Notes under the pieces: generated by a model
What the model saw: only the letters and a program-made list of their open reading frames with translations
What the model was told of the DNA's origin: nothing
The model's database searches: none
DNA from: a virus
Taxonomy: Duplodnaviria > Caudoviricetes
DNA length: 60,725 nt
Reading direction: 5' to 3' (one strand)
IMG/VR virus record: IMGVR_UViG_3300036985_003137
Location: 1 to 60,725 of that record
Part shown: piece after piece, positions 1-60,725 of the stretch
Numbering within the stretch: position 1 is the first letter of the stretch
Layout of the letters: the number at the start of each line of letters is the position of its first letter
Translations under genes and position numbers: made by a program

Positions 1-2
1 AA

Positions 3-113
3 ACTGTTAATGAGCGATTACGTAGTCCTCTTGGATTATTTAGTGTTCCTGAAACATTTACCGACAACAACATGCAACTGATCTTAGATAGATTAGCTGC
101 TTACTATTCTTAA
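3..113 (+). CDS. 3' end of Sak4-like AAA ATPase (N4 gp44-like), partial
   Basis: Frame 3 reads TVNERLRSPLGLFSVPETFTDNNMQLILDRLAAYYS*, like the C-terminus of N4-like gp44; directly upstream of SSB. Confidence 0.7.
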   Translation, partial: TVNERLRSPLGLFSVPETFTDNNMQLILDRLAAYYS

Positions 114-141
114 TTTTCACAACAACAAAGAGAAAAACAAC

Positions 142-861
142 ATGTCATTATTAGCAAATTTAACTACCGACGATTCAATTGAAGATGAAAGAGATTCCGT
201 TGGTGGTGGTGGTGTATTAGAGTCAGGGATTTACAATGCAACTGTAACCCTTGCATATTTATCTACAGCAGCATCTGGTGCTACAGGCTTAGTTCTTCAA
301 TTTAAAACTGAAGATGATAGAGTTATCCGTAGTACTCAGTGGGTTGTATCTGGTACAGCTAAAGGATGTAAAAACTATTATGAACGTGATGGCAAGAAGA
401 ATTACTTACCTGGCTTCTTAATTGCTAATTCATTAGCTAAACTTACAACAGGTAAAGAGATTTCTGAATTAGATACAGATGAGAAAGTCATTAATGTATA
501 TAACCCAGAAGCAAAAGCTGAAGTACCTACGAAAGTTCCTATGATTACTGAATTATTAGGTAAAGAAATTACCATTGGTTTGATTAAACAAATCTCAGAT
601 AAAAGTGCTAAAGGTGATGATGGTCAATACCATCCAACTGGTGAAACCAGAGAAGAAAATGAGATTGATAAGTTCTTCAATGCTGAGTCTAAATTAACCA
701 CAACTGAAATTAAAGCAGGTGTTTCAGCTCCTACATTTATCACTACATGGGATCAAAAATGGTCTGGTGTTACTCGTGATCGTAGTACAAAAACAGGTGG
801 TACTGCTGGCGCTCCTAAAGGTGCAGTATCTAAAAAACCTGCATCTAGTTTATTTGCTTAA
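142..861 (+). CDS. single-stranded DNA-binding protein (N4 gp45-like)
   Basis: K-N-YY...K-YLPGF, ETREENEIDKFF and C-terminal KKPASSLFA tail; synteny ATPase-SSB-RuvC-vRNAP. Confidence 0.85.
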   Translation: MSLLANLTTDDSIEDERDSVGGGGVLESGIYNATVTLAYLSTAASGATGLVLQFKTEDDRVIRSTQWVVSGTAKGCKNYYERDGKKNYLPGFLIANSLAKLTTGKEISELDTDEKVINVYNPEAKAEVPTKVPMITELLGKEITIGLIKQISDKSAKGDDGQYHPTGETREENEIDKFFNAESKLTTTEIKAGVSAPTFITTWDQKWSGVTRDRSTKTGGTAGAPKGAVSKKPASSLFA

Positions 862-870
862 GGAATAATT

Positions 871-1158
871 ATGTCAGAAATTGAAGAAAAGGTTGATGTT
901 GTAGAATCCCCTACCTCATTTGCAATTGAATCTATTGATCAGATGTATAGTCTATTCCATCAGTGGCATGCAGAGAAATGTGGAGTATTAAACCATATGC
1001 TTAACATACCTGAAGGTACAGTTATTGAAGACTCAGCTGGTATTAAGCATGAGCTGTCTAATGAATACCTAGCCGGATTTAAATCAGGTGTAGAGGTGGC
1101 ATTAATCGAACTTACAGAGATGCCATTTACTATTACACCTAGTGTCGAGCCTACTTAA
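871..1158 (+). CDS. conserved hypothetical N4-like phage protein
   Basis: AAGGA RBS; 95 aa with GFKSGVEVAL...MPF pattern; between SSB and resolvase. Confidence 0.7.
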   Translation: MSEIEEKVDVVESPTSFAIESIDQMYSLFHQWHAEKCGVLNHMLNIPEGTVIEDSAGIKHELSNEYLAGFKSGVEVALIELTEMPFTITPSVEPT

Positions 1159-1702
1159 GGTTATTGGACTTGATCCCTCCCTAAGAAATTGGGGAGTGGT
1201 TGTTGCTACACTAGATCAAGCCAGTAATGTCTTAACTGTTCAATCTGTTTCTGTTATCCAACCTGACCTATCTAGCTTAAGTACTAAAAAGCAAAACCTT
1301 TTAGACTTAGCTTCATCTATCTGGCTTTATTCTAATGTCCTTAGTCTCATTAAAGATGCTGACATTATCTGTGCTGAAATTCCTCAAGGGAGTCAATCAG
1401 CCAGAGCTTCAATGGCATCTGGAATATGCCTAGGGGTACTAGGAAGCCTTGCTAATCAAGTTGATTTACCCTTTATTACGGTATCACCTCACGAGGTTAA
1501 ATTAGCCGGATATGGGTCAAGATTGGCTACTAAGAAACAAATGATTGAATGGGCTGTAGCAAAACATCCTGAAGCCATATGGCCTATGTATAAATCCAAC
1601 GGTCAGATGGTAATTAATGAAGGCAAGGCAGAACACATGTGTGATGCTTTAGCTGCAATATACGCAGGAATGAATCATCCTGCTTTTATCACCCAATTAT
1701 GA
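1142..1702 (+). CDS. ruvC: RuvC-like Holliday junction resolvase
   Basis: VIGLDPSLRNWG, AEIPQGSQ and EHMCDALAA acidic catalytic motifs. Confidence 0.85.
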   Translation: MSSLLKVIGLDPSLRNWGVVVATLDQASNVLTVQSVSVIQPDLSSLSTKKQNLLDLASSIWLYSNVLSLIKDADIICAEIPQGSQSARASMASGICLGVLGSLANQVDLPFITVSPHEVKLAGYGSRLATKKQMIEWAVAKHPEAIWPMYKSNGQMVINEGKAEHMCDALAAIYAGMNHPAFITQL

Positions 1703-1711
1703 GAAATTATT

Positions 1712-1981
1712 ATGAGAATCCAATTATCTTCCGCTGAAATTTTAAAAGCTGTACACCAATATGTTGGTACATTAGGTATTAACCTTTCCAATAAAGCTGT
1801 CAATATTGATTTTGTTCAAAGACAGAAATTAGGGTTAACTGCTGATGTCACTATTATAGATGAATCTGATTCAACTAGAATTATTGCAGGTGGTACTTTA
1901 GAAATTACTGATGTATTACCTACGGCTCCTAATGCTCCGATTAATGACTTAACTGATGATACTCAAAGTATCTTTAGCTAA
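1712..1981 (+). CDS. hypothetical protein
   Basis: 89-aa ORF in operon, typical N4-like MRIQL...I..A...Y start. Confidence 0.7.
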   Translation: MRIQLSSAEILKAVHQYVGTLGINLSNKAVNIDFVQRQKLGLTADVTIIDESDSTRIIAGGTLEITDVLPTAPNAPINDLTDDTQSIFS

Positions 1982-2157
1982 TGAGTACCATTAAGGGATT
2001 CTTATATTTCCTTTTAGCCTGCATTGTTGGAGGCATTGGAATATCTATTATGACTGCGGGAGCATTAATAGGGATTCCTTTGTTGTTTAGTTTAGGAATT
2101 TTTGGTGTATTCATGTTCATAAAAGAAGCCAGAGATCAAGATTCAACAGACCTATAA
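1981..2157 (+). CDS. small two-TM membrane protein (58 aa, not in ORF track)
   Basis: TAATG overlap with upstream stop; MSTIKGFLYFLLACIVGGIGISIMTAGALIGIPLLFSLGIFGVFMFIKEARDQDSTDL. Confidence 0.7.
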   Translation: MSTIKGFLYFLLACIVGGIGISIMTAGALIGIPLLFSLGIFGVFMFIKEARDQDSTDL

Positions 2158-2163
2158 CAAATT

Positions 2164-2190
2164 AGCCCCCTTAATTGGGGGCTTTTTTTA
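2164..2190 (+). terminator. intrinsic terminator at convergent junction
   Basis: AGCCCCC-TTAATT-GGGGGCT followed by T-tract. Confidence 0.85.
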
Positions 2191-2191
2191 T

Positions 2192-5100
2192 CTAAACTAA
2201 TAAGCCAATAGTCATCCGTTTATATAACGAATCCCAATATCCAAATACCCCATCCCTTAGTGGATTATACCCAGCATGGTGTATTAATGAACTATCTGTA
2301 ATCACAGGACCTAGATGGACTAGTTGATTAAATAACAGCATCGTCATTACTCTACCAGGTTGTTCTTTAGAAATTCTAACTAACTCTTTCTGAATATATA
2401 AGAAATATTTAGTAAAGAGTGTAAATCCCATATCATCAGAATACTGCAGAGTGCGTTGCATAGGCGTAGAGTATTGAACGAATGCACTATTTGCTCTAGC
2501 TACGGCATCAATGTGTACCATTGGATTAGTTTTATTCATTTGGTGTTGATACATCGCATATCTAGCTACAAAATCTGATAACTGAGTAATATGTGCTAGT
2601 GCTTTATATGCACCAGATTCTCTAGTCATTAACACTGCTTTAAGGGCTGTTAGAGCTGAGGCAGGAATACCTTCACTCATGATATCAAACTGTTTTTCAA
2701 GCTGTGTTCTAAAGCCAAATTCAGCATCTGCATCAAGATCTTCTACAATTGTAGGTAGTAAACCCGCTTCAATTAAAGGAGTCACAGGATTTCTTTTGAT
2801 AGCGTCTTGCAGCTGTATAATTTGTCGCTCATCCTCTTTAGTTGCACGCCCTAACTCTTTCTTCAGTAGTAAAGCATCAAGGTGTTTCTTATCATTAAGA
2901 TACTGTGTTGCCCCTTTAAAGGCCACTGAGAAGTAATGTGCCATATTCTTTAATGGAATACCTTCTAGCATTAACCTAGATACGTTACTAAAAATATTAC
3001 CAAGTAAAACTGTACCACTAACAACAACAATTTTATCCTTCATATCAGACACAATTTCTTGCCATCCAGCTTCTGCTCTTGTTACAAACATAGCAGCACG
3101 TTTAGCATACCGTTTAGCTTCTGCTGGAGATTTACCTCGTGCTTTAGCGGACATCTCTAAGGACTCTTCAACAAAGGATATAACCAGCTTCTGAATAATA
3201 TTAATAGACTTTAGGTCCATTATATTGTCAGACTGACCTGCTTCAAGGCGATGAGCTCTTTCATTATTAGCTCTTTCAAATGGTGCTGCCATAGATACTT
3301 TACGATACCCAAATACCATATCCAATGTTTGATTGTTAACCATAATATGTTCGTTACCAAATATGTCTAATGCAGCTGCTTTAGTTTTTTCAGGTAGTCG
3401 ATACCAAATTGATCTCAGTTCTGCATCTTCAGATTTAGGACCTACTTCTACCATCTTCTGTCTATCAACAGCATTACTAGCAGTGAAATTATCAAACAAT
3501 GCTTTCATAGCTTCTTTATTGTGTTCTTCAGTACTTTGCTTTCCTAAGAGCGAACCAGCTAATGTACCTAGCACAGCATCAAAGCTATTACGTCTTTCTA
3601 ATACTGAGTTCTTCATATTCTCACTCATTAGATATACCCAGTTAGTTATGACACCTTCTGAGTTATATTCAGGAGCCATATATGCTTCAGCTATATTAGG
3701 ATTAAAAGCTATGGCATATGTTGCTGCTTTCATACTACTACGTTTCGATTTGATGTGTGCTCTTGCTTCAGCTTCTTTCAGGCCTTCTGGGGTATTGAGA
3801 TTTTGTTCCCCTGTTGTAACCCTAACTTCAGTAGACGAATTGCTGCCCATCTGCATAACCCCACCTACTTGTGAAGGTGGTTTCATATCACGCTGGACAT
3901 AATAGTGTCTTGGAGACTGATCAGCATCATCTGGATCCCGTTGTAGTTCACCTACTTGCTCATACCCAAGCTCCCTTAATCGCTTTCCTTCTTTATCATC
4001 CCCAACACGGATTTTAGTGAAGGGATTATACTTTTCATGGATGTTACCAAATGGTGCTTTAGAAGGATCACTGTCATAGATATTTGTTAACTCAATATGT
4101 GCTAAATGAGCGTGCATAAGTAACGCATACTCCATACCATTGACCTCTTCTTTAGGTCTTGCAGCTTCAATCTTCATTACCTCACTAACAGCAGCCCTAT
4201 CTACTTCAGGCGTATGTCTTAATGTAAAGAGTGTTGCTAACTTTGAAACCATAGGCTCAATTTCATCTATCTTGGTTTGAGTAAGTTTATTATTAGCTTC
4301 CCCAAAACTGTGAATGATCTGATACACATTACGTTTCAGAACTTTAACCTTAACTTCACCTGTAGCACTGTAGTACCCAAGACCTTCTGCATTAGTAAGC
4401 ATTTGATTATAGGTAGCATCACTAGATGTCAGAGCATTCTTTAGTTCTAGGGACTGAGCTGTAATGTGCTCTTCTAACTTAGTTGGATCAGCTAGTAGGT
4501 TTTGCATTTCTTGAAGTGAATATCCTTTAAGGAGTGCACTCATGTTGGATTTTAATACAACAGCAGTAATAGCATTCTTCACAGCAGGAGTAAGATTCTT
4601 ACCCTTGTTAACGAAGGTTTCCAAGACATTTTTGGTTGTACTATCAATCATAGTTTTACGGTCTTTATCTAAGAGATCTCGACCTAAACGTAACAGCTCT
4701 ACCCATTGATCATATCCTTTTACGTTATTGATTAAACCAGCAACGACACCTAACTTACTTCCTTTTTTAGGGTCATTAAGGAGTGTTAACATCATAGATA
4801 GAAATTCTTGCTGTTTGTGTGAAACGTGTTTCTTCACTAACCCTGCAATAGCTCGAACCAGTACAAATCTATTATGCTGAACGAAGTGTGAATCTAAACC
4901 AGTAATAACACTCTTACCTGCAGCGTTAGCTAACTTATCTAACTTGGACTCTACGTCACGTATTGGAGATGCCTCAGCTTCTCGTTGTAACTCAAGGACA
5001 GCTTGATAGGATAATTCAGTATCAACTAATTTACTGATTAACGTATCAAGTCGGTGATTACTAAGAGATGACTCATGTGTGCTAGTCCATCCATGTATTG

Positions 5101-8100
5101 CATCTAAGATCTTCTCAAAGATTGATTGTAGTTTCTTTGCCCATGACTGTTTACCTTTACTGGTTTTGTTTACGACGTGTTTATCCAATAACGCATGAAA
5201 GCCAGGATTAGTTAATCCAACTGCAGCAAACCTTGCTAAGTAATCTGATTTACCTTCTGCATTTAACGTAACTTTAAAGATTGAGTCATAAAGGTGTTCT
5301 GCTTCTTTGGTTGATGTAGTACCAAAGTCACTACCGTAGAATTCATTAGGTGTGAGGGTAGTTCTAACTGATTCATACAAGGCTCTTAGGTCTCTGTATG
5401 CTTGGAAGGTATGTAGCTCATTTCCTTTACCAAACGCAGCAATAGTGGCATATACCTGTTCCATGACAAAGGCTTGTTTACTATCTGTAACTAAACCAGA
5501 TTTAACTAATTCTTTGCTAAGTGGTGTGAGATTTTCCGAAGCATTTCTTTTCCACACTCCAGCAGCATCAAGTTTCTTAGATTTAATAGCCGATTTAATA
5601 ACACCAAAGGGTCCATGGAGCTTAGTAACTACAGAGTTAAGTAAAGATTTAAGGTGTGTTTCAAATGCTGCATCTGTTGTATTACTTGATAAGGCATCAA
5701 AGGTCTCTGTGGTCGAAAAGTTGGTCGTAGCATTAGCTTTCATAGGGAGATTTAGGTTAGCCTGGTATACCTCTTTAGTTTCCTTAGCTACATCAATTAA
5801 ATCAGATATATCATCTATGAAGGTACGTAATCCTGTTGCGTCTTTATCGGTTAGACCTAGAAGATGTTTAACAGCATTTGTAAATTGTTCCCATCTTTTA
5901 CTTATTACACCTTTAATTTTATTGAGCACATTTTTTTGAAAGTCGGTATCTGTTAAACCATGTGCAACAAATTCTTGTAACATAGCGAACTTAGCTTCCT
6001 TTGAGGTAACTGCATTCGGTTGGGCTAGAAAGTCACCGTACTGCTCTACTAAACCTGGATTAGCTTCTTCAATTGAAGTCCTTAGACGCTCCAAACTGTT
6101 AATAGCATTTCTGGCTTTGATGTTTAAACTGTCACTACCGAGTGTTATACCTTGTTGGCTCTTATCAATTGTGTTTGCTATGGAAGCATGTATTAACTCA
6201 TGTAGTAAGACAGCTGCTATAGAATCAGTTTGCCCCATCTTTGGTGTCATGATGATAATACGTTGACCATCCTCGTCTGAAATGAATCTGCCTAAATCGT
6301 CTTTATATGTGTGTGCCTCACCATCTACTTCTGGATCCAGGTAATAAATCTCCAGATTATCAGGTAATAAGGGGACGATTTGCTCAAGTAATTTTAGTTT
6401 ATATGCCTCTTCCTTTTCTACACTTAATGCTGCTTTTAACTCTTCGTGTATCTCCCCAAATGTTGTGGCTTTTTGTAGTGTATCTATTAAAGTAGACGGA
6501 GTTATGGACATACCTAACTTGTGTGTAGCCTTGTTTAATGCTGCCATATCTTTAGGCTTATTAATTTCTGAAAGTTTCTTTTCGATACTTTCGCGATATT
6601 CATCTGTTACTAGGGCTTCTGCACCATTACGAGAATACTGATTTGCACTACCTGTTGCGTTAAGTGCCTCAAGTTTAACTCTATCTACACTAATAGCCTG
6701 AGCTTGGAGATCTCTATGCATGTCGGCAAGATTAGTCCAACCAAGTTTTTTTGATTCTGTAGCCACCATGTCATTTATAGAGTCTAGCTCTTCTGTAGTT
6801 AAGTCTTGTTTACTTAACCATACTATTTGTCTTTCAATAGTATCTGCTAGTGCTTGAGTAGGTGAGTAACTTATCATCAGTTCAAGGAAGGCCTCATTAA
6901 GATATTTAGTCATAATAGGCAAACCATCTATACCACCAACAGCAGCATCGAATAGATTGAGTGTAACTACTCCATCTTTTCTTGCCTTTTCACGGGCTAA
7001 GTACATTACAGCACTATCAAAAGAATGAGTCATTCTTGAGATTGTTGCAACAGCCATAGGACCAAATCTTCGAACCATTGCTGCATATAGTTTAGATTGG
7101 ATCTTATCCGCTCCTGTGATTACATTGATGTCATGATTACGATTATCATCTGGTATATTGGTGTCTTCCATCAATAACATGCCAGTATATATATTATCAG
7201 GATCAGATGAAGCTGTGGGCAGCATAGGTAATCCACCCTCTAGGATCATACCGTCTAATATTTTATCCATCTCTTCGTTAGATAAGCCTTCTAGGGCACG
7301 TCGAGTATCGCTTATATTATTTGGATCAAGAGTACCTGAAAATTCCATAGTGACTCCCTTTGTCTGATCCTTTACAAACTCAAGAGTTCCTTTACTTATG
7401 GATGCAGCAACCCGTTTTTCATACTGGTTAGCAGCAATTGTGCCCATAATACGTACAGCAGTATTGATCTTTTTTGTGTGTTCTAAAAAGTGTTCAAAGG
7501 TTACTTTCATAGAGTCAGTAATACTTTTACCTATGGTTATTTCATATGTAGCTCTAATTGCTGTCTCTAGCCCATGATTAAAGATAGGACTAGGATCTTG
7601 GATAATATTTTCCCCTTTCTGTATATACCCCATTAATTTTAGTGCGGATGTATTTGCAGGAATCGGTGTGTATGTACCTGAATGTTGAGGATGTAGTGCT
7701 GCAATAGTATTTAAAGCAGTAATAATACTTGCTCTGGTTTCTGCATTCTCTAATTCTCGTGATGCATACGCTTTAGAAATTACATCCTTAATTGTGATTA
7801 TGAAATCTGAACTAGTTTTAACTAATGCTGTATTGATACCTGCCCCAAAGAAAAACATTAATATAGGTTCTTTTACTACTTCTCTTAATGAATCTGAGGG
7901 GTCATTAGTATTTTCCTTTTTCATTTTTCCAATAAAGTGTTCTATTGCTCGTAGAGTTATTAGAACTTGCTTACCCAACACATGCTGAGTTTTATACTTA
8001 GTGATTTTTAGTTTTATTCCTTTGGTGGCGGCTGCTGTTAAACGTACTACTGCTTGCATAGCAGTATTCATATAAAGATCTTTACCGCCTTTACTTTTAT

Positions 8101-11100
8101 AGTCATCAAAGTGGGTTAATGCATCTTCAAGTGTATAAATACCAAATTGTTTATTAAATTCAATAGATTCTTCTACTGTTAGGTGTGCTCCTAATAGGTT
8201 TGTCGCAATAGCAGCACCATTAGTTTTACCATCTGATTCTGATGTAATGGTAGTAGTAAAAGAATCATCACCATTATTTTGGGCAAACTGTCTTTGAGCT
8301 AATGCCATTAAACCAGCAAACGCATGTGTATCTGTTTTAGCTTCTTGAACAGTAGCTACTACTATTGATTGATCTTCTTCTGTTAGCGTTCCGTTATCGC
8401 CTTGTTCTAATAACCTAACTAATGCATCAATAGCAGGCTGATATTTAGAGTATTTATTATCCAAATCTTCATTTAATTGAGCTGCAGTTTTAAGGTCTAA
8501 TGATTCAGCAACAAATTGCTCAAATACATCCATCTTTAAAGTATCAGATCCATCAAGCTTAATTGTTGTTTCCCAAGATTTATGGGACATGAGCCATCTT
8601 ATAACTTTACTAGACTGAGGATTAAAGACTTGACCTACAATCCCAGTACGTTGTTGTACGTACATTTCAGTTGAAAAGAATACTGCAATATCTTCAAGAC
8701 TGGGGTACCCTGCCATGAATCCTTTTAATTTATTTATGCTATCAAGTATGCCTTTTTGAGATGCTTCTACTCCAGGCATAAGATCAGCATGTACTAGTGG
8801 ATGTGTTCCACTAGGTGAGTATAAAGCAACATTTCCTGCTATGAGCTCTTGGTTCGTATCACTAAACCCCATGAAGGCACGTGATGTAGTAGCTGCAACG
8901 CCATAAGCTACTTTGTTTTCTGCTGCTATGTCATCACGAATTCTGCTAGGTACAATATGGTTATTGTCCTGTACATAATTAAAAGCTTCTGTACGTATAA
9001 TTTCAGCCTCTTTTTCATTGTCAAAAAGCTTAGATATAAATTGTTTAGAGGTCCTATTATAGATGATTAGTTCAGATACCTTATCAGATAACCTGGTTTT
9101 ACCATTTACTGGAGCCCCTTGTGCTAATTTAATAAAGGAGTGCGGTTTCTTCTGATCAGCTGTCTTTTGAGCTGGTGGTAAATCCTTATAGTATTTTGAG
9201 TCCTGAGCCAGTTGAATGTCCATCTCGGATATTTCAAAAGATTCCAAGTACTTATCTTTTATAAGAGCAGCAATAACTCTTCCACCAATAGACGTAGCTA
9301 GTTCGGGTGAAATATTATCAGGTGTTGCACTATTCTCTTTAATTGCTAACAATTTGAGTACGGTTTGTCCGATCTCATTTGCGGCTGCATTCTGTGTTGA
9401 CGTGGCCTCAGGAAATAACCTCAATAGTGCGACAGGTGTATTTTTTTCTTTCCGACCTACTAGAGCATTAGCCATATCTCCTGTAGGGATCCTACCTTCT
9501 AAAGACACAATATAGCTGTATGCACTAGCAGCAAATGCAGAAGCTAAGTTATCATCTATACTTAAAGTACCATCCTCTTCTACATTAATAAGGTCACTAG
9601 ATCTGTCTCTTCTTTCATTTGTTGGGGTTGATTTTATATTAACAATATTACCACCTTTGGCCGTGAAACCCTGTGCACTGAAACCAGCTAATATAGTATT
9701 ACTTAGGTCAGTTTTTAAGTCTCTAAAGTGCTTAAAGGCATCATTCTGTTCTTTTGTTACATCTTGACCTTTATTCAATTTAATAAGGGCAGCTATAGAC
9801 TTAATTGAGGATATAACATCTCGTGTTTTAGTTAATACAGTACTACCTAATTTTTGTATTAGGGTTTCTGACGTACGGTCTTGTATGCGTTTATCAGCTT
9901 TAGCTTCATCAGTTTGGTTATACTCACGGCCTGCAATAAGGCTTGATAATTCAGATGATTTGGCAGGGAATTCTGCTATCTCAGCTTCATGTTTAATCTT
10001 TAAGGCAGCAAGAGCTTTTTCATATTTCTCAATGTCTTGCTCTGTTCTATCGTTTTCATCACCTAAGTCCCGAATCTCTTCAGCGTGTCTTTGATATAGT
10101 GCTTCTTCTAACTTATCGACTTCATTAGGGACTCTTGTAGTAACTACTGCTTCTGGGTTATTGGTTACTGCTTTTTCCTCAGCTATCATCTTATTTAATG
10201 CATCTGGATCTGGGGTAGTATTATCTTCCTCAAATGTAGTGTCTTCTTCTGTACTAATATTACCTGGATCTTGGGTATTGGTAGTTGTACCTGTAGTGCT
10301 ACTGTTTGTCTTTCCAGGTGCGGTCCAGAGTGAGTATTTAATACCTTCTATGGTTTCCTGGGGTGTTTCGGTATAGCTTTTAGATTCTAATAAGGCTGCA
10401 GCTCGTTTTTCACCTGCCTGTGGATCTGTTGTTTCGTTGTGAGCATCTTTATCTCTTTGGTCTTTATCAAAGGTCATAAAGCTTGCCCCTTTCTCAATAC
10501 CAGCATTAACACTTTTTGTTATATTTTTGTGGTCAAATTCCTTATTCACATTGAGAAATATCACATCATCTTTGGAATAAACTGTTGAGTTTACAATATC
10601 TAAGGAACTCTTCGTTGCATGATCTCGCCACTGTTTAGTAATGAATGCAGATATTGATTTTTTACCTTTCGCCTCTTCCCCAATAATATGTGTTGCTATA
10701 TTAGATAAGGCTATATTTGTCTTATTCTTAGCATTAGCTGGGAGTGTTACCGTAATTTCCTTACCTACAGGTGTTTTAGCTGTGTTATTAATAGATTCAG
10801 TAGCACCTCCTTCTGTACCTACACTATCTGTTGATTTAACTACTGGTGGGTTACTAGTAGTAGCTTTTGTATTAGTAGTAGTAGTAGTAGTAGTAGTAGG
10901 TGGCACTATTGGTGGAGGGGCACTTGTAGTAGGGGCAGCAGTCTTACCTGTAACATGGCCTAACATTGATTTTAGATCATGTACTTCTTGTTGTATTCTT
11001 CCATAAGGACTGATGCCTGTTGCTAAGGTTTTTTGAAAGGTGTCATCTCCGACAGTATAATTACCTGGAACAGCTTGAGCTTCTATACCATCAATTAGGT

Positions 11101-13348
11101 CTGTAGGGGCATACTGTTTCCATACTTGACTATCTTTCTCACGAATAAGAGTAATCTTATCTTTCCCTTCCTTCTTACGACGCACATTAGCAGCTACAAT
11201 GGCTTCATCTTTTGCAGCTTGTCCTTCTACAAATTTTTGAAATAGTGCTTTGCTGGCAGTCTTTTCTTCTGGTGTAGCAGTAGGATCATTGATAGCATCC
11301 CAATGTTGACGCATACCCATATTCTTAGAAGATCCATCATAAATCTCATTGGACACAGCATTAGTATCTTTACCTTGATTCCGCTTATTTAGTGTCATTC
11401 TCAAGAGAGCGGTATCTACATCACTGAACATGCTTATATCTTTTTGACCCATAGCTAATGCTGTTGCTGCTTGTGCTTTAGTCAATCGACTACTCATAGC
11501 CAAACTAAGAACACGATTCTTAGCCTTAGTTACTACTTCAGGGTCAGCATGTGTAAGATTATCTACTGCCTCATTAGTACTTTTCTCAGAATTTACTTCT
11601 CCGTGTATCTGATCTAAGGTTGATTTAAGGGAGTCATAATTTACTTGTGCAGACGTTTCTTTTGCTTTTAATGCCGTAACATATCCGGTCATGCTGGGAT
11701 CTGACAGTGCTGCTAATTGATCTTGTTTAAGTTTTATGACTACATCTGCTTCTGCTACCCGCTCTATATTACCCGCTGCCTCTTCAGTCTTCTTAATACC
11801 TTGAAGGTTTGTAATTGTGGTATTAAGACCTTCCTCACTTAATATCTTAGATATATCTGTGACCTTTTTCTTAGCTACTGCAACAAGCTCATCTGCACTT
11901 TTTATTGCTTCGTCATGTATCTCAGTTATTTTTTCAGGTGTATACGGAGTTGTTCCTTCCTTAGGAGGTGCATTTGTATCAATAACACGTTGATGTAATC
12001 CAGTCATTGCTTCTTCAGGTGTAAGAGGAGAGTTAGAGTCTGCTGCTCCTGATATGTCACCTGATTTAGCTACAGCAGCTATACGGTCAGAGCTTTGTTT
12101 ATTCACTTCTGCATACGTACCTGCCTGCTCCTCTGTACTAGCTTGTTGTTCTTCTTTAGTTGTTTTTAATTTATCAACTACAGCATCTTTTGCTACTACA
12201 GCAGTATCTTTAGCTCCATTCATAGCTCTTACAGCCATGTGTGTTCCAGTAGCTTGTCCTAGTGAGGATACTCCTTCTAATACTGCTGATTTAGGATCTG
12301 CTACTCCAGTAGCTGCATATTGACCTGAGTATTCACCTAAACCTTCAGAACCCATTTCTAAGCCTACGCCTGTTGCTGCAGATTTAACTTTACCCATTAG
12401 TGCTTGTGATGCTAATAAGTTAACGTCAGAAGCAATCTCTGCTTTAATTGCAGGTTTAGCCAGCACATCCGATACTAATTTAGGATTAAGTAGATCACTT
12501 GGTGCCATTCGTTTAGCTAGTACATTTTCAGTAGCAGTACGTAAAGGTGCATTTAATAGTGCACCTCCTAAACCTATAGTAGCTGTATCTACAGCACCAA
12601 TAACCCCGCTTTTAATTAAATTTTCTTTTAAGAGTTCATCTCTATTTTGATTAATAAACTGTTGGGCTTCTTGGTTATCCCAAATATTTACACCCTCTTT
12701 TTGAATCATGTTTTGGAGTAACTCATTTTGTCCTGATGCCATATTGCCAAATGTTGCTCCAGTGTATACACCAGCTGCCGTTCCTAAAGGATTTCCTGTA
12801 AGACTGCCTAATGCTCCCCCAATAGCCATGCCCCCCATTGTAGGAATAGAGTTGGGAATTTGCTCTACAACTCCACCCCCTAATGCCTTAAAGTTTTCCC
12901 ATAGAGCATTTGCACCTTTACCAAGAGTTGGTGCATCAGCGCTGTCTCGATAGATGTTCTTAGCTACATCAGTAATACCCTGTCCGGCTGCGGCAAAGGA
13001 TTGTGTATTACCTTCTGCGTCCTTAGCTGCATCATATAAAGCAGATAACTCTCGAGCTGCTGCTGATGATGGATTAGCTTGTCTATATCTCTCGTCTGCT
13101 TGTAACTGTTTAACTGCTGCTTCAGCATCCTTATTGATCAAGTTTATACCCTGATTAAAGGACGAATCTAGGTTGTGCATCCCTTTTTCCCAAGGGCTGT
13201 CTGCCACTGCAGCTAGCGCATTTTGCTGATTAACGGCTGCTTCAGGGCTTAATATATAAGCCTTAAATGCTTCAGTTTTCTGTTGTGCCGCTACTGCAAC
13301 TTCTAGTGCTTTTTGTGTAAAAGTATCTTGAGATATTGGGGATGCCAT
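2192..13348 (-). CDS. virion-encapsidated RNA polymerase (N4 gp50-like vRNAP)
   Basis: 3718 aa; motif A ESDGKTNG, motif B RxxxKx7FG, motif C NLFDA; HELIH zincin-like motif; no Cys seen on reading; position after structural genes. Confidence 0.95.
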   Translation of the reverse strand: MASPISQDTFTQKALEVAVAAQQKTEAFKAYILSPEAAVNQQNALAAVADSPWEKGMHNLDSSFNQGINLINKDAEAAVKQLQADERYRQANPSSAAARELSALYDAAKDAEGNTQSFAAAGQGITDVAKNIYRDSADAPTLGKGANALWENFKALGGGVVEQIPNSIPTMGGMAIGGALGSLTGNPLGTAAGVYTGATFGNMASGQNELLQNMIQKEGVNIWDNQEAQQFINQNRDELLKENLIKSGVIGAVDTATIGLGGALLNAPLRTATENVLAKRMAPSDLLNPKLVSDVLAKPAIKAEIASDVNLLASQALMGKVKSAATGVGLEMGSEGLGEYSGQYAATGVADPKSAVLEGVSSLGQATGTHMAVRAMNGAKDTAVVAKDAVVDKLKTTKEEQQASTEEQAGTYAEVNKQSSDRIAAVAKSGDISGAADSNSPLTPEEAMTGLHQRVIDTNAPPKEGTTPYTPEKITEIHDEAIKSADELVAVAKKKVTDISKILSEEGLNTTITNLQGIKKTEEAAGNIERVAEADVVIKLKQDQLAALSDPSMTGYVTALKAKETSAQVNYDSLKSTLDQIHGEVNSEKSTNEAVDNLTHADPEVVTKAKNRVLSLAMSSRLTKAQAATALAMGQKDISMFSDVDTALLRMTLNKRNQGKDTNAVSNEIYDGSSKNMGMRQHWDAINDPTATPEEKTASKALFQKFVEGQAAKDEAIVAANVRRKKEGKDKITLIREKDSQVWKQYAPTDLIDGIEAQAVPGNYTVGDDTFQKTLATGISPYGRIQQEVHDLKSMLGHVTGKTAAPTTSAPPPIVPPTTTTTTTTNTKATTSNPPVVKSTDSVGTEGGATESINNTAKTPVGKEITVTLPANAKNKTNIALSNIATHIIGEEAKGKKSISAFITKQWRDHATKSSLDIVNSTVYSKDDVIFLNVNKEFDHKNITKSVNAGIEKGASFMTFDKDQRDKDAHNETTDPQAGEKRAAALLESKSYTETPQETIEGIKYSLWTAPGKTNSSTTGTTTNTQDPGNISTEEDTTFEEDNTTPDPDALNKMIAEEKAVTNNPEAVVTTRVPNEVDKLEEALYQRHAEEIRDLGDENDRTEQDIEKYEKALAALKIKHEAEIAEFPAKSSELSSLIAGREYNQTDEAKADKRIQDRTSETLIQKLGSTVLTKTRDVISSIKSIAALIKLNKGQDVTKEQNDAFKHFRDLKTDLSNTILAGFSAQGFTAKGGNIVNIKSTPTNERRDRSSDLINVEEDGTLSIDDNLASAFAASAYSYIVSLEGRIPTGDMANALVGRKEKNTPVALLRLFPEATSTQNAAANEIGQTVLKLLAIKENSATPDNISPELATSIGGRVIAALIKDKYLESFEISEMDIQLAQDSKYYKDLPPAQKTADQKKPHSFIKLAQGAPVNGKTRLSDKVSELIIYNRTSKQFISKLFDNEKEAEIIRTEAFNYVQDNNHIVPSRIRDDIAAENKVAYGVAATTSRAFMGFSDTNQELIAGNVALYSPSGTHPLVHADLMPGVEASQKGILDSINKLKGFMAGYPSLEDIAVFFSTEMYVQQRTGIVGQVFNPQSSKVIRWLMSHKSWETTIKLDGSDTLKMDVFEQFVAESLDLKTAAQLNEDLDNKYSKYQPAIDALVRLLEQGDNGTLTEEDQSIVVATVQEAKTDTHAFAGLMALAQRQFAQNNGDDSFTTTITSESDGKTNGAAIATNLLGAHLTVEESIEFNKQFGIYTLEDALTHFDDYKSKGGKDLYMNTAMQAVVRLTAAATKGIKLKITKYKTQHVLGKQVLITLRAIEHFIGKMKKENTNDPSDSLREVVKEPILMFFFGAGINTALVKTSSDFIITIKDVISKAYASRELENAETRASIITALNTIAALHPQHSGTYTPIPANTSALKLMGYIQKGENIIQDPSPIFNHGLETAIRATYEITIGKSITDSMKVTFEHFLEHTKKINTAVRIMGTIAANQYEKRVAASISKGTLEFVKDQTKGVTMEFSGTLDPNNISDTRRALEGLSNEEMDKILDGMILEGGLPMLPTASSDPDNIYTGMLLMEDTNIPDDNRNHDINVITGADKIQSKLYAAMVRRFGPMAVATISRMTHSFDSAVMYLAREKARKDGVVTLNLFDAAVGGIDGLPIMTKYLNEAFLELMISYSPTQALADTIERQIVWLSKQDLTTEELDSINDMVATESKKLGWTNLADMHRDLQAQAISVDRVKLEALNATGSANQYSRNGAEALVTDEYRESIEKKLSEINKPKDMAALNKATHKLGMSITPSTLIDTLQKATTFGEIHEELKAALSVEKEEAYKLKLLEQIVPLLPDNLEIYYLDPEVDGEAHTYKDDLGRFISDEDGQRIIIMTPKMGQTDSIAAVLLHELIHASIANTIDKSQQGITLGSDSLNIKARNAINSLERLRTSIEEANPGLVEQYGDFLAQPNAVTSKEAKFAMLQEFVAHGLTDTDFQKNVLNKIKGVISKRWEQFTNAVKHLLGLTDKDATGLRTFIDDISDLIDVAKETKEVYQANLNLPMKANATTNFSTTETFDALSSNTTDAAFETHLKSLLNSVVTKLHGPFGVIKSAIKSKKLDAAGVWKRNASENLTPLSKELVKSGLVTDSKQAFVMEQVYATIAAFGKGNELHTFQAYRDLRALYESVRTTLTPNEFYGSDFGTTSTKEAEHLYDSIFKVTLNAEGKSDYLARFAAVGLTNPGFHALLDKHVVNKTSKGKQSWAKKLQSIFEKILDAIHGWTSTHESSLSNHRLDTLISKLVDTELSYQAVLELQREAEASPIRDVESKLDKLANAAGKSVITGLDSHFVQHNRFVLVRAIAGLVKKHVSHKQQEFLSMMLTLLNDPKKGSKLGVVAGLINNVKGYDQWVELLRLGRDLLDKDRKTMIDSTTKNVLETFVNKGKNLTPAVKNAITAVVLKSNMSALLKGYSLQEMQNLLADPTKLEEHITAQSLELKNALTSSDATYNQMLTNAEGLGYYSATGEVKVKVLKRNVYQIIHSFGEANNKLTQTKIDEIEPMVSKLATLFTLRHTPEVDRAAVSEVMKIEAARPKEEVNGMEYALLMHAHLAHIELTNIYDSDPSKAPFGNIHEKYNPFTKIRVGDDKEGKRLRELGYEQVGELQRDPDDADQSPRHYYVQRDMKPPSQVGGVMQMGSNSSTEVRVTTGEQNLNTPEGLKEAEARAHIKSKRSSMKAATYAIAFNPNIAEAYMAPEYNSEGVITNWVYLMSENMKNSVLERRNSFDAVLGTLAGSLLGKQSTEEHNKEAMKALFDNFTASNAVDRQKMVEVGPKSEDAELRSIWYRLPEKTKAAALDIFGNEHIMVNNQTLDMVFGYRKVSMAAPFERANNERAHRLEAGQSDNIMDLKSINIIQKLVISFVEESLEMSAKARGKSPAEAKRYAKRAAMFVTRAEAGWQEIVSDMKDKIVVVSGTVLLGNIFSNVSRLMLEGIPLKNMAHYFSVAFKGATQYLNDKKHLDALLLKKELGRATKEDERQIIQLQDAIKRNPVTPLIEAGLLPTIVEDLDADAEFGFRTQLEKQFDIMSEGIPASALTALKAVLMTRESGAYKALAHITQLSDFVARYAMYQHQMNKTNPMVHIDAVARANSAFVQYSTPMQRTLQYSDDMGFTLFTKYFLYIQKELVRISKEQPGRVMTMLLFNQLVHLGPVITDSSLIHHAGYNPLRDGVFGYWDSLYKRMTIGLLV
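10874..10897. repeat. (AGT)8 microsatellite encoding poly-Thr linker in vRNAP
   Basis: agtagtagt... gives TTTTTTTT on minus strand within a Pro/Thr-rich linker. Confidence 0.9.
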
Positions 13349-13385
13349 GATGATTCCGTTTTAATGGGTAACTGTTAGAGGAATA

Positions 13386-15029
13386 TTATTTAGATAAAAG
13401 GCGTAATGCGTCTAACTCACGCCGTGCCCTTCTACGTCCAACATCCGTATAGGGTGTAGGGGGTTGAGCTAGAAATGTCTCTAAACCTTTTATTTTAGTA
13501 ACTCGTGCAATTGCATCTTCCTTCTTTAGAGCTTCTTCTCGTTGTTGAGCCTGATCTACTGCACGTGCTTTATTTTTTTCTGGGGTAAATTCAGAAGCAG
13601 TAAAAACTTTAGATTTTACATCTGGCTTAGTATCTTTTAAAGGCTCCCCAAAAACCCCCCCCTCTGGTGCTATTTCCGCTTCTTTTTTTAATCTAGCTTT
13701 TTCTGTTTTAACCTCTAGATTTTTAACAGCTTCCTGCTCTTGGGCTACTAATTTAGGCTTACGACTAACTAGGGTATTCTCATACTCTAAAGCTGCTCTC
13801 ACATTATCAGTAGCTAATCGAGCGTCTGTATCTAAACTAGCACTAATCTTTTTCCTTCCCTCATCAGATTCAAGATATTTTTTTAGTTGTTCTTTAATTT
13901 CACTAGAGCTTGTTTTATTAAGCCATGTACCTGGGTCTAAATTAGACGCCCCTATAATTGTTTTTAACTCATTTAACGGCAAATGGTCTATATCTAAGTC
14001 TTTATTTTCTTTCTTTAAAGCCAACACAGCAATATTATACTTATTGGCTAAATCAACTGCGACTTCAGGGGCTACTTGAGAGTCTACAAGAAATTTATTA
14101 ACAGCATCAGAAGAGGCATATGCAGCTCTGTGTGTTGCTAACGCTACATCAGTCTGGCCCCTACGTTCCGCTGCACTTTGTACTACAGCATCTGCCCTTA
14201 ATTCAGGGGCTTCTATAGCCTGAAGATAGCTGTCTTTACTCTGTGCTATCTCAGCATTTGTCTTAGCTGCTGCCGCTGTTGCCTCTAATTCCTGTCCTGT
14301 AATCAATGCCTTAGTTTTGTCTGAGGTAGCAGCATTAGATGCAATGTCATATTTCTGTTGTGCTTGTGGAACCTGTAGTTCTACAGTTTTTTCACCAATA
14401 TTAGCTAACTCAGGTGTGATTCCTAATATTGCTGCTGCTTCTGCCCTAGCAATCTGTGATTTACTTTTTTCTAGGTCTCCCCATGTTTGGTTATTCGAAT
14501 CTGATAAACCAGTTAATATTTTAGCTTTAAATAAATCTTCGTTGGATTTAGTACCGGCATTTAAACCAAAAGTTTGAAGCTCCTCAGATAAGTTTTTAAA
14601 TCCAACATCTGTCTTGCCTTGAAGTCTTTGTTTCTCTAGTGGTTGTTCAATGGTAGCTTTATCAGCATTAAATCCTGACGTTAAAGCACTTTCTCTAGCA
14701 GTATATTGTTTCTGGGCATCTGACATAATTGAAGAGATGAGTGTACCTGCACTGCCTTTATCATTCATACTTCCAGACAGCTCTTGAATTTTAGGCATTA
14801 CAGCATCTACCTCACCTACATTCTTAGTACCAGCAAGCAATGATTTAATAGCATATGACTTAGCCTCATCCTGCTGCTTCATAACATCTGTATTTACTTT
14901 ATTTAATTGGGTTCCCATATCTTTGAAAGATTCTGCTGCACTAGTAACTCCTTGTGAAGCCAGAAGCATTCCCTTAAATACAGCATCATTAGAGGGTGCA
15001 TTTACGTTTTGCCATGATATTTCAGCCAT
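13386..15029 (-). CDS. virion ejection protein (N4 gp51-like)
   Basis: Probable start MAEISWQNV at 15029; helical, Ala/Lys/Glu-rich; adjacent to vRNAP. Confidence 0.7.
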   Translation of the reverse strand: MAEISWQNVNAPSNDAVFKGMLLASQGVTSAAESFKDMGTQLNKVNTDVMKQQDEAKSYAIKSLLAGTKNVGEVDAVMPKIQELSGSMNDKGSAGTLISSIMSDAQKQYTARESALTSGFNADKATIEQPLEKQRLQGKTDVGFKNLSEELQTFGLNAGTKSNEDLFKAKILTGLSDSNNQTWGDLEKSKSQIARAEAAAILGITPELANIGEKTVELQVPQAQQKYDIASNAATSDKTKALITGQELEATAAAAKTNAEIAQSKDSYLQAIEAPELRADAVVQSAAERRGQTDVALATHRAAYASSDAVNKFLVDSQVAPEVAVDLANKYNIAVLALKKENKDLDIDHLPLNELKTIIGASNLDPGTWLNKTSSSEIKEQLKKYLESDEGRKKISASLDTDARLATDNVRAALEYENTLVSRKPKLVAQEQEAVKNLEVKTEKARLKKEAEIAPEGGVFGEPLKDTKPDVKSKVFTASEFTPEKNKARAVDQAQQREEALKKEDAIARVTKIKGLETFLAQPPTPYTDVGRRRARRELDALRLLSK

Positions 15030-15489
15030 GATTATATCCTTCTTCCTTAATACCATACTGTTTCACATAGTCTGCAGCTGATTGCTCAGTTCCACGATAA
15101 CCTGCACTGTTTGCCATAGCTATACGTCCTTCCTGTTTATCAGCTAACTGTGCATTAGTTAATCTTGCTTGGCTAGTAAAGTTATTCCAATATTGCTGTT
15201 TATTAGCTGCTAGGGTCTCTTTAGCTAAACCATAATTCTTCATGCCTAAGTATGCCTGCATACCACCATTGATTGCTTGAAGGCCCCCCATACCTAGAGC
15301 AATGCCTTGACCCATAGCTTTTGATCCCCATCCTGATAGTGGATCACCTGTCATATTAAAACCTGATTCTGGGCTACCATAACTACCCCAATTTGCTGCG
15401 TTGTTTTGTTGTTCCCACATGTTTGGGTCTACTGTATTTTGATCATACATCTGTGGTTGGTAGACTCCGTTATATGTGTTAGTCGCCAT
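15022..15489 (-). CDS. virion ejection protein (N4 gp52-like)
   Basis: Gly-rich hydrophobic segment then YGLAKETL...N...Q..LTNAQL.D.Q..R; synteny. Confidence 0.75.
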   Translation of the reverse strand: MATNTYNGVYQPQMYDQNTVDPNMWEQQNNAANWGSYGSPESGFNMTGDPLSGWGSKAMGQGIALGMGGLQAINGGMQAYLGMKNYGLAKETLAANKQQYWNNFTSQARLTNAQLADKQEGRIAMANSAGYRGTEQSAADYVKQYGIKEEGYNHG

Positions 15490-15492
15490 AAA

Positions 15493-18033
15493 TTACTCCT
15501 CTTTTGTATTGTGAATTGTTTCGTTTAAAGTAGGTAAGGTTAATAATATATCACAGAATGTAGATAACATATCAAAGCAAGCTACAGCTGGATTACCATT
15601 GTGAATTACCCTATCAAAATAGTCACCAGGGTTCTCTCCTGGAATCGTAAATGGTTCAAGTATGATTGAGTTATTTTCTAACAGGTCTTGAGCTTTTTGA
15701 AGCTCTACATCATTCTGTTTAGTAAAATCTAAGAATGATTTATACTCATCCTGCACATTTTGAATCTGATTCATGTACTCATTATTTGCTGCTGACATTA
15801 AACCCGTTGCTATGGACAATATAAATGTAGCTGGTGCCATTGTTGCACCTGCTACTCCAGCAAGCATGTTTAATCCTTGAATACTTCCTACTGTAAGTGC
15901 TGCTACTGCTACTACAATTGCTAAAATAAATGCAGCTGTAGGTCCTATTAACTTAGCTACAGCTTTTAATATAAAGTGTATTGCTGTCATGACAATAGCG
16001 GAGATAAGAATAAATGTAACTATCGTCATTATAGCTAATGCAATAAACCCTGCCTTAAGCATTGCTACAGCTAAGGCTAACATATACGGAAGAAGTGCTG
16101 GGGCAAAGATTGCTACTAATACAATAATTACAATAATAATAATGATAACAAAAATCATAAATATCCCTGTTGACCACCAAGGAATCTTTGTTTTCGTAAT
16201 AATTTCAGTGTTGTAGATTAAGTGTTGTCCTCTACTATATAGGACCTCCTTCTTTGCTAATGAATATGTACTTGTGATTCTAGTATCTATAGGGACTAAT
16301 AGGTGTGTCTCAATACCATCACCCGCATCATTGTGTCCTAAAGTAGATTCTCTATGGGTAGCTGATTTACCTGAGCCAATAAAGTAAGTCATCTTTAATT
16401 TTTTTACTTTCACATCTATGGCAGTAAAATCAGAATTTAAAAATGTATATGTGTGTACGCCATTAGCATAGGACATGCTGTATGTTTTAGCTGTCTTAGC
16501 TCTTACAGGCTCATATCTATGTGTAATGGTAATGCCATGATGCTGTAAGGATATTTTAAAACGTTTATCTTGAATAGTAATTGCATTATAATTTTCAGCC
16601 CCTAAATTAGCTAAATTTGTTAATAAGGCTTGACGTACATTCTCAGTCTTGTTATTTCCAACAGTTAAAAATACATCAGCATCAGATTTATTATTAGGAT
16701 CTGTAGCCCACTGACTAAAGAATGCATGTAAGTATTGAATATCAACTTCATTCGTTGAATTAGCAGAGGTAGCCATTACCATTATGATACTTTTTACGTC
16801 TTTAAGTTTGGGATTTATTTTCTTCTTTGTTTTTCCATTAGCATCTTTAACAGGTGCAGTTTTATCTCTAGTTAACGTCTCTTCAAATGTGCTAGACATT
16901 GGGTCGCGATCAACATACGTTTCCTGTTCTCCTGTTTTTTCAGTGATATCTTCATTATGAATTTGATTACACATATAATCATAATCTAAACCAACAGTCT
17001 TTAAGATTCGTTTAGTGTCTTTGTATGCTTCAGTTGTTTTATCTATTGATTGATCAATCTTATCCCAGCGTAAATAAAAGAATGGGAATAATCCTCCTTC
17101 TACAGTAGACACTTGTGGTTTAGTAAATATAGTTTCAGCTTTATCTCTATCTGATAACCAATCTGCTTCCTTAGTTATAAATTTAACTACATTATTAACT
17201 GCATACTTAATTTGATAAAAATCATTACTGTAATAGGGGTTAGTCTCTACATCTGTAAGAGGATCTATCTTACTTTCAATAGCCGACATATCGGGTGTAA
17301 GAGTAAACTCTTTGAGTACAGTACCTGGAACTGATGTAGGGGAGGTTACGGGATCAACTACTTGATTGTATGCATAGTAAACATGAAATGTAACTTTGTT
17401 TATTTTAGGAACAGGATTGTTATAAACCACTTTAGTAGATTTATCTACATAGGATGAAGAGTCTCCCGCATACGCACGTGTTGGTGAGTATTCAGACTTT
17501 GTTGGTCTACCCCAGGGATCAGTAATATTACTTAAGTAGGGAGATTCTTCCTCTTCAATATTTAATACTAGGTCATCTAAATAAACAGTCTGTTTTAATT
17601 GTGCGGATAGCTTACCTAATTTATTTGTAGTAGGGTCGTATTGATGATCTTTAATTAATTCTAACCAGGCTTGGTGATATAGATTTAGAGGCATAAAGTA
17701 TGAATACTCTAATCGAATATCTGTTACCTTTACTTTTTCTGCTAAGGCAAGTGCAGCTATAACAGCAGTATCCCCATATTGCATTGCAAGGAATTGCCCC
17801 GTTGGAAGACCATAGAAGTATTTCTTTTTAGCAGCATTATAGATTAAGTGCATTTTCCTACCAATACCCTCAACTAGTTTATTTTCTACTGTATCTGATA
17901 AATTCTGATTTTTTATAAGAGCTTCAACTACCCCAGTTCGCAGTGATTCCGGTACCTGATTGTCTGGTACTAGACGCATAGCTTGTGTAGCTACAGTAAT
18001 TGTTGTTTTTATTTTACTCGTGAATAATCCCAT
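15493..18033 (-). CDS. N4 gp53-like structural protein with C-terminal multi-TM region
   Basis: MGLFTSK start; WW followed by long hydrophobic helices; GENPGDYFDR near C-terminus. Confidence 0.75.
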   Translation of the reverse strand: MGLFTSKIKTTITVATQAMRLVPDNQVPESLRTGVVEALIKNQNLSDTVENKLVEGIGRKMHLIYNAAKKKYFYGLPTGQFLAMQYGDTAVIAALALAEKVKVTDIRLEYSYFMPLNLYHQAWLELIKDHQYDPTTNKLGKLSAQLKQTVYLDDLVLNIEEEESPYLSNITDPWGRPTKSEYSPTRAYAGDSSSYVDKSTKVVYNNPVPKINKVTFHVYYAYNQVVDPVTSPTSVPGTVLKEFTLTPDMSAIESKIDPLTDVETNPYYSNDFYQIKYAVNNVVKFITKEADWLSDRDKAETIFTKPQVSTVEGGLFPFFYLRWDKIDQSIDKTTEAYKDTKRILKTVGLDYDYMCNQIHNEDITEKTGEQETYVDRDPMSSTFEETLTRDKTAPVKDANGKTKKKINPKLKDVKSIIMVMATSANSTNEVDIQYLHAFFSQWATDPNNKSDADVFLTVGNNKTENVRQALLTNLANLGAENYNAITIQDKRFKISLQHHGITITHRYEPVRAKTAKTYSMSYANGVHTYTFLNSDFTAIDVKVKKLKMTYFIGSGKSATHRESTLGHNDAGDGIETHLLVPIDTRITSTYSLAKKEVLYSRGQHLIYNTEIITKTKIPWWSTGIFMIFVIIIIIVIIVLVAIFAPALLPYMLALAVAMLKAGFIALAIMTIVTFILISAIVMTAIHFILKAVAKLIGPTAAFILAIVVAVAALTVGSIQGLNMLAGVAGATMAPATFILSIATGLMSAANNEYMNQIQNVQDEYKSFLDFTKQNDVELQKAQDLLENNSIILEPFTIPGENPGDYFDRVIHNGNPAVACFDMLSTFCDILLTLPTLNETIHNTKEE

Positions 18034-18050
18034 ATATATGTATCCTAATA

Positions 18051-18079
18051 AATAAAAGGAAACCGAAGTTCCCTTTATT
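18051..18079 (-). terminator. intrinsic terminator (UUCG loop)
   Basis: Minus strand AAAGGGAAC-TTCG-GTTTCCTTTTATT. Confidence 0.75.
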
Positions 18080-18101
18080 ATACATCAGTTCGTATCTCGC
18101 T

Positions 18102-19985
18102 TTATTTAGTAGGTTCTGTAGCCACAAATCCAAGACCTGATTTACCAGATGCTCTCACAGGTGTTATTAATGCGTCTATAGCAGCATTTCTAGAACCCAT
18201 TGAAACACCTTCACCTGCGATTTTGGAATCAGGATTAGACATTAATAGGGTAGCCCAGGCATCTACAGCAATCTTAGCTGCCTTTTGTTCAGCATCTCGC
18301 AGGAAGCCGTTTGTTTGTGCTTCATAGAGTCCTTTTTGTCTACCAATAACGGATTCGGCATCTGCACTTGCTCCTGTAGTCTGAGCTTCTTCAGTTACTT
18401 TTTTCTGTTCTAATAAAAACTTTTCTGCTGTTGTTTTATTTTTAGTTTCAACAAGGACATCACGTTCTGCTCTCAGTTTACACTCCGTTGCTGTAATAAC
18501 TGCATTCTGTCTTTCAATAATACTACTTCTAGTTAAGGTATCAGCTACCAATTTCCCATCACAGTCATATATACCAATACCCACAGTTTGTCTCTTCTCT
18601 GTATCTCCTTTATATCCTGTTAAGAGTATTTCTTTATCAACCTGTAATTTTTGGGCATCAAGTAATGTTCCTTGTTTAACTAGCTTAGACTCCTCAGTTA
18701 CTAGATTTATTTCTTGTTGTGTAGTTAAAGAGGTCTGTGCATCTAATTGAATCCCTTGCTTAATAATGTTATCTTTTTCTTCTAAAAGATTAGATTCTTG
18801 TTGAACTATTAAAGAGGTCTGGGCTGCTATATGTGCTCCTTGTGTGGAAATATTATTAAATTCTTCTAAAAGATTAGATTCTTGTTGTGTAGTTAAAGAG
18901 GTCTGTGCATCTAATTGAATCCCTTGCTTAGAAATATTATCTTTTTCTTCTAAAAGGTTTTCCGTTTGTTGTTTAGTTTGTAATTCTTGGCTATTCAGTA
19001 AGCTTGTTTGACTCTTGATATGATCTCCTTGTAAAGGAATATTATTAAGTTCCTCTAAAAGATTTAATTCTTGTTGAGTTATTAAAGAGGTCTGGGCTTC
19101 TATATGTGCTCCTTGCTTAGTAATGTTGTCTTTTTCTTCTACAAGGTTTTCTGTTTGTTGTTCAGTTTGTAATGTTTGTTTAGCTACTAAGGATGTTTGG
19201 CCTACAATTTGTAATCCTTGTATGGGAATATTTAAAGCTTCTGCATTTAAGTTAATTTTTTGTTGGGATACTAACGCAGTTTGTGTATCTATTTGTAATC
19301 CCTGCTTAACAATATTAAGTCGGTCTGCATTTAGATTTGCTGTTTGAGCTTCAGTCTGAAGTTTTTGACTGTATATAGATAACTCCTCTGCTTTTGTATT
19401 AGCCAGCTGTTGTACTACAACTTTAGTCTGTTCTACGGCCTGTAATGCTTGCTGACTAACCAAAGATGTTTGTGCTGTGATTTGTATTCCCTGTTTAGGG
19501 ATATTTAATGCTTCTTCAATTAGGTTTACTTTTTGTTGTACCGCTATACCTGCTTGAGCTGTAAGCAGTAAAACTTCTGCAGGGATCTTGACTAGATTAG
19601 CCTTAGAGATTTCTAACTCAGCCTTAGCAATATCTGCTTGGATGACTGCAAGAACGATCTGAGCATCTAATTGTCTGATAGTTGCCTCAGTTTTTCTTGC
19701 TTCAATCTGTGCTAATAATACCTGTTGCTCAATCATTTGAGCTTCTAAACTAACTTTGTCTTTTTGAAGCAAGAACTGTAGAGAGGTGCTCATAACAGAT
19801 TCTAGTGAACCTAAATAAACAGTGGCATACTCAGCACCTTTAATTCGATTCTTAGTAAATTCTGCCTCTAAGTGAACCTTATTAGCTCGCATTAATACAT
19901 CAAAAATGCCTGTACCTGTTAAGCTTGATGTGGTGAGATCACCAATTGTAATTGGTAGAATAGGTACTGCTGTTGTTGTTGCCAT
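18102..19985 (-). CDS. N4 gp54-like tail tube/structural protein with expanded repeats
   Basis: N-term LT...GTGIFDVLM...HL..EF...RI.G.EYA.VY; C-term G.QK.LY..Q..GF.RDAE.K; synteny. Confidence 0.8.
18650..19560 (-). repeat. tandem ~28-aa (84-bp) coiled-coil repeats
   Basis: Units such as [28 protein letters not shown]; identical 52-bp copies at 18711-18762 and 18879-18930 (168 bp apart). Confidence 0.9.
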
Positions 19986-20006
19986 GTTATCTAGGTTCCT
20001 TATTGA

Positions 20007-20570
20007 TTAATCTTCTAATGATTTAGATGCTGCTTGTCTTGCAGCTAGTTTTGCTAACTCATCTGATGTTAAGTCAGGTAAATACTCAATACCAAACTCT
20101 TTAATTAATTTACCTCTTCTCCCTGAGTTACCTCGTGAATCTTTAGTAGTTGTGAATACTTGACACATCCTTTCTTCCATCATTTGTAAGATAATTGCAG
20201 GGACATGCCAACCATCTTCAGCAGTAAAGGGTACATAGTTTTTAACCGTACCAATAACCGCATTACCTACACTAAAAATCTCACCTTGCCATTCTTTCTT
20301 AGCTGGATTCATACAAACAATACGAACACGTACTAATCGTAAACATTCGTTTTTAATACGACGTTTCATCTGCTGTTCTGTTTCTTCTTCTTTAGTATCT
20401 AGGCTTGGTTTAGGAGCATCTTCTGCTGCAATAATAGCAAGTTTTTCACGTAATTTTTCCACTTTAATAGATGGGTGATATTGCAAACCTAATACATCTG
20501 CACGAGCTTTTAAAGTTGTTAATTCATCTGGTAATAAAGCTTCTAAAGGTAAATCTGTAATTTCAGTCAT
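20007..20570 (-). CDS. N4 gp55-like protein
   Basis: ELTTLKARAD.LG..YHPSI.VEKLREK; LVRVRI.CMNPAKKEW.GEIF. Confidence 0.8.
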   Translation of the reverse strand: MTEITDLPLEALLPDELTTLKARADVLGLQYHPSIKVEKLREKLAIIAAEDAPKPSLDTKEEETEQQMKRRIKNECLRLVRVRIVCMNPAKKEWQGEIFSVGNAVIGTVKNYVPFTAEDGWHVPAIILQMMEERMCQVFTTTKDSRGNSGRRGKLIKEFGIEYLPDLTSDELAKLAARQAASKSLED

Positions 20571-20590
20571 GTTTGTCTCTATGAAGGATA

Positions 20591-20625
20591 AAAAAATAGA
20601 GGGCAGGCATTATACCTACCCTCTA
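20591..20625 (-). terminator. intrinsic terminator after major capsid gene
   Basis: Minus strand TAGAGGGTAGG...CCTGCCCTCTA followed by T6. Confidence 0.8.
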
Positions 20626-20636
20626 ACGATGTGCTA

Positions 20637-22076
20637 TTAAAGAGTAGCAGAAGTTAAGATCATACCTAAACGTTCAGGACGTAAAGACATAAAACCATAC
20701 CACCATTTAATAGATGTAAAGCCTGTTTCACCATATGGATCAAAACGATCAGCTGTAGCTTCACCAGGTGCTTTATGTGTAATTTTAAATTTGACAGATT
20801 TACCATCAGTTTGGAAACCAATAGTAGTAAATGATTCATCACCAACTACTAAGATTGGGAATACATCATAACGTTGTCCTGTTTCATAATGAGTTGTTGT
20901 AGCTGAAGCATCGCCACCAGCACCAGCCCATTTTTGCATTTCAGGTACTACTACAAAACGGAATGCATCAATAGATCCGATTTCACCATGAATTACTGTA
21001 CCTGCATCAGCATAGCGATGTACAGGAACAAATGCAGGATTATTATGCAAATCTTTCATTGCTTTGAAAGTAGGAATTAATTCAGAACCAATATAAGCAA
21101 CACGTCCACCCATAATAGTAGCTGTATCAATCATTCTTGATCCAGTAATAATCTTAGTAGATTTAGGTGTGCGGTTATTATCTAAATCAATAGATAAACG
21201 CATTAAATCGCCATAAGTTACAGTAGTAGCTGTTACAGTTGATTTAGATGTTGCAGCACCAGCATAACGAATAGTACCTGCGTTATTTAACAAATCCACT
21301 TGCAATGCTGCTTCTGTCATTTGGTTTGCACCTTTTAACATTTCAGTATTTAAGTGTTGTGCTAAATCAGCGTCTGTATCAAAGTCGATAGAATCTTGTG
21401 TATATTCATCGAAGAAACCAAATTTCTCAAATGTACCTTCTAACTCAATACGTTTGAAGCCTACACGGTTAACACGACCACCTGTTTCAGATACAGCAGG
21501 TAATTTACCTGAGATAGAACCTACGTCCTTAGCTGAACCATACAAGTTACCAGAACCTTGTTTGCTAAATGCACCAAGATTTAAGGCTACAATTGCATTG
21601 GCTTTAGTGACTGTGTCTACTTTAAATGTCAATGGACCAGTTACAGTAATGTTAGCTAAACCTGTGCCACCTGAATCAGCTGCACCAGCTACTGCAACAA
21701 CAGTTGCACCAGCATAGCCTGCATTAGCATTGATTGCAGTAACTGCACCAGCAGCAGAAGCATTAGCAATCTGTAATACAGCTCTAGGTAAGGTAACAAA
21801 ATAATCTGTATTTTTGATTTCAACACCAGCAGCATCAATACCTTGATCATTTAAGTTACGTTCATCCAACAAGGGCATGTAATGGTATCTACGGATCTTT
21901 TGACCCATATTTTTAGGCATTGAAATTGTATCAGCCAATTGACCGAAATATGCTTCACGAGCAATATCGATTAAAGCTTTCTTTTGAAAGAAAAAGTTAT
22001 TGATTTGAACACCAACAGATGATGGTGAACCGTTTGCTGGGTCATTGAATGTACGACCTACTGTTTGTGATGCCAT
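20637..22076 (-). CDS. major capsid protein (N4 gp56-like)
   Basis: MPKNMG, PLLDERNLNDQGIDA, GNLYGSAKD, GGRVNRVGF, DPYGETGF.SIKWWYG. Confidence 0.95.
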   Translation of the reverse strand: MASQTVGRTFNDPANGSPSSVGVQINNFFFQKKALIDIAREAYFGQLADTISMPKNMGQKIRRYHYMPLLDERNLNDQGIDAAGVEIKNTDYFVTLPRAVLQIANASAAGAVTAINANAGYAGATVVAVAGAADSGGTGLANITVTGPLTFKVDTVTKANAIVALNLGAFSKQGSGNLYGSAKDVGSISGKLPAVSETGGRVNRVGFKRIELEGTFEKFGFFDEYTQDSIDFDTDADLAQHLNTEMLKGANQMTEAALQVDLLNNAGTIRYAGAATSKSTVTATTVTYGDLMRLSIDLDNNRTPKSTKIITGSRMIDTATIMGGRVAYIGSELIPTFKAMKDLHNNPAFVPVHRYADAGTVIHGEIGSIDAFRFVVVPEMQKWAGAGGDASATTTHYETGQRYDVFPILVVGDESFTTIGFQTDGKSVKFKITHKAPGEATADRFDPYGETGFTSIKWWYGFMSLRPERLGMILTSATL

Positions 22077-22092
22077 GATTTAGTTTCCTATT

Positions 22093-23181
22093 TTAATAAA
22101 ATTGTGATGCAGACATTTTGCTGAATTCAGCGTCTGACATAGATAAAGGGTTAAATTCACTCTTTCCTGTTGCTTTAGCAGCAATAGGTGTAGAACTAGC
22201 TGCTCTACGTTTTTCTTTCAACTGCGTGTCATCCGCTTTAGGTTTCGGAGTTACGATAACTGGCTGGTTGGGTGTAGGATTTCCAATATGGTTAAATCCA
22301 CCTCTAGCCTGAATTGCATCCCCAATTTTACGATAAGCATCAATGTTTGAGAGGCCATCTAATCGACCAAACATGCGTTCGCGTTCTACCTCAGTGCTGA
22401 TAATGTCATAAATTCCCGAGGCCATATGGTCATCGATAACTTTAAGTAGTTGAGGTTGTGCCGCAATTGTTTGTTTACTAGAACCATCCCACTGTTTACT
22501 CACGATATCAAGTGTTCTGGTGTATGTAGGAGAATCTTGCATCTCTTCTAATACTGTGTCCAAAGCAATTGCACGATCGTCTACTGATCTATTGGTTGGT
22601 CTATATTCATTTGCTTTCTCGGTATCGAGTTCAAATGGATCTATCCCACTTTCTTTAATTAATTTAGTAATCGCCTCTGGATTTTTATTATCCAAGTCAA
22701 TTAAAAAATTTAATTTAGATTCATCAAGAAGATTATTATTTTCTAATAACTTCAGAATTTTAAGACTGGGTTTTAACCCTGACATCTTCTTTTGATAGTT
22801 AGCACCCATTTGCATGAGTGATACAGCATCTTCTACTGAATTAACCTGAATGTCCTTACCATTAGCCTTAAAAGGTTTTATGATCTGTTCATATGCAGTT
22901 TTATAATCAAAATCAGTTTCTTCTACTTGTTTTGTATCTTCTACATCAGCTGTAGCTTCTGTATCTTGGTCCTGTACAACTTGGTTAGGTGCTTCATCTA
23001 TTTGAGTATCTTCCGTATCTGAATCATTATCATCTAGTTCTGATTCAGCCACTATTTCTTCATTACTCGGAGATTCTTCATAGGTAGCAGAGTTAAGGAA
23101 GTCTTCATCAGACATCTCAAGTACGTTAGCAGTATTGGTGTCTTCCTCTACTACTACTTCATTATCTAATTCAGTGCTCAT
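22093..23181 (-). CDS. N4 gp57-like protein (probable scaffold)
   Basis: Acidic N-terminus, PFKANGK...LMQMGANY, NPLSMSDAEF; directly upstream of capsid. Confidence 0.8.
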   Translation of the reverse strand: MSTELDNEVVVEEDTNTANVLEMSDEDFLNSATYEESPSNEEIVAESELDDNDSDTEDTQIDEAPNQVVQDQDTEATADVEDTKQVEETDFDYKTAYEQIIKPFKANGKDIQVNSVEDAVSLMQMGANYQKKMSGLKPSLKILKLLENNNLLDESKLNFLIDLDNKNPEAITKLIKESGIDPFELDTEKANEYRPTNRSVDDRAIALDTVLEEMQDSPTYTRTLDIVSKQWDGSSKQTIAAQPQLLKVIDDHMASGIYDIISTEVERERMFGRLDGLSNIDAYRKIGDAIQARGGFNHIGNPTPNQPVIVTPKPKADDTQLKEKRRAASSTPIAAKATGKSEFNPLSMSDAEFSKMSASQFY

Positions 23182-23522
23182 TCTGACTCTCCTTCACTAT
23201 AGAACTCTGATAATTGCTCAGAAGCATCTTCTAATGTTCGTTGTGCCATTCTAGCACGTAAGATAATAGTATCTAAGTATCCACTTAAAGATCCAATAGC
23301 ATCGATTTGAGCAATGATACTATCTTGAGACTCCTTAGTCTGCATACTAGGACTAGCTTTTAGATGTACCAATCTAATGGCTTCTACCTCAAAGAATCCT
23401 TTAACAATGATAGTATTGAAATCTTTATTCTTTTTTAAACGATCGAGTGTGTTACCAAGAGATACCGATGCATTTGCAGTAGTAATATCTTGTTCAAGTG
23501 CTTCAATGTGTGTTAATGACAT
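23178..23522 (-). CDS. N4 gp58-like protein
   Basis: L.RL..N.DF..II..GFF..EAIRLV motif; synteny. Confidence 0.75.
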   Translation of the reverse strand: MSLTHIEALEQDITTANASVSLGNTLDRLKKNKDFNTIIVKGFFEVEAIRLVHLKASPSMQTKESQDSIIAQIDAIGSLSGYLDTIILRARMAQRTLEDASEQLSEFYSEGESE

Positions 23523-23573
23523 ATGTAGTCTGTTACTCAGTTATGGTTAATAATGTATAAAGGCTATCTTATA

Positions 23574-25748
23574 TCAGCCTTTAGCCTTTGTGGTCAAATA
23601 ACTTTTTAAGAAGTCTTTGGTATCTTTAGACTCTTTATAAGCTAGGTCTTGTTGTTGCATGGCACCATCTGCTTGTGCTTTCAGGCTATGTAATTCTTTT
23701 TCTCGTTTCTGTGTAACACCTGACTCTTGCTCCAAGAAGTTAAGATTCTTAAGATCTGTGTCTGATTTAAGGTGTTGTTGTTTAGCTGCTTCAGTTCCAG
23801 ACTTAGCTCCACGTAGTTGAATGTCTGCATAATTTTCTTGTGTCTTAGATTCAAGAAGTGCGATATCTGCCTGTAGTTTAGCCATCTCTAATTGTTTCAT
23901 CTGTTCTTGGAATGGATCAGGCTGTGGTTGGAAGCTAATGATCTTCTGTGCTAAGTCAGGCATCTTACGAAGTCTGGCTATATCACTCAAGATTATCTTG
24001 GATAGCTCTGGATCCATATTAGGACCCACTGTTTGAAGCATAAAGGCTAATTGTTCTGCTTTGTTGTTATCTTCTTCAGCTGTTGAAATAGATAACGATA
24101 GATCAAAATTACCCGGAAGATCATCTCGTCTGATTTTAATAAACTGTTCATTAGTTACCCTTACAATCTCCTCTTCAGATAAGAATACAGCGTTCATGGT
24201 GATTAGTTTTCTACCAATTTTAACTATACCATTTGATAATCTACGTAATATACCTAACTCACGTTTTGATGCAGCATCTAATGCTCCTCTAATACCACTT
24301 GCTACGTCACCTAAACTCGCACCAGATACACCCTGACTGAATGATTTAACGCCTGTAAGTGATTCAGCTTCCATATTTTGTAACTGAAGCATAAATTGAG
24401 CAGAATTAGGAATTTCAGGAAACACATGCATAAATACACCCTGTCTAGGGTCTACATTTGAGTTAAATTCATAATCTTTCCCTGATTCAAATTTCTTTCT
24501 GTTAACAGAATCTAACATATCCTTGCGAATACCTGTCTGTCCATTAGCAGACTTACCTAGAATATCAATCATACCCCTAGTTACTGCACCAATTACTTTC
24601 TGATTGTCCTCTAATAAAGCTCCATCAGGTTCACCATAGTTATCTTTACGAACAGGAAGATAATGCTCCATTATGAAGGGTAATTTCTTATCTGGAAATG
24701 GGGATTCTTCCATACGGATCAATACGTCCCCTACCCATTCTGCGACAATAGATACGACATTATTACTACCGTCAATATCAACTTTACCCCAGTATTGGTA
24801 CACCACAAATTTCTTTCTAGCATCATCTTTAAAATTAAAGTTCTGTTCTGCTAATTTTGCACTATGATCTGGTGAAGCCAGTACAGATGAACTATCTATA
24901 TTAATTTTATCAATATTTTGATACTTCTTACCATCCTTCTTAAGTAAATATTTACTAGTCTCATAACTTTTAATAATAAAGTTGGCTTTTTCTAAATCAC
25001 CTTGAGCTGTGGGATCGATCATAATATTTCGAAAATCACAAACCTCTAGTGTAGGTCTATTAACCAAAGTTCTTACTTTCTCTTGTACAGTAAATGTACC
25101 TAAATCTACTGGCTCAATAGGTTGTCCTGACTGCATAGACATCTCATGTGCCTGTTTAAGCTCTTCAGGGACATCTGTATTATATTGACTAGGTGACATC
25201 TGCTGCATCTGCATCAATTCCTGATGTAACTCAGCTAACTCAGGATTAACTCTAAACTCAATATCAGGAACCTCTTCAGTATATGTCTCTTCTTGGAATT
25301 CCCATCCAAGCTGTACAATTACAGTGCCTTCATCTACCGCAGTTCTAATGTATTCATCAATAAATCGGGTTTTATCTAATTGGGTATTTAATTGATAATT
25401 TAAAAGTAATTCATTTTGACGAGCAGCTTCTTTATCTTCCCATGTAACAGGATTAACATTAAACACATCTACCGTAGATAGAAATGGTTCACTTAATGCA
25501 GCATATCGCCATTCTGCCTGTTTTCTAATTAATTTAGGCTGAATAGATGACTGGTTTCCAGGTGTTTTAAGAATATTCTTCCCTGTCATATTCATATTAT
25601 CAAGCCAAGTAGATATTTTCTCTACTCTACCTATATGGATTGCCCTTGCTTCTTGCTGATCTTGCTTTAATTCTCTTAATGTCGGAGGTTTAGTCCAGTG
25701 TTCTGGTAATACGATATCTTTTTCTTCTATATCATTCTGATTCTTCAT
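23574..25748 (-). CDS. portal protein (N4 gp59-like)
   Basis: QPKLIRKQAEWRYAALSEPFL, GEPDGALLEDNQ, RGMIDILGKSANGQ; probable start MKNQ at 25748. Confidence 0.95.
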   Translation of the reverse strand: MKNQNDIEEKDIVLPEHWTKPPTLRELKQDQQEARAIHIGRVEKISTWLDNMNMTGKNILKTPGNQSSIQPKLIRKQAEWRYAALSEPFLSTVDVFNVNPVTWEDKEAARQNELLLNYQLNTQLDKTRFIDEYIRTAVDEGTVIVQLGWEFQEETYTEEVPDIEFRVNPELAELHQELMQMQQMSPSQYNTDVPEELKQAHEMSMQSGQPIEPVDLGTFTVQEKVRTLVNRPTLEVCDFRNIMIDPTAQGDLEKANFIIKSYETSKYLLKKDGKKYQNIDKINIDSSSVLASPDHSAKLAEQNFNFKDDARKKFVVYQYWGKVDIDGSNNVVSIVAEWVGDVLIRMEESPFPDKKLPFIMEHYLPVRKDNYGEPDGALLEDNQKVIGAVTRGMIDILGKSANGQTGIRKDMLDSVNRKKFESGKDYEFNSNVDPRQGVFMHVFPEIPNSAQFMLQLQNMEAESLTGVKSFSQGVSGASLGDVASGIRGALDAASKRELGILRRLSNGIVKIGRKLITMNAVFLSEEEIVRVTNEQFIKIRRDDLPGNFDLSLSISTAEEDNNKAEQLAFMLQTVGPNMDPELSKIILSDIARLRKMPDLAQKIISFQPQPDPFQEQMKQLEMAKLQADIALLESKTQENYADIQLRGAKSGTEAAKQQHLKSDTDLKNLNFLEQESGVTQKREKELHSLKAQADGAMQQQDLAYKESKDTKDFLKSYLTTKAKG

Positions 25749-25750
25749 GT

Positions 25751-26404
25751 TTATGCCCATCCTCCTGTTCTAATTCGTGATTCTTCTCTTGAAGCTTCAG
25801 CTTGTGGGTTCCAATTTGTAAGCTGTTGACAAGCATTTTCATACTTTTGCATATACTGCATGGATGCAAGTCCTTCAAATTGTCCTGAGCCAGTAGAAGA
25901 TAAGAGTCTTGCTGCTACAAAGTAGAGCAGAGGTTCAATGTATGAGTCAGGTAACTCTATAAGCAGTGTATCAACATCAACATATCCATCATCTGCCTGT
26001 AATTTAGGATGATTTGCTTTATAGACTATCGTTAAATACTGATATGCACGAGTATTGGTTAAAAATGTACTAACTAATAGGGTATTAGAGCTAAGTGTGA
26101 AACATCCAAAGGTATTCGTAGGATCATTTAATGATACTTCTTCAGTGGTAGGGGCATATATTTCAAGGATTTTTATTAAATCCTCTTGGATAATAGGATA
26201 TATCTCCTGTCCTACAACTAAAGGTACCATTAAAGATGAAGTTTTTAAATTAAACCGTTTATATAAAGATGTAAGACCTAAATTAATATGAGGAAGGATC
26301 TTAGCCATATTAATATCGTCAATAACTCCTGCTTCGCCTCCTCCAATACTTAACTGAGCTAACTCACCAAAAGTTAGAAGATCAAAAATTTCTTGTAATT
26401 TCAT
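25751..26404 (-). CDS. head-tail adaptor (N4 gp67-like)
   Basis: L..GEL...INLGLT.LY.RF; IELP..Y.E.LLYFVA.R; ends RTGGWA. Confidence 0.75.
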   Translation of the reverse strand: MKLQEIFDLLTFGELAQLSIGGGEAGVIDDINMAKILPHINLGLTSLYKRFNLKTSSLMVPLVVGQEIYPIIQEDLIKILEIYAPTTEEVSLNDPTNTFGCFTLSSNTLLVSTFLTNTRAYQYLTIVYKANHPKLQADDGYVDVDTLLIELPDSYIEPLLYFVAARLLSSTGSGQFEGLASMQYMQKYENACQQLTNWNPQAEASREESRIRTGGWA

Positions 26405-26425
26405 ATGTTTCTCTCGAAATAAGTA

Positions 26426-28021
26426 TTATACGATGTATGAAGCCATTCTATCTATAGGTCCATCGTCTTCATCAATGTCCCACATTCCATCTTTTTTAGG
26501 ACTTTCATGGAGCTCTGCCTCTTCAGAAGGTTTCCAAGGATTTAATGCACATAGCATGGATATAGTATCAAGAAAATCATCATGTTTACTACGCATTCCG
26601 CCTACTGCAACTAAACTAAGTTCATTCATTGCTTCTATCATAGGAGGTTCTGTTTTACGTTCAATAGGGAAAAACATTTTACGTGCTTTAAACCAGGGTA
26701 CAACAGTATTAAATCTAACCAGTTTGTTAGTATTAGGTCGTATTCCTGCTTTAGAGTCATTACCTTCACTTGCTAAAGGGAAGTATATATTACGTTCTAA
26801 CATTTGTCCCTGAATCCATTGAATAAACCCACCCTGTTGACCAGATACTTCTACACCCACTGATTGTGGTTTATATACCTGAGCCAGTCTGAATAAATCA
26901 TCAATGTTTTTATCCATTAACTGACGCTTACATATCCCATCTACCCAAAGCCAATCACCTACATTATTATATGCCCAAACTGATATGACACTAAAGTCTG
27001 CCTTATCTTTCTCAGAGGTAGCAAAGTCGGTAGTAATATAGAAATTAAACTTATTTTTATTTCTAATAACTGAATCAATCTTATACCACCCGATATCACC
27101 ATCCTGAATCATACGATCTTCATCAGACATAATACGTAGCATTAACTCTTGGTTGAATGTATCAACCTTTCCAAGCTGTAATGCCTTCATATGTTTATCT
27201 TTAACATATTCAAACGTGAATCTATCTTCCCAACTACCTCTAAAGTCCTCTTTCGTACATGGAAATGCCTCACATACTGGAAATACGTTTACTTCCCATG
27301 CACCTGACTCAACTGCCTTATACAAAGGGTCTTTAGCATTAAAAGGTGTACCACTCCAAATAATCATATTATTAGAAGGATGCAAAGCATATGTCACTGC
27401 TTTATAAACTGTATCCTCTACTGATGCAATAACTGTAGCAGACCTTGCATCCTCATCACTAATAAGATCGTCAAGTACCGCAAGTTGTGGTCGTTTGCCC
27501 ATTTCTTTGGCACCACGAACACCAGTCTGTGCACCATACCCTTTAACAATAAAGACATTACCATCTGCATTAATAAATTCCCACCTAATATCGGTAAATT
27601 TAGCCTCTGGGATATATTGCTTTAAGAATGCTGAGTTATCATATCTAAACTGTAGATTCTTTCTCATATTCTTAACACCATTTTCAATAGAGTCAGACAC
27701 ATAAAGTGCAACATCGACTTTACCAAAGCCAGGTAAATGGCCATACACCCCTAAGTATAAAAATAGGTATTCCCCCATAATTACAGTTTTACCCATACCA
27801 CGATGACATAAATTAATAACTAACTTCCCGTTATTAGTCAGCGTGTCCAACATTTTATAATGTACAACAGGTGTAAGATTTTCTTCCCCTTGCCCGCCAT
27901 TTACTAACTTAATAAAGGTGACAAATTCCAGAGCAAACTCACTAGGCACATAGTCTGGATTATCTGAATAATCTAATTCATTTAAATAGTCTTCAACTCT
28001 TTTATGTAACTCATTATCCAT
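26426..28021 (-). CDS. terL: terminase large subunit (N4 gp68-like)
   Basis: Walker A CHRGMGKT, Walker B AVLDD, GTPF, nuclease TTDFATS and HDDFLD. Confidence 0.95.
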   Translation of the reverse strand: MDNELHKRVEDYLNELDYSDNPDYVPSEFALEFVTFIKLVNGGQGEENLTPVVHYKMLDTLTNNGKLVINLCHRGMGKTVIMGEYLFLYLGVYGHLPGFGKVDVALYVSDSIENGVKNMRKNLQFRYDNSAFLKQYIPEAKFTDIRWEFINADGNVFIVKGYGAQTGVRGAKEMGKRPQLAVLDDLISDEDARSATVIASVEDTVYKAVTYALHPSNNMIIWSGTPFNAKDPLYKAVESGAWEVNVFPVCEAFPCTKEDFRGSWEDRFTFEYVKDKHMKALQLGKVDTFNQELMLRIMSDEDRMIQDGDIGWYKIDSVIRNKNKFNFYITTDFATSEKDKADFSVISVWAYNNVGDWLWVDGICKRQLMDKNIDDLFRLAQVYKPQSVGVEVSGQQGGFIQWIQGQMLERNIYFPLASEGNDSKAGIRPNTNKLVRFNTVVPWFKARKMFFPIERKTEPPMIEAMNELSLVAVGGMRSKHDDFLDTISMLCALNPWKPSEEAELHESPKKDGMWDIDEDDGPIDRMASYIV

Positions 28022-29036
28022 AATTCATTGCTTCCGCTCGTTGATTAGCCAAGATATTATTAAACGTTGCCATAGGTCTATTTTCCTGCTGAATCTGAGC
28101 AAGTTGTTCATTAGTGCCTGCAACACGTGTATCTACAGGGGCAAGGCCTTCTCCCAAATTAGCTGCTGCTGCTGCTGCCTTTCTGATATTCTGACTTTGT
28201 TGTAGCTGTGCCATTTGCTGTAATGACCCCATAGGTGTAACAGTCGCCACAGGACTTTCTGCACCATACGCATCCATCATCTCATAGAGGGAAGGTTGTT
28301 TAGGTACAGCTGCTTGAGCATATTGAAGTGCTTCAGGTGTAATAGGTTCAGCAGCTTGCATTTCCTCCATAGGATTTACATTTTTCGCTATAGGGACGGC
28401 TACAGGTACAGGTACCTCTTTAACAATAGGAGCTTGTGCAATTACAGGTACTAATTGTTGTATAGCTTTTTCTTGAACTGCAGGAGCAACAGGTGCTTGT
28501 GCAATTACAGGAGCAACAGGAGCATTTTGTACTAAACCAGGATTAGTATCCTTAGGTTGTATAGTTGATTCATCTTTTGCTACAGCTATAGGTGCTTGGG
28601 ACCCTTTAACTGCTATTCTTTCTGGATTAGCTATATTAGCTAACACTTTTTGAGTATATCCAGGGGTGTTACCACCATACAGATCTAGTGCCTTATCTAA
28701 TCCACCTAATTTTTGACCAGTCTTGGACAACATCTCAGCTGTAAATCTTACCTGCTCATCAAGACTTTTATCCTTTAGTGGTGTAATCCCATAACCTGGT
28801 TTCTGTGCTGTAGAATCTAAAATACCAAAAGGACCAAAAGCACTAGATTGCACCCCATCCTTAGTCCTATGCTTACCATCAGTAGCTACAGGATAATGGT
28901 ATTTATCAGGTTCGTCTAAGTAAGCATTACTATTACGAATCTCATTATGCATGATTGCGCGTAAAGTTCCTGAAGGTAATCCATTAGCTTTCTCTGCAGC
29001 ATCCGTCTTCTTAAACACTTCATTTATATCTGCCAC
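28014..29036 (-). CDS. lytic transglycosylase (SLT)-like domain plus Pro/Ala/Gln-rich tail
   Basis: GLPSGTLRAIMHNE (catalytic Glu), SAFGPFGILDSTA, GGLDKALDLYGG. Confidence 0.65.
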   Translation of the reverse strand: MADINEVFKKTDAAEKANGLPSGTLRAIMHNEIRNSNAYLDEPDKYHYPVATDGKHRTKDGVQSSAFGPFGILDSTAQKPGYGITPLKDKSLDEQVRFTAEMLSKTGQKLGGLDKALDLYGGNTPGYTQKVLANIANPERIAVKGSQAPIAVAKDESTIQPKDTNPGLVQNAPVAPVIAQAPVAPAVQEKAIQQLVPVIAQAPIVKEVPVPVAVPIAKNVNPMEEMQAAEPITPEALQYAQAAVPKQPSLYEMMDAYGAESPVATVTPMGSLQQMAQLQQSQNIRKAAAAAANLGEGLAPVDTRVAGTNEQLAQIQQENRPMATFNNILANQRAEAMNYG

Positions 29037-29045
29037 CCTACTCTC

Positions 29046-29735
29046 CTAAATATCAATAATAGAATCTTCATCAATCAATTGTAGCTTGGAACCAGCAATA
29101 CTACCAGCAGTCATCTGCCCAGCTTGCATCACCAATCTCTGATTTGCTACCAACTCCATTGTAGCCATTCTAAGGGCATTAATAGAGCTATCCTCCTTCA
29201 TTGTGATATCTAGCTCCACTTTCTTAATGTCAGGCATCCTCAAGTGCGTAAGCAAGCTATTTGCAGCATCAGTCCTAACTTTCTCACTATTAGCACCCAC
29301 CATCAACTCAGCCTGTACATTCAGTGCCTTCTGATACAAATCTTGATTCAACACATAATGCGGAATCAACGTCTGCTCATAAATCAGATTAACCAGCTTA
29401 GATTTATTATATGCAGTGACATAACTAGCCACATCTTTACTAGCAACATTAGTAGCAGCAAACCTAATAATCTTATCAGGGAATGTCCTACTATATGCAT
29501 CTATATTAGTACCACCACTAAGTTTATGACTGACATACTTCACAGCATTAATATAATCTCCAATTTTAAATCTACCATCTGCCATTACCTTTGTATAACT
29601 CAAGAGATTATCCCTATAAGCCTCATACAAGTCAGGATCACTAAGGGTATGATTAATCTGATCAATCAATTCCTGATTAACACTCTTCTTCACTTTATCG
29701 GGTAAAGCACTCTTAAACTGTTCTACTGTTAACAT
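29046..29735 (-). CDS. terS: terminase small subunit (N4 gp69-like)
   Basis: YINAVKYVSHKL, YSRTFP, YNKSKLVNLIYEQTLIP, SEKVRTDAANSLLTHL. Confidence 0.85.
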   Translation of the reverse strand: MLTVEQFKSALPDKVKKSVNQELIDQINHTLSDPDLYEAYRDNLLSYTKVMADGRFKIGDYINAVKYVSHKLSGGTNIDAYSRTFPDKIIRFAATNVASKDVASYVTAYNKSKLVNLIYEQTLIPHYVLNQDLYQKALNVQAELMVGANSEKVRTDAANSLLTHLRMPDIKKVELDITMKEDSSINALRMATMELVANQRLVMQAGQMTAGSIAGSKLQLIDEDSIIDI

Positions 29736-29739
29736 CTCT

Positions 29740-29866
29740 ATCCTAGGGTTGGGGGAATAATTCTATAATATTTTTTAGGACTTAAGTATTACTACATCTT
29801 AGGAGTGGGATAATTTTTAAATTTGCCTACTACCTCATACTTATCTTAGGAATTGGGGATTTTTTC
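29740..29866. repeat. three imperfect direct repeats near probable genome end
   Basis: ATCCTAGGGTTGGGGGAATAATT (29740), ATCTTAGGAGTGGGATAATTTTT (29796), ATCTTAGGAATTGGGGATTTTTT (29843). Confidence 0.6.
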
Positions 29867-29953
29867 AATCTTAGTACCAACCCCATATTCACACACACAT
29901 GCGTCCACAAGACGCATACCCCCCCAGTGACATACTAAGCATCCTTATCGTAT

Positions 29954-29976
29954 GGTGCCTTACGGCACTTAGAGCA
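29954..29976 (+). promoter_or_regulatory. putative vRNAP hairpin promoter, class A
   Basis: GTGCC-TTAC-GGCAC then T-TAGAGCA; upstream of first early gene. Confidence 0.6.
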
Positions 29977-30008
29977 GATCTTACTGCTCAATCACTATGG
30001 GGTATATC

Positions 30009-30203
30009 ATGTCTTTAATCAATCAAGTTACATCAATCGCATCAGACTCACTATCAGTTGTATCAGGCCTCGTTAGTGCAGCAGCCAAGGCTACTAACTC
30101 AATCAACCATGTAGCATCTACTGTTGAACGTGTTACTTTAGCAGTCGATATCGAGACTACTAAACGTATCTCTGATTATCAGCAATCATTACTAGACGCC
30201 TAA
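30009..30203 (+). CDS. early protein, N4 gp1-like amphipathic helix
   Basis: GGGG RBS then ATG at 30009; Ser/Ala/Val amphipathic pattern; first gene after terminus. Confidence 0.6.
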   Translation: MSLINQVTSIASDSLSVVSGLVSAAAKATNSINHVASTVERVTLAVDIETTKRISDYQQSLLDA

Positions 30204-30208
30204 ACCTA

Positions 30209-30244
30209 TATGCTCACTATACCCTAACCGGTGTAGTGGGCATA
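30209..30244 (+). other. long RNA stem-loop with G-U pairs and no U-tract
   Basis: TATGCTCACTATACC-CTAACC-GGTGTAGTGGGCATA followed by A-tract. Confidence 0.6.
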
Positions 30245-30306
30245 AAAAATCTCACACATTCACACAGCATAGGATAGTCTCGGGAGGAACAAGATAGTTC
30301 TTCCTC

Positions 30307-30328
30307 TCTGTCTGTCTGTCTGTCTGTC
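30307..30328. repeat. (TCTG)5 microsatellite
   Basis: tctgtctgtctgtctgtctgtc just upstream of second class A hairpin. Confidence 0.9.
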
Positions 30329-30339
30329 TCTAAAGCATT

Positions 30340-30361
30340 GAGGCTTACGCCTCCTAGAGCA
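30340..30361 (+). promoter_or_regulatory. putative vRNAP hairpin promoter, class A
   Basis: GAGGC-TTAC-GCCTC then C-TAGAGCA; same loop, spacing and downstream 7-mer as 29954. Confidence 0.6.
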
Positions 30362-30420
30362 TGTTTGTGCATGCACCTGTCCACTTTCGGATACACGTTT
30401 TACCTATCAGGAGAATTATC

Positions 30421-30957
30421 ATGGCATTGCCAACAAGAGCAGCACGAGTAACAGCATCTAAATCTTCACGTCAAGATGCGTGGAAATTAGCGAATAAAGC
30501 GTTAGCTTTTCTTAACATTAACCTCACAGGTAAATCTACTGTGAAACTAGGTGCATTGAGCTTGCGTGAATCTAATTCATTCGAGAAGTCTATGTTTGAC
30601 AAGATTGGAGGTGATGCTGCCAAAGCTGCCAGATTGAAAGATGTGTTTGTACTTACATATAACAGTGTGAATTCAGGCAGCACAGGTTTAGATTTCCTTG
30701 ATGATCTAGATTATGTGGGAGATGTTACAGATGGGGATTCTACAAGAAACGTCATTGGGTATTTAAACTTTGCGATGCCTACAGGTGATGCAACCACACG
30801 AATTGGATCAATTGCCTTATTAAACAATAATCCTACACATCTGAAGCTAGATGTGTGGTTAAATCAAGATGCATCCAATTTAGATAAATTGCAAGACAGT
30901 ATGACTGTGGTTTATCACAGTTCTACGCCAGAGGCACGTGAATGTCCTGAATGGTAA
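30421..30957 (+). CDS. Drc-like ssDNA-binding RNAP II cofactor, two tandem domains
   Basis: AGGAG RBS, start MALPTR; AFLNINL...KLGALSL and GYLNFAMPTGD..TRIGSIAL...H..L recall LUZ7 Drc; early position. Confidence 0.6.
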   Translation: MALPTRAARVTASKSSRQDAWKLANKALAFLNINLTGKSTVKLGALSLRESNSFEKSMFDKIGGDAAKAARLKDVFVLTYNSVNSGSTGLDFLDDLDYVGDVTDGDSTRNVIGYLNFAMPTGDATTRIGSIALLNNNPTHLKLDVWLNQDASNLDKLQDSMTVVYHSSTPEARECPEW

Positions 30958-30965
30958 ATTGAGTT

Positions 30966-31000
30966 AAGCCAGTGCCCTAGCAATAGGGTATTGGCTTTTT
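30966..31000 (+). terminator. intrinsic terminator
   Basis: AAGCCAGTGCCCTA-GCAA-TAGGGTATTGGCTT then TTT. Confidence 0.85.
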
Positions 31001-31036
31001 AAATACAGATAGTCAGTATTTTATTTATCCTTTACT

Positions 31037-31052
31037 GCGTTCTCCGAACGCT
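31037..31052 (+). promoter_or_regulatory. putative vRNAP hairpin promoter, class B (N4-like GGA loop)
   Basis: GCGTTC-TCC-GAACGC; template strand carries C-GGA-G triloop; identical 16-mer at 35170. Confidence 0.7.
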
Positions 31053-31087
31053 CTTTCCCTTTTTTATTAATTAGTCTGGAATTATTT

Positions 31088-31318
31088 ATGTTTAAAGCAT
31101 TATTAGGTTTTACATCTGCGGCATTACAAACTGCAGAAAAGTCATTGGATGTATTAAATACAGGTATTGATGCTGCAGGTAATGTAGTCAGTGCTGCAGA
31201 GAAGATTACTAAAGTGGTAGACAATGAAGCAAGTGTGTTGAAAGGATACCATGACATCAGAGTCACATTGACTACACGTGAGCAAGAAATGCTTTTATTA
31301 GCTCTACAAGACGTGTAA
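31088..31318 (+). CDS. early protein, gp1-like amphipathic helix
   Basis: 76 aa, same pattern as 30009 ORF; GGA RBS. Confidence 0.65.
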   Translation: MFKALLGFTSAALQTAEKSLDVLNTGIDAAGNVVSAAEKITKVVDNEASVLKGYHDIRVTLTTREQEMLLLALQDV

Positions 31319-31327
31319 TTAACCACT

Positions 31328-31354
31328 AAGGCTAGTATTTCTACTAGCCTTTTT
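31328..31354 (+). terminator. intrinsic terminator
   Basis: AAGGCTAGTA-TTTC-TACTAGCCTT then TTT. Confidence 0.8.
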
Positions 31355-31373
31355 ACTTTAACCGGAGATAGTC

Positions 31374-32306
31374 ATGCAAGCACAGATTGAACAGCACTAC
31401 AGTAAAGACAAAATAAGACGAATGATGAAATCATTCATTGTCGATAACATTGAGCCAGAGCAGATTGAACAAGGTGTAAAGCTGTTAACTGAGTGGATAA
31501 ATGTTGATTATTATCCCAGTAAGAATCGTAGATTGTTACATGTACGTGATTTAGATTTATCTAAGATAGTTGTTGATGTAATAGTAGGCACACTATCATT
31601 TACTGAAGAAACATTGCTTACAAATGCTGTAGGACAGTTAGCAGGTTTATTAAAGATGTCTGACAAGTTAGATAGTATTAAAACTATGTCAGAAGTATTG
31701 GCTATCTTATGTGAGCTTGATTTATATGATCTAAATAAAGATGATGAAACTGATAGCTGGACTATTATCAGTTTAATTGAACTACCTGAAGAAATCCAAG
31801 ACCAACAAGTACGTAGTATGTACCTTCCTCCAATGATTGTTAAGCCAGAAATACTTACACATAATATGGATAGTGGGTATCAGACACAGCATTCTAGTTT
31901 GATCTTAGGTAGTGGAAATTACCATGAAGGAGACATTACATTAGATGCATTGAACATTATGGCATCAGTACCCTTGAGTATAAATATCGAGTTTATCAGC
32001 ACTATTAAAGAAGAGCCAAATAAAGAAATCTCAGCTGATTTGATATTAGAAGATTACCCAGAATTAACAGATGAAGAGGCTATTGAAGAAGCAAAGTTTA
32101 GGATTGCTATGTTTGATAGATTTGTAAAACAGTCACAAGAAGTATGTGATTTATTGATTGAGACTGGGAATAAATTCTATCTAAATCAAAAGGTTGATAA
32201 AAGAGGTAGAGTATATGCACAAGGATATCATGTAAGTACAGCAGGTGCATCGTACAAGAAAGCAGCAATAGAGTTATACAACGAAGAAATAGTAGAAGGC
32301 ATTTAG
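31374..32306 (+). CDS. RNA polymerase II subunit 1 (N4 gp15-like)
   Basis: YLPPMIVKP, SGY...SLILG, DKRGRVYAQGYHV (T7-type DxRGR motif). Confidence 0.92.
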   Translation: MQAQIEQHYSKDKIRRMMKSFIVDNIEPEQIEQGVKLLTEWINVDYYPSKNRRLLHVRDLDLSKIVVDVIVGTLSFTEETLLTNAVGQLAGLLKMSDKLDSIKTMSEVLAILCELDLYDLNKDDETDSWTIISLIELPEEIQDQQVRSMYLPPMIVKPEILTHNMDSGYQTQHSSLILGSGNYHEGDITLDALNIMASVPLSINIEFISTIKEEPNKEISADLILEDYPELTDEEAIEEAKFRIAMFDRFVKQSQEVCDLLIETGNKFYLNQKVDKRGRVYAQGYHVSTAGASYKKAAIELYNEEIVEGI

Positions 32307-32341
32307 ACCTTCACATTTAATAATAAAATCGGAGTGTTAAT

Positions 32342-33069
32342 ATGTTCAAAAGATATAGTGGATGGCAGTGGATGTTAATCAATGCAGCAAATTTAGCAGG
32401 CAAAGATAAATTAACTCATGAACAAAGATTAGATTGGGCTACAGAAAATTTAGGTAAATTGGAAAGTCTTGTAGACGAAGCAGGTAGTGATTACCCACAG
32501 TATATCTCTGCTGTCATGGGTATTAGAAAAGCACAGAATAAACATCCTACAGGACTCTTAGTTACTGTAGATGCAGTATGTAGTGGTATGCAAATAATGA
32601 GTGCTTTAACTGGGTGTTTAAATGGTGCTAAGGCTACTGGATTAGTTGATGATGATCGTAGACCTGATGCATATGCAAGTGTTACAGAAGCCATGAATAA
32701 GAAATTAGGTGGCACACTAAATATCAGTCGTGATGATGCAAAGAGGAGTGTTATGACCTCATTTTATGGTAGTGAGAAAGTACCAGGAGAAGTATTTGGT
32801 GAAGATACAATTGAGCTAGATACTTTCTATGAAGTCATGCAACTAGTAGCACCAGGAGCTTGGGGACTGTTAGGTAAGCTAAAATCAGCTTGGAATCCAG
32901 GTGCATTAGCACATTCATGGAAATTACCAGATGGATTTGATGCTGTAGTTAAGGTCATGGCATCATTTGAGAAGCGGATTGAAGTAGATGAGTTAGATCA
33001 TTCCACATTCACATACTACTACAGCGAAAACCAAGGTAATAAGAAAGGTATTAGTCTTGTAGCTAACGT
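32342..33069 (+). CDS. RNA polymerase II subunit 2 (N4 gp16-like), exon 1
   Basis: KDKL...RL.W, motif A DAVCSGMQI, motif B RDDAKRSVMTSFYGS, W.LPDGF; ends SLVANV. Confidence 0.92.
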
Positions 33070-34125
33070 AGAGTAACTGCGTCACTCATTTGAGAAAATG
33101 AGCAGAAAACAAGGTGAATTGCTGGAACGCTAAGGGAGAAATCCTATGCCAATCAGCAGGTAAGCTTAGAGAGTAATCTCTTTGAAACTTCAGAGACTAG
33201 AACGAGAAGCCTGTATACAGGTCAATAATGTTCGTAGGATACTCAAGTGAGATCCGAAGTGCCTTGCTCCTACTGGAAACAGAGGATGAAGATATAGTCC
33301 GATACTCCAACGAAAGCTGGAGACTTAATATAAATAGTTCTATCCTTAAGCATCTAAGCAGTGTACTATTACATTGATTTAATTAATAAGGAGAAGAGAT
33401 GAAAACCGTAACTGTAAGAGCTAAAAGACCTATAGTTGATATAGCACAAGAACGCTTTGGATCATTAGTAGCCAAAGAGTTTAGTCATAAAGATGCTATT
33501 GGGAATGTATATTGGATTTATACCTGTGATTGTAACAAGTTGCTCACAGCTAGATCCAATGTGATTAAACACCAAACTATACTAAAAAATGATCCTGAAT
33601 TACCTTCATGTGGTTGCGTAGGAATTGCCAGAAAAACAAGGCATGGATATCGCACAGCAAAGAACACACACCCATTATACAGAGTCTACAGAGGCATGAT
33701 GGGTAGATGTTATAGCGAAAGTAATGAAGGAGCTAAGTGGTATGGTGATATTGGTGTAACTGTATGTGATGAGTGGAAAAATAACCCTGAAGCATTTATT
33801 AAATGGGGTTTAGATAATGGATGGAAGCCGAGTCTACATATAGACAAAGATATTCTATCTGAACAGCTATCAATTCATCCTCACATATACAGCCCACAGA
33901 CGTGTCAGTTTGTATCAGCAAAAATCAATGTAGGTTTTGCAACAAACAGGGACAATTACGGTAAGCACCCTAATGTAAAATTATCTCATGATGATGTAGA
34001 AGCTATTAATATTTTAAGAGCTAAAGGATTATCAGGACCTAAGATTGCAGAACAATTTGGTGTTACAGCATGTTCTATTTATGCAGTAATTAAGGGCTAA
34101 GAGAAGCGTCTTAGCTTAACATTTG
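33070..34125 (+). mobile_element. group I intron (IA-type core) with homing endonuclease
   Basis: P1 ACGU/AG...CUGCGU with U-G at splice site; P2 with GAGA loop; P AATTGCTGGAA, Q AATCAGCAGG, R TCAGAGACTA (33190), S AAGATATAGTCC (33289); terminal G 34125; splicing restores ANVVHSIDA. Confidence 0.93.
33399..34100 (+). CDS. intron-encoded HNH-family homing endonuclease with C-terminal HTH
   Basis: FGSLVA...CDC...SCGC...RCY...YGDIGVTVCDEW...HIDKD...YSPQTCQFVS...N; HTH IAEQFGVTACSIY; AAGGAG RBS. Confidence 0.85.
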   Translation: MKTVTVRAKRPIVDIAQERFGSLVAKEFSHKDAIGNVYWIYTCDCNKLLTARSNVIKHQTILKNDPELPSCGCVGIARKTRHGYRTAKNTHPLYRVYRGMMGRCYSESNEGAKWYGDIGVTVCDEWKNNPEAFIKWGLDNGWKPSLHIDKDILSEQLSIHPHIYSPQTCQFVSAKINVGFATNRDNYGKHPNVKLSHDDVEAINILRAKGLSGPKIAEQFGVTACSIYAVIKG

Positions 34126-34639
34126 AGTTCATAGCATTGATGCATTTATTATGCGTGAGATGCACAGAAGATGTAATTACAACCAAGATACGCTTATGGA
34201 TGTTAGTAACCTAATTGAAATTGAGTTACTATCCAGAGAACTAATGAAGCCAGATATATTAGGTAAGAAGTCTCAAGCTACGTATTATGAAGAGTTGTAC
34301 CGTTGTAGTGGTGTTTGTAGTATAGCAGCTGTAAATCATATCACTAATACTACGGTTAAAGGCTTAGATAGTACCTATTTAGGTGAAATGAGTAGAATTA
34401 TCAACATGATCCTAGAACATAAATCCTTTGAATTGGTCTCATTACATGATGCATTTTCAGCTCATGCTAATAATGTAAACCAAGTAAGATGGCATTATAA
34501 AGAGATCTTAGCTGAATTAGCTGACAGTAACACTTTGAGAGATGTTCTAACTCAAATCAATCCACGTATGGAACAGTTTCAGAAGTTGTCTAATACTCTA
34601 TCTGAAAAGATTAGACAGAGTAGTTATGCACTTACATAG
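34126..34639 (+). CDS. RNA polymerase II subunit 2, exon 2
   Basis: (V)VHSIDAFIMREMHRRC...motif C LHDAF...SSYALT; spliced CDS 1242 nt = 413 aa. Confidence 0.92.
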
Positions 34640-34645
34640 TATTAC

Positions 34646-34677
34646 AGGTGGTATTGAATTACTCAGTATCACCTTCT
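34646..34677 (+). terminator. stem-loop/terminator after RNAP II
   Basis: AGGTGGTATTGA-ATTAC-TCAGTATCACCT, weak T-rich tail. Confidence 0.55.
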
Positions 34678-34707
34678 ATTTCTAATCAAATAACTTAAGA
34701 GAATAAA

Positions 34708-34956
34708 ATGAAAGCGATATTATTATTAACAATGCAAATGTTATCAGTACAGACTTCAATGGATATCAAAGGTGGTTATGTTGCTGAAGATAGAAGAACA
34801 CTATCAACTACTACAATTGAGTACGCATCAATTACTGCATGTAGAAATGGTAGAGAAGAGCTACAGCTAGCCTTTGGAGCCTACCAAATGTCTAAAGTAC
34901 ACACGAATATCATGAGTGCAGTTTGCATCGATACAGACACAGGATCAGTACAATGA
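34708..34956 (+). CDS. hypothetical protein, possible signal peptide
   Basis: 82-aa ORF with hydrophobic N-terminus and two Cys. Confidence 0.6.
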   Translation: MKAILLLTMQMLSVQTSMDIKGGYVAEDRRTLSTTTIEYASITACRNGREELQLAFGAYQMSKVHTNIMSAVCIDTDTGSVQ

Positions 34957-35153
34957 ACAATTATAAACATGTAATTGCTGTTGCTTTAGTGGGCTTCATT
35001 ATTGGAGCTGTAGTTAGTATTGTGGTGTATCCTATGACACATAAAGGGTATCACGAAGTACTTAAAACGAATATTGGAGAATTTATCTTAAGAGAAGGTA
35101 AAATCTACACAGTATATGAAATGCAAAGAGATATGATGACAGGTGGAAAATAG
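34953..35153 (+). CDS. small membrane-anchored protein
   Basis: ATGA overlap start MNNYKH; one TM segment. Confidence 0.6.
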   Translation: MNNYKHVIAVALVGFIIGAVVSIVVYPMTHKGYHEVLKTNIGEFILREGKIYTVYEMQRDMMTGGK

Positions 35154-35169
35154 TATTATGATCATGAAG

Positions 35170-35185
35170 GCGTTCTCCGAACGCT
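35170..35185 (+). promoter_or_regulatory. putative vRNAP hairpin promoter, class B
   Basis: GCGTTC-TCC-GAACGC-TTTTG; identical core to 31037. Confidence 0.65.
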
Positions 35186-35192
35186 TTTGTGG

Positions 35193-35214
35193 TTTTTTTT
35201 TTTTTTTTTTTTTT
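35193..35214. repeat. T22 homopolymer
   Basis: 22 consecutive T in intergenic DNA. Confidence 0.9.
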
Positions 35215-35399
35215 GTTAAAAAGATAGTCAACTAGAAGTTCTCAAATACTTCTTACCGATATACTAATAAAGTCAAATAATGAATTTTGACTATATACAG
35301 CCGATACTCTAAAACTAATATACTAATATATTTAGTTAAGTATATAATACGTTGAGATTTACCTTATTACCCTAGTTCTCCTAAAGAACTCTCCCACTC

Positions 35400-35429
35400 G
35401 CCTCTGTTTTATAACAGGGGCATTTTTTT
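35400..35429 (+). terminator. intrinsic terminator
   Basis: GCCTCTGTT-TTAT-AACAGGGGC then A and T7. Confidence 0.8.
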
Positions 35430-35449
35430 ATCTAATCTAAGAGTTATAC

Positions 35450-35647
35450 ATGTCAGATAATGAAATACCACCATATTATTGTGACTATCTTGATATAGAT
35501 GGTCAAAGAAGTAGACTATTACTACACCCAATTAAGGTTTGGTTTGGTATTACTAATGAGTTTACTGAAGCCACATGGCTAATGTCAGCAGTAAATGTAG
35601 TAACAGATGAAGAAGTTATTCTATCAATGAGCCACATCAATGTTTAA
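35450..35647 (+). CDS. small WYL-like domain protein
   Basis: R...P..VWFG.T.....WLMSA.N pattern resembles stand-alone phage WYL-fold proteins. Confidence 0.45.
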   Translation: MSDNEIPPYYCDYLDIDGQRSRLLLHPIKVWFGITNEFTEATWLMSAVNVVTDEEVILSMSHINV

Positions 35648-35689
35648 GATACTCCAGTTTTTTTAATTTTATTTTTATAGGTACAGTAG

Positions 35690-36103
35690 ATGTCACCAAC
35701 AATTTCATGTGTAGGAACAATACCTACCAAAACTTATCCAACAGATGCTGGATTTGATCTCATAGCAAGCAGAGATATTATAATTCCTGCCAGAGATAGC
35801 GCTATTATTGGTACAGGTACCCATATTAGTATTCCTTTAGGTTATGTAGGTTTAATTTGGAGTCGAAGTGGACTCTCTTGTAAACATAAACTTGAGGTAG
35901 GTGCAGGATGCATTGATTATGGATATACAGGTGAATTATTAGTTCATTTACACAATTTATCTGATACCCTTTATGATGTACATAAGGGAGATAAGATTGC
36001 ACAACTTTTAATTATGCCTATACTACTTCCTACATTTGAATCAGTAGACAAACTACCTGAAGCAGATAGAGGAAATAATGGATTTGGAAGTACTGGTAAA
36101 TAA
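35690..36103 (+). CDS. dut: trimeric dUTPase
   Basis: AGFDL, SRSGL, GCIDYGYTGEL, KIAQL, RGNNGFGSTG. Confidence 0.95.
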   Translation: MSPTISCVGTIPTKTYPTDAGFDLIASRDIIIPARDSAIIGTGTHISIPLGYVGLIWSRSGLSCKHKLEVGAGCIDYGYTGELLVHLHNLSDTLYDVHKGDKIAQLLIMPILLPTFESVDKLPEADRGNNGFGSTGK

Positions 36104-36107
36104 CCCA

Positions 36108-36183
36108 GGGACAATAGCACAATGGTTAGTGCTCTGACCTCATAAGTCAGCGGTTATAGGTTCAAGTCCTATTTGTCCCACCA
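36108..36183 (+). tRNA. tRNA with CAU anticodon (Ile2 or elongator Met)
   Basis: Acceptor GGGACAA/TTGTCCC, D stem GCAC/GTGC, anticodon CTGAC-CTCATAA-GTCAG, T arm ATAGG-TTCAAGT-CCTAT, encoded ACCA. Confidence 0.93.
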
Positions 36184-36225
36184 ACAGCTTTAAAAACTAA
36201 GTCAAATAAAAAGGAGGTGAATATC

Positions 36226-36303
36226 ATGGCAAAAGCTAAACCAATGAAAAAAGATAAAGATGGCGATATGGATGGAAGTAAAAAGAAAAAAGAGAAATGT
36301 TAA
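36226..36303 (+). CDS. 25-aa Lys/Asp-rich micro-protein (not in ORF track)
   Basis: AAGGAGGTGA SD 5 nt before ATG; MAKAKPMKKDKDGDMDGSKKKKEKC. Confidence 0.6.
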   Translation: MAKAKPMKKDKDGDMDGSKKKKEKC

Positions 36304-36317
36304 AGTCCTCTTAAAGT

Positions 36318-36665
36318 ATAGCTCAGGTCACAGAGAGTATAACTTGTGATGACAGCTGGAAAGACAGCACCATCAAGATACTAGTTCTTTGAAACACACA
36401 CCTGGATTCAGCTTTGGTAAGTGGCTCGCTGATTCTAAGTCGGTGCGGATAAACGGAAGGTGTTCTAACTTACTCCCTTTTCTACGCGAAGGACTAGTAC
36501 CTTGATAGTCCTGATAGGCTAAATACCCGTTTCTCCGAGGGTTTATTCGGAGAGTCTATATTTAAGGACTCTACTTAGAGTATTTAAATGCAGGCAACTG
36601 CAGATCCAAGAACTTCGGAATAGGGATGGGATCTCCTCCAGCCTGTAGAGGCTAAATACAGGCAC
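36318..36665 (+). ncRNA. structured non-coding RNA(s), family not recognised
   Basis: Long-ORF-free; many stems with G-U pairs: 36372-36391/36487-36506, 36398-36403/36458-36463, 36507-36520/36553-36570, TGCAG-GCAA-CTGCA, GCCTGTA/TACAGGC. Confidence 0.6.
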
Positions 36666-36673
36666 TATTATTC

Positions 36674-36695
36674 ACCCACATAAGTGGGTATTTTT
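36674..36695 (+). terminator. intrinsic terminator
   Basis: ACCCAC-ATAA-GTGGGT then ATTTTT. Confidence 0.7.
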
Positions 36696-36709
36696 ATATC
36701 TGGAGTTTT

Positions 36710-37033
36710 ATGAACGAACCAATAACAGGTATCAAGCACGACCAAGGTAAGGCACCCTTACACTTGTTAAACCAGGAAGCACTAATTGAGACTGCTAAAG
36801 TCTTTGGATATGGTGCACAGAAATACTCTGCAAATAACTGGCGTAAAGGTATCAATTTAACCCGCATATTAAATGCAGTAGAAAGACATTGTATGGAATT
36901 ACAGCAAGGTAATGATATTGATGAAGAATCAGGATTACCACACGCTGCTCATGCAATTGCAGGGCTCATGATGTTCATGGGCATTAATAAACACTCACCA
37001 GAATATGATGACAGGTATAAGAACCATGATTAA
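36710..37033 (+). CDS. dATP/dGTP diphosphohydrolase (DUF5664-like)
   Basis: GIKHDQGK...GAQKY..NNWRKG...RH...DEESGLPHAAHA. Confidence 0.85.
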   Translation: MNEPITGIKHDQGKAPLHLLNQEALIETAKVFGYGAQKYSANNWRKGINLTRILNAVERHCMELQQGNDIDEESGLPHAAHAIAGLMMFMGINKHSPEYDDRYKNHD

Positions 37034-37139
37034 TGCAGAATGGGTAAATTTAAGTTTATTAGTTTTAGGTACTCTCTGGGTATTTGGATTCATTCAATTT
37101 GGTAAAACGGAGAGAGATAATGACAACACGAGCAGATAA
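37026..37139 (+). CDS. 37-aa single-TM micro-protein (not in ORF track)
   Basis: Overlaps upstream stop and thyA start; MINAEWVNLSLLVLGTLWVFGFIQFGKTERDNDNTSR. Confidence 0.45.
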   Translation: MINAEWVNLSLLVLGTLWVFGFIQFGKTERDNDNTSR

Positions 37140-37956
37140 AATCTATCTTGAGCTTTTACAAATGGTTCTACAAGATGGGGATGAAGTTACAACTAGAAAT
37201 AGTGAATGCTACTCCCACTTTAATTTACCTAATGTAACATTTACTGAGTTTCCTTTAGTTACTCTTCGTAAAACTGCAGCAATGAAATCTATTAAGGAAA
37301 TGGAATGGTTTCTTAGTGGTAAAGCAGAATGTCCTACAGAGTTACTTGATTGGTGGTCTGGTCAGTTAGATGCGTTTAATAACTTAATAAATGGGTACTC
37401 TATTCAGTTTAGACATTCAACTAGCTACATGGATAATGAATCAACTCTTTTTGATCAAGTTGAATTTATCCATAACGCTTTAAAAACAAATCCAAATAGC
37501 AGAAGATTAGTAATGTCTGTATGGAACCCTGGAGAAATGGCAGATATTGTTACTGCTAATAATAACCCTAACACACCCACCTGTTGTCATTCCATTGTAG
37601 TGCAGTTCTTTGTTCGTTCAGGACATCTTCATATGAAGACATACCAACGTTCAGCAGACATGCTATTAGGGGTACCACACAACTGGGCACAGTCTTGGGC
37701 AATGTTAATGTACTTTGCTAAACAATCAGGATTAGAAGTAGGCTCAATGACATGGATGTGGGGAGATGCTCATATTTATAAGGAACAAAGTCATCTTGAT
37801 ACTATTAACCAGTTATTAAACACATCTAAAGATCTATCAGGTCACCCAATTTCATTAGTATATTCCAATACATCAGAAGAGTTTAGTGCATCAGACTTTA
37901 AGATTTCAGGTATTATCCCTGACCCTGTAGTAACAATTAGACCAAAACTGTTGTAA
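37120..37956 (+). CDS. thyA: thymidylate synthase
   Basis: FPLVTLRK, EMEWFLSG, SRR..WNP, PTCCH, YQRSADMLLGVPHN, GDAHIY; probable ATG 37120 after GGAG. Confidence 0.9.
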   Translation: MTTRADKIYLELLQMVLQDGDEVTTRNSECYSHFNLPNVTFTEFPLVTLRKTAAMKSIKEMEWFLSGKAECPTELLDWWSGQLDAFNNLINGYSIQFRHSTSYMDNESTLFDQVEFIHNALKTNPNSRRLVMSVWNPGEMADIVTANNNPNTPTCCHSIVVQFFVRSGHLHMKTYQRSADMLLGVPHNWAQSWAMLMYFAKQSGLEVGSMTWMWGDAHIYKEQSHLDTINQLLNTSKDLSGHPISLVYSNTSEEFSASDFKISGIIPDPVVTIRPKLL

Positions 37957-37962
37957 AGAATC

Positions 37963-38196
37963 ATGGCTATTTCTTATCAGGATATTTCAAATCGTTTAAA
38001 TGTAACAAAGAAACAGGTGGAAATGGCAGTCTATAGTGGAATGCTTCCTCCACCTTCTAACATAGATAAGTGGGATTCACATCATGTTGAATTCTATATT
38101 AACGAATGGGCTGCTAAATTAGCTAGAGCTAATCCTAAAGCAGATAATAAATGTATTACTTACGGAAATTATACATTTCCAAGACATCAAAGATGA
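37963..38196 (+). CDS. AlpA/Xis-like winged HTH protein
   Basis: DISNRLNVTKKQV....SG.LPPP...W. Confidence 0.6.
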   Translation: MAISYQDISNRLNVTKKQVEMAVYSGMLPPPSNIDKWDSHHVEFYINEWAAKLARANPKADNKCITYGNYTFPRHQR

Positions 38197-38224
38197 CATC
38201 ATCTGAATTAGGGGAATTACTAGA

Positions 38225-39214
38225 ATGAGTTCAAATATTAATGATAGAAGGCTGATTGAAGGCCCTAAGAATAACTTAATGGCAGTTCGTCCAACTAAAC
38301 ATACCTGGGCTATGAAGGTTCTTGAGAAGATGCAGAATAATGCATGGGATCAACGAGAGATTGATTTAACAGATGACGCTAAACAATATGCCACAGGACA
38401 GTTAGTTGATGGAAATCTCAAAGCATACAAAAAAGCTCTAGCATTTCTATCTAATTTAGATGGGATTCAACTTAATAATCTCACAACAAATATTGGGAAA
38501 TATATTACCTCACCTGAAGTATCCATGTGTGTGGTTAGACAAGCATGGGAAGAAGCACAGCACGTATTAAGCTATGCTCAAATGATTGAGTCTATTGGAT
38601 TTGATCCAGATGAAGTGTACTGGATGTTTGAGACGGATGAAGTACTTGCAGAAAAAAATAAATACATCACGGAATCTTCAGAGATTCTTGGTAAAGGTTT
38701 TACGCCAGAGAACTTCGTTAAGGCAGTGGTTGCTAATATCGCGTTGGAGGGCGTTTATTTCTTCAATGGGTTCTTAGTGTTCTACACATTAGAACGACAA
38801 AACCTTATGCGAGGAAGTGCCAATATGATTAGGCAAATACAGAAGGATGAAGAAACCCATCTAGTATTGTTTATTAATATGTGGAATACACTAAGACAAG
38901 AACGTCCTGAATTGTTCACCAAAGAACTCCTTGAGGATTGTAGAGATATTATCAAACTTGCTGCAGAACATGAGATTGCATGGGGTAAGTGGATTATTTC
39001 CGAAGGTGTGCTAGGACTGTCTGACCTTGTAATTGAGGATTTTATACGAAACCTTGCAGATATGCGCTTGGAATCCATTGGATTAGATAAAATATATAAT
39101 GTAAAAACATCATGCCCTTGGTTCTTTGAAGTCAGCAATGTAAACATGGGTGATACGAACTTCTTTGAAGGGAAGCCATCAAACTATGAAAGTGGTAGTT
39201 TAGACTGGGATTAA
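38225..39214 (+). CDS. nrdB: class I ribonucleotide reductase beta subunit
   Basis: Diiron ligands LD, EAQH, LEG..FF.GF, DEETH; radical Tyr in HVLSY; C-terminal NFFE...Y. Confidence 0.92.
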   Translation: MSSNINDRRLIEGPKNNLMAVRPTKHTWAMKVLEKMQNNAWDQREIDLTDDAKQYATGQLVDGNLKAYKKALAFLSNLDGIQLNNLTTNIGKYITSPEVSMCVVRQAWEEAQHVLSYAQMIESIGFDPDEVYWMFETDEVLAEKNKYITESSEILGKGFTPENFVKAVVANIALEGVYFFNGFLVFYTLERQNLMRGSANMIRQIQKDEETHLVLFINMWNTLRQERPELFTKELLEDCRDIIKLAAEHEIAWGKWIISEGVLGLSDLVIEDFIRNLADMRLESIGLDKIYNVKTSCPWFFEVSNVNMGDTNFFEGKPSNYESGSLDWD

Positions 39215-39218
39215 AATC

Positions 39219-39410
39219 ATGTTTATATTATTTGTAATGGTATACACACTGCATGGTCATACCAAGATTCTCACTACAGAGTTTCCCACGATGGACGTAT
39301 GTATAAAAGCTAAAGACCAATTAATGCATAACGCTATGGTCAGCACCATTAAGTGTAGACAACAGGCTCAAAGACCTCTAACAAGCATTCGTACTTTAAA
39401 AGGGAAATAA
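39219..39410 (+). CDS. hypothetical protein
   Basis: 63 aa, hydrophobic N-terminus, EF.TM..C...C pattern. Confidence 0.55.
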   Translation: MFILFVMVYTLHGHTKILTTEFPTMDVCIKAKDQLMHNAMVSTIKCRQQAQRPLTSIRTLKGK

Positions 39411-39417
39411 TATACGT

Positions 39418-39588
39418 ATGATATTACTAAAAGTAAGTCACCTCGCTAAAGCATTAAGTATGTCCCGCAATCAAATTAACTATGTTCTACATCGTGAAAA
39501 AATTAAACCCGTAGAATATCGAAATACCTACACAGGACTTACAGGCTTTTACGACCTGGATCAAGTTGCGTCCGCTATTAAACCGTAG
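39418..39588 (+). CDS. 56-aa MerR/Xis-like HTH protein (not in ORF track)
   Basis: MILLKVSHLAKALSMSRNQINYVLHREKIKP...FYDLDQV. Confidence 0.6.
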   Translation: MILLKVSHLAKALSMSRNQINYVLHREKIKPVEYRNTYTGLTGFYDLDQVASAIKP

Positions 39589-39605
39589 ATTATTGAGGCC
39601 ATTAA

Positions 39606-39818
39606 ATGTCAGCTAAACATATCAAGGCATATGAACAAGTACGAGCTATAGCAGATACCTCTGGATACGTTGCTAAAACTATTGAAATTTGGAATACACC
39701 TATTAATAAGCCTAGTACTGATCAAGGAATCTCGTTTAGTGAAGTATTAAATGAGTTGATTGCAACTGAAAAAGCCAAAGAATTAATCACTAAAACAATT
39801 GGAGAAGATATTGACTAG
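39606..39818 (+). CDS. hypothetical protein
   Basis: GAGG RBS; operon strand. Confidence 0.6.
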   Translation: MSAKHIKAYEQVRAIADTSGYVAKTIEIWNTPINKPSTDQGISFSEVLNELIATEKAKELITKTIGEDID

Positions 39819-40110
39819 ACTTAATTGCATCAATGAGGTACCTAACACCCACACAACACTCAATGGTCTTTCCATTGACTTAAATGTCAACAGAGATTGT
39901 TTGAGAAGTAAAATGGTAGTGGCTAAAGTAATTCCGAAAGGGCTTGTGTACATTAAAGGATATAAAACTAATCTATATCTAAAAACAGATTTACTTTTTT
40001 TATATAGCTTTGATTTTACAGGATACGTTAGACATTCAACAGATTCTATCAATAATGAGCACCCATTTTCAAACCAATTAGCTTCTAAATTTATTCGAAA
40101 TATAAGATGA
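39799..40110 (+). CDS. hypothetical protein, start uncertain
   Basis: Fills gap on operon strand; ATGA overlap with next gene. Confidence 0.45.
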   Translation: MEKILTRLNCINEVPNTHTTLNGLSIDLNVNRDCLRSKMVVAKVIPKGLVYIKGYKTNLYLKTDLLFLYSFDFTGYVRHSTDSINNEHPFSNQLASKFIRNIR

Positions 40111-40364
40111 ATAAACATAAGTACCCTTATCAAAACTACACTAAGTATTGCCAAGTAGGAGCACACTATGTTAATCACCTAGTTAAACGATACTACATCA
40201 CTACTAAAGATAATAACGAAGGTAGTCCTATAAGGGTATCTAAATTAAGCTATATTTGTACACAATGCGCTGAGTATGCAGAATCTTGGTCATTAACCCT
40301 TAAACGTACTCGGATTGAAATTGTAACCCGAACACTTTTACAACACCCCAACTTACATAACTAA
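40107..40364 (+). CDS. small putative Zn-binding protein
   Basis: CQVGAH...CTQC. Confidence 0.55.
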   Translation: MNKHKYPYQNYTKYCQVGAHYVNHLVKRYYITTKDNNEGSPIRVSKLSYICTQCAEYAESWSLTLKRTRIEIVTRTLLQHPNLHN

Positions 40365-40376
40365 CTAGAGAACACT

Positions 40377-40775
40377 ATGCCACAAGAAATCTTAGATTTA
40401 ATCAAAGCTGTAAACACCTATCGCTTAGAACAAGAAGCACTTCATGATGGAATTACATTAAAAGAATTCGTAAATATGATGAACAAAGCAGAAGAGAAAC
40501 AAGAAAAACCTAGAGTTAAATGTAATAAAGCAGCATGTAAGCCAAGCACTCAATATGTACAGAACATTGGGTCATACAAAGTAGTAAGTATGGATGGCAC
40601 AGTCACCGCATTAGATATTGCAGCTACAGATTTAGTACAAGTTGGTAAGGATACAATCAAATTAGTATGGCCACATACAGTATCCGTCTTTACAACTATT
40701 TCAGAAGAAGAATCAGGATCTAGCTATATCAGCCAAGCAGAGTTTGTTAATCTTGCTGAGTTTTGCTTAAGCTAG
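40377..40775 (+). CDS. hypothetical protein
   Basis: 132 aa, followed by terminator. Confidence 0.65.
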   Translation: MPQEILDLIKAVNTYRLEQEALHDGITLKEFVNMMNKAEEKQEKPRVKCNKAACKPSTQYVQNIGSYKVVSMDGTVTALDIAATDLVQVGKDTIKLVWPHTVSVFTTISEEESGSSYISQAEFVNLAEFCLS

Positions 40776-40794
40776 GTTTAAAACACTCCTATAG

Positions 40795-40827
40795 CCTCGA
40801 ATGTAGAAATATGTTCGAGGTTTTTTT
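40795..40827 (+). terminator. intrinsic terminator
   Basis: CCTCGAATGTA-GAAA-TATGTTCGAGG then T7. Confidence 0.85.
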
Positions 40828-40864
40828 ATACCCAAAAATTACTATATAAACTCAGGACAATACA

Positions 40865-41854
40865 ATGACGTTATTACAAACAATTCAATTATTAGGCTGC
40901 GCTCACAAAGCTAATATCGCTGCATGGCTCCACGGGGCCCCAGGGATAGGAAAAACCCAAGCTGTGTATGAGTATGCAGAAAAAGCTGGCTTACCCTTAG
41001 TAAAAGTATTTGCTCCAACTGCTGATTTGATCACCGTTATGGGTGCTTTATCAGTTAACAAAGAAACCAATGAAGCGAGCTTTCTTCCTTTAAATAAATG
41101 GATTACAGATCGTCCTTGTATTGTTTTAATTGATGAATTACCTCAAGCACCCACAGCAATTCAAAATGCATTTTCTGACCTTCTATTAAACAAAACAATT
41201 GGAGATACACAATTACATCCCCAATCATTTATTGTCGCTACAGGGAACCGAAGTGAAGATCGTGCAGGTACAAACCGTATTCCTGCTCATGTAGTAAATA
41301 GATGCTGGCACATGTATCCAGAAACATCTGGAGATGAGTGGTTAGATTGGGCTACAGACCATAACTATGATGAACGCATTATTGGTTTTGGGCATTTCCG
41401 TAAAGACTTACTTCACAACTTTGATCCAAACCAGTCACAGAAACCATATGCTACATTTAGATCATGGAGTATGGTTAATGAAGTACTTAAAGTGGGATTA
41501 CCTGAAGAGTTAATTGGTCAAGCAGCTATGGGTATTGTTGGTGAAGGTCCTGGCTTAGAATTCCATGAGTTCTGTAAATTGAGTAAATCATTACAAGACC
41601 CGCGTCAGTTATTAAAAACACCTGATATCTTTATTCCACCACCAGAACTATCTGGTTTATATGCAATTTCAACTGCATTAGCAATGAATGTTGAGAAAGC
41701 TACTGTAGAGAATTTCTTTACCCTGTTAAAGCAGTTACCAGCTGAATTCCAGGTATTAGCTACTATGACTGCTATTCGTACTAAGGAGATTGTTATTGTT
41801 AAATCTAAAGGTTATTTAGGTTGGGCATCTAAAAATCTAGCTATCCTGATTTAG
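40865..41854 (+). CDS. MoxR-like AAA+ ATPase (N4 gp24-like)
   Basis: Walker A GAPGIGKT, Walker B VLIDE, ATGNR..D, TFRSW. Confidence 0.88.
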   Translation: MTLLQTIQLLGCAHKANIAAWLHGAPGIGKTQAVYEYAEKAGLPLVKVFAPTADLITVMGALSVNKETNEASFLPLNKWITDRPCIVLIDELPQAPTAIQNAFSDLLLNKTIGDTQLHPQSFIVATGNRSEDRAGTNRIPAHVVNRCWHMYPETSGDEWLDWATDHNYDERIIGFGHFRKDLLHNFDPNQSQKPYATFRSWSMVNEVLKVGLPEELIGQAAMGIVGEGPGLEFHEFCKLSKSLQDPRQLLKTPDIFIPPPELSGLYAISTALAMNVEKATVENFFTLLKQLPAEFQVLATMTAIRTKEIVIVKSKGYLGWASKNLAILI

Positions 41855-41887
41855 ACACTGGTTAATGACCCATAAGATTAAACTATT

Positions 41888-42151
41888 ATGGGTTTTTATT
41901 TGAGTACTCATTTTATGTATAAACCTTATTTAGAAGAAAAACACTGTTCATGGTGGTGTGGTCAAGAAGTGGATGTGTATATGTACCATCTTGATCTCTC
42001 CATACGATTAAAAGTAACAGCTAGACTACGACCATACTGTGCAGCTTGTGCAGGATTCTTAATCCAAGATGGTTCAGAATATCATAAACCATTTAAACAT
42101 GACGTGCTTTTAGCTGCTGTAACAAAGGCTATTCTTAATGAGACACTGTAA
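41888..42151 (+). CDS. small Zn-finger protein
   Basis: CSWWC...CAAC. Confidence 0.6.
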   Translation: MGFYLSTHFMYKPYLEEKHCSWWCGQEVDVYMYHLDLSIRLKVTARLRPYCAACAGFLIQDGSEYHKPFKHDVLLAAVTKAILNETL

Positions 42152-42314
42152 TAAACAAGGATGCACTAATCCTGTTGCATGGGCCCACTACTTTGTTAAT
42201 GAACCCAGGCGAGCTAACCTTTGTTATACCTGCCTAACCCCATACTCCCAAAGACATTGCACCCGCACTAAAGAAGAAGCTTGGGCATGTATTATCACTA
42301 GGAAACTACAATGA
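42138..42314 (+). CDS. 58-aa Zn-finger protein (not in ORF track)
   Basis: MRHCNKQGCTNPVAW...LCYTCL...; overlaps both neighbours, ATGA junction at 42311. Confidence 0.6.
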   Translation: MRHCNKQGCTNPVAWAHYFVNEPRRANLCYTCLTPYSQRHCTRTKEEAWACIITRKLQ

Positions 42315-43009
42315 ATATTTATCAGCTATTTAGAGAAGCATCAAACCGAAGTATCTTAAACCGTAAAAAACTATTAGAAATTAGGGAAAAGTATTGTCCA
42401 GACATTCCCGTATCATTCTTAGAAGCACACCGAAAAATATATCACCAACAATTATACTTAAACTATTGGCATCCTGTAGATAGACACGCACCAATATCTG
42501 ATGTTGGTAGTTATATTGATGTGGCTGGAAACATTAAAGCTACAGGAACACGCCTACGTCATGGAGATGAATGGCGTACGATAAGTGTATATCCATTAAG
42601 AGATCCGGATAATAAATCTGCTTTAGCTCATAAATACCGTACAGATAGTGGATTTGCTGAAGTAATAGATATATTTTCAGATAGAACTGTACACCCTGTG
42701 TTTATAAATGAATTAACTATTCCAAAATGGGAACCAAGATCGAAAACTATTTGCATGGATAAACGTACAGACTTTACTAGAAACGTTGAAAGACTGATGA
42801 AATATAGTGTTGTGGTTCTTAGATGTAAGCCTTTAGAAGAAGAGAACCAATATCAATTATGGACATTATCCAGAAAAAATAAAGTCTTTAAGGTTCAAAT
42901 TGCGACCATCATAAATAACTCAATTGGATTAGGTAAAACCCAAAAAGGAAGTAAACGATCTGGCCTTAATAAAAATGCCAAACAGGTTACGGAAAGACTT
43001 GGGGAATGA
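42311..43009 (+). CDS. hypothetical protein
   Basis: 232 aa, AGGA RBS; C-terminal motif shared with 44783 ORF. Confidence 0.7.
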   Translation: MNIYQLFREASNRSILNRKKLLEIREKYCPDIPVSFLEAHRKIYHQQLYLNYWHPVDRHAPISDVGSYIDVAGNIKATGTRLRHGDEWRTISVYPLRDPDNKSALAHKYRTDSGFAEVIDIFSDRTVHPVFINELTIPKWEPRSKTICMDKRTDFTRNVERLMKYSVVVLRCKPLEEENQYQLWTLSRKNKVFKVQIATIINNSIGLGKTQKGSKRSGLNKNAKQVTERLGE

Positions 43010-43013
43010 TGCA

Positions 43014-43220
43014 ATGTCTAGGACCTGTAATACCTGTAGTGCCATCGCAGATGTTGACATCTTTACGCTAACTAATGCGAACCGTCATATTGTTATTCCG
43101 TGCTGTGCTGTGTGCGCTATTAAACTTCACCGTAAACCAAAAAATGAAGCAAGGAATGGTTTTTATCTCCGTAGTGACATGGAGCAAGAACAAGTTCTTA
43201 GAGCTTTATTAAAATCTTAA
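43014..43220 (+). CDS. small Zn-finger protein
   Basis: Probable start MSRTCNTC...CCAVC. Confidence 0.6.
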   Translation: MSRTCNTCSAIADVDIFTLTNANRHIVIPCCAVCAIKLHRKPKNEARNGFYLRSDMEQEQVLRALLKS

Positions 43221-43243
43221 CCTTTCAAATACTGGAAATAAAA

Positions 43244-44374
43244 ATGAGTGACAACAAACATGCAGTTACTGCAATCACCAAAGCACGTGTTCAATTGCTT
43301 TTAGACAATCCATTCTTAGGTACCCTAGCTTTAAGAGCTACATTAGTACAGGTAGCAGATGATGATCCAAGAGCTCCAGCATCAACAGATGGATCTCATG
43401 TGTACTATTCACCAACCTTTTGGTTAGACATGACTCCTAAAGAATGTATAGGTGTACTTGCCCATGAGATTGCTCACAATGCATTACTTCATAGTGCGAG
43501 ATTAAAAGGACGTGACCATGAAAAATTTAACCGAGCTGCTGATTATGCCATTAATGATTTATTAGTTAATACCTTTGGTTATTCATTACCAAAAGACTGT
43601 TTATTAGACAGACAATATTATGACCTATCAGCTGAAGAAATATATATTCGTTTAGATGATGCTGAAAAAACGAACGGTAAATCTCCTACACCTAAGTGGG
43701 GTAATGTAATGCCTACAGCTGGGAATACTCCAGCAGAACAATCAGCTAATGAACAAGCTATGGAGTTAGCAGTAAAAAGTGCTGCTCGTATAGCTAAACA
43801 GAGTGGGAAGATGCCAGGATCTCTAGCTCGTATGCTTGATTTTTTAGAGCCCAAAGTTAATTGGAAAGAAGCACTAAGAGACTTTTTAACTGCTAAGTTC
43901 TCACGAGATGACTATCGTTGGTATCCCTGTGATATGCAGTATTTGCACATGGACATCCGAATGCCTTCATTAACAGGAGAAAAGTTTGGTCCAGTAGCTA
44001 TCTGTATTGATACATCTGGTTCTATTGGTCAAAAAGAATTATCAGAGTTCTTAGCTGAAGTATCAGGCATTCTTGAAGACTGTAAACCAGAAAAAGCATT
44101 GGTAATTTACTGTGATGCGGATGTTAATCATGTTGATGAATTTACAGTAGAGGATTTACCTATTAACCCTAAAATGCATGGAGGTGGAGGAACTGACTTT
44201 AGACCTCCATTTGAGTACCTAGAACAGAAAGGTATCTATCCAGAATGTTTGATTTATCTAACAGACATGTATGGACCATTTCCTGATAAAGAACCAGCAT
44301 TCCCTGTTATATGGGCTAGAACCAGTAAATTAAATGCACCCTTTGGAACCCACATTGATTTGGAGTTTAAATAA
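43244..44374 (+). CDS. metallopeptidase-vWA protein (DUF2201-like, N4 gp25-like)
   Basis: HEIAH zincin motif, N.AAD.AIN, MIDAS DTSGS, GGGGTDFRP, YLTD. Confidence 0.88.
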   Translation: MSDNKHAVTAITKARVQLLLDNPFLGTLALRATLVQVADDDPRAPASTDGSHVYYSPTFWLDMTPKECIGVLAHEIAHNALLHSARLKGRDHEKFNRAADYAINDLLVNTFGYSLPKDCLLDRQYYDLSAEEIYIRLDDAEKTNGKSPTPKWGNVMPTAGNTPAEQSANEQAMELAVKSAARIAKQSGKMPGSLARMLDFLEPKVNWKEALRDFLTAKFSRDDYRWYPCDMQYLHMDIRMPSLTGEKFGPVAICIDTSGSIGQKELSEFLAEVSGILEDCKPEKALVIYCDADVNHVDEFTVEDLPINPKMHGGGGTDFRPPFEYLEQKGIYPECLIYLTDMYGPFPDKEPAFPVIWARTSKLNAPFGTHIDLEFK

Positions 44375-44376
44375 CC

Positions 44377-44790
44377 ATGAGTACACGATCTAACATCGCA
44401 GTAGAACACTGCAACGGAACAGTTTCCGATATTTACTGCCACTCCTCTGGATATCTATCTGTAGTAGGGTATACACTTTTTAAATATTGGCAGTCAACAA
44501 GTAAACTACGTTCTTTAAAAGCACTTGGAGATATATCTTCACTGGGAGATAACCTTGAGGATACACAGGCATACCATCGTGATAGAGGAGATGAATTCTC
44601 TCCAGCACGAACTCATGCAACAGTTCAGGATTATATTAACAAGTCTGAGGGTTCCCTATATCGTAGTGATTGGGGATATGAGTATCTTTACCTATTTAGT
44701 CGTAAAGAAGGCTGGATGGTCAAAGTATATGATCAAGCATGGAGACCACTATATTTAGCTCTTGTTGAGGAGAGATTAACTGATGTCTAA
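44377..44790 (+). CDS. conserved hypothetical phage protein
   Basis: MSTRS.I...IYCH..GY...VG..L...GDISSL...AYHRDRG...EYLYLF. Confidence 0.75.
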   Translation: MSTRSNIAVEHCNGTVSDIYCHSSGYLSVVGYTLFKYWQSTSKLRSLKALGDISSLGDNLEDTQAYHRDRGDEFSPARTHATVQDYINKSEGSLYRSDWGYEYLYLFSRKEGWMVKVYDQAWRPLYLALVEERLTDV

Positions 44791-45670
44791 GCATAAACGA
44801 ATAAACCCTGCATATGTAAAAGGTGTTAATAGTGAAGCATGGATCTTAGCAGGTAAGTGTAAAAGAGAGAATCTTAACTACAACGAAATGATAGTGTTAG
44901 CTAAAACGCAATCAGATGATCGTGGTCCTTTAGCACACGATACTGATGCTGCTAGACGGGAAATTGGATATCGTTCTGGACCATCTGGCTCAGACCGAAA
45001 TACTAACCTAAGAAGAAAGATAGCAGAACGCCTTCCAATTAGGGCCACATTAAAAAACCTTCCCTTTTACTTACGTCACTCATATACCCAAGTAGTCGGA
45101 TATGATTCAGGAACCACATACATTCCAAATAGATCTTATAATAATTGCCGTGATAATTATGAATATCATCCCATCGATGATATGAAAGCTACTCTTCACA
45201 GTAAGCGCACACGTCTTATGCAGTCCAGTATGGAAGGCTTAATACGATGGGTAGATACAATTGGAAGAACTAAGTGTGAATTTGTTGTAACCCCATCATT
45301 TGAAGGATTTTCCTTTAAGGTTAAAACAGGTGCTGTAGGTAATAAATTACCCACTACTAAGTATTATGACTCATTAGGAATTATAGTTAGAGCCCCTAAA
45401 GAGTTTTTTGATCAACAATTCTGGGGATTTGGAGATCATTTAGTAGTTCGTGTGTTAGATAAGTATGAGAATGATGATGGTATTACTATTCTTAAAACAC
45501 TTAGCTGTGACAGAGAAAACCTGTATGCACTAGAAAGTCCTACTATTTTAAAAGAACGATTCTATGTACACAAAGATTCTATGAGAGGCACAGGGCTAAC
45601 AGAACATGCAGCTATTAGATCACTTCAATACTATATGGGTAAAGCAGTAACATTTGCTTTAGGGGCCTAA
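44783..45670 (+). CDS. hypothetical protein
   Basis: 295 aa, GAGGAG RBS. Confidence 0.7.
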   Translation: MSKHKRINPAYVKGVNSEAWILAGKCKRENLNYNEMIVLAKTQSDDRGPLAHDTDAARREIGYRSGPSGSDRNTNLRRKIAERLPIRATLKNLPFYLRHSYTQVVGYDSGTTYIPNRSYNNCRDNYEYHPIDDMKATLHSKRTRLMQSSMEGLIRWVDTIGRTKCEFVVTPSFEGFSFKVKTGAVGNKLPTTKYYDSLGIIVRAPKEFFDQQFWGFGDHLVVRVLDKYENDDGITILKTLSCDRENLYALESPTILKERFYVHKDSMRGTGLTEHAAIRSLQYYMGKAVTFALGA

Positions 45671-45696
45671 TATCAAAACTATAGGATATTAACACA

Positions 45697-46020
45697 ATGA
45701 CTCCATTAGAAGAATTGGAGCTACAGGCATATGAAGTAATGAATATATTAACAGGACTGCCTACAAGGGAGTCCTTAAGGGCAGCATACCTAAGGTTTAA
45801 TTTTAGTCGTGCCTTAGTTGCTGATCATTTTCAAATCACACCTCAAAGATTAAATTCCATTAAAAAGAAGTTATTAGGAGATGAGAAATTACCCTCTGGT
45901 CCTTCATATATTCGACAATGGAATGAAGTTAAATGGTATACCAAATCCTATCCTACATGGACTCATGTACCTGCAAGTGATAAACCAAGACATTTGTCTG
46001 AATACAAATATCATCAATAG
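45697..46020 (+). CDS. putative HTH DNA-binding protein
   Basis: SRALVADHFQITPQRL. Confidence 0.55.
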   Translation: MTPLEELELQAYEVMNILTGLPTRESLRAAYLRFNFSRALVADHFQITPQRLNSIKKKLLGDEKLPSGPSYIRQWNEVKWYTKSYPTWTHVPASDKPRHLSEYKYHQ

Positions 46021-46028
46021 GAGAAAGA

Positions 46029-46745
46029 ATGATTGCTTATGAAGGTCCAAGTTTAATCAATGGTGACCCCATTGCACTAATTTTAACCAGTAATTCTATT
46101 AATATCAAAACAGGTACGATGATCCAATCTTGGATTATTCCTGTAAAAGACAATGTCTTGGTAAATGATGAAGCTGTATGTGGTGATTGTATAATGCGAG
46201 AAGGAGCATGCTATGTAACAAAGGTATTTGCTCCTAGTAATGTTCAAAAATCTTATAGAGCAGGCAAATACAAAGCCTTTCAATCAAGTGACCTTCGTCA
46301 TGAAATACTTCGTATTGGTAGCTGGGGAGATCCTGCAGCAGTACCTGCAGATATCTGGCTTAATTTATTACGCCGTACTCAGCTATCAGATAAGTACACA
46401 GGATACACACACCAATGGCGTACTTGTGATCCAATATTTGCTACCTTTTGTATGGCTTCAGTAGAGACACTAGAAGACGCTAAATTAGCACAATCTATGG
46501 GATATTCAACATTTAGAGTTAAAGAGGCATATGAGCCAAAACAACCTAATGAAACACTATGCCTAAACCAGACAATAGGGATTACATGTAAGCAGTGTCT
46601 ATTATGTAATACTTCATCAGGGGACATTGCTATTGATGTACATGGTACAAATCGAACAGTAAACAAATATAGAGAAATTAGATTATCTCTATCTACCACT
46701 GAGAGGACAGATGACACAAGTCATATTAACAAAGGATCAGACTGA
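46029..46745 (+). CDS. Cys-rich conserved phage protein (possible Fe-S enzyme)
   Basis: N.KTG.MIQ.W, CGDC...GACYV, RIGSWGDPAAVP, TGYTHQW, C...CKQCLLC...VHG. Confidence 0.65.
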   Translation: MIAYEGPSLINGDPIALILTSNSINIKTGTMIQSWIIPVKDNVLVNDEAVCGDCIMREGACYVTKVFAPSNVQKSYRAGKYKAFQSSDLRHEILRIGSWGDPAAVPADIWLNLLRRTQLSDKYTGYTHQWRTCDPIFATFCMASVETLEDAKLAQSMGYSTFRVKEAYEPKQPNETLCLNQTIGITCKQCLLCNTSSGDIAIDVHGTNRTVNKYREIRLSLSTTERTDDTSHINKGSD

Positions 46746-47952
46746 AGCGGTGGATGCATTCCATATGTTTATGTTTGATCCAGATGAGCCAGTATTTATC
46801 CTACAAGGGTATTCTGGGACAGGTAAAAGTACTGTTATTAAAGAGATGATTAATAGTATCCCAGGTTTAACTAACTGGGCAGAAGTAGTCAATCCAGAGA
46901 TTAATGGGTATACCGTTCATTTAACAGCTACAACGAACAAAGCAGCAGAAAACTTTAGCGAAATCACTAAGAGACCTGTTAAAACAATTCATTCGTTTTT
47001 AGGTCTTTTGGTTAGAACAGATTACAAAACAGGAGTCACAACACTCGTTCCTAAAAATAACGAAGTACATGAAAACTGTTTAGTATTTATTGATGAAGCC
47101 AGCTTCATTGATTCAAAACTATTAGGGCTTATCTTCACGAAAGTCCGAAATAGCAAAGTGGTATTTATTGGTGATCCAAACCAGTTAATACAAGTTAAAT
47201 CACACAATGCCCCTGTGTTTGAAATGAATAGTCCTAGGGCATGTTTAACTAAGGTAGTTAGACAAGCTGAAGGAAATCCTATTATTGACTTATCAGCTCA
47301 GTTCTGTGAGACAGTTAATACTGGGGAATTCTTTCAGTTCAAACCAGATGGACATCACATTGTTAAACTAACACGTGAAGAATTTGACGCAAAGATCTTA
47401 GCAGAGTTTTGCCGAGATTCTTGGCGATTCACTGATTCTAAGATACTTGCATGGACCAATAAGCGAGCAATTGCTTACAACAATTTAGTGATAAACAATG
47501 TCACTGGGGATCCGAAATTCTATGCAGGCGATTATGTTATTTGTAATTCATATTTTTCAATTAATGGTAGAAGCTTTAAAACTGATGAAATGGTTTACAT
47601 CTCAAATGTTGAAGAGCAAGTTACTGACTGTGGGGTAATAGGATCTAGGTATCAGATTGATGGTCACCGAGTTTTTATGCCTACACACTTGGACGATAAA
47701 AAGAATCGAATCAAGAAAGCGAAAGACGAGGATGATATTACAACTGTTGCTTATATTGCTCAAACTTGGATAGACCTTCGTGCTGTATACGGAAGCACTG
47801 TTGCGAAGAGTCAAGGTAGCACATATGATAGTGTGTTTATTGATTTAGATGATATAGCTAAGTGTAATAATGGAAACGCTATTGCACGTATGTTATATGT
47901 GGCTGTATCCCGTGCTAGACACCATGTCTATCTTACTGGGGATTTTTGTTAA
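46711..47952 (+). CDS. SF1B Dda/RecD-like DNA helicase
   Basis: GYSGTGKS, FIDEAS, GDPNQL, VVRQ, KSQGSTY, YVAVSRA. Confidence 0.92.
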   Translation: MTQVILTKDQTEAVDAFHMFMFDPDEPVFILQGYSGTGKSTVIKEMINSIPGLTNWAEVVNPEINGYTVHLTATTNKAAENFSEITKRPVKTIHSFLGLLVRTDYKTGVTTLVPKNNEVHENCLVFIDEASFIDSKLLGLIFTKVRNSKVVFIGDPNQLIQVKSHNAPVFEMNSPRACLTKVVRQAEGNPIIDLSAQFCETVNTGEFFQFKPDGHHIVKLTREEFDAKILAEFCRDSWRFTDSKILAWTNKRAIAYNNLVINNVTGDPKFYAGDYVICNSYFSINGRSFKTDEMVYISNVEEQVTDCGVIGSRYQIDGHRVFMPTHLDDKKNRIKKAKDEDDITTVAYIAQTWIDLRAVYGSTVAKSQGSTYDSVFIDLDDIAKCNNGNAIARMLYVAVSRARHHVYLTGDFC

Positions 47953-47967
47953 CTCTTAGGAAATTCT

Positions 47968-50556
47968 ATGCGTCACATCATTTTTGATGAATCATATGAA
48001 GGACCTTATCAAATTGCCCTGCTCATTAAGAGTGGGGCTTTTGTTAAGCCTGACCTCATAAAATATTATATATCCCCATTAAAATCATATGGATTGCCAG
48101 CTAATAATGTAATAGCAATGACATTAGATTATAACGAAGATGGGAAAGCACCTGCATCTTTTATTAAAGCGTATATTCAAAAACTATTACAGGCATTAGA
48201 TTCAGTAGGATCAACTACATTATATGTAGCCGATGGTAGCTACTTTAAAATCCTAGCAGGAAAACCTAAAGCGGATATACATACTGGATATATCCTACCT
48301 TGTGTTATTAAAGGCTATACTCACATGTCAGTTGTGTATGGCATCAATCACTCTGCTCTTATATATAATCCAGACCTTCACTCTAAATTAGAAGCAGGAT
48401 TAAAAGCAATTGCTGATGCAAATCAAAATTCTTATATTGAACCAGGTAGTAATATTATTCATTCTGAATATTACCCAAGTTCATTAGAAGATATTCAAAT
48501 AGCACTAAATCAACTACATCAACACCCTAGTCTTGCCTGTGATATTGAAACCTTCAGCTTGAGATTTAATGAAGCAGGTATTGGTTCTATTGCATTTGCT
48601 TGGGATGAACATAATGGTATTGCCTTTGCTGTAGATTGCTTAGATGGACAGAGATTAGATAATCCACTTATTCATAGCATGCTAAAAGAGTTCTTTGAGT
48701 CTTATCAAGGTGAACTCACATACCACAACTCTGCGTTTGATGTAAAAGTTCTTATATATATGCTGTGGATGAATAGTCTATTAGATACTGAAGGTTTATT
48801 AACTGGCTTAGATGTTATGACCAAACGTATGCACGATACAAAGATCATTGCGTATTTGGCTACAAACTCAACCGCAGGCAATCATTTAGGATTAAAGCAC
48901 CTTGCACATGAATTTGCAGGTAACTGGGCTGTAGAGGACATTAAGGACATCAGAAAGATACCTATAGATAAATTGCTTCAATATAACTTAGTAGATGCTC
49001 TATCAACAATCTTTGTTAAGAATAAGTATGAGCCAATTATGATCCAAGATAACCAGTTAGATTTATATTCTGGTTTGATGTTAGATAGTCTTAAAGTTAT
49101 TATTCAGTTAGAATTAACTGGTATGCCTATGTCAGCTAGTAAAGTGAGCAAGGCTAAAGAAAAACTTGTAGGAATACAAGAAGACCTCTTAAACCAGATT
49201 CATTCCAATACGAGTGTATTAGAGCTAAATTCATTGCTTCAAAAAAAAGCTATGGACGCTGCTAATGCAAAACTAAAAACTAAACAACACCCCCTGGAGA
49301 AATATGCTGCCATATGTTTTAACCCTAATTCTAATCAACACCTTCAAGACCTCTTATACAGCACCCTTAAATTGCCTGTTATTGATTTTACTGATTCTAA
49401 ACAGCCTGCCACTGGAGTAGGAACTGTTGAAAAATTAATTCATCATGCTATAGAGCAAAACCAGAAGGATTTACTCGAAGTATTAATCGGGTATTCTAAA
49501 GTCACAAAGATTCTTGCTGCATTTATTCCCTCATTCGAAGCTGCTATTAGTAAAGATGATTCAGATACTGTATGGCTTCATGGTTCGTTTAACCTAGGTG
49601 GCACTGTATCTGGAAGACTATCAAGTTCAAAACCAAATCTACAACAGCTTCCTGCTACATCTACATATGGTAAAACAATCAAAGAGTGTTTTGTTGCCAG
49701 AGAAGGATGGGTAATGGCAGGAGCTGACTTTAATTCCTTAGAAGATATGATCTCAGCCTTATCTACTAAAGACTCTAATAAGCTAAAAGTATACACAGAT
49801 TCTTATGATGGTCACTGTCTAAGAGCATTCTCATATTTTAGAGATAAATGTCCTGATATTATAGATACTGTTGAGTCTATCAATTCAATGAAGCAGAAGT
49901 ATCCAGAATTAAGACAAGACTCTAAAGGTCCTACCTTTGCCCTTACTTATCAAGGTACATGGCATACACTGGTTAATAACCTAGGGTTTGATCCAGATGT
50001 AGCTAAAGGCATTGAAGCTAACTACCACGAGCTATATAAAGAGTCTGATGAGTATATCCAGAGTCGTTTAGAGCAAGCCAGCAAAGATGGATATGTTGAT
50101 GTAGCCTTTGGTTTAAGAGTAAGAACACCCTTATTAGGTCAGACTATCTTTGGTGGACCTAAGATGCCTTATGAGGCTGCAGCTGAAGGACGTACTGCTG
50201 GTAATGCTATGGGACAAAGTTTTGGTCTTCTCAATAACAGAGCTGTCTGTGAGTTTATGCAGAAGGTATGGAATTCCCCTTATAGATTAAAAGTGTTACC
50301 TATTGCCCTTATTCATGATGCTATTTATTTACTTATAAAAGATGAACTTAGTGTAGTTACATGGGTTAATCAAGAATTAATTAAATGTATGCAATGGCAA
50401 GAGTTACCTGAAATCACTCATGATAGTGTTAAACTAGGGGCCGAATTGGATGTGTACTATCAGGGATGGCATCAAGCAATCACAATCCCCAATAATGCAA
50501 CAGGCCAAGAAATCAAGGGGATAGCCCGAAAGGGTAAAGCATCTTTTAATAAATGA
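47968..50556 (+). CDS. family A DNA polymerase (N4 gp39-like)
   Basis: Exo DIET, HNSAFD, YNLVD; TVSGRLSS, motif A DFNSLE, motif B RQDSKGPTFALTYQG, motif C IHDA. Confidence 0.95.
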   Translation: MRHIIFDESYEGPYQIALLIKSGAFVKPDLIKYYISPLKSYGLPANNVIAMTLDYNEDGKAPASFIKAYIQKLLQALDSVGSTTLYVADGSYFKILAGKPKADIHTGYILPCVIKGYTHMSVVYGINHSALIYNPDLHSKLEAGLKAIADANQNSYIEPGSNIIHSEYYPSSLEDIQIALNQLHQHPSLACDIETFSLRFNEAGIGSIAFAWDEHNGIAFAVDCLDGQRLDNPLIHSMLKEFFESYQGELTYHNSAFDVKVLIYMLWMNSLLDTEGLLTGLDVMTKRMHDTKIIAYLATNSTAGNHLGLKHLAHEFAGNWAVEDIKDIRKIPIDKLLQYNLVDALSTIFVKNKYEPIMIQDNQLDLYSGLMLDSLKVIIQLELTGMPMSASKVSKAKEKLVGIQEDLLNQIHSNTSVLELNSLLQKKAMDAANAKLKTKQHPLEKYAAICFNPNSNQHLQDLLYSTLKLPVIDFTDSKQPATGVGTVEKLIHHAIEQNQKDLLEVLIGYSKVTKILAAFIPSFEAAISKDDSDTVWLHGSFNLGGTVSGRLSSSKPNLQQLPATSTYGKTIKECFVAREGWVMAGADFNSLEDMISALSTKDSNKLKVYTDSYDGHCLRAFSYFRDKCPDIIDTVESINSMKQKYPELRQDSKGPTFALTYQGTWHTLVNNLGFDPDVAKGIEANYHELYKESDEYIQSRLEQASKDGYVDVAFGLRVRTPLLGQTIFGGPKMPYEAAAEGRTAGNAMGQSFGLLNNRAVCEFMQKVWNSPYRLKVLPIALIHDAIYLLIKDELSVVTWVNQELIKCMQWQELPEITHDSVKLGAELDVYYQGWHQAITIPNNATGQEIKGIARKGKASFNK

Positions 50557-50563
50557 GAAGAAT

Positions 50564-50785
50564 ATGTTATACGCAGATACCTTGGATCTATCAGCTGCTC
50601 GAGCTCAAGCAGAGATTGACAGAGCAGTTGTAGAGATTCAGAAAAAAGCACAGTACAGCATTATTGGTACAGGTACATGTGAGTGTTGTAAAGCTATTGT
50701 AGAACCTGTCTGGATTAATAATCAGACAGAGAAAGTAGTAGGAAGATGGTGCTCAGTTGAGTGTAGAGACCATGTAGAAGATTAA
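50564..50785 (+). CDS. TraR/DksA-like C4 Zn-finger protein
   Basis: N-terminal DTLDLS helix; CECC...RWCSVEC. Confidence 0.6.
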   Translation: MLYADTLDLSAARAQAEIDRAVVEIQKKAQYSIIGTGTCECCKAIVEPVWINNQTEKVVGRWCSVECRDHVED

Positions 50786-50803
50786 CAAATGTAGGAGATA
50801 TGT

Positions 50804-51121
50804 ATGGGTAGAATTAAACAAGCAATAATGTGGTTAGAAGAAAATGGGTATGAAGCTTCAGATGAAAACCTGAAGTTTGTTCCAATTGATACAGAGTTTA
50901 AAGCTTCTCACGATATGATTAAAACGCATAAAGTTGGAGATGATACTACTGGGGCATGGTGGACAAGATCATGGTCATATGATGCAGATACAGGCAATTG
51001 GATTGTATTAGTTAGATCTGCTTCTATGCCCTGTAGGGTTCAATTTATATCTTCAGATAAGTTTGTTGCCTTAGCCGAGTCTAAAGCTTATATCGATTAT
51101 AAATCTAAGGCACATGATTGA
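50804..51121 (+). CDS. hypothetical protein
   Basis: AGGAG RBS; 105 aa. Confidence 0.65.
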   Translation: MGRIKQAIMWLEENGYEASDENLKFVPIDTEFKASHDMIKTHKVGDDTTGAWWTRSWSYDADTGNWIVLVRSASMPCRVQFISSDKFVALAESKAYIDYKSKAHD

Positions 51122-51458
51122 GTTAGGTTGTCTTGCATTAGTTATGTACATGGAGTCTAGTATTAGTTCAGTTACAACCCAAGCATATGTTGCTAGTGTT
51201 GTTATTGAGAGAGCTAAACAAGATAAACAAACTATATGTAAGAATATTCATAGGCCAATAAGCTATTCATGGATGTTTGACGGCAAGAACACAAAAGTAG
51301 ATCAATTATTCTTACACCAAAAATTATACCCTATAGCCTTAGCTCAATTAAAAAAGCCAAGACTAGTAGGGTATTATTATTTTAACGAGTGTAGGCTTGG
51401 AAAGAGATTCAAAACCAAGAATAAAATGATTAGGTCAGATACTATGTGTTTCTACTAA
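51114..51458 (+). CDS. SleB/Hydrolase_2-like cell wall hydrolase
   Basis: CLALVMYMES...VASVVIER...IC..I....YSW...CFY. Confidence 0.65.
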   Translation: MIELGCLALVMYMESSISSVTTQAYVASVVIERAKQDKQTICKNIHRPISYSWMFDGKNTKVDQLFLHQKLYPIALAQLKKPRLVGYYYFNECRLGKRFKTKNKMIRSDTMCFY

Positions 51459-51460
51459 AT

Positions 51461-51491
51461 AAAAGAGGCATTTAATATGCCTCTTACTTTT
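51461..51491. terminator. bidirectional terminator at convergent junction
   Basis: AAGAGGCAT-TTAAT-ATGCCTCTT flanked by A- and T-tracts. Confidence 0.8.
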
Positions 51492-51940
51492 TATGGTTTT
51501 AAAAATAATTGTGCTTCAGCGGCACGTCGTCGAGTTAAGCCAGCAAGTGAATTGCCACCCGCTTTGTCCCAGCGTAGAAATTGGTGGGATATTTCACCTT
51601 TAGATACACCTGCATTAAACAGTTTAACCAGTGTTGACGTAGCAAATCCAGTTGTACCAATGTTATAGCAAAGACAAACTAATGCGTCGAATTCGTTTTG
51701 CGTCATTGGTGGATGAATTGCTGTATTAACCGTGTGCGTAAATGTCGCTAGTGTTGCTTTTAACAGTTCATCTGCTTCCGATTCATCGCGTAGTTTGTCG
51801 CCTTCTTTAACTTTTGAACCGTTAGCGTAGCGTGTTGAACCAATGCCGATAGTCCACACACCTGCAGGGCACTTGTAAGCGTTCAACTTACAGCCTTCAA
51901 ATTCTTTAATTAACGCAATACCTTCTTTGCCTATAATCAT
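51491..51940 (-). CDS. endolysin, GH24 lysozyme
   Basis: IKEFEG...YKCPAGVWTIGIG, QNEFDALV...YNIG, GLTRRRAAE. Confidence 0.93.
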   Translation of the reverse strand: MIIGKEGIALIKEFEGCKLNAYKCPAGVWTIGIGSTRYANGSKVKEGDKLRDESEADELLKATLATFTHTVNTAIHPPMTQNEFDALVCLCYNIGTTGFATSTLVKLFNAGVSKGEISHQFLRWDKAGGNSLAGLTRRRAAEAQLFLKP

Positions 51941-52179
51941 TTTTTTGCTCTCATAAGTAGTATCGTTGTTAGCTTCTGGCTTAGTCGTATCATATCGCCG
52001 TCCAGTGTTCGGACTTGATCTATTAAATCTATTAACACATTGTGTGCTTCTTCGAGTATTGGCTTAACAATTGTTGTTGCCCACAACCACACAAAATAGG
52101 CGATATAACCCATGCCACCTGCTGCGATGATAGGAAAACCATATTGATTGATATACTTTGCAATCGCATCAAATTCCAT
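51937..52179 (-). CDS. holin-like protein
   Basis: GFPIIAA TM then coiled coil; adjacent to endolysin. Confidence 0.6.
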   Translation of the reverse strand: MEFDAIAKYINQYGFPIIAAGGMGYIAYFVWLWATTIVKPILEEAHNVLIDLIDQVRTLDGDMIRLSQKLTTILLMRAKK

Positions 52180-52411
52180 CTTTCTTACTCGGTAACTCTA
52201 ACGCTTCGGATAATAGCGCATCAATCTTTAAAATATCTTGTGACATTGACGTTACGCGCTCATCTAACTGCTTGATAATTACAATTAACCCTTTGACTTT
52301 TTCGAGTACCGATTCAAGTAGAAACTTTTGAGTTAAGTAAACAAAGTACATACCGACGCAAGCTGCCGCAATGGGGAAACCTACGTCAGAAACAAATACC
52401 AGTAATTCCAT
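52169..52411 (-). CDS. holin-like protein, paralogue of 51937
   Basis: GFPIAAA TM then coiled coil. Confidence 0.6.
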   Translation of the reverse strand: MELLVFVSDVGFPIAAACVGMYFVYLTQKFLLESVLEKVKGLIVIIKQLDERVTSMSQDILKIDALLSEALELPSKKDGI

Positions 52412-52422
52412 AGTTTATAGAT

Positions 52423-52602
52423 TTAAAACGTCATACCAATAGAGACATACTGTTTGTCAGCAAATTCAGGTAACTCTGAAATTGTACCCAGAATTCCAGT
52501 TTCAGAATCAAAGTATTTTTGTACCACAATACTGGCTTTTTCTTCTTCTGTTAATCCTTCATAAAAATATAAAGCATTTGGCATTTTATCTGTTATTTTC
52601 AT
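52423..52602 (-). CDS. 59-aa hypothetical protein (not in ORF track)
   Basis: GGAG RBS; MKITDKMPNALYFYEG...IGMTF fills the gap. Confidence 0.6.
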   Translation of the reverse strand: MKITDKMPNALYFYEGLTEEEKASIVVQKYFDSETGILGTISELPEFADKQYVSIGMTF

Positions 52603-52603
52603 A

Positions 52604-53329
52604 TTAACTCCAAAATTGAATAAGTTGTGTTTGTGTTATGCCAGTTCTATTGGCAGAAATTCCTGAATATCTAAGCTGTGAAATATCTGAAATTATCGTA
52701 CTTGCTTTAATAGTGTATATTCTATTAGTAGAGATACTTGTACCTAAAGTAAATATAGTAGCATCCTGTAAGTATAAGATACTACTAATAGATGGTGTAG
52801 AAATCCCTGAATACTTAACCCGTAAAACATCTGTAACTTGATTATTTACTATAGCTGTGAATGGTTTAGCTGATTTTATTCCAGAAATTCTACTTAGTAA
52901 AACATCTGAAATTATCATACTTACTATAGCTGTATTAATTCTATTAGTAGACAATCCTGTACCCATATTAAATACAGAAGCATCCTGTAAGTATAAGGTA
53001 CTACTAATAGGTACTGATTTTACATCTGAATATCTAACCCATAAAACATCTGTAACTAATTTACTTACTATAGTTGCAAATGGTTTAACTGCTTTTATTC
53101 CTGAATATCTAATACGTGATATATCTGTAACTAGATTACTTACTGTAGCTGTACTGATTCTAGTAGTAGAGATGCTTGTACCCATATTAAATACAGAAGC
53201 ATTCGTAAATTTAACACTATTTACTTTTGCTGGGGCAACTGGAGAGATTCCCCGAGCTGAGGAAGTAATTACATTACCTCCTCTAGGAAACCCAAAAATG
53301 TATCCAGTTACCTCAACAATGGTAATCAT
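52604..53329 (-). CDS. beta-rich repeat protein, probably tail-associated
   Basis: Ser/Thr/Ile-rich; 73-aa repeats; ends QFWS. Confidence 0.65.
   Translation of the reverse strand: MITIVEVTGYIFGFPRGGNVITSSARGISPVAPAKVNSVKFTNASVFNMGTSISTTRISTATVSNLVTDISRIRYSGIKAVKPFATIVSKLVTDVLWVRYSDVKSVPISSTLYLQDASVFNMGTGLSTNRINTAIVSMIISDVLLSRISGIKSAKPFTAIVNNQVTDVLRVKYSGISTPSISSILYLQDATIFTLGTSISTNRIYTIKASTIISDISQLRYSGISANRTGITQTQLIQFWS
52650..53205 (-). repeat. 219-bp (73-aa) tandem repeat, ~2.5 copies
   Basis: Equivalent positions at 53181, 52962 and 52743 (ASVFNMGT, ASVFNMGT, ATIFTLGT). Confidence 0.85.
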
Positions 53330-55530
53330 GCTGGAATTGCTACCTGACCAAGTGAAATTGTTCCAGTAGGATTACCACCTACTGTAATTCCACCATTAAC
53401 ATTACTATATACCTTCAATCCAGTATCAACTGATACATAGATACGAGAACCATCAAAGAATGCCAAGGAGTTTGTAGTAGCAAACGTATTTGTCGACCCT
53501 TGGTCAAGCATCATCACAGAGGCAGTTAGTGTAGTAGTAGCATTTTTGCCTACTGATGTAATAAACCAGTTATTAGCTACTGCTGAATTCTTAGGTATCA
53601 TAACCAATGACCCTTGACACTTAAACGCAGTTAATGCTGTATTAGCAGTCAATGCTGAAGCAGTACCAACACTTTGTGTACTAATTAAAGCACCGGTTCT
53701 TAAATTGAACTGTGATTGATAAATAGTCCCACTTGTTATCGCTTGCCAAGAAATAGCGGTATTTCCATCTAAAACTTGTGTGTTTACATTAGCTGGAATA
53801 CCTGCTGTTTGTAACCCTGTTAATAACGTAGGTGTACCGCCAGCAAATGGGATTTTGATAATTCTAAATGAAGCTGCCGCTACAGGAATAGGTGTAGCTA
53901 AGAAATTTCCTTCAAAATCTGGTTTAATATCACGAATAATTTGCACTTCAGCTGAAGGTAATGCTGGGCAAGTTACAGTAGGAATAGTCGCTGCGGTAAT
54001 AGCTGTTACCGTACCTGTTGATGCTTGTGAGTTGAAGCGGTAGAAGATAGGTGTATTTGATGCGGTAATGGGTGAACAAATAACTGTACCACCATTGATA
54101 CCAAGCGAACTATATCCAACTGAGCTAAATGTTACGAGGGTACTATCATCTGCTGTATCTAATCTTGATAATGATATTCCCACTACGCTTGAAGTGAAAT
54201 ACACATAACGCTCACCATCAAATTCAATATCCGAATAGCCGCCGCCTGTAGCAACAGTACTTACTGTTTTTGTGTCCAGTCTAAATCTTACAACTGAACC
54301 GCCACCAGCCAAAATAGCATAAATTGATACACCGGTATAACAAATGGATTCTGGACGAGCACCCAACGAAAATATCTCACTAGTCCATGATGTATTAGCA
54401 AACCATGAGGTATTATCAGTAGATGCTGTCTTATGATGATTATTTAATAACCAATGTGGTCTATCCGTACCATTGCCAGCTGCATTACCATCACTATCAC
54501 ATGGGATTGTGATTTTGTTCATGTTTTGACCAATTGGAGCTAACACTTTTAAACCAAAGATTTGACCATAGTTAGTAATTGTACCAGCGTAGTCAGAGAT
54601 AGGTTTTACAGGCAGAGTTAATCTGCGTGTAGAGTCCCAACCATTGGAAATAAACTTATTTGCACTGTTTCCTAGATACCAAATAAATGCGTTTACTGTA
54701 GTGGCTAACCAGTTTGGCATAAATGTAGCACCATAATCACCACCCCATCCTTTGGCAGCATTTATACCTGAATAACCTTGTCTAGTTTTCGGCATAGAGA
54801 TTAGAGGATAATCACCTCCGTTTAGTGGTTTACCTGAACCGCCTGCCGTTGCTGCGCCAAGACACCATAGGGTTGATGACACCCAACCGAAGCAAGGATA
54901 ATTAGCAGCCGCTGTATCCATAACATCTTCACGAGCAGTTTCAAAAATACCTGCCCACAAAGAAGATTCATTGTTTATATATGAATGTAGGACACCCCAG
55001 CGTGGAGCAAAGTTAATAATAAAATCACATGATGTTAAGTTAAATCCAATTGGTGCAGAATCCATATAGGTATAGGCTTCATTCACACCAGTATGGCTAG
55101 TAACTGCGGCAGGTGTTGCTAAGTTGTAGTTAGCGGGGCTATCCCAGTATTCAACACATGAAATGTTAACAGTTAGTCGTTTTAAGTTATATCGAATTAC
55201 TGCGTTTTTATAAGTCACAGCGTCTTTATTGATACATCTAAAGACCTGAGTATAAATTGGTGACTGTGTTCCAGAGGTATTATCTTGACCACCCCAGAAT
55301 GAATCAAATAATATCCAACCACTATCTGTCTGTGGCGTAACCCCAGATGCAGCTGTGAATGTAACCCCACCTAGCGCACCAGCTTGCCCAACAGTAGTGT
55401 CTGTGATTGCGTCAGCAATAGTGTTGGCAAAAGTCATAAAAGGAGTTAGTGAACCAGCCCCTGAAGTTGGTGTAAATTGAGTTGATACTTGTATCGTGGA
55501 TTGCCCAATATATTTTGCGGTAATTGTCAT
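53326..55530 (-). CDS. tail fibre/receptor-binding protein with probable beta-propeller
   Basis: 734 aa, Thr/Gly/Ser-rich; DIEFDGERYVY and FFDGSRIY blade motifs. Confidence 0.6.
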   Translation of the reverse strand: MTITAKYIGQSTIQVSTQFTPTSGAGSLTPFMTFANTIADAITDTTVGQAGALGGVTFTAASGVTPQTDSGWILFDSFWGGQDNTSGTQSPIYTQVFRCINKDAVTYKNAVIRYNLKRLTVNISCVEYWDSPANYNLATPAAVTSHTGVNEAYTYMDSAPIGFNLTSCDFIINFAPRWGVLHSYINNESSLWAGIFETAREDVMDTAAANYPCFGWVSSTLWCLGAATAGGSGKPLNGGDYPLISMPKTRQGYSGINAAKGWGGDYGATFMPNWLATTVNAFIWYLGNSANKFISNGWDSTRRLTLPVKPISDYAGTITNYGQIFGLKVLAPIGQNMNKITIPCDSDGNAAGNGTDRPHWLLNNHHKTASTDNTSWFANTSWTSEIFSLGARPESICYTGVSIYAILAGGGSVVRFRLDTKTVSTVATGGGYSDIEFDGERYVYFTSSVVGISLSRLDTADDSTLVTFSSVGYSSLGINGGTVICSPITASNTPIFYRFNSQASTGTVTAITAATIPTVTCPALPSAEVQIIRDIKPDFEGNFLATPIPVAAASFRIIKIPFAGGTPTLLTGLQTAGIPANVNTQVLDGNTAISWQAITSGTIYQSQFNLRTGALISTQSVGTASALTANTALTAFKCQGSLVMIPKNSAVANNWFITSVGKNATTTLTASVMMLDQGSTNTFATTNSLAFFDGSRIYVSVDTGLKVYSNVNGGITVGGNPTGTISLGQVAIPA

Positions 55531-55925
55531 GAATTATATTCCAATGTTAATGTTAAGTTTTCTCCACCCGTAGTCAACAAATCCACAGTCATAAAATCAG
55601 TTGGGGACATTGATAAGCTAAAGGTCTCAGTTATTGATTTGTAAGAATTAGCAGGTAAAGTAATCATCTCAACCATGACTGCGTTTATATTTATTTGAAG
55701 TATGACATCATAAGCAGACCTTGCGCCTATGCTTATAAAACCAGTTGTAATGTTAATTGCTGCTGAAGGATACCATCTGATTATGCCTAATGTTGGTATT
55801 AGGTTTCCAAATAAGTTAAACAATCTGGACGTTTTAACAGATGCCCCAGCTGCGCCAGTTTCATCGCCGAAAGGCAACTCTCTTATTGCTCCATCAATAA
55901 TAACTAACGGTCTTCTTATTGCCAT
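55527..55925 (-). CDS. virion structural protein
   Basis: MAIRRPLVIIDG..RELP.GD start common in phage fibre modules. Confidence 0.6.
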   Translation of the reverse strand: MAIRRPLVIIDGAIRELPFGDETGAAGASVKTSRLFNLFGNLIPTLGIIRWYPSAAINITTGFISIGARSAYDVILQININAVMVEMITLPANSYKSITETFSLSMSPTDFMTVDLLTTGGENLTLTLEYNS

Positions 55926-55926
55926 T

Positions 55927-56439
55927 TTAGGCTAATACAATAGAGGGAAGAGATTGAAAGTTCAGGTTAGTTGCTGAGGTAGCAAATCCAACTACTTGAA
56001 CAATATTACCTGATGTACTTGGTGCTGTTGTAGTTGCTGTACCTGCTGTAGTAGCTAAGAATTGCTTGCCAGGAGTTAAACCTGTTACAGCCGTATTATT
56101 ACCTTCAAAGTAAACTACAGCGTTAGTAGCAGCGGTAAACGCAGACAACACAAAACCATTAGCCTCTTTACCTACGACTGTTGCATCTGCTTTTCTTACA
56201 TTAGCTACACCTACGTTACTCCAGATATTAACTAAGTTGCCCGCTGATAGGTTTTCTGACGCAAGAACACTTGCTGTATCAGCACCAATACCTGAAGGCA
56301 TGAAGGATTGGTCTAATTGACCAGATGCGTTTAATACAGGAACTTTATCCGCATCAGTTGCACCAGTTGATGTTTGAATCCCTATAACTACTTCTGTAAT
56401 TTGTCCCGCAATAGTTTTTAAAAACTTTGGAATTGCCAT
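55927..56439 (-). CDS. capsid cement/decoration-like protein
   Basis: ASENLSAGNLVN...RKADA...ANGFVL...GLTPG.QFL...G...QVVGFA. Confidence 0.6.
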   Translation of the reverse strand: MAIPKFLKTIAGQITEVVIGIQTSTGATDADKVPVLNASGQLDQSFMPSGIGADTASVLASENLSAGNLVNIWSNVGVANVRKADATVVGKEANGFVLSAFTAATNAVVYFEGNNTAVTGLTPGKQFLATTAGTATTTAPSTSGNIVQVVGFATSATNLNFQSLPSIVLA

Positions 56440-56440
56440 T

Positions 56441-57301
56441 TTAGTTTCCTAGAAATATGGGTGAATGTATTTGGATAATGATTGTAGTAAGAGATTTTGC
56501 ATGCCCTAATACCTGAGACAAACCAGTCATAGGTGCTAAATGAGAGTATAAGCCATTAGGTTGTAAGAATATAGGTTCACCAGGAGCTAATCCTGAAAAT
56601 CCACTTAACTCTCCAGAAGTCATTATAGCGACACTTTCATCTATATTTACAGCTTGTATTGTAAAACCAACAGCAGATTTTACTCCTGCATATTCTCCCA
56701 AAGCAGTAACTGCACGATGTGCCCCTAAATCTGTCTTAGATATAATATATGATAACTGAGGTCCACTATCACCCTGAATACCTTGAATACCTTGTAGTCC
56801 TGTCTCTCCTTTGATTCCTTGAGGTCCTTGAGGTCCTGTAATGCCTACACTACCTTGTAATCCTGTATCTCCTTTGACACCCTGTAATCCTGTATCTCCT
56901 TTTACTCCTTGAATACTTTGAAGTCCCTGTATTCCTTGTATTCCTTGTATTCCAGCAATACCTTGTATACCTTGACTACCTTGGAGTCCAATACTTCCTT
57001 GAATGCCTGGACCTCCTTGAGCACCAGTATCACCTTTGATACCTTGAATGCCTTGATCTCCTGGGTCTCCTTTATCACCTTTTAAATTACTTGATTCTAT
57101 CTCAGGAGCAGGAGAAAGAGTTTCTATAGGAAAAATACTCCATATACTTGTAGCTCGAGAAGGATCTATTTTTGATACACCCGAGGTATTACAAATATAT
57201 GAAAGATTATTAAAGATAACTACGTCAAACTTATAGTAGTAAGACGCAGTAATCCACATACCTTTATTAATTGGATTTATTAGCCCTAACCCAGAAAGCA
57301 C
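56441..57301 (-). CDS. collagen-like fibre protein
   Basis: GGAGG RBS and in-frame GTG at 57301; CBM-like N-terminus, 36 G-X-Y triplets, cement-like C-terminus. Confidence 0.75.
   Translation of the reverse strand: MLSGLGLINPINKGMWITASYYYKFDVVIFNNLSYICNTSGVSKIDPSRATSIWSIFPIETLSPAPEIESSNLKGDKGDPGDQGIQGIKGDTGAQGGPGIQGSIGLQGSQGIQGIAGIQGIQGIQGLQSIQGVKGDTGLQGVKGDTGLQGSVGITGPQGPQGIKGETGLQGIQGIQGDSGPQLSYIISKTDLGAHRAVTALGEYAGVKSAVGFTIQAVNIDESVAIMTSGELSGFSGLAPGEPIFLQPNGLYSHLAPMTGLSQVLGHAKSLTTIIIQIHSPIFLGN
56756..57079 (-). repeat. collagen (Gly-X-Y)36
   Basis: GDK...GPQ with a single Gly->Ser at triplet 19 (56909-56917). Confidence 0.9.
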
Positions 57302-57314
57302 TTTTAGACCTCCA

Positions 57315-57527
57315 TTACTTACTTGTCCACCAAGTAATGAACGAGAATATTGCACCAATGGTGAAAACGATCCCACCGATAAAGCCTTTATAACGTGCTT
57401 GATCAGCTTTCATTTTTTCAAGTAATTCGTGTATATCACACAACTTATCATCTTGTTCCTTCAAGTCATCACTTAATGAATACACACGCTGTTCAATCTT
57501 GGCTAGTCGGCAGGCTTCGTCAGGCAT
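57315..57527 (-). CDS. XhlA-like/holin-like membrane protein
   Basis: Coiled coil then C-terminal TM KGFIGGIVFTIGAIFSFITWW. Confidence 0.6.
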   Translation of the reverse strand: MPDEACRLAKIEQRVYSLSDDLKEQDDKLCDIHELLEKMKADQARYKGFIGGIVFTIGAIFSFITWWTSK

Positions 57528-57531
57528 ATCG

Positions 57532-57678
57532 TTAATCCGTTACTAAGTCAACGGCACCATCAACGACTATATCTACTACTTCTTCTACCATATCATGAGG
57601 CAGAATAGGCACAGCTGTTTCTATTACATCTTCTGCTACATCTTTTACTGCGTGTACGATTTGGTCAAATATTGACAT
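57532..57678 (-). CDS. 48-aa acidic amphipathic protein (not in ORF track)
   Basis: GGAG RBS; MSIFDQIVHAVKDVAEDVIETAVPILPHDMVEEVVDIVVDGAVDLVTD. Confidence 0.6.
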   Translation of the reverse strand: MSIFDQIVHAVKDVAEDVIETAVPILPHDMVEEVVDIVVDGAVDLVTD

Positions 57679-57692
57679 AATACTACTCCAGA

Positions 57693-57947
57693 TTAAGTGG
57701 TGGGTTTATACATCTCGGTATCTTTCATATTGGCTTTATTCAAGCCCTCATTATAGCCATATGTGAATGCATCATCAATGTAGTCACAAAGCAATGAATG
57801 GAACCAGTCTGTATGATCATTGATCAATTTAGTCTTTTCTTCTGGGGTGTAGGCCACACTTTCATTAACAGAACCAATTTTAACTGCTAATTTAAGTAAA
57901 TCTTCCTTTTCCTCAGTAGACAATTTTACTGTATGTACTACTTGCAT
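57693..57947 (-). CDS. hypothetical protein
   Basis: 84 aa; AGGAG RBS inside upstream gene. Confidence 0.6.
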   Translation of the reverse strand: MQVVHTVKLSTEEKEDLLKLAVKIGSVNESVAYTPEEKTKLINDHTDWFHSLLCDYIDDAFTYGYNEGLNKANMKDTEMYKPTT

Positions 57948-58276
57948 ATGTACTCCTGGTACGCGGTAATAAATCTTCTAGTGATCGCTTGCCCCTCTGA
58001 CGTCATAAAGAACTCAGGGATACACTCCTGATTTTCTGCGAGAGACAACCATTGCTGTTGAGCTTCAGTAAGGGCAGAGCCCACCGCAGAGAGCAATGTT
58101 ACACTCTCTGCAGTAGGTTCAACTTTTTCAGCTGGCGTTTCTTTCGCCAACTCCATCTGAAGAACTCTTTTTATCGTTTCTTCTAGCGTCTCTACTCTTC
58201 TCATCGCTTGGGCTTTCAAAGGCACCATCTGTGATTGAAGAAGTTCGATCTGCTTTTGGATCGTTAACGAGTCCAT
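57938..58276 (-). CDS. hypothetical protein
   Basis: 112 aa; AAGGA RBS. Confidence 0.65.
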   Translation of the reverse strand: MDSLTIQKQIELLQSQMVPLKAQAMRRVETLEETIKRVLQMELAKETPAEKVEPTAESVTLLSAVGSALTEAQQQWLSLAENQECIPEFFMTSEGQAITRRFITAYQEYICK

Positions 58277-58290
58277 AGCTTATAGCATCC

Positions 58291-59190
58291 TTAAAAGCCG
58301 GCAACATTCGTTGGTGTTTGATTCACACCGCGCTGACTACCTCCAATGTTTAAGTTAGTCGCCATAGCATTTTGGTTGTGACTTAATGACTGAACGGCGG
58401 CTAAAATGCCTTGGATTTGAGTTTGTTGCTGCTGTTGCACAGATGTTTGGTTAACATTAGTAATAACATCAACGTTACCTGAACGAACATTTTCTGCAGC
58501 TAATTGGCGAGATAATTGAACTTCCAATACACCCACCTCACGTTGTAACTGTAACTCACGTGCATTTGGTAACTGATCTTTTAAATCAGCAATCGCGGCA
58601 CGAGTCAGATTACCATCAGCGCTTATACTAGCTGTAATGATCTGTGTATTACGTAGACCGGCGATTTCACCGTCTTTGGCTGCAAGAGATGCTGCTGCCG
58701 CCGCATTTGCAATAGCTGCATTAGTCACAGCAAATTGTGTATTGCTAACGTTAGCGAATGCAGAGATATCCCCACTGATATCATTAGCGTGACTATCCAC
58801 CGCACTAATGATGCTTGCCTGTCCTTGCATCGATGCAATTTGAGCTTGCAAGATTTGGTTAGTAACTTGGCCGTTACTTGCAGTGATTGCGTTCTGCACA
58901 TCACCTTCAGCCTTCCAGATTTCTCTTTGGACTTCACCAATCTCACGTCTTACTGCGCCGATGTCTTGAATGGTGTTGATGCCATTCACGATCCCTTGTA
59001 CTTCATTGACAGTGGCGCCGTGGACCGCTGCAGCTGCAGCTGCACCATCACCGCCGTTGTTACCAAACAAACCACCTTTTCCACCGAAAAGGGCAGCACC
59101 TAGAATTAAAGGTGTAATTGCGCCCATTCCCATATCGTTCCCGCCAGCTTGCGGCATTGTAAAGATATTTGGGGTTGTCATGTCAGCCAT
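58291..59190 (-). CDS. Gly-rich TM plus long coiled-coil protein with Q/N-rich tail
   Basis: PLILGAALFGGKGGLFGNNGG, heptad-rich body, QQQQQ/N-rich end; GGAG RBS. Confidence 0.75.
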   Translation of the reverse strand: MADMTTPNIFTMPQAGGNDMGMGAITPLILGAALFGGKGGLFGNNGGDGAAAAAAVHGATVNEVQGIVNGINTIQDIGAVRREIGEVQREIWKAEGDVQNAITASNGQVTNQILQAQIASMQGQASIISAVDSHANDISGDISAFANVSNTQFAVTNAAIANAAAAASLAAKDGEIAGLRNTQIITASISADGNLTRAAIADLKDQLPNARELQLQREVGVLEVQLSRQLAAENVRSGNVDVITNVNQTSVQQQQQTQIQGILAAVQSLSHNQNAMATNLNIGGSQRGVNQTPTNVAGF

Positions 59191-59199
59191 TTGTAACTC

Positions 59200-59295
59200 C
59201 GGGTTTTGTCAGGTAGAAGCCGCCTGACTCGGTTGTGAGGGAAATCCCTCAATCTGATGTAGCAGTAAGACATTCCCTTGATACTACTGCTGTGA
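59200..59295 (-). promoter_or_regulatory. three-hairpin leader upstream of 58291 gene
   Basis: AGCAGTA/TACTGCT (59261-59291), TGAGGG/CCCTCA (59236-59251), GTCAGG/CCTGAC (59208-59228). Confidence 0.5.
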
Positions 59296-59303
59296 TATAG
59301 AAT

Positions 59304-59762
59304 TTAAATTGGGTTGCCTGTTAAAATTATAGTAGCTCTCTCTGGAGTAATATAAGTTATATCAGGAGTTTGTGTTGGTATAATTTTAGTTTTTGATAAA
59401 TACTCCAAAGCGTCTTTAACTGAAGGTAAGTTTAAATCAACTACAGTTACTTTTGGATCGGTAAATCTAGACCATATAGTTTTTACCATTGGATCTGTTG
59501 AATATGATATAGATATCTCTTCCTTTATCATAAACAAATTTCTAAAATCAACTGGTAACAAAATAGGTAATTTTGGTGTTGGTGGGGTGAATTCTGGTAT
59601 ACCTGTTTCATCTAAAATAACAAGATAATCTACCCCCACCACGGTAGAATCATCAACGATAAATTGAATTACGGGCTGTTCGGGCACACTACTTACAACA
59701 CCCTCATTATTTGTGTTTATACACCCAACTACAACACCATTTAAAACATTTACATATTGCAT
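59304..59762 (-). CDS. tail fibre assembly chaperone-like protein
   Basis: DFRNLF..EE...DP.V...D...VDL..P.V..AL.YL...TPERA..IL. Confidence 0.6.
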   Translation of the reverse strand: MQYVNVLNGVVVGCINTNNEGVVSSVPEQPVIQFIVDDSTVVGVDYLVILDETGIPEFTPPTPKLPILLPVDFRNLFMIKEEISISYSTDPMVKTIWSRFTDPKVTVVDLNLPSVKDALEYLSKTKIIPTQTPDITYITPERATIILTGNPI

Positions 59763-60022
59763 TATGTTAACTCCTCGAGAATTGATATGTGCAAAGGTAT
59801 ATTAACTGTAGTAATAGTAGTGGATTCCCCTCCTCTTAAATAATATTCAAAAGTACCTAATGTTTCACTAACAACATAAGTTATATACAGTGTATCTACA
59901 ATAAAAGAGTTTGCTGAGGAACCCTTTAAATGATAGTTAATATGCACTTTCCCATTAGATTGAGCCGTGTATGTTATCGATGTTCCGTTGCCAGTTAGTG
60001 TAGCTATAAATCCAGTTGCCAT
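59762..60022 (-). CDS. hypothetical tail-associated protein
   Basis: 86 aa beta-rich; TAATG coupling to next gene. Confidence 0.55.
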   Translation of the reverse strand: MATGFIATLTGNGTSITYTAQSNGKVHINYHLKGSSANSFIVDTLYITYVVSETLGTFEYYLRGGESTTITTVNIPLHISILEELT

Positions 60023-60031
60023 TATTGTATC

Positions 60032-60724
60032 CTATGAGATATTTCGCATTATTTGAGGTGTAGCTGATTTAACTATACTGTTTCTTGATATAAATCCAGT
60101 ACCATATAAAGAGGTAAATGGTACATGTCCCCCACGTATAGTTACTGGTAGATATTTAGTATTTTGATCAGTATCTACCTCTATGATTTCCCCAGACTGG
60201 GCTGACGTTAAAGCAATGTCTAGTATGAAAGTTGCAGTAGGTTTTACTACTACTACTTGTGCGCATAAAGCAGCACCTCCAAGAGGACCGCCATTTACAT
60301 TTAAAATAAAGGAACCATCCCCGATATTTAATATATTTCCATAACTATTTTCAGCACCCCGTGACAATACAGTGGTGTTGTTATACAGTTCTGTAATAGC
60401 ACCAGTGCACACATTTATAGCTACATATCCAAAATATGTTGATGTATATGGAGGTAATGTTATGAATACAATATTCCCAACACCATCATTGTATATACCA
60501 CAAGTGCTGGTGTTGGAAGCAGCAACATCGGAAGCACGAGTAAAGAATATAGAAGACCTCCATACAGATGCTGCATCACGCTCAATTCTATGTATAGTTA
60601 AAGCACTGTTAGCTCTATTAGATACAAAATAAAAAATATTTTCATTGTCTGTAGCTACTAGGCTTCTTGATAATTGGGTTATGTATGTTCCCCCCATATT
60701 AAATTGTATACCCCCCCCAGAATT
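60032..60724 (-). CDS. tail fibre/structural protein, 5'-partial
   Basis: Frame stays open past the track ATG at 60697 to the window end (..NSGGGIQFNMGG..). Confidence 0.65.
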   Translation of the reverse strand, partial: NSGGGIQFNMGGTYITQLSRSLVATDNENIFYFVSNRANSALTIHRIERDAASVWRSSIFFTRASDVAASNTSTCGIYNDGVGNIVFITLPPYTSTYFGYVAINVCTGAITELYNNTTVLSRGAENSYGNILNIGDGSFILNVNGGPLGGAALCAQVVVVKPTATFILDIALTSAQSGEIIEVDTDQNTKYLPVTIRGGHVPFTSLYGTGFISRNSIVKSATPQIMRNIS

Positions 60725-60725
60725 T

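Follow-up and report, generated by a model that had tools for sequence, protein, structure and literature searches.

N4-like phages transcribe their genomes through a relay of three polymerases. Textbooks already cover mobile group I introns in the genes of conserved phage enzymes, and the one described here changes no concept. The T4 nrdD (sunY) intron is of IA type and, as in the present intron, its ORF follows the catalytic core on the 3' side, well away from the 3' splice site; I-HmuI, the endonuclease of the SPO1 DNA polymerase intron, nicks one strand. According to Birkholz et al. (2024, PMC11620839), the HNH endonuclease of a polymerase-gene intron in a PhiPA3/PhiKZ-like jumbo phage interferes with a co-infecting relative. 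In Amgarten et al. (2017, PMC5418858), a homing-endonuclease element inside the RNAP2 of phage ZC08 is presented as a homing-endonuclease insertion, not as an intron. The locus studied here very probably holds a mobile IA group I intron that splits the large subunit of an N4-like RNAP II, with splicing restoring a 413-aa frame and with an intron ORF of the I-HmuI-like "HNH" type.

The window, by which we mean the whole 60,725-nt stretch analysed, represents most of the genome of an uncultivated N4-like phage. The record was marked N4-like because it carries a giant virion RNA polymerase gene (3718 aa, 2192..13348, minus strand; PHROG 2206 "virion RNA polymerase," E = 0, 1183 bits). The RNAP II small-subunit gene (N4 gp15-like, 310 aa, 31374..32306, plus strand as all features below; PHROG 2166 "N4-like RNA polymerase," 1.2e-95) adjoins the split large-subunit gene on its upstream side. 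Exon 1 of the latter (32342..33069), taken from the ORF list, codes for residues 1-242 and the first two bases of codon 243, and matched Pfam RNA_pol (5.4e-17) and positions 1-241 of the 401 in PHROG 2051. Exon 2 (34126..34639) completes codon 243 with its last base, continues through residues 244-413 to the stop, and matched positions 242-400, so that the profile is divided exactly 241|242 between the exons.

The sequence-only reading had named the host gene as the N4-type RNAP II catalytic subunit, and the profile and structure searches agreed. PHROG 2051 was found on both exons, and the ORF of an intron-less relative (L003), which is 71% identical to the window's spliced product, matched N4 RNAP2 (PDB 6DT7_B) end to end (2.7e-40, residues 5-410). 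By homology, the interrupted gene is thus placed in the gp16 family of large (catalytic) subunits. The subunit has motifs A, B and C of the single-subunit polymerase family: hhalign against T7 RNAP (probability 98.3, E = 2.1e-14) paired D77, K134, Y142 and H245 with T7 D537, K631, Y639 and H784, respectively, the match ending at T7 793. It also aligned ...ANVVHS.D with T7 ...PNFVHSQD, which was the correspondence proposed for the insertion site. The site itself, N-V|V-H, is equivalent to T7 N781...H784. Exon 2 contains VHS.D and the HD of motif C (H350-D351), which is invariant across 28 homologues and which we take to be the equivalent of T7 motif C.

Without removal of the insertion, the exon-1 ORF (32342..33076) terminates as ...SLVANVE* at the TAA in 33074-33076, and the downstream frame opens only from 34127, past the TGA at 34124-34126. 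Cutting after U33069 and G34125 takes out 1056 nt (A33070 to terminal G34125), and joining 32342..33069 to 34126..34639 yields 1242 nt, that is, 413 aa plus stop, with the junction reading ...SLVANVVHSIDAF...; the frame is restored as had been claimed. The predicted junction of the ligated-exon RNA is ...GCUAACGU|AGUUCAU... The exon matches abut base to base by tblastn in three intron-less genomes, namely MAG4 (7761..8477 and 8478..8990), PASB7 (up to 40478 and from 40479) and Minga_mokiny_4 (up to 60848 and from 60847), and the close relative L003 has a single 412-aa ORF reading ...SLVANVVHSLDA..., with no Rfam match. These alignments indicate that the excised-frame product is colinear with intron-less N4-type RNAP II large subunits. 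Separate translation of exon 2 seems unlikely, because its first in-frame ATG (34151) has no purine-rich ribosome-binding site. A near-identical DNA search of the split gene against the phage collection brought up no close relative; all it recovered was a conserved 50-nt piece of the core, present in 19 Enterococcus phage records.

The insertion (33070..34125) is a group I intron. The covariance-model check gave a match to Rfam RF00028 at 33031..33322 (69.3 bits against a cut-off of 50, E = 1.5e-15), the sole group I match in the 60,725-base record; the in-frame join and the RNA contig described below support the same limits. The internal guide sequence, AACUGCGU (33075..33082), was read from the sequence and recurs together with the same exon ends in the related locus L004. 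Its 3' part forms P1 with exon 1 and its 5' part forms P10 with exon 2. P1 pairs 33066-33071 (ACGU|AG) with 33077-33082 (CUGCGU) over 6 bp, including the U33069-G33079 wobble that the sequence-only reading had pointed out, and P10 pairs AACU (33075-33078) with AGUU (34126-34129) of exon 2, again as predicted and identically in L004. The last intron base is G34125, in agreement with the group I 3'-end rule.

The ribozyme core (33085..33322) was delimited from the RNAalifold consensus mapped to window coordinates and from pair counts. It comprises P2 (33085-33091/33096-33102), P3 (33110-33116/33260-33266), P4 (33120-33125/33153-33158), P5 (33129-33136/33143-33149), P6 (33159-33171/33178-33189), P7 (GACUA/UAGUC, 33195-33199/33295-33299), P7.1 (33200-33203/33230-33233), P7.2 (33237-33244/33249-33255), P8 (33268-33273/33281-33286) and P9 (33305-33311/33316-33322). 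All of these except P7 were found independently by RNAalifold on 11 related introns. Across these introns, 62 pairs in 13 helices were paired in 95.5% of the cells, compared with 33.9-43.5% in slid-partner controls, and 42 of the 62 pairs had compensatory changes on both sides; none of 500 shuffles reached any of the observed measures. P7 is invariant in 11/11 sequences and hence uninformative on covariation either way, since its five pairs never vary. The helices listed by the sequence-only reading (P2, P3, P7, P8 and P9) are all present, and covariation backs the fold P2-P9 with P7.1/P7.2 as a whole. In P7.1/P7.2, 10 of the 11 pairs changed on both sides. Michel and Westhof reportedly defined in 1990 the IA subgroup by extra P7.1 and P7.2 helices between the P7 5' strand and the P3 3' strand, and the pairing pattern assigns the intron to this subgroup. 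A terminal hairpin of 7 bp with a GAAGCG loop (34096..34115), read from the sequence, was seen by eye, with compensatory changes, in 6/6 aligned introns. A long-range pairing across the ORF was rejected in favour of this local, covarying hairpin. The hairpin holds the ORF stop codon (34098-34100) and lies ten bases from the 3' splice site.

The intron ORF (33399..34100) codes for a putative homing endonuclease of 233 aa, with AAGGAG (33388-33393) 5 nt before its ATG. It matched PHROG 374 "HNH endonuclease" (1.6e-39) and has a cluster of Cys residues at its N-terminus, a core resembling I-HmuI and a helix-turn-helix at its C-terminus; the AF2 model had a mean pLDDT of 83.6 and a pTM of 0.49. 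ORFs at the same intron position in L004, L005 and L006 are 54-69% identical to it, and the family has tblastn matches in 659 phage records. The intein and free-standing endonuclease readings were ruled out, the ribozyme being present and the ORF not being in the exon frame. Sigma-70-type promoters within the intron were not above chance (19 sites vs. 18.2 expected). The predicted fold pairs the ORF ribosome-binding site (33387-33392) with 33343-33348; its z-score is only -1.80, and sequestration of the site is not claimed.

We compared the locus with other copies of the gene, covering the best 80 of 107 IMG/VR loci that match exon 1 and a handful of 797 phage records. Related introns split this gene in the deposited genomes of five cultured phages, Pseudomonas phage ZC08, Erwinia phage MIF8, Shigella phage Moonfish, Escherichia phage ZQ2 and Pseudoalteromonas phage pYD6-A, the last with two, and five IMG/VR loci have one at the window site or close to it. 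The introns of these cultured phages all score 74-94 bits on RF00028, and the statement that none was known in N4-type RNAP II therefore fails as a claim of novelty. Of these cultured-phage introns, only that of ZC08 is known to be described in print. The ZC08 and MIF8 introns are 75% and 71% identical, respectively, to the window's over ~220 nt. Whereas the window's intron lies at N-V|V-H, those of ZC08, MIF8, Moonfish and ZQ2 and the second of pYD6-A follow the H-D of motif C (about residue 351); the first of pYD6-A is inserted 5 nt upstream of the window's site and has no ORF. The ORFs of the cultured-phage introns gave no tblastn match to the window ORF. In uncultivated N4-like phages of IMG/VR, L004, L005, L006 and L040 have group I introns (70-82 bits) within the same 15-nt stretch of the gene: L004 shares the insertion site and guide sequence with the window, those of L006 and L040 are 5 nt upstream and that of L005 is 10 nt downstream. 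The ORF of L040 is different, matching PHROG 314 "homing endonuclease." Overall, introns have entered the gene at motif B (Y-G-S), at three places around N-V-V-H-S and downstream of the motif C H-D; the cultured phages that carry them infect Pseudomonas, Escherichia, Shigella, Erwinia, Acinetobacter and Pseudoalteromonas. In annotations of these phages, the interrupted gene mostly appears as two genes, called "RNA polymerase" or "hypothetical."

The distribution of sequence identity shows signs of horizontal spread. Between L004 and the window, the intron is 76.7% identical in nucleotides (84.5% in the core) and exon 1 only 56.1%. Similarly, in the lake-water metatranscriptome run X8, the intron contig had no difference from the window, while the exon-1 contig had 40 differences in 606.

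The same X8 contig provided evidence on the RNA. It is 1086 nt long and lies on 33932..34125 and then on 33070..33961, that is, a circular permutation of exactly these 1056 nt. At the joint, position 34125 is followed by 33070 (a step back of 1056, with 194 nt on the shorter side), with no letters between and no mismatches, and its position is fixed to within a 2-nt AG ambiguity. A DNA contig from the same study is colinear through the intron. Intron RNA with these ends thus exists in nature, as observed in one assembled contig of one run. The X8 contigs leave 32979..33069 and 34126..34286 uncovered, so that neither spliced nor precursor junctions are observable, and the contigs of runs X18 and X19 on this stretch all fall within the intron. 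Contig depths were 66.1 for the intron and 14.9-22.5 for the exons, values that do not gauge abundance. Full-length circles arise by a circularisation pathway in which the exons stay unligated (PMC6274462). For this reason, the circle proves ribozyme chemistry at both splice sites but not splicing, and exon ligation in vivo is what we infer. Among the papers listed by a literature search on full-length circles of group I introns, none had a phage in its title or abstract opening.

A joint known from a single assembled contig may be an artefact of assembly or of reverse transcription, such as template switching between linear excised introns, and chimeras can arise in RNA libraries. We consider this improbable. 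With only two letters shared at the joint, a repeat could hardly have driven the join in an assembly of 31-mers; the joint sits 194 nt inside the contig, and the extra G expected from a linear intron with an added guanosine is missing. Moreover, the ends coincide to the base, within the AG ambiguity, with independently predicted splice sites, and even an artefactual joint would still mark the ends of excised intron RNA. It is this RNA with joined intron ends that also bears on whether the gene is permanently in pieces, with a dead or irrelevant ribozyme and a polymerase made of three polypeptides (the gp15-like subunit and the products of exons 1 and 2). Such an organization would recall the way in which a T7-like enzyme came to be divided into gp15 and gp16. 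N4 RNAP II is already a single-subunit polymerase in two pieces, endonuclease insertions were put forward by Amgarten et al. (PMC5418858) as the cause of such splits, and ligated-exon RNA is not among the contigs, whose cover omits both junction flanks. Nevertheless, the ribozyme scores above the Rfam cut-off with all helices kept, boundaries obeying the U and terminal-G rules restore the frame exactly, and exon 2, with neither a start codon before 34151 nor a ribosome-binding site, would lose the invariant H245 and D248. A permanently split gene is therefore extremely unlikely, and a splicing intron is retained as the preferred reading.

The claim that a homing endonuclease resides inside the intron held as regards family membership (PHROG 374); the catalytic histidine, in turn, was not evident. 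By eye, the position of the His of the I-HmuI D-H dyad is occupied by K150 in the window protein and by Arg in most of its 28 relatives, although a candidate metal-binding Asn (..KIN..) is present, and H147, two residues before K150, might substitute for the missing His. The nuclease class, as read from sequence comparison, rests on PHROG names and on the sole match of the ORF-family profile in the PDB, a weak one to I-HmuI (E = 0.32). The window ORF had no match in Pfam or NCBIfam at the thresholds used, and Pfam HNH_3 was touched by only 2 of the 28 family members (best E = 0.069). Foldseek of the whole model against the PDB gave nothing at E <= 0.001, and thus no nuclease, the only likeness being a local helix-turn-helix similar to the DNA-binding domain of GcrA (E = 0.89); phmmer against the PDB gave chance zinc-finger matches only. 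These results would fit an intron that splices but whose ORF is a decaying or repurposed DNA-binding protein (e.g., maturase-like or regulatory), the intron now being vertically inherited. Against this, the ORF is intact and keeps its 54-69% identity at the same place in three phages with exons only 39-62% identical, and conservation is much higher in the intron than in the exons, in keeping with a recent horizontal transfer. Furthermore, the Arg/Lys variant may be active, because it is the rule across a family spread over so many phage records. Loss of endonuclease activity hence appears unlikely to us, although less so than the two preceding alternatives. Most likely, the ORF product confers mobility on the intron through cleavage or nicking of intron-less alleles at the conserved site.

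In the splicing model that we favour, the injected virion polymerase would presumably synthesize the pre-mRNA, as it does in N4. The ribozyme would fold, guanosine would attack after U33069, terminal G34125 would be used at the 3' site, and the exons would be ligated into the 413-aa reading frame. Without splicing, translation would end 7 nt into the intron, giving a 244-aa product devoid of motif C. The ORF, located between P9 and the terminal hairpin, would be translated from its own ribosome-binding site. Middle transcription would then depend on splicing: the interruption of the second polymerase in its catalytic subunit would place an RNA-catalysed step between early and middle transcription, which is a possible timing or vulnerability point.

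The RNAP II large-subunit gene emerges as an under-described intron hotspot, and annotators and curators of phage-therapy genomes should join the two gene halves. The metatranscriptome contig provides evidence, gathered in situ, that a phage intron can form a full-length circle. Going further, the catalytic subunit may be a recurrent battleground of mobile introns, which would occupy five or more positions across three catalytic motifs and bring with them three or more unrelated families of endonuclease; the window intron would now be spreading between diverged freshwater phages, its endonuclease serving as a weapon that cleaves the RNAP II gene of intron-less relatives in the same cell and blocks their early-to-middle switch, in the manner shown for the polymerase intron of a jumbo phage. 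In such a scenario, the full-length circle, with the entire ORF and ribosome-binding site on it, might act as a stable template for endonuclease production or as a vehicle for reverse splicing. We offer this extended scenario as a speculation that is rather doubtful.

Among known systems, the SPO1 DNA polymerase intron with I-HmuI (PDB 1U3E) likewise interrupts a phage polymerase gene, belongs to group I and codes for an endonuclease of the HNH family. I-HmuI ...DH.D......NLRWVT.K.NV aligned with ...DR.D......NCRW.T...N of the window ORF family; they differ in that I-HmuI has His in D-H where the family has Lys or Arg, and the SPO1 host gene codes for a DNA polymerase. The T4 nrdD (sunY) intron differs from the window's in host gene and ORF family. 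In the full-length circular group I intron RNAs of Didymium iridis, as described in PMC6274462, the terminal G is likewise joined to the first intron base with no letters lost; those circles come from eukaryotic nuclear rDNA introns. Finally, the PhiPA3/PhiKZ-like case (PMC11620839) shares with the present locus an intron-encoded endonuclease in a phage RNA polymerase gene, and its interference with a co-infecting relative is the role that the sequence-only reading proposed for the window's nuclease. In that nucleus-forming jumbo phage, the polymerase is a multisubunit enzyme, while the window's is of the single-subunit type, in two pieces.

Excision of 33070..34125 (1056 nt) joins GCT AAC GT|A GTT CAT and yields one 413-aa frame. 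The exon-1 ORF (32342..33076) terminates as ...SLVANVE*, and the continuing frame of the protein opens only at 34127 owing to the TGA at 34124-34126. Thus, the stop at SLVANV, the resumption 1056 nt later and the joined 413-aa protein proposed in the sequence-only reading were all reproduced. The break in the gene is exact, since exon 1 covered positions 1-241 of the 401 in the PHROG 2051 "RNA polymerase" profile and exon 2 covered positions 242-400. In the intron-less MAG4, the two exon matches (7761..8477 and 8478..8990) abut to the base, and those in PASB7 and Minga_mokiny_4, also intron-less, are likewise contiguous. L003, a close IMG/VR relative in which the Rfam search returned no match, carries a single 412-aa ORF reading ...SLVANVVHSLDA..., identical to the spliced product in 293 of 414 aligned columns.

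The L003 ORF matched the solved N4 RNAP2 chain 6DT7_B over its full length (2.7e-40). A profile of 28 intron-less homologues aligned with T7 RNA polymerase (alignment probability 98.3), pairing D77 with D537, K134 with K631, Y142 with Y639 and H245 with H784. ANVVHS.D fell on T7 PNFVHSQD, so that the proposed correspondence of the insertion site held. Based on the homologue, 6DT7_B and T7 alignments, the interrupted gene is the catalytic subunit of the N4-type RNAP II, with the intron lying between the invariant residues N242 and H245.

The window takes in the whole of an IMG/VR virus record (60,725 bases; completeness estimate 82%), and the runs containing its stretch are sediment and lake-water metagenomes. 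Its 3718-aa ORF matched PHROG 2206 "virion RNA polymerase" (E 0, 1183 bits) and, judged by this gene, the source is an N4-like phage. A gp15-like small subunit (31374..32306, +; PHROG 2166 "N4-like RNA polymerase") adjoins exon 1 upstream. Terminator-like hairpins flank the gene pair (31328..31351 and 34646..34674, +); the scanned region held five against 1.6 expected, and the intron none. A tRNA gene (36108..36180, +; Rfam tRNA, 72.2 bits) lies just 3' of a dUTPase-like 137-aa ORF (35690..36103).

The element at 33070..34125 is a real group I intron, far above chance. The Rfam match (33031..33322) scored 69.3 bits against a cut-off of 50 (E 1.5e-15) and was the only group I match in the whole record, bearing out that such an intron splits the RNAP II gene. 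P1 (33066-33071/33077-33082, +; ACGU|AG with CUGCGU, U33069-G33079 wobble) and P10 (AACU, 33075-33078, +, with the first four exon-2 bases) are, as claimed, directly readable. We have aligned the core with those of ten introns related to it, which had been retrieved by similarity search. RNAalifold, run without prior structure, recovered P2, P3, P4, P5, P6, P7.1, P7.2, P8 and P9, including the P2, P3, P8 and P9 named earlier, with 42 of 57 pairs maintained through changes on both sides. P7 (33195-33199/33295-33299, +; GACUA/UAGUC) is also present; it is invariant across the aligned introns, hence covariation is silent on it, and it was entered as a pseudoknot before pairs were counted. Of 662 cells, 95.5% pair, against 33.9-43.5% when the 3' partner was slid by 1-3 columns, and none of 500 shuffles equalled any observed pairing measure. 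The presence of P7.1/P7.2 places the intron in subgroup IA. A 7-bp terminal hairpin (34096..34115, +), ten bases 5' of the 3' splice site, contains the stop codon of the intron ORF; in each of the six aligned introns the same hairpin, with compensatory changes, can be made out by eye. Over 50 nt of the P4-P6 region (33115..33167), 19 Enterococcus phage records have introns 94-96% identical to the window intron, which reflects conservation of the core among very different phages.

The intron ORF (33399..34100, +; 233 aa, AAGGAG 5 nt before the ATG) encodes a putative homing endonuclease, its activity being suggested by context. The match to PHROG 374 "HNH endonuclease" (1.6e-39) agrees with this part of the sequence-only reading, but Pfam, NCBIfam and Foldseek gave no decisive match. 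By tblastn, relatives occurred in 659 phage records, the best being in the N4-like Vibrio phage MS02 (identity 38.0%, query coverage 76%) and in Pseudoalteromonas phage pYD6-A (identity 45.8%, query coverage 61%). An alignment with 27 IMG/VR relatives revealed an N-terminal Cys cluster and the core Y..W..M..RC...Y.....V.VCDEW..F..W, then L.ID(R/K).D...C(R/Q)(W/F); a few members also carry a C-terminal helix-turn-helix. Among solved structures the family profile found I-HmuI only, weakly (E 0.32) and, by eye, the His of the I-HmuI D-H is replaced by Lys in the window protein and by Arg in most relatives.

Of the 20 listed runs that contain the stretch, four are RNA; we have compared contigs from three of these, together with those from a DNA run belonging to the same study. 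In X8, a lake-water metatranscriptome, a 1086-nt contig maps to 33932..34125 and then to 33070..33961. The joint 34125 -> 33070 spans exactly 1056 nt, with 194 nt on the shorter side and neither mismatches nor inserted letters; it slides by two bases, because the two bases after 34125, like those after 33069, read AG. The contig ends overlap by 30 nt, as expected of a circular sequence in a 31-mer assembly, and the DNA contig is colinear across exon 1, intron and exon 2. A full-length intron circle, which would form by attack of the terminal G on the 5' splice site, is the simplest reading. A linear excised intron is disfavoured, as its added guanosine should leave an extra G at the joint, and this G is absent. 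The joint confirms, through one contig in one run, both intron boundaries and ribozyme chemistry in nature. A published account (PMC6274462) has the exons remaining unjoined in the circularisation pathway; hence the circle does not demonstrate exon ligation, and none of the contigs reaches across the exon junction.

The intron-bearing locus L004 shares the insertion point and guide sequence of the window, with nucleotide identities of 76.7% (intron), 84.5% (core) and 74.0% (ORF), and just 56.1% in exon 1. The X8 intron contig is identical to the window intron, and the X8 exon-1 contig differs at 40 of 606 positions. Flanking genes of the intron-less L003 are 89-94% identical in nucleotides to those of the window and the RNAP II genes only 76.6%. 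Such a pattern fits, though it does not prove, an element moving between diverged phages. The L003 comparison over 29065..38000 is mosaic, the 76.6% part being 31344..33042, and two ORFs downstream of the RNAP II genes (82 and 137 aa) are protein-identical.

The sequence-only reading knew of no intron in N4-type RNAP II. This did not hold, as cultured N4-like phages, reached via similar ribozymes, have the same gene interrupted, and Amgarten et al. 2017 (PMC5418858) report a homing-endonuclease element within ZC08 RNAP2. ZC08, MIF8, Moonfish and ZQ2 are interrupted after the H-D of motif C, and pYD6-A both there and at a point 5 nt before the window's insertion point. The pYD6-A introns (NC_020849.1; 2424..2671, 74.1 bits; 2997..3253, 81.7 bits) lie in one large-subunit gene, whose pieces appear in the record as distinct genes named "RNA polymerase" and "hypothetical". 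In Acinetobacter phage XC38 (NC_055823.1; 2501..4575) an "endonuclease" gene splits the large subunit near the motif B Y-G-S, followed by a group I-like match that, at just 38 bits, falls short of the Rfam cut-off; this could be an intron that has degenerated or diverged. The survey of gp16 genes suggested earlier also uncovered interrupted genes in IMG/VR: among the best 80 of 107 large-subunit loci, four were interrupted in the 15-nt N-V-V-H-S stretch, one at motif C and 74 not at all, one being truncated by the contig end. Within the N-V-V-H-S stretch, introns are inserted at -5 (pYD6-A, L006, L040), at 0 (window, L004) and at +10 (L005). The L040 ORF belongs to another endonuclease family (PHROG 314), and the motif-C intron ORFs did not match the window ORF. 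The broader pattern is an intron hotspot in three catalytic motifs of N4-type RNAP II. Within the phage collection, the ribozyme nearest to that of the window is in Alteromonas phage AD45-P1 (NC_021532.1, 2454..2708), with 79.1% identity across 219 nt and an Rfam score of 55.7 bits; this element carries a GIY-YIG nuclease gene and interrupts a gene of unknown function (PHROG 22493/22720). Large subunits of L073, L074, L075, L096 and L004 lack ~residues 262-338 (VHS.D to motif C), a segment that therefore appears dispensable.

Under the best-supported interpretation, the element is a mobile group I intron of the IA type, on whose splicing the RNAP II catalytic subunit depends. Production of the subunit would require prior removal of the intron from the early transcript; translated without splicing, the message would yield only 244 aa, with the stop 7 nt inside the intron. 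In N4, gp15/gp16 are reportedly early genes transcribed by the virion polymerase (Willis et al. 2002), and RNAP II is said to transcribe the middle genes; by analogy, splicing would fall in the early phase.

Among the main texts of open-access papers and preprints, none was found to describe N4-type RNAP II as carrying a group I intron, and the text of a family review (PMC7650795) lacks "homing", "endonuclease", "split", "RNAP2" and "interrupted". Two reports describe, respectively, a td gene interrupted by a group I intron in an N4-like Vibrio phage (Katharios et al. 2017, PMC5746245) and gp24, DNA polymerase and gp43 split by HNH genes (Fouts et al. 2013, PMC3670811). In the predicted fold of 33338..33398 the ribosome-binding site of the intron ORF (33387-33392) pairs with 33343-33348 (z-score only -1.80), recalling the translational repression of T4 intron ORFs. 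The window intron belongs to a well-known kind of element; what merits follow-up is the RNAP II hotspot in three catalytic motifs, together with the natural intron circle.
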